A stretch of 41,916 nt of DNA from Psammoneis japonica (GCA_008632985.1 QPGO01000226.1:62001-103916); one strand, 5' to 3'; numbered from the stretch's first letter, positions 1 through 41,916 are shown. The notes: generated from the letters alone by a model not told the origin. Translations and numbers: made by a program.

Positions 1-417
1 TGTGGCGCTGGCTCTGTCGTCAAATCCGGTCTCTCGAAAACACAAAGCCCAGAACGCATTTCAAAATGGCAGGTTGTCAAGATTCTTGCAAAAGTGCTCA
101 AGCAACCCAGGAAGTGACCGAGAGCATCCATGGTGTTGAGACGATTGCCTCAGGGCTCGACGGGATGCCGGAGGGGAGGGGGGTTGCGACAAAAGCCGAA
201 AGAGCTCTGGAGGTGTGGGTGGTGCAAGCGGGGGTTGCAGCCATTTGTTCTTGTCGATTCATGGGTCACCAGGGGAGGCATTGGCCCCATCCATTTTGGC
301 CATGAAAGCGGTGCAATGGTTGCGCAGGGCTGAGAGACAATCAGAACACTTGTGGTTTTGTTGTTGTCTTCGTGAGTGAGAATGCAATGACGGACCGCAA
401 TGACCCTTTTTGTCGTT
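1..417. other. TpA-free decayed tract (CpG retained), probably the edge of a mutated repeat or heterochromatic zone
   Basis: No TA dinucleotide from 1 to 417 on manual reading (first TA at 418-419); CpG still frequent; no credible ORF; ends at an imperfect hairpin 400-430 followed by AT-rich DNA. Confidence 0.6.
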
Positions 418-609
418 TAAGGGGGGTCATCCCCGCGTTTATCCTAAAATTACCGTTGCATTTGAATAAGGTTTTTTATAGTGTTTATTTTTGAATACAA
501 GAATTGTTCATAGTCACACCCGATCGCGCACGAAAACGAGAACCATCAGCACCGCGATCGAAGCACGACGATGATGACAATCATCGATGTTTCTCAAAAA
601 CGTAGTTTG

Positions 610-684
610 CCGTCTACCAACTTTTCATGTATATACAATCTTTGATACATAACAAACATAAAATAAATGAGAGTTGGTAGACGG
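610..684. repeat. Short inverted repeat with AT-rich spacer (hairpin or MITE-like)
   Basis: CCGTCTACCAACT (610-622) is the exact reverse complement of AGTTGGTAGACGG (672-684); extends imperfectly to 628/667; no obvious target-site duplication. Confidence 0.6.
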
Positions 685-977
685 ACCACCTCCGTCACAG
701 ACTTATGGCTTGTTGTTTTCACCACGGTGAAGCACGGTGAAATTCAGGAAAAATCATGCAAAACACGAGCTATTCGGCCGAATTCGAGCTAAAAAAAGTA
801 GCAACCGACCACCCTTAANCCATCCCTGTGGTTTGACTCATTGAACAAATCACATAAAAAAGCAAAACGAGAACCCCAGCCAAACCCTGTGGCACAACAA
901 CACTGCTTCTTGAAACTCACCGCTGCAACATTTATATTTGGTAAAGACTTTTGCATGCCAAGGACGCGCAAGAGACA

Positions 978-3124
978 ATGAGCTGGTTGGTTTGGGGCAT
1001 TACGACAGCATGTCTTGTCATGTGCTTCCATCGTGCCGATGCGACGACGCAAGTTCTTCGTGCTGGAAACGACAATGGGTCTGTGCTACGAAAGCACAAG
1101 ACGATGGCAGAAAGCTCAAGGAAACCTACAAGAACAATCGACAATTGGTGGAGAACGTCATGATGTTCCATCCTACAAGTTATCTGTCGTTCGGGACAGT
1201 ACAAATAAAGCCCTCAAGGTTCCAAAATTTGTTGATGGCAAGCCGGAACCAATGAATGGAAAGCTGTATTTCGCTGCTTCGGACGGCGATCTTGGAAGCA
1301 ATCTCTGGGTTTATGATCCATTGAGCCGCAATGCTGAAATGGTGCAGGGGCATGAAGGCGTGTCGAATCCGCGTGGATTGAAAGCAATGGATGGAAAGCT
1401 GTATTTTCGTGCAAACGATGGAACGCATGGATTTGAGCTGTGGGAGCACGATCCAGCACGTGGCACGACGGAAATGCTAAAGGACATCCATCCTGGTCCC
1501 AAAGACTCATACCCAGTGAAATTGACACCAATGGATGGAAAGATGTACTTCGCTGCTGCTGATGGAGTGCATGTGACTCGGAACAAAATTCTGTTTCCAT
1601 CGGAAAGAGTCACGAGCTTTGGATGCATGATCCGGTGAGTCGTGCAACGGAAATAGTAAAGGACATTTGGCCTGGAAGCGGAGATTCATCTCCGTCGAGG
1701 TTGACACCAATGAATGGGAAGCTCTATTTTAGAGCTGATGATGGAACGCACGGACGTGAGGTCTGGGTGCATGATCCATTAAGTGACATAACTGAAATGA
1801 TAAAGGACATCAACCCTGTGCCACGAGTTTGAGCCTTATTTTTTTAGATTATTTTCGGCACCCATGGATGGAAGCTCTATTTCACAGAAGATGATGGAAT
1901 GCATGGAATGGAGCTTTGGGTGCACGATCCAGTGAGAAATGCAACGGAAATGGTGGAGGACATCAATCCTGGCACGCGGAAGTCGCATTCCAATCCGTCG
2001 GGTTTGGTCCCCATGGAAGGAAAACTGTACTTTGGTGCTGATGATGGGCAACATGGACGGGAGCTGTGGGAGCATGATCCATCGAGTCACACTACGACCA
2101 TGGTGCAGGACATTCACCCCGGCAGTGGCTCTTCGGATCCCGGTAAAACTTTTTCGAATTCGTACAAGCCGGAGGGTTGGGCGACAATGGATGGAAAGCT
2201 GTATTTTTGGGCCAACGATGGAAAGCATGGACGTGAGCTTTGGTTTCACGACCCCACTAGTAGCACAACCAAGATGGTAAAGGACATCCGTCCCGGTGGC
2301 AGGGGCTCGGTGTCATCTCAATCAGATTTGAAACGCATAGATGGAGATTTAACACCATGGATGGAAAGCTGTATTTTGCAGCTAACGATGGAATCCATGG
2401 TTTGGAGCTTTGGGTGCACAACCCCATGAGTGGCACAACGAAATTAGTTGAAGACATCAATCCGGGACGTGCGGAATCGAATCCATCATATCTGACTCCC
2501 ATGGATGGAAGATTGTACTTCATTGCACATGACGGAAAATTTAGTAAGCTTTTTGTATTGGAGTCATTGTTTGAGGATGTTGACGGCGACGGTGTGCCAG
2601 ATAATGTCGATAACTGCCCCCTGGTTCCCAATGCGAATCAAGCAGATACCGACGGTGACGGCGTCGGAGATGCTTGTGATTTATGTCCTGCTGTTTCCAA
2701 CCATAATCAGCTTAAAGTTATGACCAAACCACCCATGGGTCCAGTGAGGATTCGTACATCACCGAAGCACTATTTCTCTTGCCCCTCTTGGCTAAAGAGA
2801 AAAGCCGCAGACCAAACCGCTTCGAATCTACGTTTGAAGCTTCGGCTAAAGGACTGCGAGAACAGTCTGGTCACGAATGCCCTTAGAGAACGTGAACTTG
2901 AGCCAAAGTTGACCCGAGTCGTGAAAGTTGTAGAAAATGGCAAGTTCAAAGACACTGGCTTGTCGGGTGGTACAATGCGACTCAGCAAGAAGAATGGAAA
3001 TTGGGTGCACACCATCGAGAATCCGAAAGAGCTTGGTGGAGTTGGTTGCTATGTGGCCGAATTCAAGATTTACCAAACGAATGGAGAAGCCGTGTATGCG
3101 AGTTCACCTTTCTATTTGGTGTGA
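978..3124 (+). CDS. Secreted ELWxxDGT-like repeat (beta-propeller) protein with thrombospondin type-3 repeats; several frameshifts
   Basis: Signal-peptide-like start [22 protein letters not shown]; about 8 repeats of MDGKLYFxAxDGxHGxELWxHDP spread over ORFs 1015, 1623, 1899 and 2357; Ca-binding TSP3 motif [35 protein letters not shown]; stop at 3124. Frame breaks near 1095, 1215, 1575, 1820-1875 and 2345. Confidence 0.8.
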
Positions 3125-3159
3125 TTTGTTGACCGATAAGTTTTCACCCTCGTTAACAT

Positions 3160-3596
3160 AAATGATCCTTTGCTTTACATCATTGGCCCTAAAGTACAGC
3201 TTTCCATCCATCGGTGTCAGTCGTTCTGGAAACGAAAACGCGTCGTCTGGATAGATATCCTTTACCGATTGCGTTTTGCCACTGGCTGGATCGTGCATCC
3301 ATAGGTCCCGACCATGCCTTTCATAGCTTTCCATACACTATGCAATTCCACCTGATGGTAAAATCTCGCTGACTTCCGTAATCTTGAAGGATAAAGGTTG
3401 ACCGTCCACCAGCTGACGATATACTTTCTCGTGTGTTTGGAATTCTTGTAGAATTCTCGCGTCGACCATCTTGGTTCGATTGGGATTGGTATTGTACCTT
3501 ACTTCTACTACCTGAAGGAAGGATGAAATGACAGATCTGATCCAACGCTTCCAGCTTTGGGCAGACTCTAGCTAGAGGTCCCTGTGCATTTCGCAT
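3160..3596 (-). pseudogene. Truncated, convergently oriented paralogue of the ELWxxD-repeat gene
   Basis: ORF 3104-3334 contains one repeat, HGRDLWMHDPASGKTQSVKDIYP...[14 protein letters not shown], then runs into the 3' end of the + strand gene; the upstream ORF 3321-3596 is out of frame. Confidence 0.6.
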
Positions 3597-3854
3597 TGGC
3601 TAAAGTGGGGGAGAGGAGCACGGACTTTTCCAGAGTGGGGGGCATGTTATACACTCCTTATTTTGTGGAAAGCCGGGTCTGCTTGGTTACAACCGGTAGG
3701 AAAAGTAAGCGACCTAATTGATTTTTACCTAAAGCGTGAATTGGTCGCTATGTTCTATTTCAAGAAACGCAATGGGAACAAAACTCTCTCCTTTCTATTC
3801 ACTAGATACATCCGGCGTTACGTCTTAAGATGTGTGTTATCACGCCATTGGAGC

Positions 3855-5908
3855 TCACATGCAAAAGAAACAATTGAATAAGCCTTTTCTTTTCGGCGGC
3901 GGTAGCAGATCTTCTGCATCGTCGGCCACATACAAATCTCGATTCTTTTTATCACAGTCATCAGCTGTGCTTTCGGTTGCTACTGCTTTGGCATTTGGTT
4001 TCCTTTTTGACTCTTTCTTCTTTTGCTTTGCTCCCGACGATCGGTTCATTGACATTAAAAGTGCTTCTGAACCAGACCCTCCGCTGTGTTTTTGAATCAT
4101 TTGAGCAGCAACCTCTGGATCACGTGCAAAGGCGAAACCCGAGTGCTCGTGAGATAGACGCAACTTTAAATCCACACCTTTGGTCTGACACGCGACGACA
4201 TTGCTCGATTCGCCGGTAGCAAAGTCATCATCTGCCACATTCAATAAAAGTAGAGTTTGCAACCCAGCTGGCAAGTTAACAGATTCGCGTCCTTGGCATC
4301 CGACGTCGACCGTAGTGCTGCCGGCTCTAATCGACTCAAGTCATGTCTCACATCGATACCCGTCTCTTCGTACAGCTCTCGAGCGGCTCCCATTTTACTA
4401 GCGAAGAGCAACTGATCCTTGGCGGCTCCTCCGTTTTGAGCTGCTTGCACAAACTCGGGTTCATCAATGTGTCCACCGGGAAGCTGATAGTGAGGACCCT
4501 TTTTTATCTTGCGTGTGCAATGCAAGAGCAACAGCCCGTGGACACTGTGGACTGTGCACGCAAAAACAAAAAACACAGCGTTAGATATCGCCACACAGCG
4601 ACAATCAACTAGACGGCAAGACTATGACGAGAGTCACTCACCAACAAAAATAAACCCACGATAGTCGGTATCCGCATAGTCTACCAGGCTTGGCTTTTCC
4701 GAAAGGTCTTGAGGAATGACGTTCTCGATACTTGGCTTTTCCGAAACATCATGAGGATCAGCCTTTTCAAGACTTGACGTTTCAGGATCATCTTGAGAAA
4801 CAGCATCGTCAATACCTGGCTTTTCTGAGATATTCAACGGAATGTCGCTTTTCTCACTTGGATCATCTTGAGGAGCAGCATTGTCAATACCTGGCTTTTC
4901 TGAAATATTCAACGGAATGTCGCTTTTCTCACTTGGATAATCTTGAGGAGCAGTATTGTCAATACCTGGCTTTTCTGAAATATTCAACGGAATGTCGCTT
5001 TTCTTACTTGGGCTTTCCGAAACATCCTGAGGGACGGCGTTGTCAATCTGCGCTTGATACTCGACAAGAATTTGATTCGCAACCTCTTCATCCAGTGAAT
5101 CCACGACCTTCAGCGCACGTTGTTCACGACAAAAGTCCTTGACATTGACCGTGCTACCCATTTCCACAAGCATTTGATAATTGTGCAAGAGCTGGGTCGC
5201 TTCGCTCCGTTGCCTCTTTTCTTGGAGTCCGTTGAATTTTTGATGCTTGTAAAACTCGTCCAAGTCCACAACAATTGTACTACCTCCGTGTTGACGCGCC
5301 TTGTCTTCGAGTGTTGCACGAATCGCTGCCACGCCAGAGGAGTTGGTATGAACCTCTTTTCGTGCAATAGCGGACGATGTGAATTGAACGTGTCGAGAGC
5401 GGTTTCTGGATTGTGGTGGTGTAGTACCCGCACGAGCTTGAGTGTTGTTTTGAGACAACGCTGTAGCGGCTCGATCGGCCGCTTGATTCATCTTCGAAAG
5501 AGCTAACAGAACTATAGCTTGCATTCATTTGTTGTCCTAGATAAGCGGCCGCAGCGGCACGGTCCGCGGCTTGTTGCGTGTTGAGCGGTGATGATGCTGA
5601 CAATGATTCTGTCTTTTTTGGAGTCGACAGAAGTTTATCAGGCGACGTGATGCGGAAACTGTGAAGCTCTTGTGCGGCTTGTTCCTTCTTTTGATGATCG
5701 CCCATCTTTTTCGCCTTTTGAGACTTGTAAAAATCATGCAAATCCAAAACGACTCCGGGACTCGCACTCTTTTTATCCAGCGATGATCTCTTTTGCGATA
5801 CAATAGAACTTTTTGGTGTGGTAGGCGTGTTTGAAGTTTCGTCATTGCGTTTAGTGGGAGTTCCTTTTCCAGCTCCATCAATTGAAGCATTCCGGTCTCC
5901 TCTGTCAT
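3855..5908 (-). CDS. Nudix hydrolase with long repetitive N-terminal extension (intron 4552-4641; frameshifts)
   Basis: LPGGHIDEPE...AARELYEETGI is an interrupted Nudix box, followed by LSHEHSGFAF. A GT-AG intron 4641-4552 joins DYRGFIFV to VHSVHGLLLLH. ORFs 5537-5908, 5280-5747, 4634-5524, 4241-4594 and 3855-4274 appear to be pieces of one gene. Confidence 0.75.
4785..5009. repeat. Coding tandem repeat, 3 x 75 bp (25 aa SEKSDIPLNISEKPGIDNAAPQDDP)
   Basis: Near-identical units start at 4785, 4860 and 4935, with degenerate units on both sides. Confidence 0.9.
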
Positions 5909-6282
5909 GTTGAAACGAGATTATAAATCGTCAGCAGTGTGAGCATACGCAATAATATGAGGAAAGCGGCACCGATAGCACAAAACACATTCGTCATTGC
6001 CGTTTTTGAGGGAAGAAACAATGGCGCGCGCGCAGAACCGCTACGTCAACAAATCTTTGTATTCTATCATGCATTGACATATAACTTGATAAAAAATTTG
6101 AAGACTGGCAGACGACATTGGAGGGAGCTTAGTCGTGTTCATGACTTGATTCACGACTCAAACTCCTTCCGACAAACCTGCTTGCGGCGGTGCTTGAGAG
6201 GCAAACGATATCCGTCACATTTTATCCAAGTACCACAACAATCTTCACGGCAAGGCAGGAACATACATGATATTTTGCCACC

Positions 6283-7975
6283 ATGATGCTATCCATGCGT
6301 CGCTTGGCAATCTATGTCACTGTTCTTCTGAGCACAACTGCAGGTACTGTTGACACTGACGAGGAATCTGGAAATAATGATTGCGGCATCCCCAACAAGA
6401 AGGTGGATGTCACAATTGTTGGCGGTGGACTGGTGGAATTTTTGCCGCGAGCGTTTTAGAACAGAACAATGTATCGTATCAGCTCCTTGAAGCAACCGAC
6501 ACGTGGGGAGGCCGCTTGCGCTCCTTCACGTCAGACTTTGAGAATGAATCGGGCGAAAACATTGTTCTCGAGCAAGGCGCTCAGTTCATGTATGGAAAGC
6601 AACGACACAAATGGAAACGAAATCCAGTGTGGCGGCTACTCAAGGAGAACAACGTGGATGTTTTGGACTATACCCTCGACGACTTGAACGCGTATAGGAA
6701 GAACGGGAAGAAATACTCTAGAAGCAAAGTGATGAGAGAATTCGGCTTTTTGAGCGACTCCATTAAGTATTGCCTCGATTACTCTGGAGAAGAGTGGTTC
6801 GACGAGTTCGCATATCCCGATTATTATGAGCCCGGGAGTATACCAACACCAGACAATGACGCGAAAACGCTCCTCGAGAAGTGCGCCTACGACGATTTCG
6901 AATGGGAGTCAGATACTCCGTTGAGGGAGGCTTTGGCTCATTTTCTTATTGAACAAGAGTTCGGGTTGCCCATGCTGGAAAGCATCGGACGCGCTTCTTT
7001 TCCAGAAGACACCCTGGTCGTCTTTGGGACCAAGCTCTTCACTGTTATCGATCAGAAAGGCACTAGTGTCATGATTGAAAATCTCTTGAACGACAAACTT
7101 GATTCCGATAGTATTCTCTTGAACGCAAAGGTTACAAGTGTGAGCTACGACGAAAGCTCTGCAGCGCTAACTACAGCCATGGTTGGCAACTGTGAGCGAA
7201 CATTTGAGTCCAAGTATGTCATTATTACTGCTCCTTTGAAAATTCTGAAGGGGAAAGAGCCACGGAATTTAATCTCTTTCACGCCTCCTCTCGATATCGC
7301 TAGTCATCCCATTGACATCAACAAAGTAGGTACTTTTTGTTGTCATCTTTTTTGCGTTTTGCTTTCCGACGTCTAACCTTTTTGCGATGGGTATTGACAT
7401 GAACAGATTGAAAAGGTCTGGATTCAGTTCAGTGAAGTTTTTTGGGACACAAGCAGGCAGTGGATCGTCATTTCCAACGAGCAAGAAGATGGCGCGGGTA
7501 CACTTTTTTTCAACTACGAACTTGCTTTACCGGGGAGCAAGATGCTGTTGGGTTTCATGAACAGTGCTCAGCTGGCAGCTGCCACCGATGATGCCGACGA
7601 AACAATTGACGACAATGCCATTGAGAAGTACATCACTCTCTCAAGAGGCTTCGTGGTTGGAATGACAACATCACTTACACATGGCAGGCCACAGAGTGGA
7701 AGGACAACCCATACTTCTCGGGAAGCTGGGAGTTCTGGGAATTAGGTAGGACATATGAGGAGTTTCATAACAACATTGGTCCACGAGATAGACTCCACTT
7801 GGCTGGCGCTGGACATTGCCAGAACTTTTGGGGCTTTACGTGGGGCGCGATATTCAGTGGCATCTGGAACGGCCAATGGGTTGTAGATCGCATTTCTAAT
7901 CCATCGTCGGAACCCTGGTCAATTGCTCCATACACTCCTTGTGAGGAAGCTGGAACATCAAGGCAGAGGACATGA
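6283..7975 (+). CDS. Secreted flavin-dependent amine oxidase (polyamine oxidase-like); intron 7326-7406; frameshifts
   Basis: Signal peptide MMLSMRRLAIYVTVLLSTTAG; FAD-binding start DVTIVGGGxGGIFAA...LLEATDTWGGRL; EQGAQFMYG; VIITAPLKILK; FTPPL; KVWIQFSEVFW after the intron; C-terminal LHLAGAG...WGAIFSG; TGA at 7973-7975. Confidence 0.8.
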
Positions 7976-8069
7976 AAGAGTTTTACCAACAATACGGCAT
8001 GTTGTTTTCTTAACTCAGAACACAAGGTACAACTCCCCATTGCAACGCCTGTATCCTTACATACTTATG

Positions 8070-8270
8070 ATTATGTAACAAAACAGTCCTAATGATTCAC
8101 GGTTTGACAATTGCATTCATCAATACTCTCTTCTTTTTTGGTTCTCTTTTCTTTTCTTGCAGAGATAATTCTGATTATATGTAACAAATAATACAAGTCC
8201 TGCTGATTCCCGGTTCGACAATTACTATTCATCAATGCTATCTTCTTTTGGTTTCTCTTCTTTTAGAGAT
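8070..8270. repeat. Diverged tandem duplication (~105 bp) of the 3' end of the SGNH gene
   Basis: tatgtaacaaa..agtcct..tgattc.cggtt.gacaatt...attcatcaat.ct.tcttctttt occurs at about 8072-8165 and again at 8178-8270. Confidence 0.6.
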
Positions 8271-9603
8271 GACGGTGGCCACACAGCAATCATTTTGGGA
8301 AGCAGATCTTTGGTCTTTTCGGCATGACCCGTGGCATTGAGATGCACGTGATCGACTTGTACAAAGTTAGCCAGTGGCTGCATGTTGGCTCGAAGATCCA
8401 GAATTTTGACAATATCCTTGAGTTTGGGTGATTTGGCAATCGCTTCCATAGTCATGGTGTGGACTCGAATCATGAAATCCCATTTCGCATCGCTGTAGAC
8501 GGGACGTCGAGACGAGAGCATGTAGCCAATTTTGGTGACGGATGGATGCGCCGCAATCGTTTCAAACAGTTTCATCAGCATGGCGGGTATCTGCCCGGCG
8601 GTAGCGTTGAGATCAAAATCGTAATCATTGCCCGAGGCGTGGACAATGACAATGGACGGGTCCCAATCTAGACAGAGCCGCTCCACATTCTTTTGAATGT
8701 CCTTGAGACGAGAACCGCCAAAGCCGGCATTGAAATGGTTGGAATGAAATGGCGCCATATCTTTAGTCAGGTTATGCCAGAATGTGATTTCTGAGTCTCC
8801 AAGCCAGCACACACCTCCCGGTGCGGGCCCATTACCGTCGTTCATGCTTTGGATACTCTTCAGAGCGGCGTCGGCCTCCCATTCATGATGCAGTCCACGA
8901 TATCAAAATGTCCATTATAAAAACACATCATAAAGTATCGGCACAAGACATTGGCTCGAAGGTTACACACGAAACCACACCGTTCGACAAGAAAGTTCTG
9001 GGGAGGATTGTGAAGCCCATTGCCGTAGCACGCCATGTAGGTGACGAGACCAAAAAAGAAGACAATCAAGGATCCCCAAAGCAATGGCCCCGGATCCTAC
9101 ACCCCAACCAGAACTGTCAATCGAAAAACCCACCGCCAGACCGACCACGAGGGCAATGAGAAACGAAACGACAATGGCAGAAACCGGCAAGCACGGCCCT
9201 GCTGGTTCATCGCTTCCTTTCCACGAAGGATGCTTCATGGAGGTTGGTCCCAGCACCGACTCCTTCAAATGTCAGGCTGTTGTTTGCAATAACGGGAAAA
9301 CTCGGCAAAGTTCATATTCTCAAAGTTCTCCACATGAGGTCGGGCCCATCTCATCGCCTTGACCTTGAGCTTGGCCACTGCGGCGATAGTCATGGCTGTC
9401 ATCACGGGCTCCTCATCCTCGGTAGTAGCTTCCTTCTCCTCATCGCCCGAGGTGACAACAGCATTTTCATCATCTTGCGCTTCCACGTCTTTAGTAGCGG
9501 TGGCCTCCATGTTCTGTTGTGTTTATCAACAAGTATCTTCTCCGTTTCGCTCTTGTTCTGCGCTGCCTTCTTTGCCGTTGTTGTTCTTTTTTGTCTTTTT
9601 CAT
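8225..9603 (-). CDS. Membrane-anchored SGNH/GDSL-type hydrolase (frameshifted 5' half)
   Basis: SGNH blocks GDS (WLGDSEITFW), G (NAGFGGS), N (HASGNDY) and DxxH (DHVHLNATGH) in ORF 8225-8845; upstream pieces give two hydrophobic helices and an acidic N-terminus; start position uncertain. Confidence 0.75.
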
Positions 9604-9779
9604 TTTGGTTCCCAAAAAGATCGCGCCTTTTGGCATCACGTGGTTCACCTCAAGTCGCGCGAAGCGCGTTCAACGGACGGACGGACGGACAACATAGCGT
9701 CTCGTGCGCACGCGCGCGTGCGTCTTGTCGTCATCCACCACTGTCTGTGCACAAACGCAGCTACAAACACGATCGAGTG

Positions 9780-11350
9780 CCCTCACAAAGAAATCCCGCA
9801 ATGGAGAAAGGTGACCACGAATGGTTGGAATTCACCACAGCTTTGGCAATGTTGTGCTCAGGTCAAAAGGTTGTGAAAGAACACTGGGCTCCTGAGCCTC
9901 TGCAAGAACGATGATTTGCTTGGTGCAGCAGTGCCCGCGGCAGCGATGTTTTGTGCAAATGGCACACACAGGTGCTGCAGTGTGGTGTGCAGTGGGGTGA
10001 GAAGTTTCAGTGATTCAAAGCACGCCCAAAGGCAAATGGTTGCTGGAGTGTTCCGCAGAGGACAGAGGACAAGTGTGTGAAAAAGACACAGAGAGCCAGG
10101 ATGAGCTGCCAGGGAAGCGGGTCAAAAGGAAGGCAGCATGGGAGGATGACAAACAAGGAACAAACTTTCTGCAGAGATTGCAAAAAGAATTGGAAATTCA
10201 ATCAGCTTCAGCTGGATGCCAGACAAAGAGAGAGTGTGACTGCCCCCACCAAGGGAGCCTGTGTGCACTTTAGGGCATTGAGACACAAAGCTGCACGCTG
10301 CTGCACTGACCTCAGCACCAGCCAGGGGGTTCTTGGAGCTGGGGATGTGGAGGACTTGTGCCATGGCTCAGGTTGCAGCACATGCACAATTTTGCTGGAG
10401 AACTTTCTGTCAGTTTGTGCTCCACTCGCCGCTGCTCCCAGCCACAGATTGCAAAGGTGCGAAGGGGAGAAACAGAGCGGCGCATCTGCTCTTGGCATTT
10501 CTGCTCTGTTGACAATGACAAGCAACCAAAATGTGAGTGAGGTTGGACTGGCCTCCCACTTGTCAGGCAACCTCCAGCTCTGGGTGGGACCTTGAAATGC
10601 TGTGCTGTCACATGTTCATGCCTGGCATGTCAAAAATGCACAAAAGACTGTGCACAGCCACAAACACTTTTTTCAGCAATTTTGTGGTGCCATTTTCACT
10701 TTCTAAATGCCAACTTGTGAACATCTTTCTCCCCAGCTTGTTGGAACATTGGGGTGAGAGGCAGTTTTTGTGGGACAGAGAGAGACAACATTGCAGCAAA
10801 AGATGCACTGATGATCGTGGATTGCATGGTTGCTGATGATTGTGAGTTGTGTGGCAAATTTGTGTTGTAACTCAGGTTGAGTTCTGGGTCTGCACTCACT
10901 TTTTAGCTTCTGCACCCAGTTGACATGATGACAGCAGTTGACAGCATTGGAAATGTGTTTGCAAGCCATTTGGTGAGTTTGGGGTGTTGGTGCAACCAAG
11001 CATGCACCTGTCGGCAAGCCATGAGATGCTCCAAGACACAGTTGCACTTTTCAATGTCTTTTTCAGTGGTGACAGCTCCAGCCGATGCTTGGAAATGACA
11101 TCATTCTTGTGCTCTGCATGTCTCACTTCCTGTCAGCAGAGATTTGACAGTGCTGATTGAGCGATGGTGAGCAGTTTGAAAATTTGCAAAAATAAATGGG
11201 CACCACAGAGTGCTGGCTGCACCGCAAACGTTTCTGAGTTTATGGCAAGGTGCCTGAACCCTCACTCCCACACCAAACTCGTGATGCTCAAGAGATGCCG
11301 AGTTGTGACGATGAAATTGTAAAACGCCATTTTGCATGTCCACATCGACT
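9780..11350. other. Decayed zone depleted of both CpG and TpA
   Basis: No TA between 9764 and 10270, very few after that; CpG sparse; TG/CA-rich; ORFs are Cys/His/Gln/Trp-rich and uninterpretable. Confidence 0.75.
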
Positions 11351-11610
11351 AGACCTCTCGGTGAAGAGCCAATCACTGCAGATTCTTCCGCACATGCCGG
11401 TTCGATGGTCCAGTGAATCAGATTGAAACTCGTCTGGTTCTCGTCGTCGTTATGATCAAGTTGCTCAGGGCAATCAAGACCGAGCTTGATGGAGTCGATT
11501 GGTTGAGTAATTTCCAGTAACAATTCAAACCCTGTAAAGTCGAGTATATTGTTGGCTGCCGCATGGAATCCAACCAGAACAAACACAGTGCCAAATGCGC
11601 TAGCCCTCAT
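10740..11610 (-). pseudogene. Secreted protein gene (possibly GIN/DUF2807-like adhesin-head domain) decaying toward its 3' end
   Basis: Signal peptide MRASAFGTVFVLVGFHAAA at 11610; LVDVDMQNGVLQF...GVRVQAPxxKLRNV resembles GIN-type domains (from memory, unverified); stops appear below 11100. The 3' limit is approximate. Confidence 0.45.
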
Positions 11611-11958
11611 CTTGAGGTGTGTTTGAGAACTGAGTGAGTGGTTTTTCGGTGCACCTCCGCCTCGAGCGCGAGAAAGCAATGGAGGGAAGAAACGGACAAA
11701 ACCATCGAAGGGTTGGGCGCACCTTACAATTAAAGCTCGTGATAGACTCCCGCACAGGAGTTCTTTAGCGACCAATATTGCAGGCAATTGAATGGGCGAC
11801 TCACTTGACTTCAACTCATCCTCCGTTTTCCATCATCAAGCTACATTAGAAAATCAAACATAGGTTGATAGAGTATTCATAGCTATTTATCAATTTTGTC
11901 CGATGTACGATGGTGGCTAGTCTATAATCAGGGAATGAGACTCGAAACGACTTAACAT

Positions 11959-14900
11959 CTACGTCGTTGTCATGGCTTGCTCTTCTTCTTCGTCTTCGAC
12001 ACTGGCAGCCTCAAAGAGCGCCGGGAAGGATGCGGCTAAACGAGCTACTTGGGCAGGACCCCGAATCATACGCGTCGCCCCAGCACCGTGGATCTTTGAT
12101 GCCATCATCAGATAGGTCTTTTCAACCTTTTCAATTGGATTAATGTTGTCTTGAATGACCGTGCCCGTGATGTCTTGCTCAAATGTGTGAGTGATGGCTA
12201 CAATCACATGCAGCTCGGCGCAGGCAAAAGGTAGGGATCCACTGCGGCTAAGTGCATCGAGTAGATCGAATGCCTTGTTCTTCTCAGACTTGACTTGGTC
12301 AGGGTTCAAACTTGCCTTGACAGCGGTGGTGAGAAGGTTCTCCTGGCGTGTGCGATCCCATCGGCTGCCAGACTTAACAATGGTGGAGCGAATTGCGCTG
12401 TCACTGTCGTGCTTTTCAAAAGGGTGTCAAGCTCCTTGGGGATCATGGTGAAATCGATACCTTGGTTAGTGCCGACTTGCCCAGTTTCTAGGACAAAGAA
12501 ATCGTCACCATGCACCACTGGTTGTTGCTGGCCTGGTGCAGAGTCCGTCGTGGGAGTTTGCGCAGTTCCAAACGCCATTGACGGTGGCGGCAGCTTGTTT
12601 ACAGCCATTACGGAGCTTACAGCCAACGCCATCTCTCTATGAGCCGGAGCCGGAGGAGGCCACGCCCAATTGAAGGGATGACGGGACGAGTGGCACTGCC
12701 AGGAGGTGCAGGAATTGATGCGCGTCGATGTGATAATGCACGAGGGGGCGGTGCAGCCTTCTTTGGAGCTGCGCTGTAAAGGTTGAACCCCCGTTGAGAT
12801 GATCCGAGACCACCGAGAGATACGTGGCTTGCCTTTGACAGTACACTACAAGCCGCTTCGTCGACACTGAAATCCACGCTGACGTCCTCCTGAGCCTGCG
12901 CAGTGACTCTCTCGCGATATCGCTGTTCATTCATATCGGCTTTACGCTTCGCCTCCTCAGATGTTCATTCTTGGCTTTCTCAATAACATCCTGAACGGCG
13001 TTGACGTACTCCTTTACTGTTGCGACCTTGCTCGCAGAGGATGACTCGTCAGGTCCGTCATATGACAGTAGATCAGAAGGGATCTGATAGTCAATAAAGA
13101 GCGAAAGCAAATCCTGTGTCAACTGTATCTCCTTTGTGAGTGCATCCTCAGGAAGACGAAGCAAGGTCTCGAGTTGGGGCTTTAACTGCATAACGCATAC
13201 GCCAAAGACAGATGATTCCAGCTGCATTCCACGAAACGATCGCGCAAAACGTTGCTGCTCTGGCGACAACGATGCGATCGCGTCCTTGAACTCCTTTGCC
13301 GTGGGTAGTTCGTTCAGCAACAAAGGAATAAGGACTTCGTCCTTGTTCTGAACAATGATTGCATCTTTTGGATTGAACTTATCAGGCCCTTCGATTGTCC
13401 CAACCATTAGAAGAAAGCTCGAAAACTGGCGGGCCCGAGCCGCCAGAGTCGTCTCCCATTCCATGGCAGGAGACGAATCTGCAAAGCGATGCTGGATCCA
13501 GCCGTGAAGATAACGTGCTCCTGTGAATTGCACAGAAGTTGCAGCATTGATCGGAAAGAACATGGGAGGTGCCGTTTCTCCTGGAATCGAATGAACGACA
13601 GTATGAATGGGCTCAATCTTTCCATCGCTACCGTGACTCTTCTTCTCAATGCTAATGACACCGTCAGGATAGTGGTCGGGGCGACGAATACTGTAGCAGA
13701 AAGGCTTGGGCTTGTAGGCGTCATAGAACAACTTGGCAGTGTGAAACTGCATGAAGTCATCAAAGTCTTTTGGTTGGACTTCCTTGCCAATGGCAGCAAT
13801 GAGCTGTTTGCAAAGCATTTCTTCAATGTAGCCAACACTGCTACCGTATTGATGACACAACGAACTTGCGTAAATCAATAGCGTATACAGGTTCGCCTCA
13901 TGACTTGTAATGAGCTTTTCTGTATCATTAGATGGAAACAATATGCTGCTTGCGTTTCTGGCTTCGTCAAGGGAGCGAATCTGCGCATTGAGGAACTTGT
14001 CAATGTCGCCGAGTGATAACAACGGAGAGATGCTTTGGTCTGGAACTGACGGTTTGACGGCAACCACGGACTTGGGCTGCTCCTCTCGCGTAGCTGTGCC
14101 AGCGCTCTCTCGGGGCTTTTCCATCAGTGGTAGCATGGGGCAAAAGATTTTGCTCGTGTCAATCGAGCAAAGACTCGCAGAGGTCGTGGTAGGGTCGCCG
14201 CCTCCAGCAGGGTCGTGCTTGCTCAGAATGATTCGTTCAAGACGTCGGTAAAGGTGCTCAGAGGTTTGTTTGACCAACTTTGGAAGCGATCATAAAAGTC
14301 CATCGCTTCTTTGACATCTTCATTACGATACGGAGTGCGGCAGGTATCCTTGGATCGGTCAATCTTGAAGCAACACGAACGTTTCTTGTCGGAGCTGATT
14401 TGCTGTAGAAGCCAAGTGAGATTAACATCACCGGGTCATGATAGGTATGCTCAGGAATAGGTGACTTTTTATCGCCCGAAGTCACAATCACGGTAGACCC
14501 AATTCCTGAATCCAGCACGACTGGATCCTTGTCGGTTGGTTCCCGGCAAAGCACGAGAGCTTCCACTTTTGCTCGACCTTCCAGTGATACTCTGTTACCT
14601 TTTTCGACACCTTGCTCTTTATGGTCTCCTTAAAATTCTTCGATGAGCCAAAGAAACCAGATGACTGCGTGGTAGACTCAAGACTGACTTCATCATCTCG
14701 AGTCTTGACAGACACGACTTTTTCCTTGAGAAACAAACAAGAATCTTCAGCTGCAAACCGCAGTGTGACGCTTCTCTTGTCTTGATGGACGTTCTCACAG
14801 AGTTTTTCAAGTTTCGCTTCATTTAAGCCCATGCGTTCCAAGTCATTCATGAGAGCCGCAACCCCCGTGTTGGTGAGCTGCTCGACGAGGGCAAACTTGT

Positions 14901-15030
14901 CCTCGTAAGCATGTTCTTGATCTTCTGCATACGTTGGGGTTCGCGTCGTGTCGAGAATCTTCTGGACTTTTTCAAGCGCCTTGTCGACCGAGCGTCGAAA
15001 CGAACGTTCATGAAACGACGTATACTTCAT
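11959..15030 (-). CDS. Conserved uncharacterised ~1000-aa protein (frameshifted into five or six ORFs)
   Basis: Protein-like consecutive ORFs 14488-15030, 14258-14566, 12931-14277, 12617-12934, 12306-12632 and 11959-12309; well-formed core ARARQFSSF...QNKDE...LSPEQQRFA...QIPSDLLSYDG and C-terminal KAFDLLDALSRSGSLP...NINPIEKVE. Confidence 0.7.
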
Positions 15031-15218
15031 TTTGAGTTGTACGAATGAAAATTATGACAGCAGAAACAACAAGAGAGAAGAGAGACACGAATCAATGGGC
15101 GCGAATTTTGAGACCCGCCGCGCCGCCATGGCTGATGGCTATGAGTCACGACTCACTGTGAGTCGTGGTTTTCTCTTCATCCATGTTAGGCGCCTGTGCA
15201 TCATCGAACGCCTCAGAA

Positions 15219-15241
15219 CGTGCGTGCGTGCGTGCGTGCGT
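15219..15241. repeat. (CGTG)n microsatellite in a divergent intergenic region
   Basis: cgtgcgtgcgtgcgtgcgtgcgt lies between the divergently transcribed 15030(-) and 15435(+) genes. Confidence 0.8.
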
Positions 15242-15434
15242 CCCTGCAGCACTGAGCACCCTGCACGCACAGGGCACAGGCGCAATGAGCAATGAGGCCT
15301 TGAATGAGGCAACCTGAAACCAAGCGACGGCATAAAGAGTGCTTCGAAAGCTCGCTAAAAAGTCATCTGTAAGGAGAATCTGATAAGTAAACTTCGTCGG
15401 CAATTTGGCATCGACTACTTCTTCGGCAGAGGTA

Positions 15435-16952
15435 ATGTTGTATGCGGGTGATTCAGGCTGTACTTGCGGACAGCATCTCGTGGGGCATCGCAATAGCTAC
15501 TCTGGCTCCATAATTTTAATTTTGATGCTTGCATATCGTCAGGTATCGAGTGTTGGGGCGTGGTCTCAGAGGCCATACCACTTAAGGAAGGCGTTTCAGA
15601 ACACTTGGATTGTCACCACGCAGACTTCTCTGCATGCGCCACGGACTAACCTTTACGAAAGCAGGGCTTCATACAGCAGCACTAGCGAGCCCTCGCATCT
15701 ACCAGTTTCGACGAATGATCTATCTGACCTCATTAAGAAAGCTTATAAGACCGGTGAGACTGATGCCATTCTGGATTTGTCGCGGAACTTGCCACTTGAA
15801 CTTTCGCCAAAGGACCTAGTCGACGCATCGCTCGATGCAGCGGAAAACAACAAGGGAAAACTGTCTGGAATTTTAAATGCTTTCATAGGGTCTGGTTGTC
15901 TGGCTGATGACGTTGTGTCCGGAGCTCGTCTGGCTTGGGATCTTCTTCTTGAGTTTGACGATCTGGCCGAATCCGTTAATGTGTATCCTGATGTCGTGAC
16001 GTTGTCGCTGGCGTACTCAGCTTTATGCCGTGCATCGGATGGTTCACTAAGCCACAAAGCCGACTTGGTCTTGGAGCGTGCTAGGAAACTGAGCAAGAAG
16101 AAAGGAGGATCAAAACGCCGTCGTGCAATGGCTGCGTCTCGGCGCAAGGGCCAGGCAGTATATGCCAAGGATGTGGAAAAACAACTTCGAGACTTGTGCG
16201 GTCCTGATTTCCGTGTTTTGTATGAATCTGCGAGTGCAGTTGTTGTATCGAAACCGCCTGGTATGGTATGCTTCCATAAGCACAAAACGTCGGCGGGAAA
16301 AATACGATCATCTAGTTCAAAGAAAGGGCGAAAACAATCCAGGACGCGCGTCGACGTATCTTTGGAAGATGCGCTGGTTCATTTCAATGTCCCACTGTCC
16401 ACACTCAATCATGAAGGAAGAGGCATTGTTCACAGAATTGATCGTGGGACATCTGGTTGTATTGCACTTGCAAAAACTGATGATATGCATGCAAAGCTTG
16501 TTGCTGATTTCTTTCTTCGTAAAGCAAAAAAGAGCTACTTGGCTGTGGTAGCTGCGAGTGCAAAGGAAATCCCTTCTCATGGGGTGATTGACATTCCAGT
16601 ACACGGGAGGTCAGCGCAGTCTACCTTTTCTGTAGTTGAGGAATACGGTGATTCTGCCCTGTGTCTTCGAATCGAAACTCATACAGGAAGGAAACATCAA
16701 GTGCGAGTTCACTGTGCCGAAGGATTGGGATTCCCCATTCTCTTCGATAGCGACTATTCAAATACAAGCGACGACGGCGACTCGTTGGCTCGTGCTGCCA
16801 CTCTGCCCACTGATGGTGAGCAGCAGCAATTCTTGCTGCATGCATCACGATTGTGCATCCCTGGATATGACATTGACGTTGAAGCGCCCCTACCAAATTG
16901 GTGGAATCAAGCAATCTCATCGTGTCTCACCGAAGATCTTGGCTCAAAATGA
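15435..16952 (+). CDS. RluA-family RNA pseudouridine synthase, probably organelle-targeted
   Basis: Uninterrupted ORF with VVVSKPPGM, catalytic HRIDRGTSG, KKSYLAVV, TGRKHQVRVH and LLHASRL; hydrophobic leader ending VGAW may be a diatom bipartite plastid-targeting signal; exact start uncertain. Confidence 0.9.
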   Translation: MLYAGDSGCTCGQHLVGHRNSYSGSIILILMLAYRQVSSVGAWSQRPYHLRKAFQNTWIVTTQTSLHAPRTNLYESRASYSSTSEPSHLPVSTNDLSDLIKKAYKTGETDAILDLSRNLPLELSPKDLVDASLDAAENNKGKLSGILNAFIGSGCLADDVVSGARLAWDLLLEFDDLAESVNVYPDVVTLSLAYSALCRASDGSLSHKADLVLERARKLSKKKGGSKRRRAMAASRRKGQAVYAKDVEKQLRDLCGPDFRVLYESASAVVVSKPPGMVCFHKHKTSAGKIRSSSSKKGRKQSRTRVDVSLEDALVHFNVPLSTLNHEGRGIVHRIDRGTSGCIALAKTDDMHAKLVADFFLRKAKKSYLAVVAASAKEIPSHGVIDIPVHGRSAQSTFSVVEEYGDSALCLRIETHTGRKHQVRVHCAEGLGFPILFDSDYSNTSDDGDSLARAATLPTDGEQQQFLLHASRLCIPGYDIDVEAPLPNWWNQAISSCLTEDLGSK

Positions 16953-18608
16953 AAATCACACTGGGCAACGCTCCGTACGCATTATGCAGCAGATAAAAAG
17001 AAGAGCTCATCTGTCAAGAGAGCCGCCAGATAGGAATGAGAAGCTTCGTGGAGTCTTGAAAGCGGATGTTCAGGTATTGAGTATGTCGTGCGTGGTACTG
17101 CAATCCATTTTAGTGCATGCCGGTACAGTATGTAGCACCCAACAAGAATGACATCAACAAATCTCCTACGCTTGATCCCCGAGAACAAAACTCTTATCAT
17201 CACTGACGTATCGGCGTGCTCGACTGCTCGAACCGTAAAGGCATCCAACTCGAAGAAGAAGAGGAGGAGGAAGAAGCTGGTGAGTGTTTTGCAGCTGGGT
17301 TAAAAATCAAATTTTGACCGTCGTAGAATCGGTGTCAGTTGCAAAAAACAAAACTCACTTTTTTTCAATTTCCCTGCATGATGGAGGTTCCAAATAGTAT
17401 CATTCCATGACCCCTTCCCTGTAAGCAGTAAATGCACCGGGAGACCAACATCGGGTTGTCCGTTCACATGTGGTATTGTGTGGTCATGTTCTCACACGTG
17501 TTTGCTTAGCGTTGTCTCTTCATGTAGATCCGCTAAGACGTCTCTTGGATGGTCTCACCGAAGATCAAAAGCAAACCATACTTCATCTGCTGGTGACTCC
17601 CGGTGATTTACCTAATGCGAGGGCACTCTGCGGAGTTCAACTCCAGGTGTGGATTGGCGACAGAGGTGCGGGGGCGTTTGTGAAAGCTTTCCGATCAAGT
17701 TCTATTGAACTACCACCGTGAAGTTGATGAAACGGTTTCAGATTTGTTCAGTGAGAGCCACGATGGTCGCCTTCGGAGTGAACGTCCAGATGCTGGACAC
17801 CCTCGCCTGTCTAATGGAGCATCTGCCGCTCTGTCTCAGGGCGATGAGGTCAACGGGATGCGTCCTAGCAATAATGTCTCTGCGACAGGTGCTGCCGCTC
17901 GAAGTGTAGCGACAGAAGCTACCGCCGGGAGTGTAGATTCCTATCCTAGTGATGAGACGCCTGGCAATGGAGTGCCAAGGCGTTCATAGATGATCCTTAG
18001 CAATGTGATGAGCTGTTCCGTTGATTTATCACGTTCCCGTATTTCGTGACTACACTCATACTCGAATATTATTCCTCACTAATAGCACAACACTATATGA
18101 TTCATGGTTTATTGTTCTTCGTCAACAATACAGTACCGTCGTCCGTGCGAGTAACGCCTGAGTACCGGCAGGTTCGCTCTCTTGTTAGGCATTTCTGAAT
18201 TCGCAAGTTAGAGTGGACAGTAATGAAAAGTAAAAGCTGTATGGTGCTCGAGAGACCAAAATGTGAAATATGTTCAAGCCCTTTGTTACATCACTCTACT
18301 CATGATACGCCGGATTCTATCCACCACAACCAGCCATGTTGTGCTCTTAGTCCCTTTGCCATGTTGGCAGCTGTGACTTGGTGAGCCGCAAACACCACCG
18401 ACTTCTCCTTTAGTTCAACTATTTCAAGTGACTGACGGGGTGACGGACAACTCGTTCGACTTTTCTTTCTATACATCATACGTACCGACGCCCACCAAAC
18501 TCGAAATTGAAGTGCATGTTGATTAGGGCAAAACTTGGACCTATTAGAACTTACGTGCAGCCACACCAGCACATGAAGGCATATTCCATACCTTTTATGT
18601 GATACCTT

Positions 18609-21586
18609 CTACGCTACAGTAGAGACGCACCCCAGAAGTCTTCGCAGCTTCTGAATGGTTCGCAGCTGATCATTCATAACCGGTGTCGCATAACGCGGTC
18701 GCCTGTTTTTGACCTGCAACAACCAAAATTTCTCGAAGATATCTAAAACTTGCAGCGTTCGCTGCCTCACACTGTTGGGCACCATGTCAATTGCGAATCC
18801 GTCAACGTCAAACACATTGTTCAAATAACTGACGCTCTCAACAATGGCGTCACTGTTGTAGCCCTTAAAATCTTCCAAATACTTCTCGTCTTGTTGCGAT
18901 AGAAGAGCTCTTCTCTTCTCTTCAGCTTCCGGCGGTAGAAGGGAATATCCCCTTCGAATCCTGACATCCTCATAATGTTTTCCGTAACGAACGAAAACTT
19001 CCCTTTCCGTTGTTCCATCAGCAGGGATCTCGAGCTTTTCGTTGGCTTCACCCGCCAGCAGGTAATGGAGGCTGCCTTCTGGGTCGTGTCTAGCATGTAT
19101 CCACGCCTTTTGGCCTCTACATGGTTCGTTCACATACACCGGAATGTGTTTGCGAGCAATGTCATGTGCTTCACCAGTGAAGTCGTCACTGACGTCGAAA
19201 TGGTGTCTTCGGTTGGAGCTTCGAAACAGTATTCTTCGCACGCATGGAATGCAAGTAATTCTTCAAGTAAAATACATTTGTTGTCAATTCGTCCTTGTCT
19301 CGAAAGGGTGCGTACACTCCCAAGTCTAGATGCTCCCCCTCGCGGAGGACGAAGTGAGGTGCTGCTCTGTTTCTGGCGGTGCTTGGATCGAGGCGTGTCA
19401 CCTTGAGGAAGACGCCATTTCCAGCATTCGGTATGGACGATTGTTTCGTTGTTAGAGTCAGTGAACACCCTCTAAAAATAACAGTGAGCTTCGGCAGTGC
19501 GACGCCACTCCTTGTTTCCACCACTTCCTCCTTGCGCATTTCCGGCGTCAACCATGTCCAACATTGGATGGATTGATCATTGACCGAGAAACGATTCGCT
19601 TTGTGTGGTGTGGAACAAACTTGCGTTCGTACAGAGGCATCCACCGCATGCCACATCCTTCGTAACTTTTTTCCTAGAGGCACGACCAAGCGATCGAATT
19701 TAGCCGTGGAGTTTACCAAGGCCCGAGAATCCTGCTGGTACGTGATGACATACTTGTGAGCCTCCTCGTCATCTTCTTCATCACCGCCATCGAATTCCCG
19801 ATCAGTAATTGTGCCATACAGAACCTTTACTTTCCCTTCAACGTCGTGCCACGTCTGACAAACGCCTTTGCCAATAAGCTCGTCAGTTTCTTTTAGATTA
19901 CTGTTCGCACTCGTTGAATCAAAGTCCCCACGTGGCGACGAAACGCCTGAATTGGCACTTTTCATTCGAGCTCTCCTTGTCATTGGTGGTGATGGAGGCT
20001 CTCGCATATAGAGCGCTCTGTATTCTTGCACGCTATAGACGAGGTGGCCTTCTACATTTTCATCAATGGTGCCATCCTCTTCAAACTGAACCTAGAAGAC
20101 ATGGATGCAACAAAAGGCGGCACTTGTGATGAGATAGATGGTCCATCGTCTGATTATCCTATTTTGAAGAATGTTTCCACGCACCGTGTATAGGACATGG
20201 CCAAATGCCCTTGGTTTCTTCTCTATTATCGATCCCCAATAACGTTGGCCGTCTCTGCATGAGCTGTAGACTCGAGACCCAACGTCCTTCGATAAATCGG
20301 CAGAGTGACTTGCAACGGAAATATCTGATCGATGTTCCTCTCCATCTGATTTCAGGCGAGGCTTCTTGCTCCGCCTCTGCGAATCAGTTTCATCCGAAGA
20401 GTGACTTTCGTCCGACGAGTGACTTCATCCGACGAGTGACTTTCATCCGACGAGTGACTTTCATCCGAACTCTTTTCAAAGTCTGTTTCATCCACGGTTC
20501 TGCCCATCCATTTCCGAGCAGTCTGCCTAGTTTTGCACTTCCTCTTCTCGACCAGCTCGTTCTTGCTGCTCTGCAATGACGCTGTGGGACGAGCGCACGT
20601 AACCCGTTTCCGAGCAGTCTGTTTGGTTTTGTTGCACATCTTCTGGCCAGTTGCAGAAGCTGGAGATGGCATCTCGACCAGCTCGTTCTTGCTGCTCTGC
20701 AATGACGCTGTGGGACGAGCGCACGTAACCCGTTTCCGAGCAGTCTGTTTGGTTTTGTTGTGCATCTTCTGGCCAGTTGCAGAGGCTTGAGATGGCATCT
20801 CGACCAGCTCATTGTTGCTGCTCTGCAGTGACGCTGTGGAACGAGCGAAGCAAGTCAATTTCCGAGCAGTCTGTTTGGTTTTGTTCTTCATCTTTTTGAT
20901 TTTCGGGCCAGCTGCAGAAGCTGGAGGTGGCACCTCGACCACCACGTTGCTGCTGCTCGGCAGTGACGTTCCGACCTTATCACTCTCAACTTTGGAGGCA
21001 CGAGAGAATGCGCTGACTTGCTCGCCACGATTTGGGAGTGACGCCATCGTAGAGACACGAGTTTCGCTGCAATCCTCAGTCGACCCAATGCCATTTCCTG
21101 CTGGGCTTGCGCTTTTATGTTCACTTGCTGCGACTTCGGAAACGGTTCTTTCCTGCCGTTGGCCATCTTCAGTTCTTGTAATTTCTTCTTCTTCGTTCAA
21201 GCGCCGCTTTTCTCGCTCAAGATTCTGCTCCAGTTCCCTGGCGATGTAATAGAAAGTCTCGTTATTGCCTCTGCTGGCCTTGGCTGTTCTTGTGGCTTGC
21301 AAAGCTCGTCTGAGAACCTCCGGATCCACATCGCGATATTTTTTACTAACCCGCTTCAATATCCTGATGGCGTACTTCTTTGTTCGGCTGTTTTCAGCAG
21401 CTGTCGATCCACAGTGGACGTGAACACTGACAGTCTCTGTTCCGCAGCCGACTTGTCAAATGTGCAGTGGGGAACACTGTCGCCCAACGGTTTGTCGCAA
21501 ACGACACATTGTTTCTCCCTTATTGGCCACCTCTCCCATATTGGCCACCCGGTTGACTTTATTGCAGTTTGCTTGGTTTTTGCCAT
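18609..21586 (-). CDS. Chromatin-type protein: histone H3-tail mimic motifs + two Tudor-like domains + SET-like domain (intron 20092-20184; several 1-nt frameshifts)
   Basis: ATG 21586 gives MAKTKQTAIKSTG, then CxxC...HC; T[KR]QTARK at 20859-20879, 20733-20753, 20607-20627 and 20511-20531; Tudor VGSRVYSSCRDGQRYWGSIIEK...LYT|VQFEEDGTIDENV assembled across a GT-AG intron; second Tudor-like LIGKGVCQTW...LYGTITD...KYVITY; SET-like motifs SSIPNAGNGVF, YVNEP, EVFVRYGKHY; stop at 18609. Frameshifts near 21383, 20424 and 19250-19200. Confidence 0.75.
20390..20470. repeat. 18-bp coding tandem repeat (SSDESH) x ~4.5
   Basis: tcatccgacgagtgactt units; the unit at 20408-20424 is 17 nt, which causes the frameshift. 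Confidence 0.85.
20547..20970. repeat. 126-bp (42-aa) coding tandem repeat, each unit carrying a TKQTARK motif
   Basis: Units start at 20547, 20673, 20799 and (partial) 20934; peptide NKTKQTARKRVTCARPTASLQSSKNELVEMPSPASATGQKM. Confidence 0.9.
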
Positions 21587-24500
21587 GCTGCGACAGACAC
21601 TGGTAGCTTGCTGCCGCTGGTCTTGCTTTTTCAAGTGAAGAGAGAAAAGTCAAGATGTCGCCGTCTTCGTCTCAGGAGGATCTGAAAAAGTCACGAACAG
21701 ACAAAGTAGTGCAGCAATGAAGGAGTGCTTGTAATGCAACACTCGATCGCCTCGCGCCTCGACAGGCTAAAATCGCTACAGTAATCGAACGGAAAAGTGT
21801 GCTCAGTGCGGCAGACGTCAAGTCTGTCCAGCGTGCGTTCACCGAATCTGGCCGTAACCCTCAAACGAACTGATCGACACAATCTTTCAGTGCATGTTCT
21901 AACACCTGCACAAGATGATTCTTTGGCCAGCACCTGGCTGGAGCCCCCCCCCCCCCCCCTGTCTGGCCGCGAGAAAAAAACAGAGAAAGCAAAACAAAAC
22001 CCAAAATCTGTTGTTGAGGTGCTGCTGCACTTCCAGCACCCCACAGCCCCAGCAGCAACAAGCTGACCCGCACCCCCAGTGCACCTGAGTGCCGCAGGGG
22101 GGTTTGGCGGTTGGCCTTGCCACACCAAAGAAACCAGAGATTGTGCAAGTGCCCCTCACAGCCATCCACTTTGCCTTGCAAATGCTTGACCAAAACATTG
22201 GTGTCTCACCATTGCCACTCAACTCTGCAGCCTGTGTGTCGAGGAGCAAGCAAGATGCTCACCCATGGAGCCAAGCAATTTGGGTCAATCTTTTGCCAAG
22301 CAGTCACCAGAATTTAAGCAAATGGCCTTGACTTCTGCTCCTGCATCATCATGTTGTGCCAATTTCCCAATTTCTGCAGGTCCTGCCACTGTGACCAAAC
22401 AAACCTGCCAACTGCAGCAGCTCAATCTAAACAGCACATGTCTTCCACAGAGTTCAAGGATGTTGCAGCAATGTGCAGGTGCTCCCTCTGTGCTTCATTC
22501 CACTGAGAAAAAACCAGCCATTGAAGAGGTGCCATCAACCAAAAAATCTGCTCTTGCCAGGGACCAACAAACATGGCAAGTGTGCACCGTGATGAATCTC
22601 TTCAGCGTGCAGCATTTAACCATGAAGCCAAGAAAGACTGGCCAGCAGAAGTCAGTTGCAAAGAGAAAAAGATGTGTTGATGTCATTGCATTTCTTGCAC
22701 AGGCCCAGCAGGAAGGTGCCATGCCATGCTTCATTGCGAGGGAATTGAAGGACATGGTTTCTGTCCTCCATGGGACGCAGACAATGAATGCACCCATCTG
22801 GACAGTTTTGGACACCCAGCAAACCATCTTGTTGGTGGGCAGCAGATCTTGAGCCAACTTGACTGTGCTGACTTTCCTGCAAATGTTCAAAAAGACATGA
22901 GTTTTGGATGAACTGGCCACCAGTCAATGGAGTTGAACACTTCGTCAGTCCATCTACATTTCTCTTTCATGCACTGGATGAGGGCCAGACTGGATGCTTC
23001 ATGTTAGAAAACAGACTTGAATTTGGAGCCAATGGGGAAGCCTTGAACCATGAGGCCTGTGGAGCAATGTGGCATCCCATGTGCTGCTGAAGCATTGCAT
23101 CAAACTTCTGTTGATGTTGACCTGTGATTCCATTCACATGGACATTCACATTTGCCAGGAGAGACAGCAGTTCACATGGGACTGAAATTTCTTGGTGTCC
23201 TCCCTGGTGAAGGCCCTGAGGATGAGGAGTCAGAAATGCACTCTCAACCAAATGAAAATTCTCATTCAAAATGTCCCAAAATCACCAACCAACACTGAAT
23301 TGGCAACATGTGACATCTACAACAGCAATCAAGGTTGGCTCCAAAGGAGCTGTCTTCATCAGAAATGGGGAGGGGTGCCTTAAGATTCACTATGTTTTGG
23401 ATGAACGCAGAGGCATCACACAGTGCATTTTCCATGCCCAGTGGAAAACCTGTCTGACAACATTCCACCACTCTGACCACAAAGGCATGCCACATGCTTC
23501 AGCATGGCATGAAGAAAGACAAAAAAATGCAGGGCTGGTGCAGTCAACTGAGATCAATCCATCAATGGCAAGCATCCACCCAAAAGTGGCTCAAGATTGT
23601 GGAGTGTTTGAAGCTTTTCCCAGCCATGGCTGGGAGTCATGATCAGCAAGAAGCAGCAAAAGCAAAAACCAGAGCATGCTCTGATCTCTGATGCACCATC
23701 ACAAACTGGGGTGCTCACATTGAGCACACTGCACTTTAAAAAGAGAAAAATGCCAAGTGCTCAAAACCCACGTGCACTCACAAAAACATCAAAGTGTGCA
23801 CAGAACCCTCCACTGCCTGCAGAGTGCTCTCCTGGCAAGCACATGAACACTGCACTGGTTGTTCCAACCATTCGTTTTATTGTGCATTTCAAATGCTCAC
23901 ACAAGACAAAATGACCAGCTCTGATTCAATCACAGCACAGCAACAGCTCACACGGGTGGTGGGGTGGGCCAGAAAAAGATGTGACGCCACCCCCAACATC
24001 ATTGCCAACAATCAAGATGACACCAACCATGCCTCAATTTGTTTTGACACTGGATGATGCTCCCCCCAGTGCTAGAAACAAGCTTGCCTCATGTGCCATG
24101 AACTCAAGCTTAATCTACAGAGGTTGTGATGGTGGTCAACAATGCTGCCTTCTTGCATTTTTCAAGCCCCCTCCCCACACACATCAAATGCCAGCACTGA
24201 ATTTCCCACATCCTTGGCAAGTGCATGAGAGGACAGCAACAAAGCCAAAAGCATGTGCTTTGATCTCCAAGGCACAATGGCAGCACAGCTGTTTTGATTG
24301 AAATGCAGCTGAAAAAGCAAAAGGACCTGGAATGTGGGAGTTGGACTTAAATGGGTGCATTTTGAGTGTGCTGAAACAACAATGTCAACTGCCTTGGTGG
24401 GAACATCTTAATCCTCCTTTTGTCAACAATGCACCTCAAGAAGAATTGCAAGAAAATGAAAATGACAGCAACAACAACATGACAAGTCTCTCAGCTGCCA

Positions 24501-26956
24501 GCAACAAGACTTGGTCTGCTTGGTCACCATGATGCAGCCAGCAGAACGTGCAAGCAAACCTCTGTGTTTGCTGATTTGTTGCCACCAATGAAAGGCCTGA
24601 TGAGCAAAATGTGCAGTTGCCATTCCCAGACAAATTTGACCCAGTTGGCTGACAAGACAGGCATTTTGCAGCCAACAAGGAAGCCTTTGACCTGGACCGC
24701 TGCTTGGGCAACTTGCAAGTTGAAAAGATGGTTGCACACCAGCATGCTGGGCTATGCCACATGTGTGCAACACAGTGTTGGGTTGAAGAACACTGCAATT
24801 GACACCAGTGGTGCTAAAGTGCTTCAGGCCATTTAGAGCTCATTCAGAGAAACTCAAAATTGTTGAGTGAAATCCAAATTCACAATTTCCACTTTTCATG
24901 ATTTGTTCTGCTTTTGTTTGCACTCATTCTTTGAGCACAGCATGTGCGCAGGTGCTTGGTGGGACTTCACTGCCCTGAGTTTGCAGGAACACATGGCGGT
25001 GTCCATGTTGATGGCAGCAGCTCAGTCAAGAGTCTTCATTCTTGAATCTCTTTGCAGTTTAGCCTTGATCAACTGTTGGAGCATCTGGATCATGGGAGAC
25101 ACAGGAGATCTGGATGTGTTGAAGAGAAGATGTTTTGTGGCAATGGCCACACATTGGCTGCAGTTTCCTGATGGCTTTTGGACACAGACAGAGATGCACT
25201 GCCCCTGTTGTTGACAGCATCATTCATTGCACCATGATCATTTCACCCTTCCCAAGTCTCTTTGCACATGCATCAGCACCACTGCCAACCTGGGGTGCTG
25301 TTGCAAGTGGAAAAAGGTGTGCATGTGCCCTGTTTCTTGGCTTTGCTGGCCAAAAGAATGGGCAGCACAGGCAACTTCTTGCTCAGCACTCACATGTGCT
25401 GTTGCACATCAAAGCATGAGTGACCTGTGTTGCTTGCCTTGGTTGTCCTCTTGTCACTCTCATGATTGCCAGTGCTCAGCTGGTTTTGTCAGTGATTCTC
25501 TGTTTTCCTTTCTAAAGAAGCACTCACCTCTGGGTCCTTTTTGAGCTTTAGCATGCTGAGCCACACTCAAAACTTTGGTGATTCTAATCCAAGCGTTTTG
25601 ACCACTGTCATTTAAGAAACTTTTGCCAAATTGGCTTTGCTTGGAGCTTCCTGGTTTTGGGGGGCAAGAGAAGCTGATGTGTGAGGAAACAAATTTCAAC
25701 CCAGCACTGCAAGTCTGTGCATGTTTGTCTGCATTTCTTGACTGTTGACTTGTGGTGGCCATTTTCAAAATTTGTTTGGTGCTGGTGACATTGACTGGAT
25801 TCTTTAAGATTTTTGGCAGGAAAGTCTGTGGCAGGATTCAGCATCCATTGATGTGGCACCCCCGGCCTCTTGAGCAATGGGCAAAGTTGCCATGCTGCTG
25901 CAGTTGTTGTGCATTCTGGCAATGTCTGGCATGGGCAGGGGGTTGCCACCCACTGGCACCAGGGTCCATTTGTTGACAGAGAGAGTGAACCCTGGGGTTG
26001 TGTTCACAATTTGTGTTTGGCAGAAGAGGCTTGCAAAACAAACACATGGAGGTGATTGTTCCCTCTGTTTTTGCCCCAGCCCACAAAACATTTGCTGGAT
26101 GGGTTTGCCACATTGACAGCGCTTTTGCCTGTGAACAGAAATGAAATGAGCTGGTGTGCCAGCTGGTGTTTGTGAAGATTTTTTTGGCAAAAACTCTGCT
26201 GCCATTCAGGGTGGGTGAGATGCCATTTCACCTGACTTGGCTGGCACAGCTCCTTCCAAAGATTTTGCTGATTGTTCAAAGCCACCCACCAAGCCATCAG
26301 ATGAGGATGCCCCCTTGTCCAAATGAAGTTTCCAGTGACATTGTGGAGCTCACAAACACAGCAAAATGCTTGCTTGGCCCCAACATGAAAGCCAATCACA
26401 GTGACAACACCATGGTCCAAAAACAGGCCCAAAATCCAACTCAACCTGCAACAACCACACACACACAGTTGGCCATGGAAAAAGCTCTGAAGAGAGTTTT
26501 CTGCAGAGTCAATTCTTTTGAAGAGTGCCTGCAATTGTAATTTTGTTGAAGCCCACCCAAATGATCCTGCTGTTGTCAACATGCTGGGTGCTGCTGGACT
26601 TCCCGAGAGCACCCTTTTCAAAGACATTGGCTTGCCACACAAGAGATGGCTGGCAACCCCTTGAGTTGCCCATGCAGAGAGCAAATCCTTCACAAGTGCT
26701 TGGTCACCTGTTTGCTGGCAGATGAGTTTTTCACTTTGGCAAAAAGCCCAAGTGATGTGGGTGGTTCTTGTGCACTCCACAGTGGGCTCATTTGCCAACA
26801 AGTGCAGCGGGACAAAACATGGCAGATGCAGCCTTTTGCCATCCCATGAACAGACAGATGCCATGATGTGGCTGGAGATGGGCAGAGTGCATGTCAGTGG
26901 GATCACATTTGCAAGGCATGCACTGTTCATGACGAACAAATGGGCAGGTTGGATTG

Positions 26957-27597
26957 AGGTTAGAACAAGGGGCAGGCATCCTTGCCAGGTGGTGCACAAC
27001 CCTTGTTTGGAAACTGCTGGCATTTTTCTGGCACTGGAGTTGCTGCCAGTTTTGCTTCCAACTGCCAGGTGCACTGCTCCTTTTCTGCAAATAAAATCAA
27101 CACAGTGTGTGAAGGTTTGTGTGTTGTCACTGGATTTGATCATCCCTTCCATCCCATGGACAGACAGATGCTGTCATGTGACTGGCAAGTGATGGATGAA
27201 CACCTCTGCTCTCTAGCTAGCCAGCAGCAGAGTGCAAGCCACTGGCTGCTCTCTAGCAGCAGGACCCTCTCTAGCAGTGGCCAGCTGCTGCCAGCCAGCA
27301 GAGCCACTCCAGCTCTAGCAGCAGAGCAGACTCCATCATGTGCGTGTGATGCGATCATGCTTGCAATGTACAGACCATTCATGCAGCAGGCAAGCAAATT
27401 GAAAATGTGTAAATGGCAACAAACTGTAGGTTGGAACAAGGGGCATCCTCACCAGGCAGTGCACTGTTCCTTGTTTGGAAACTGCTGGCATTTTTCTAGC
27501 ACTGGAGTTGCTGCCGGTTTTGCTTCCGTTTGCCAGGTGCACTGGCCGTGCGTTCCACTGCTCCTTTTCTGCAAATGCAATCAACCCAGTGTGTGAA
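26957..27597. repeat. Dispersed direct duplication (~160 bp; 26957-27113 and 27428-27597)
   Basis: Both copies share cttgtttggaaactgctggcatttttct.gcactggagttgctgcc.gttttgcttcc...tgccaggtgcactg...ctccttttctgcaaat. Confidence 0.85.
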
Positions 27598-27789
27598 CAA
27601 GAGAAGTGCTCATGCATTCGCAATTGAAATTGCTCCTGTTCCTGTGTGTTCAATCTGCTGCTAGAGTGCCATGTGCCCCAGCACAAATCTTGGTGGCATG
27701 CCTTCACAGCAGTTGTAAAGAACACCACACCCACCACACAGGCACAATCCCAACTCTTGTTCTGCAGATGGCTTGGTGTCAGCCATCGT

Positions 27790-29451
27790 GTCTGCAGGAA
27801 CAGACCTGGTGACAACCATGACCACATGGTGCAATCTACCTGACATCATGCAAACAATGCCGTCCATCTTCTCCTTGTAGAAACGCACAGTTTTGACTTG
27901 ACGGGGGTGAGGTTCATCATCAAAAACACCATGTCCCAATGCACCCGCATCTCCACATCCCCATGAGCAGACACAGGTTCCATCCTGCAAGACACAATGC
28001 AACTGCTTGTCACCACAGGCAATTTGCAAGAACACATGGTGCTGGCCCGCAGGCAATTCCGGAAAGGCAATGCAAATTGGCAGCTGCTCCATGGATCCAA
28101 ATGCACATGTTTCCCAAGACAATCCCAGCTGCCCATGGTCTGAATGTCCAAAGCCACAAATGGCTTGGCCCAACAAGTCAAGACACAATGTGTGAGAATT
28201 GCCACATGCCACCTTGATGATGTCCTTGCCATCCATGGTGGGGACGTGTGTGAGTTTGCAATGGTTCACCTCATCACCAAGACCCAGCTGCCTGTAATTG
28301 TTGAATCCGCTGGAGGGCAATGTCACCGGCATTGCAGCAAGCAGTCACCATGGGATGAGACCGTCCACATGCAACATTCACAACGCACTTTTTGGGCCTC
28401 AAGGCTTGATCCTCTCACACAAAGGGATGAGGCATCAAAAAGATCTCATCAAAGACTTGCATCTTGCTCTTGTGCTCAGGTGCAACAACACTTTGTGGCA
28501 CTCTTGAACGCAATTCTGGCATTTCTTAATGGCTCTCTGGTGCTCTTCTTCAACTTCCTCCACCGACTTGTTGATGTCATGTTTGCATTTAGGCTTGTCA
28601 GGCAAGTGCGGCTTCTTGGGCATGAGCTTTGCAAAGTCCACCATGGTTTCACCAGCTTCGTTGACCATTGACCGCAGTGGCCAATTCCTTGTCGCCTGCC
28701 AATTCTCCACAAATCTCCATGCCAAAAGCATTGATGGCATTGCCATCTCCCATGATTGCAGCACAAAAGCTTTCTCCACAAGCCACTGATGCCACCGGAT
28801 CACCCTTGAATTGATGCAACAGCACCGGTGTCAAGTTGGTCTTGCAAATGGCCTTGGCAACACCCTCATCCGTCCCATTGTGCGGAGTGGGGGGATCATG
28901 GTAAAAGGCTCCACTTTGATCCCTGCAACCACCACAGGAAAACGCCGTTCCATCAATGGCAACAAAGACTGAGTGAGCTCCACCAACAGCCACCTGAATC
29001 AAGCAATGGTCCTGCATTTGGCAAATGGCCGATTTGAATCCGGCAACAATTCTGGGCTTGTGTTCAAAAGCCTCACGGCATTTTGTGGAGATTTTCCACA
29101 TCTCAATTGGCCTTCATCATTGCATCCCCAACTGTGCGCCAGGCCCTTGGAAGAAATGGCAACATTGTGAATGGACCCGCATGTGACGAAATCAAAATTG
29201 TCTTCCAATCCCCTGACAATGCGCGGACAGGAAATGGTGTCGACATGAGAGAATCCCAATTGAGACAGTTTGTTGCTTCCAAATGTCATGACTTGACCAA
29301 TGGGACAGTCACACAAGAGCTTGGCAGCAGTGCACAGGGACTTGTAACAGTGGAGTTCATGCATAAACCCAACCTCATGCAGACAGGCATTGTTGCTCAC
29401 CAGCAACAGACAATGGACGCCCCTGTTTCTTCAGTTTGTTCTTGTCACCAT
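27790..29451 (-). pseudogene. RCC1-family beta-propeller pseudogene
   Basis: Successive RCC1 repeats in broken frames: VMTFGSNKLSQLG, VTCGSIHNVAISSKGLAHSWGCNDEGQL, QVAVGGAHSVFV, SVACGESFCAA, GFNNYRQLGLG, KVACGNSHTLCL...FGHSDHGQLGL, VCSWGCGDAGALGHG. Probable start MVTRTN*RNRG at 29451. Confidence 0.85.
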
Positions 29452-29839
29452 TAATTTGTTCTGCAGATTGATCCAAGACACTGCGATGCACTTGTTGAAA
29501 CTGAGCAATGCGTTCTGCTTGCTCCAAAGGCAGAGGGCAAACCGCAATGATGGCTCAACAAGCACGAGTGGTCGTTGGTGAAGCATGACAGCATCATCTT
29601 TGTCTCAAGTGTCTTCCTTGTCCATTCTGTGCATCTTGTCTGTCATGGTTTGGAACACACACACGGGATGCACTGGCCTCTAGAGAGAGTGAGACAGCAA
29701 CAAGAGCATCAAATGCACAGTTCAACGACAGCAACAGCAAGAGCAACGCATCAACAATCTGGTGTCTGATCAATGGACATCATGTTGAACGCATTGATGA
29801 TGATGTTTTCCGATTTTTGAAATTGGCGCCAATCTGCTG

Positions 29840-31330
29840 ATGACACAGAAAGCAACGTGGGTAGACTCCTCTAGCTTTTGTGCCAGCAAGGTGAGCAAAC
29901 CGCAAAACAAAGGGCACAACGGTTGTGTGGAAGGCCGTGACGGACAGATGGATGGATCGTTCCTCAAAATTAACACAAGCGCCCAATGGCAATCAAAACT
30001 AAAAACAATGAAGTGCATGGTCAATCTCTGCAGAATGGCCCAACGACACCCACTGTGGCACCAATGTCACACGTGTTTCTGCCCCCAGCTCCTCAATCGA
30101 CTGTTGGTGGAAGATCCCACAGCACAAAAAATGGTGGGGCCCTTCAGCCCCAACGACCAAGACACTGACATGGTCACGCGTGCCCACTGGGCCATCATGC
30201 AATGCATGGCTGAGGATTCATGAAGCCATGGCAAACAAAGGCATGGATGTTGATTGTTGCCCTCTTGGTGAGGCGGCTTGCTGCGCCGGGTGGCTGCACA
30301 ATGTCCCAAGACTCACAGAGTCAATGTTCCCAAGCCCGCAGGTGTGCACTTGTTTTCCACAATCTGCCAGGCCCAATGATTGTGCTGCTCACAGCAGGCA
30401 TGCAGCAGATTGCCACGGGCCTCAATGCCCTGGTTATGAACATGTGCATGGTGCACCCCCAAGCAACAAGAAGACCAGCAGCAATGTCGGGGTTGCAAGA
30501 AGAGCCAGGTTGTGCTGGCCAACTGCTGTGGAGCCAACTTGCAGAAGTCTGTGCACTGCTAACAAGTTGTGCAAGAGCAGGACCTGTGATGAGCAGCCAC
30601 CCTGCAGCATGTAAATGCTGTGGGTGTGCCTGCCCACAGTGATGAGCGTTGACTCTTTTGGCGCAGATCACCCAGAGACATGACCAATGAGAGACAGTGG
30701 TCTGTGCCTCCCACCTGCATGAGTGGGGAGAGGTTTCTGTGATCTGCTTTTGCATCACTTCAGTGATGCAAAAGCAGCACGTGAGTCTGCAAACACTGTC
30801 TGAGCTGCAGCAAGCTCAATCCTTTCTTTCATCAATGTTGCGCTGCACTTTGATGCTGCAAGATGCATGACAGCACATTTTTGCCACCTTTTGTCCACAA
30901 TTTTCTTGTGTTATCCATGCTCTGCCAATGCTGCGGCATCACCATGAACTTGTGGTGGTGCCAGCAACACTCCTGCTTCTTCTGTGAGTGTTTCCATGTT
31001 TGTGCCAGGCCAAGATCAACCACAGCCTGCTCAGCTTCTTGCTTGTCAGAGGCTCCTTCCTTCTAGAGTACAAGCAGCTCTCTTGCCATCATGGCAGTCT
31101 CCTGCCCCCATGTGGCTGCTTCAGCTTGTGAGATTTGATCCACTTGTTTTGACTCCACCAGTTGACAATCAGCAGCTCAAACTTTGTGGCAGCATTGCTT
31201 TCTTTCCACAGGAGTTGTGTGGTGAGAGTTGCTTTCAAAGTTGGCAACAAATTAAACACCCATCAAGCACACAGGGCTGTGCAAAGTGCATGGCTTTTGC
31301 CAGCTTTCAAGTGTTTTGTTCTTGCTGAAA
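29840..31330 (+). mobile_element. Possible decayed retroelement ORF1/gag-like relic
   Basis: LLVEDPTAQKMVGPFSPNDQDTDMVTR...AWLRIHEAMANKGMDVDC recalls repetitive ORFs of diatom retroelements (recollection only); no RT or recombinase motif seen. Confidence 0.25.
30744..30777. repeat. Perfect 16-bp inverted repeat with 2-nt loop
   Basis: CTGCTTTTGCATCACT-TC-AGTGATGCAAAAGCAG. Confidence 0.9.
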
Positions 31331-32056
31331 AAAGCCTTGCAATCAAGCAGTGCCTGCTCCAACATTGAGCACCCTCTGGCAGAGAAACAGCGCCAAGGAC
31401 CTTGGCAAGTTGGCCCTTTCCACTTTTCCTGCACAGTTGTCATTGCCATGAATTGTTTGCCACAGGCACCCCTGTGCAGCTGGAGCAGAAAAAAACCTGT
31501 GCATGGCCAGTGCAGCATGTTGGCACTCAAGGATGTTTACAATCAAGGAGCTGTCCTGCTCACGTAAGCAGATGCCAAAGTCATGAGATTTGGTGCAACT
31601 TGTCATGACTTTGCACACCAGTTGATGGATGCTCATTGTCAAAAATGCCAAGACAACAAGAGCATGTGTTGCACTGTTGAACAATGTGAGGGATGACTGG
31701 ATTGTGCACAGGGCGCTTCTTGTGGGGTCTGCTGCTGTGGAAAGAAAACCCATCCACGGCTTTTGAAACATCGTGTGATTGTTGTTGAACCAGCAAGTCA
31801 ATGTTGCCCAAAGGAAATCCTGTTGGGCTTCCTATGCCACTCAACACACTCACCTTGGTTGCTTGCAGTGTGGCTGTTGGTTGCCCAAAAGTTGTCAAAC
31901 AAACTTTAAATGAGCAATGCTGCAGACACCAGGCAGCAACGAGCAACAAACTGTGCAAACCAAATGATCCACTTCAAAGAGTGAGATGAAACTGAAGGTG
32001 AGAGATTGGCAACAATGAAATCTCACTTGAAAAGAGTTGCTCAGTGAGCCACGTTA

Positions 32057-32412
32057 GGAGCCACAGCATGTTTTCTTCAATGCATCCCAGTTCTTTGCAT
32101 GTCCGGTGATCCAGATGTTCCAACAGACATGCACTCATGAACAGGAGGCACAAACTAAATGTGCACTTGTCATTGTGCTTTGTGTGATGTCAGCATTTTG
32201 TTTGGCTGTGTGGAACTCAATTTCTGGTCTCCTGGGAGCCACAGCATCTTTTCTTCAATGCATCTGGGTTCTTTGCATGTCCAGTGATCCAGATGTTCCA
32301 ACAGAGATGCACTCATGAACAGGAGGCAACAACCAAACGTGCACCTGTCATTGTGCTTTGTGCAATGTCAGCATTTTGTTTTGCTGTGTGGAGCTCATTT
32401 TCTGGTCTCCTG
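32057..32412. repeat. Tandem duplication, 2 x 178 bp
   Basis: Units 32057-32234 and 32235-32412 both run ggagccacagcat...tttctggtctcctg. Confidence 0.9.
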
Positions 32413-32717
32413 TTGTGCAGTTATGTTTCACCAACAAGTGCAGGACTTGGCACAAGTCTCTGCGGGCATCAGTCCGCACTGCCACAGGCCCATCAATGGC
32501 GCGCGTGACAGAATGCCGGTAGAAATGCAGCAGGAGGTTGGTCACAGAATTCAATTTTTTGGGTTTTTTAGTTTAGTACGATTGAGCTGTTTTGGACTTT
32601 TTCACAAAAAGTGTCCTACTTGGAGTTGCTACTTTTTTTCCAAGCGCATCTCTCTCGTTTCATGGTCTGCTTCGTAGAATAAGAACATGGCTGGAAACGG
32701 CAAGTCACAACCAGAGG

Positions 32718-35700
32718 CTAGAAGTTTGATGTTGCCGCCTTCAAGAATTCTTCGTTCAAGTTACGTTCAACGATCCAGTCATCAACGCAGGTTTCACCTG
32801 CGGGGCCCTTGACGATGATACGAGTACAAGTCACGTCACGGGTCTGGCCCTGACGGTAGACGCGTCCCAGGGCTGCGGGGAGGAGAGAAAACAACGCGTT
32901 GAGAGATGAGACATGTGCTCTTATCTATGCAGCTTCCACCAAACTGCAACAGCCGACATGTCTCGATGAGACTCTGCCTTACCTTGTTCCTCCACACTCA
33001 CATCTGCTACGGCGTCAGATGTGGTGTAGATCGGATCGTACATGATGACATTGTGGCACGCAGCTTGCAGGTTATGGCCTGCAGCCTGGACGAAGTCAAG
33101 AACAAGAATGCGGGGGCGATTTCGCTCTTCTGTGTTCGCATCCACATGTCGAAACCAAGAGATGATTTCGTTTTGTCTCTCGACAGAGTCGCGTTCGTTT
33201 GAAACGTGACAAAAATCGAAAGTGGAGGACTCGAGAGCCGAACATGCACTCGCATACCCTTGAGTGGTTGCGAACACAATGATTTTCGTCGATGGATCAT
33301 CCGACAGGATTGATTGAACAGTCCCAACCAATGCGTTCTGACGGGCAGTTGACGCAGCTGTGATTTGGATAATGTTGTCAGTCTCCTCGCCAAGATGGTC
33401 GACGTTCACACCGAATGTCTCCAACTGGAGAGGCGGATTGCCCACGGCCGCAAGGAAGTCTTTTCCTTCATCGGCTGACATGTTAACGCACACTTGTTCT
33501 CGTTGCAACTGAACAGGCAGCGATTCGCCACGGTTTCGTTGACAGGCCTCTCGGACATACCCATGAGCTGCCGATTGAACCGAGCATCGGTACTCCCGAC
33601 TGAAAACAGACTCCGTCTGGGAAAGGAACATGTCACGGCCACTCTCTCGTTCCTCCTTCCGCCAATGGTGAGCGGCGCCGGTGATGTATGTACCCCCCAT
33701 CAAGTTCGCAAGCTCGGTCACTCTGGCTTCCGTTTCCAGCAATGGTGTCCCTGTCAGACCCCACACGCCCACGGCGGCGCGAAGAGGCCGTTTCTTGGGA
33801 TCTGTTTGGGCAACACCAAGAAACTCCCGCGCGCCACGGCGTGCCACGTCCTTGAAGTCGTCTTTCTTGAAGCCTTTGCCAGTGACTAAGACCTCATGGG
33901 CTATGATTTTCGTCGGAGTGAATAGAAGCACACAATGACGAAAAGTTGAGAGTGAAAAATGAGAAAACCGGGTCGCAGCGGTAATGTATTCATGAAACAA
34001 AAACGAGTTTTGCTCACGTACCTTCATCTACGACGATGCGGAACCAAGTAAACCATTCCAGAGGAACACCTTTGTCAGATTCACTAAATCGCATGGATCG
34101 AAGCTTTTCAATGGCAGAAGCATAGGCGTGCGAGTAGTAGGCCATTTGGTCCCGATCTTGTTGGTTTCCTTTGTTTCCCACGTAGATCTCCGGGCCCGAT
34201 GCCATGTTCCTCACCCACGTTCCTTCTATGGTTGGTGCTTCACGTTGTCCAATAGCCTTGGGAGCGGCTGGGACAGGCTTGGACTTAGCCTTCATGCGCA
34301 GGTTCTCAGTATACGGGCGCTTCTTTGCAGCTTCCTCCTCGATGATTCCAGCGGGGCAGATCACAATATCAGCGCCGCAAATGTCCTTGACGGTTGTTCT
34401 CTTGAGCGTGTTCACTGAATCGATAATTTTCAGCTTCAACAGGTTTCCAGTGAATTTTTTTACCTATCAATGAATGAACAGAACAGAGCTGTTTAGACCA
34501 GGCCAGGGGACAAGAGGGATATGAACGGCAACAGCCACCACGCAAAAGATATTATTTCTAGTTCTACAACATCAACGAAGGCATTCATACACATACCTCG
34601 TCCTTCCACTGTGCAACCAATCCAGGTGGGACGACGATCAGAGTAGCGCCGCTGCGGCCCAACTTGGTGTTTCGGCTGGAACGGGATGTTTCAATGCTCT
34701 TCACGATCAAAGCAATGGTGATAACAGTCTTGCCACTTCCGATTGCATCTCCAAGGACTCCACCCCGTAAAGGTGATTCCTTGAATGCCCTGGCAATCGC
34801 GCACCACTAAGGGAAAAGTGCAAAATTGAATAGATGAGAAATCGTGCGTTGGGAGTCTCCACACATCATGATGCTTCATTAGGGACAGGCTCTTCACACA
34901 AATAACTTCTGAACTCACCCCGACTCCGTTAAGCGTCTCCTCGGCCCGCTCCTCTTCGGGGAAAATGACTTTCCCTTTCTCGATGTCCATCATATGGGTA
35001 AGCGCCTTGGCTTGCCTGGTGTAGAGAGGAAGGGTGAGGTCGACGCTAGTAGGTTCGTAAGCGTCTGAATTCGGGACTTTGAACTCTCGGGCAATTGGCT
35101 CGCCCATACTTGTAAGTTCATTGAGACTCCATTCTACCTTGACGTTCTCTGCCTCTTCTCCTCCTAGCGTGGCAGCTGCTCTATGTGCGAGCGAGTAAGG
35201 GTTGACTCGAACTGTCAAAGAGGAGTTGGCTGTATCAACATCAACATGAAAGGCAGAAGGCCGGTCCAACAGTCTCTGACAAGTAAAGGACACAAGCAAA
35301 GACAGGAATGAGGAAACAACAAAAGAAACAACGTTGGTCCTCTGATGCGTGGCATGTCCACAGTTATGGACTCACGTGGAAGTAGCTATTTGACTCTTCA
35401 GGGTCGTACTGCCGAAAGAAAATAGAACTGGATTTCTTGACCCATTTTGGCTCCGGTCTGGTCGGGCAGTACAGCTCTGAACGGCCCAAGTCAGGAATTT
35501 CGCTGGCTAGACTATAAAACCTTGAAAATTGGATTGGGAGGTTCCCAGATGCAGCAAACTTTAGAAGTGTTGGCCCCGCAACAATCGAAAGACGCTTCGC
35601 ATTGCGAGTTCCGAACTTTCCTGTGAGGTCAATTGCTGTGAGTCCTGCACTGACACTGTCACCTTGTCTGAACTCCGTAAGTGAGGCGACAACTTCATCG

Positions 35701-38700
35701 GGGATGTGCGTTACTTTGCAAAGCATGGGCCCCGACGTCTGCTCTGGATCGTGGCTGACGATTTGCTGGTGAAAATGTGAAGAATCCTCGGCCGTGACAT
35801 CCATGATGGCTTTCGGGATCTCCACGCCAACCTTTGGTGCTGACGACCAGGCCAGCAGCTTTGCCTTGGTCTTGTGAGTCCGCTCGTCAAACGCATTTTC
35901 TGGAACCCAGTCATCCAGCTCACAAATTTCAAGACCATCCTTATAGGATGGCGACGGAGAAAAGACAGCAACATCCAGTGAGGCACGGACAACATTGGGA
36001 CGGAAGAACAGGTGCATTGGCTCAGATCCGCCTTCGCGCCGCCACAACGCTGACAGAGTTACGGTGTGGGTGCAAGCCATTTTTGTGTATCGACCATTTA
36101 CCACGCCACTTGGATCATCCGAGACAACAATGACACCCGGCCATTCTTTCCAAATCTTGGGATAATGCTTTAGTGGGTTGCGAGAAGCAAAATGAGGTTC
36201 AAATTGTTTCGAAACTTTGTGCTTTCGAAGTTCTTTTGCGACTTCGTCGCTAAAACCAATCAACGCTCGTTGGGATTGCACCCGCTCTGATTTTTCATCT
36301 TCCGTGAGTGTCAAGCTGCATGTAACAGGCTTGTCTGGGGTTTCCCAGACAGGTTCAGACCCCTGTCCGGCTACGTACACAATTCTGGCCGCATCCGTGA
36401 GTCGCCCTCTCTTTGGATTTTCATCTCGAATAGCTGGCGCAAAGCAACGGATGAACGCAGCTGCCCCTAGATCCGAACGACGTGCAAGCCTTCCAACGTC
36501 CAACCGGATCTCGGCAACTTGTCGGCCAGAGCCAAAGTCTTCCCAGGCGCCGTAGATCAGCTGCCACTTGCCAGCCTTTCTGTCCACTTGTTGAAGCTGA
36601 AAGCTGTATGACTCCAGGCCACGGCCGTTGACCAGCACACTCTCAGAACCTTCAGCAAGCCGCAAGATAGAAGGGGCTGCATTCCGCAACTTGCGCTCGA
36701 ACAGATGAGGGTCGTGGCGTTGGCTATTCTGGAACTTGACCTCTATCAGATCGTGGGTTGACACTTGGTACCTATCTGCCGCACTGTGAGAGACTTGCCA
36801 TCCACAATTTTGGCACTCAAGGAATTTGGAGTCTGTCGTGCAAGTGCCGGAGCTTTCAGATGTACAAAGGACTGAAGATTCGTACGCGTCAACGGAAAGA
36901 CTCTCGCCAATCTTACGCACAACGTCTTCTAGTCCACGCGATTCGGTCGCACGTTCGGCTTCGTGGAGGTCCCCACGTTCTGCTAAAACAGCTCCTTTGT
37001 CCGAGCCGTACTGCAGCTTGATTGCATACTTTGACAGATCGACCTTGCTGTTCATCCGGCGTTGATCCCGAAGGTAAGGGGCGCAGATTGCAGCAAGAAT
37101 TGTTGCTCCGACCACAGGTACTGACATGGCATTTCCCGCGAGATCAGAGAGTTGAACCTCGGTTTCTTTTCCCAGAACAAGCCGACTAAACGGTATGCCT
37201 TGTAGAAGGAGCTTCTCATAGCCCATCAGTGTCCGACCAAGATGAGGCATAAGCAGCTCCCCTCCTGGAGTGACACAGCCACTCACTCCTACCGTGGCTG
37301 ACCGATAGGGCGCCCTCGTGACATTCTGGGAGAGGTCCCAAACAAATGACGAGTGCATCGGGTCTCTTGAGATGGCATCACGGATAGCAGCGCCAGCAAA
37401 GCAATCAACCATATCAAGACGTCTGTGGTTCCAGCAATCCAGAAGCTCCGGAATAAGGCCAGGCGCGAGCTTCTTCTCTCCCCGAGGGGCCCATCCAGTC
37501 AACCAACGCATCTGGTCCGGGATGCCAATTCGCTGTCGAAAGGCGACGTGATTTCCAAGATCTTTCACCCTTGACAACTCCCAGTCCCAAAAGTCTGTAG
37601 TGAAAGAATTGAAGCGAGTGGGGTAAGAATAGCTTTCGCAAAGCGCACGCAGAGAGCTGCGCGCAATGTGACATAATGATGAGAATCATACCTGTTTCTT
37701 TTGCCCTGTCTCTCTTCACCATCAAACCAGGACCGGAACGGAGGGCTTCCCGAAAGCATCTGATACGGTCATGAGTGTCGGGCAAGAGGAAGGACTCCAT
37801 TGAGTACAGTAGGTCCGTCTAGTATGGTTGTAGAGACAATGGACAAAAAGTGAAGCAAGATTTGAGTACATTGCAACAACGGCGCTGTCTTCCACTCTCA
37901 TAGAACACTTGCAGCTTACCTTCAAGTAATCCATAATCTCCGCAAAATAATCTCCCAAGTCATCGGTCGGGTCGTCGGTGCGCCACAAGAACAAGTACTT
38001 CCTGTTGCGAGTCTGAGGCAATCCATATTCCTTCGTGTCGAGTTTGATAAGACGGGTACAGTACTTCACTTTTTTGTCGAAAACCAAAAAGTCTCCTTGT
38101 GATGTCAATTTGCCAGACGAATCCGCGTTTCCAAGGTTGATCTTGTGTCTCTTGGCCAGCTGACCAAGGCTGATCTCTCCTACATCCTTAGCTTCGGCGA
38201 CGATTTGGCGAACGCGTTTTGGGTCGCTAAGCTTTGCTACACCTTTCAAAGTGGAACCAGCACGGATTCCCATCTGAGGAGGCACGGCCACCACTTCGTA
38301 CTGTCCATCGTCGTTCACCTTGAATTTTAGATCTCGTTCGGCGTTGTCTTTCTTTTTCTTTGAGCTTGATACCGTAATGGCCTTGTTTATGTTGCGGTAC
38401 GTCAAATCGACTGATGGCGAAAAGAAGGAAGAGCATAGTGAGAGCAAACTCTAACACTTTCCAGTTTACAGAAAATCTACGTCAAAACTGTCGAACATGA
38501 ATCTCGTAATGATGACGCACCTCGACCGGTTATATATTCTTGCATCTGAAACGCAAGTATGAATGTCAGTAATTAATCAACTTCCAGTTTCGCAGTGCCC
38601 GACTTCGCCGTGTGCTTGACGTACCTTTTCCCACGGGGCACCGACCACATTCTCAAAGATGGCGAAAGGGGGTGCATATAACTCCAGGTATTCAACTGCC

Positions 38701-40810
38701 GCCAGGAATGTTTGTCCAGACTGACCCTTGTCTTCAATATCCAGACGATACGATGTCTTGAGCATAGAGAAATCTGATGGCGACACATGAGTGAGAGACA
38801 AGATCAACAGAATCATTCCCACATTATCGTTCTGAGCGAAAGCGACGCTGAGTTCCTACCTTTACAGCTGGTGCCTGCAATGAAGAGACACGCTGAAGGG
38901 ATTGAATGCAGCCGTCCGTATACATCTTCCACTGGTTGAGGTCTGCCTTCGTCGTCTGTTTCCGAGAGACGGGTGATATCTGCGAAAGCACGGTAAAAAC
39001 GAGATGATGGTTGGGTGGGCAATCAATTTGGTCTGAAACAAAAACCAAGACTTGCAGTAACTACGTACCAGGAAAGAGCAATGCGCCAGGGAAATTTCGA
39101 CCAAGGTATCCCTGCTTGAAGGATTCGATCTCACAACTCATCAGATGCTCATACGAGAAATCGTTGTCTGGTTGCATCTTACTGAAGCACTCCTCGATGA
39201 GACTAAGTGCAATAGACGGGGCGTCGGTGCCAGAACATGCCGTAGACAGCTTGATTGGGTAAGACAAGCGTCCCTTATCACTGATCGGTTTGGCATTGGA
39301 ACGTGCAAGGACCTGTGTCAGGAGGCCACCAACCTTCCGTACCTGCTCACTCATGATACGTTCCACAATTCCATCGGTCGGATCGACGCCGACGGAGTCT
39401 ACGAATTCTTCCTTTGGCATCTTCTGTGGATTATTCTGTGGCTTGTACGACTTCTTTTCTTTCTCAACCTTCTCGTTGAATTCCTTCCAGATATCGCCGT
39501 CCTTGTCCTTTTTATTGGACGCCTTCGACTTTACCGTCGTTTCTTTCGTCCTCGCTACTTTGTTCGTCGGCTTCGTTGACGTCGTCTTCTTTTTGACAAT
39601 TAATGTGTCGTCATCGAGATCTTCCTCGTCGTCTGCCTTGAAATCGTCCTCGCTCGAAGCCTCCATGAAATCACTGTCCAGATTGTCGTCATCCACTGAT
39701 GCACCATCATCCATAGCATCGTCGTAATCATCGTCACTGTCATGTTTTCGTTTGGGTTTCTTTGATAACATGGCCCTACGAGTGACTACGGGGGCTTTGT
39801 CGTAATCGTCATCAAACTCCATTTCTTCATCGTCGTCACTCTCCTCGTCGTAGTTGACTTTACTGCGTTTCGATAGCCGATCTGGTGAGCGTATCACATT
39901 CGAAGAAGAAGATTTCTCGACGGGACGTTTCTTTGTCGCTCGTTGAGGTGACGACGGCTTGGACTTTTGGGGCGAGCTCGTTTTCTTCTTCTTTTCCTTC
40001 TCGTACAAGGTCTTGCAACCACAAAGATCTGCCTCAGGCATAATCTCATAGTCTCCATCCTCGTATAGGACCGTGTACAACATTCGTTTCGTTCCATCAG
40101 CCGTACTACCATCTTCCTCTCCACCGTCAACGACTTGGCCTTCATAAATGTCACGACCGAATCGTTTTGCAACTCTAGTACCGATATGGTTTGCAAGTGC
40201 CTTGAATTCTTCAATTTGTTCTTCTGTATACCGATCGGTCTGTGTTGCAGTAGCAGCATCGTGACCATCGGAGCGGGGACTGCTCGTACTGTTGGAACTC
40301 GTAACGCTATGGGGACTGTCTTGACCGCTACGTGTCGGTGTCGACTTGGATGTAGTAGCTGCTGCTGTAACAGCCAGTGACGGCTCATACAGACGGTCCT
40401 TCCATACAACGGTCCACTCATCTTCTTCTTGGTTCCCTCCGGCATCATTGGAGGACGATTTGGGATGGAATTCCTTCACGTACCCTTGAGCAAAGGCGGG
40501 AGGTTGGTAGTTTTCATCATCTTCCGATGGCTCGATGGCCATTGTTACTTTCTGCAAAAACAAAAAACAAAAGATCTTGACGGTTAGATTCCAAATACTG
40601 TATGAAAGAGGAGACCATTTCCAGTACAAAAGCAACAAAAGGACGCACCTTTAGCACTTTCGACGTTATACCCAACTCGAATATGGACTTCCTAACAGCA
40701 CCAGGCGTCGTGCTCTTTTTCGGCATCGTCGTGAATAAAAAATCCGTCATTGCTTTCTGTCCCTTGAGAGGCGACGCCGGGCTGCCGCCGCCCTTCTTCT
40801 TCCCGGCCAT
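32718..40810 (-). CDS. DNMT5: DNMT5-family cytosine-5 DNA methyltransferase with N-terminal Tudor-like domain and C-terminal SNF2 ATPase; about 12 introns
   Basis: Motif I region STACSGTDAP...SCEIESFKQGYLGRNF; catalytic AGTSCKDFS; FENV; LDTKEYGLPQTRNRKY; GCVTPGG...EKLLLQGIP...DLAGNAMSVPVVG; SNF2 GGVLGDAIGSGKT, ATLIVVP, IVVDEAH (across an intron), WGLTGTP, AAGHNLQ, QALGRVYRQGQ; ATG 40810, TAG 32718-32720; exons join in frame through GT-AG introns. Confidence 0.92.
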
Positions 40811-41202
40811 GATGACTTGATGGGTGTGGATGAATGTCACACAATACTCCACAAAATCCGACTCAACAGTATGATACTCTCTTTGGGTATTGCCTTTTGT
40901 GTTAGTTGTGCTCTGCAGATTTGAGATTTGTTGCCAAACCGCTGAAGCGACGCCCAAGCACATATTTTCAAAAAGCACAGATTTTCAATGCTTCGGCTAA
41001 AACTGGGTTTAGTTTTTGCCAGAATTCGGCAAATTATGCGATCTGTGACGACACTGTCTCACATTTTTTGGCGCGGTCCAGGCAGGTCCGGCGCGCGCGG
41101 TATGTAGATCCTACTTTTATGTACGTATTTTTTCACCACGCATGCTGTTCCAGATTTTCCGTTCCAGAACTAACAGACAGATGCCAGGTTGATTCAAAAA
41201 TA

Positions 41203-41872
41203 GAAAGAGATGATGATTGTTCAAGGGCATGATGTGCTTGCCATGACCCAGACAGAGCCCTGCACTGGTGGCGCTTTGCTCGTCACTCCTCTTGCGGTGA
41301 TCTGGCCAGTTTGGCAGCAAATGGCGGCACACGTGGTGTTGGGCTGGGCAGGTTTTGCTGGCACAGGTGCTTGCCAACCTGTTCCCACCAAGAGGGAAGG
41401 CAGCATTCCCAAGCTGGAGCCCCCCGGGCATGATGGCCAAGCAAGGGCCAGAGGGCGGGAGAGAGGCGGGAGCAACTGAATTTGTCCACCGCTGGACTTG
41501 CTGCTGAGCCATTTGGAAGATGAGTGAAAGCAGCCAATGGACAAAGAAAAACAAATGGTTGCTTGTGACGTCACCTCCTCTGATGGGCTCAAGTCCTGGG
41601 CGGGACTCCGTGTGACATTGGGCGCCCGCAGAATTCTGCGTGCGAGCTCCGCAGCAAATTCATCAAGCAATGAAAACACAAATGATCGCCAACAGAAAAA
41701 GAGGCAATTTTGCGAACGCATCTCCTCCTTCACACTTGCAGTGCATCGTCAACAGTTTGCCCGGGCGCGTTCTGCAGACATTGGAGAACACACCCAGAGC
41801 ATTTTCATTTTCATGAATGTTGAAAATGGAAAGCCTTTGGCTTCACAAAATGGGGAGCACGAAACAATTTCA
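41203..41872. other. TpA-free decayed tract (CpG partly retained)
   Basis: No TA dinucleotide over about 670 bp between the TAs at 41201-41202 and 41873-41874. Confidence 0.65.
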
Positions 41873-41916
41873 TAGAATGTCACACATGGAAATCCGCGAG
41901 CGCGACACGCGACGCC

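Follow-up and report, generated by a model that had tools for sequence, protein, structure and literature searches.

How could a stretch of diatom DNA lose TpA together with CpG and yet keep the base composition of its surroundings? The question is raised by a window of 41,916 nucleotides from Psammoneis japonica (GCA_008632985.1, QPGO01000226.1:62001-103916), in which a tract of 10.6 kb, lying between the transcribed ends of two neighboring genes, is purged of both dinucleotides and enriched in TpG and CpA (main island, 21880..32495; this and the other compositional tracts below carry no strand assignment).

Composition and extent of the depleted DNA

Within the block 21890-32490, the observed/expected (o/e) ratios are 0.18 for CpG, 0.10 for TpA, 1.92 for TpG, and 1.80 for CpA, against 0.92, 0.47, 1.25, and 1.25 in the left flank and 0.94, 0.46, 1.14, and 1.22 in the right flank, G+C content being the same throughout (0.488 in the block, 0.483 and 0.499 in the left and right flanks). 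This confirms a preliminary description of the block as lacking both CpG and TpA. Non-ORF DNA of the flanks (6.8 kb) has a TpA o/e of 0.60 and the ORFs one of 0.45, so that the block does not equal its non-coding surroundings but lies 5–6 times below them. The dinucleotide signature is real and far beyond chance. When flank frequencies are used as a proxy for ancestral ones, the island holds 113 CG for 605 expected, 67 TA for 336, 1203 TG for 819, and 1256 CA for 775, hence a CG+TA deficit of 761 facing a TG+CA surplus of 865; this near-balance and a purine/pyrimidine skeleton that is barely altered (YR fraction 0.249 vs. 0.239) are what transitions would leave behind. That the loss is specific to TpA, with other A:T sites spared, is supported: base composition and the o/e ratios of AA, AG, and GG are those of the flanks (ApA 1.20 vs. 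1.16), and GA is lower in the island (0.89 vs. 1.17).

The borders are sharp to about 50 bp, CG and TA being dense up to ~21875 and again from ~32500. A run of 16 C (21944..21959, plus strand) lies 65 bp inside the left edge, and a repeated family begins near 21990, as judged from the loose ends of contigs built from a public sequencing run (X1). The letters of the island are exactly matched by 1–3 kb contigs of this run at a word depth of 32–37, which counts against a base-calling artefact, X1 being possibly the assembly's own source and not independent of it.

The main island is accompanied by three smaller patches in the window. A second island with the same signature occupies 9763..11192 (CpG o/e 0.17-0.26, TpA 0.03-0.04, TG/CA 1.7-2.2); a patch of 671 bp at 41202..41872 is free of TA (0 occurrences; TG 1.61, CA 1.55) and retains half of its CpG (o/e 0.53), a run of at least 670 bp having a probability of ~1e-8 if TAY-type sites were as dense as in the flanks; and a TAY-free patch, cut by the window start, covers 1..439 (TpA o/e 0.04, CpG 0.72, CA 1.59). 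The four patches differ in CpG depth, and about one-third of the window bears the mark. With thresholds of TpA <0.25 and TG/CA >1.5 in 500-bp windows, the signature is present in 48 of 166 windows here and in none of the 902 drawn from 236.5 kb of sequence at 30 related diatom loci.

Sequence rule and polarity of the TpA loss

Loss of TpA obeys a rule of three letters read on each strand, TAY>TGY (equivalently RTA>RCA). Relative to the flanks, the survival of TpA is 0.735 at YTAR sites, which have the motif on neither strand (40 vs. 154), 0.139 where the motif lies on one strand (25 vs. 510), and 0.020 at RTAY sites, which have it on both (2 vs. 286), the square of 0.139 being 0.019 (chi-square p = 2e-18 for motif-dependent survival). 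The rule also holds against the non-ORF flank (0.51, 0.10, and 0.014 for none, one, and both strands), under a control for the purine/pyrimidine skeleton, in all four sub-blocks of the main island, and in the second island; TTAA and CTAG are retained at flank level. The products fit the same rule, since TGC/GCA and TGT/ACA are in the top four enriched trinucleotides, with CAC/GTG and CAG/CTG ranking between them, and since CA is the dinucleotide gained at R-YR-R sites (0.57 vs. 0.37 for TG) and TG the one gained at Y-YR-Y sites (0.53 vs. 0.41 for CA). A per-strand motif with two-hit kinetics points to a mutational process; neither selection nor a foreign base composition predicts such a thing.

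As for the direction of change, polarity and rates are read from composition, some six Tyr columns, and 37 plus ~18 paralogue mismatches, and these weakly suggest a change from TpA to TpG/CpA. The Tyr columns come from the only recognizable gene in the island, a decayed RCC1-repeat gene on the minus strand (27664..29430) detected by Pfam RCC1 in three frames (29002-29430, 28652-29113, and 27664-28344; E-values 2.7e-24, 3.9e-05, and 1.6e-10). Its aligned residues comprise 0.9% Tyr and 7.2% Cys, and at six Tyr-rich columns of the alignment the island has C, C, H, M, F, and Y, so that three of the six read Cys (TGY, two columns) or His (CAY, one). A G precedes the His codon and a pyrimidine both Cys codons, as it also precedes all five surviving Tyr codons. 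The pair-level Y>C excess in this frame is 13-fold, a value that recounts the same few sites, with no excess of I>V/T or F>L/S. Just downstream on the same strand, a stop-free frame of 389 codons (26007..27173) may be what remains of old coding sequence; a frame of this length arose in 4 of 300 Markov simulations, and the frame itself had no Pfam match, no match among 1.84 billion representatives, and none in an atlas search.

The paralogue mismatches come from internal duplicates, two pairs of which had already been put forward as differing at both CG and TA and are confirmed to exist. These are a tandem duplication (2 x 178 bp, 91% identity; 32057..32412, plus strand; units 32057-32234 and 32235-32412), whose unit is one of a family represented many times in the rest of the genome, given its high summed depth and the loose ends at 31783-32300 in X1 contigs, and a dispersed pair (26957..27597, plus strand; 26957-27113 and 27428-27597). 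An incomplete third copy of the 178-bp unit, in inverted orientation, was also recovered by internal comparison (25073..25134, minus strand); over 62 bp, 14-15 transitions and 2-4 transversions separate it from the tandem units, and 36 bp agree perfectly in purine/pyrimidine code. The three duplicate pairs, a small sample, show 37 mismatches, 25 of them transitions, with four CG<->TG/CA and four TA<->TG/CA exchanges; the printed alignments additionally contain four TG<->CA doublets (8 positions), and paralogue transitions occur outside CpG and TpA too.

CpG loss partly independent of TpA loss

The depletion of CpG is paired with an excess of TpG/CpA, as methylation-driven decay predicts, and with an o/e of 0.18 in a patch without sign of expression the island resembles methylated silent DNA undergoing CpG decay; deamination of 5-methylcytosine (5mC) nevertheless leaves the TpA loss unexplained. 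The two losses also differ in their course along the island. The sub-block 27890..30889 retains 65 CpG in 3 kb with undiminished TpA loss, whereas the first two 3-kb sub-blocks hold 18 apiece and the final 1.6 kb holds 12. General CpG survival is accordingly 0.60 in this sub-block and 0.175 in the rest of the island, a 3.4-fold difference over which TpA loss is constant, and CpG loss is thus partly separate from TpA loss. Superimposed on this general component, a TCG-specific loss factor of 0.31-0.34 applies in both parts of the island, the TCG classes resting on 25 and 3 surviving sites; the bias is absent from the second island (7, 6, 0; p = 0.5). To our knowledge, 5mC decay does not usually favor TCG.

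On this basis, the account that we consider probable is that two context-specific transition processes, both confined to patches, rewrote old diatom DNA, the island being what would be left of non-coding or ex-coding sequence: a dead RCC1-repeat gene, fragments of repeat families, and anonymous sequence. The first process would convert the A of 5'-T-A-Y-3' into G, or on the opposite strand the T of 5'-R-T-A-3' into C, hitting each DNA strand independently and coming near completion. It would presumably be enzymatic, an ADAT2/TadA-type adenine deaminase acting on DNA and a miscoding modified thymine being the candidates, and may serve as a genome defense whose targets are silent, foreign, or repeated DNA. 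The second process would be a decay of CpG to TpG/CpA, with a general component of variable depth, most simply put down to 5mC deamination in methylated silent DNA, and another of uniform depth specific to 5'-TCG-3'. In diatom transposable elements, CpG methylation is described as dependent on DNMT5a (PMC9998398).

Known hypermutation systems and rival origins

Targeted hypermutation is established as a genome defense in fungi (RIP) and in animals (APOBEC, ADAR). RIP of ascomycetes turns CpA into TpA, so that TpA rises and G+C falls, and the repeats of basidiomycetes reportedly undergo a TCG-biased hypermutation. The island is like both in displaying regional, context-specific transitions in non-genic or repeated DNA, and its TCG preference resembles the pattern said to characterize basidiomycetes. 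Fungal RIP is ruled out here by a TpA depleted to 0.10, a CpA enriched to 1.80, and a G+C unchanged from the flanks. Diatoms have DNMT4 enzymes related to RID (PMC9998398). An ADAR-edited retro-copy was also considered: ADAR-type A-to-I hyperediting likewise yields A>G and favors a 5' U/T (cited in bioRxiv 10.64898/2026.01.13.699255), but a retro-copy would be marked on one strand, and the candidate is ruled out by the symmetric gains of TG (1203) and CA (1256), the two-strand kinetics, and an ORF scan with no reverse transcriptase or integrase.

The closest counterpart is provided by Bigelowiella natans, in which silent integrated viral DNA is reported to mutate ~1000-fold faster, by TpA>TpG/CpA only: of the 231 new mutations recorded in two regions of integrated viral DNA, 230 were A>G or T>C, and every GC-ward change lay at TpA; the genome holds 124 TpA-poor, CpA+TpG-rich clusters (Mettrop et al., bioRxiv 10.64898/2026.01.13.699255). 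The window is similar in its A:T>G:C change at TpA, giving TpG/CpA on either strand, in its discrete regions adjoining normal DNA, and in its footprint of TpA-poor, CpA+TpG-rich clusters, which are mostly unannotated in B. natans; both hosts are SAR-group algae. The two cases differ in that mutation was measured directly there, in mutation-accumulation lines, and is read here as an end-state from sequence; in that the B. natans regions are still TpA-rich (Rho 0.45), when the diatom island is near saturation (0.10); and in that the targets there are identified NCLDV and virophage insertions, the NCLDV region being transcriptionally silent (bioRxiv 10.64898/2026.01.13.699255), when RCC1 repeats are the sole recognizable content here. 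CpG loss, present in the diatom island, has 0 occurrences in the accessible B. natans text, and the 3'-pyrimidine rule is not stated in its main text. The first process that we propose may nonetheless be the one measured in B. natans. The preliminary description had posited a second, regionally confined TpA -> TpG/CpA process beside CpG decay and distinct from RIP, which the TpA specificity, TAY motif, two-hit kinetics, and composition support; the claim of a wholly unknown mutator has been overtaken by the 2026 preprint. TpA-targeted mutation is not new as a kind, and the present footprint looks like its occurrence in a second algal lineage, our literature search having turned up no published diatom case.

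Among other origins, a single dual DNA deaminase of ADAT2/TadA type, directed by a 5' T and acting on A in TAY and on C in TCG, with 5mC decay merely adding CpG loss, seems distinctly unlikely. In its favor, the TCG-specific factor is uniform along the island like the TAY loss and unlike the general CpG loss; an ADAT2 homologue is the candidate named by the B. natans authors (bioRxiv 10.64898/2026.01.13.699255); and amphioxus BjADAT2, assayed in Escherichia coli and in vitro only, deaminates both C and A in DNA, with a cytosine motif, 5'-TCG-3', that is the CpG context most depleted in the island (PMC10354150). However, the adenine motif given for BjADAT2 is GAA (PMC10354150), when that of the island is TAY, the TCG counts are as small as noted above, the second island is without the bias, and a preference for particular neighboring bases, on the part of the CpG methyltransferase or of 5mC decay itself, could also give the bias.

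An alternative in which the DNA arrived already purged, on a horizontally acquired or viral fragment that owed its lack of CG and TA to the donor's genome or to editing in the donor, and in which no process acted in the host, would suit the sharp edges, the lack of homologues for most of the island, and the coverage of its unique parts by contigs of one haplotype only. Giant-virus MAG proteins (Hyperionvirus, and Harvfovirus as the top match in one search) do occur among the weak RCC1 matches, but they are 29-35% identical and interspersed with eukaryotic ones, and no homologue of the remnant exceeds 35% identity, except in two short alignments, which reach 43-44% and cover 28-30% of the query. 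We regard this origin as very improbable, because the signature recurs in four separate patches of the 42 kb with unequal CpG depth, island duplicates diverged at CG/TA<->TG/CA after duplication, and viral hallmarks are missing. Indeed, 98 six-frame ORFs of at least 70 aa searched against Pfam (E<=0.001 for all, E<=0.5 for 42 of them) gave RCC1 only, without capsid, polymerase, packaging ATPase, or other NCLDV hallmark genes, and no transposon-like or viral features or relatives among viral contigs were found in the Pfam, viral-contig, and homologue searches; a giant endogenous viral element is thus not supported by the ORF scan, in which heavy mutation could mask such genes.

Little credence can likewise be given to repair as the source of the TpA loss, through an error-prone patch repair that is drawn to the T:G mismatches left by 5mC deamination and mutates TpA nearby. 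Biased repair was among the options initially raised, and CpG and TpA are lost from the same patches. Non-canonical mismatch repair carries a polymerase-eta-like A>G bias at WA, which would lower ApA, but ApA is not depleted, and TpA is lost to the same depth in stretches that largely retain CpG (27890-30889 and 41202-41872); we know of no strict 3'-pyrimidine rule in this pathway. Selection against TA and CG steps as harmful (nuclease or binding sites, DNA flexibility) is highly implausible in view of the conserved Tyr turned into Cys/His in a broken RCC1 frame, the multiplicative two-strand survival predicted by independent hits, and TTAA and CTAG at flank level. That modified bases were misread as G or T in sequencing or assembly is scarcely credible: X1 is the single run with the island, but noisy or misread long reads would not yield its exact 31-mer contigs with 0 differences, the residual TA and CG obey the motif rule, and these sites vary between paralogues.

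The two-process account matters in that A:T-directed DNA hypermutation has a single prior report, the 2026 preprint on a chlorarachniophyte, with an enzyme named as a candidate only. The window would show the apparent saturated end-state of such a process in an ecologically dominant lineage with genetically tractable model species, and it offers experimental handles in the TAY motif with its independent strand hits, the TCG bias matching the DNA motif of ADAT2, and the uncoupling of TpA and CpG loss. A broader proposal, which we hold only tentatively and as rather unlikely, is that in diatoms one 5'-T-directed dual deaminase (T-A-Y>T-G-Y, T-C-G>T-T-G) edits silent or foreign DNA strand by strand to saturation, as a defense shared by SAR algae and the same ancient system that B. 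natans shows at an early stage; mutational genome defense would then be a SAR-algal trait rather than a fungal and animal specialty. On a practical note, islands of this kind are almost without TAA and TAG stops and hence contain long false ORFs in all six frames, which leads gene finders to over-predict.

Composition and reliability of the island

The preliminary description had singled out a block at 21890..32490 as poor in both CpG and TpA, and this is confirmed here by observed/expected dinucleotide ratios and by the sharpness of its edges. Within this island (about 21880-32495), the ratios are 0.18 for CpG, 0.10 for TpA, 1.92 for TpG, and 1.80 for CpA, versus 0.92-0.94 for CpG, 0.46-0.47 for TpA, and 1.14-1.25 for TpG/CpA in the left and right flanks. 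All 1-kb bins of the block are affected (TpA 0.03-0.28), and its edges can be placed within a few tens of bases, as CG and TA are dense until about 21875 and become so again at about 32500. The island leaves the G+C content of the window (41,916 bases, G+C 48.8%, with a single N in the assembly at position 819) unaltered, at 0.488 inside versus 0.483 and 0.499 in the flanks. At the flank rate, 605 CG, 336 TA, 819 TG, and 775 CA would be expected in the island, when 113, 67, 1203, and 1256, respectively, are observed: the CG+TA loss of 761 is near the TG+CA gain of 865, and the purine/pyrimidine pattern is nearly intact (YR fraction 0.249 vs. 0.239). Such a matched loss and gain on a preserved purine/pyrimidine pattern is what is expected if transitions did the work.

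As regards the reliability of the sequence, of the 31-letter words sampled from the island, a fraction of 0.99 is present in X1, a public run whose contigs carry the island, and X1 contigs of 1-3 kb (word depth 32-37) align to it with 0 differences, which rules out that noisy long reads produced a consensus artefact; since X1 may be the assembly's own data, this match does not amount to independent confirmation. Within 17001-37000, the flanks have, next to the exact X1 haplotype (depth about 30), a second set of X1 contigs that differ at many positions (depth about 40-110), and the island's unique parts are covered by exact contigs only, at a depth of 32-37, contig depth being a weak measure. 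The island may be carried by one haplotype only, or its alleles may be more than 15% different; with regard to an empty allele, a joint spanning the whole island was absent among the 15 of 42 joints listed. The contigs of a second run labeled “DNA?”, X2, skip 133 bases at 34460-34594. This skip, which is bounded by CT..AC, corresponds to a GT..AG intron of a minus-strand gene and suggests that X2 is RNA despite its label. Both flanks are covered by X2, whose contigs are absent from 21670-32341; this blank is not taken as evidence of silence, and no RNA run is listed for the island.

Motif context and polarity of TpA loss

The TpA sites that survive in the island follow a rule that extends to the neighboring bases and that can be written TAY>TGY or, equally, RTA>RCA. 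Among the 67 survivors, 40 are YTAR sites, which carry the TAY motif on no strand (TTAA 14, CTAG 11, CTAA/TTAG 15), 25 carry it on one strand (one purine-5' or pyrimidine-3' neighbor), and 2 are RTAY sites, which carry it on both, when the flanks hold 154, 510, and 286 sites of these classes (p = 2e-18 for the class distribution, island vs. flanks). Survival, taken as island sites per base relative to the flanks, thus falls from 0.735 to 0.139 and 0.020, the last value being the square of the one-strand value (0.019); relative to flanking non-ORF DNA alone, it is 0.51, 0.10, and 0.014. ATAT, ATAC/GTAT, and TATA, of which the flanks hold 58, 159, and 35 (70 for TATA when counted on both strands), are absent from the island.

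The rule also appears in a control based on purine/pyrimidine tetramer skeletons, which transitions cannot change and which involve no assumption on base composition. There, the TA share drops from 0.17-0.18 in the flanks to 0.003 in the island for R-YR-Y skeletons and from 0.10-0.16 to 0.018 for one-sided skeletons, when Y-YR-R skeletons show 0.067 in the island versus 0.07-0.10 in the flanks. The rule recurs in four of four sub-blocks and in a second island at 9763-11192. On the side of the gains, TGC/GCA ranks first and TGT/ACA fourth by trinucleotide enrichment, CAC/GTG and CAG/CTG taking the ranks between them, and the main gain is of CA at R-YR-R sites and of TG at Y-YR-Y sites; this gain is not specific, as a CpG decay biased toward TCG pushes the same way.

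Overall, this pattern is what a three-base single-strand mutational event (TAY>TGY or RTA>RCA) would do if each strand were hit independently of the other. The TpA loss might also be ascribed to selection acting on the duplex or to an imported base composition, but neither predicts the multiplicative two-strand rule. A genome-wide neutral TpA equilibrium is rejected, since TpA in flanking non-ORF DNA is 0.60 versus 0.10 in the island and since RTAY is commoner than YTAR in the flanks, an opposite bias which implies that the generally low TpA of the genome (0.46-0.60) has a different cause. A polymerase-eta-like WA signature would lower ApA too, and ApA is unchanged in the island. An ADAR-edited retro-copy would mark one strand, when the strands of the island are marked equally and without any retro-element feature. 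Finally, a tandem or simple-repeat origin of the block is rejected, with merely three short tandem arrays in 12.5 kb. The motif rule and the strand-independent hits to which it points hence support the earlier proposal of a regionally confined TpA>TpG/CpA process, second to CpG decay.

Further evidence comes from 30 related diatom metagenome loci (236.5 kb), where none of 902 500-bp windows combines TpA<0.25 with TG/CA>1.5, versus 48 of 166 in the present window. These loci are distant, the shared gene having 53-64% protein identity over most of its length, and their similarity ends at the 3' end of the gene at 32924-40650 (minus strand), so the relatives are uninformative as to an insertion of the island.

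Direct evidence for the polarity TpA to TpG/CpA is thin, and comes from a decayed RCC1-repeat gene on the minus strand of the island, to which 45 RCC1 homologues were aligned by tblastn. Where homologues have Tyr, the aligned pairs show Cys in the island at a rate of 18.7% and His at 22.2%, versus 1.4% and 5.7% in homologue-to-homologue controls, these percentages recounting few sites, with only six columns rich in Tyr. The island residues in these six columns are C, C, H, M, F, and Y. A G precedes the His codon (CAC), and a pyrimidine precedes both Cys codons (TGT, TGC) and 5 of 5 surviving Tyr codons, contexts that fit the TAY rule. Tyr makes up 0.9% of aligned island residues versus 2.5% in the homologues, and Cys 7.2% versus 2.6%; no rise is seen in I>V/T or F>L/S.

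The internal duplicates quoted earlier for the dual signature, a tandem of 2 x 178 bp at 32057-32412 (plus strand) and a dispersed pair at 26957-27113 and 27428-27597, do exist, and their mismatches include both CG<->TG/CA and TA<->TG/CA. Three duplicate pairs total 37 mismatches, including 25 transitions, 4 of them CG<->TG/CA and 4 TA<->TG/CA. Four TG<->CA doublets, read from the printed alignments, are what would arise if one ancestral CG or TA decayed separately in the two copies. The 178-bp unit also has a third copy, inverted, which differs over 62 bases by 14-15 transitions, some of them outside CpG and TpA, and by 2-4 transversions.

CpG loss and relation to known systems

The loss of CpG depends on a 5' T: CpG survival is 0.296 when TCG is on neither strand (85 sites in the island vs. 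814 in the flanks), 0.096 when it is on one (25 vs. 741), and 0.054 when it is on both (3 vs. 158), with p = 7e-8 overall. At 27890-30889, which covers most of the RCC1 remnant, non-TCG CpG survival is 0.60 versus 0.175 elsewhere in the island, when the extra TCG factor is alike (0.31 there and 0.34 in the rest) and the TpA loss equally deep. A search of the whole window for runs free of TAY-type sites returned further patches at 1-439 (CpG observed/expected 0.72), at 9763-11192, the second island (about 0.2), and at 41202-41872 (0.53), the latter with 0 TA in 671 bases, the probability of which is about 1e-8 at flank density. TpA purging therefore goes with little, partial, or deep CpG loss. 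A dense alternating CG run of about 20 CpG in 110 bp lies at 9620-9730, directly left of the second island, such that a CpG-rich tract adjoins CpG-poor DNA. We read these patterns of CpG and TpA loss as two processes with shared targets, a uniform 5'-T-directed one and a variable general CpG decay, and CpG loss would on this basis be partly separate from TpA loss. The simplest cause of the general decay would be deamination of 5-methylcytosine; CpG methylation of diatom transposons is described as dependent on DNMT5a in the available text of one study (PMC9998398).

Among known systems, fungal RIP makes TpA and lowers G+C, the opposite of the island, where TpA is lost and G+C unchanged; we hence agree with the preliminary description that the process is distinct from RIP. 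A close match is found in the chlorarachniophyte Bigelowiella natans. According to the available text of a 2026 preprint, a silent integrated giant-virus region of 186 kb and a virophage region of 25 kb mutate about 1000-fold faster than the rest of that genome in mutation-accumulation lines, 230 of 231 changes being A>G or T>C and the GC-ward ones all falling at TpA (10.64898/2026.01.13.699255). The same text counts 124 TpA-poor, CpA+TpG-rich clusters in that genome, mostly unannotated, and its authors propose an ADAT2-type adenine deaminase (10.64898/2026.01.13.699255). Diatoms and CpG are not mentioned in this available text, nor is a third-base rule stated there, the TAY rule coming from the diatom island. 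As for the proposed enzyme, amphioxus ADAT2 deaminates both C and A in DNA, with a cytosine motif 5'-TCG-3' and an adenine motif GAA in the available text (PMC10354150); the former equals the TCG bias of the island, when the latter is unlike TAY. Literature searches turned up no report of joint TpA/CpG purging in diatoms; they covered TpA/CpG, transposable elements, repeat-induced point mutation, and endogenous viral elements. This kind of process has already been described, very recently; what is new here is the diatom lineage, the near-saturated end-state, the three-base per-strand rule, the companion TCG bias, and the partial uncoupling from CpG decay.

Contents and genomic setting

A Pfam scan (E<=0.001) of 98 six-frame stop-to-stop ORFs of at least 70 aa from both islands gave matches for three, at 29002-29430, 28652-29113, and 27664-28344, which are all minus-strand RCC1 repeats, each in a different frame (E down to 2.7e-24), and a lenient scan of 42 ORFs (E<=0.5) gave nothing credible beyond RCC1. 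No parent gene for this remnant was found in either length class; its matches, a mixture of eukaryotic proteins and giant-virus MAG proteins, are about 26-37% identical, the full-length ones not exceeding 35%, with short ones of 43-44% identity over 28-30% of the query. Just downstream lies an open frame of 389 codons, a length reached or surpassed in 4 of 300 Markov simulations; HMMER found 0 matches to it among 1.84 billion representatives, an Atlas search gave no usable match, and two scans of viral_contigs, this frame included, found no relatives of the island.

TAA and TAG are nearly absent from the island (105 on both strands vs. 487 TGA), which gives rise to long ORFs in all six frames: 48 ORFs of at least 100 aa occur in 11.5 kb, with stop-free frames of 100-389 codons (21880-32495 and the other patches). 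Most long island ORFs are probably meaningless, and gene finders would over-call genes in purged patches.

Peaks of summed depth, together with loose ends, occur at 21990, 24880-24940, about 30700-30855, and 31783-32300, and show that some segments of the island are members of families with copies elsewhere in the genome. At the island ends, a search for terminal repeats and target site duplications found no inverted repeat of at least 40 bp, and a purine/pyrimidine-coded repeat search of the island returned the known duplicates and a copy at 25099-25134, nothing else.

The island is flanked by genes and is thus intergenic. An RluA-type pseudouridine synthase gene lies at 15405-16952 (plus strand; E 2.1e-22), its best named relatives being diatoms, with about 46-47% identity to Bacillariaceae and Cylindrotheca, 42-43% to Skeletonema and Thalassiosira, and up to 60% for other matches; a flavin amine oxidase domain at 6381-7376 (plus strand; E 2.7e-20) marks another ordinary flanking gene. 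The long multi-exon gene at 32924-40650, whose 3' end lies right of the island, comprises eight ORF pieces, whose order is kept (identity 45-70%) in as many as 30 contigs from diatom metagenomes. Pfam scans (E<=0.01) of two of them, 32921-34027 and 35364-37577, gave no family match; by eye only, the C-terminal piece resembles a helicase. Rfam and tRNA scans of the window found nothing. Lastly, the purine/pyrimidine repeat search detected in-frame tandem repeats within flanking ORFs at 4785-5013 and 20546-20885, whose units measure about 75 and about 126 bp and are 86-97% identical.
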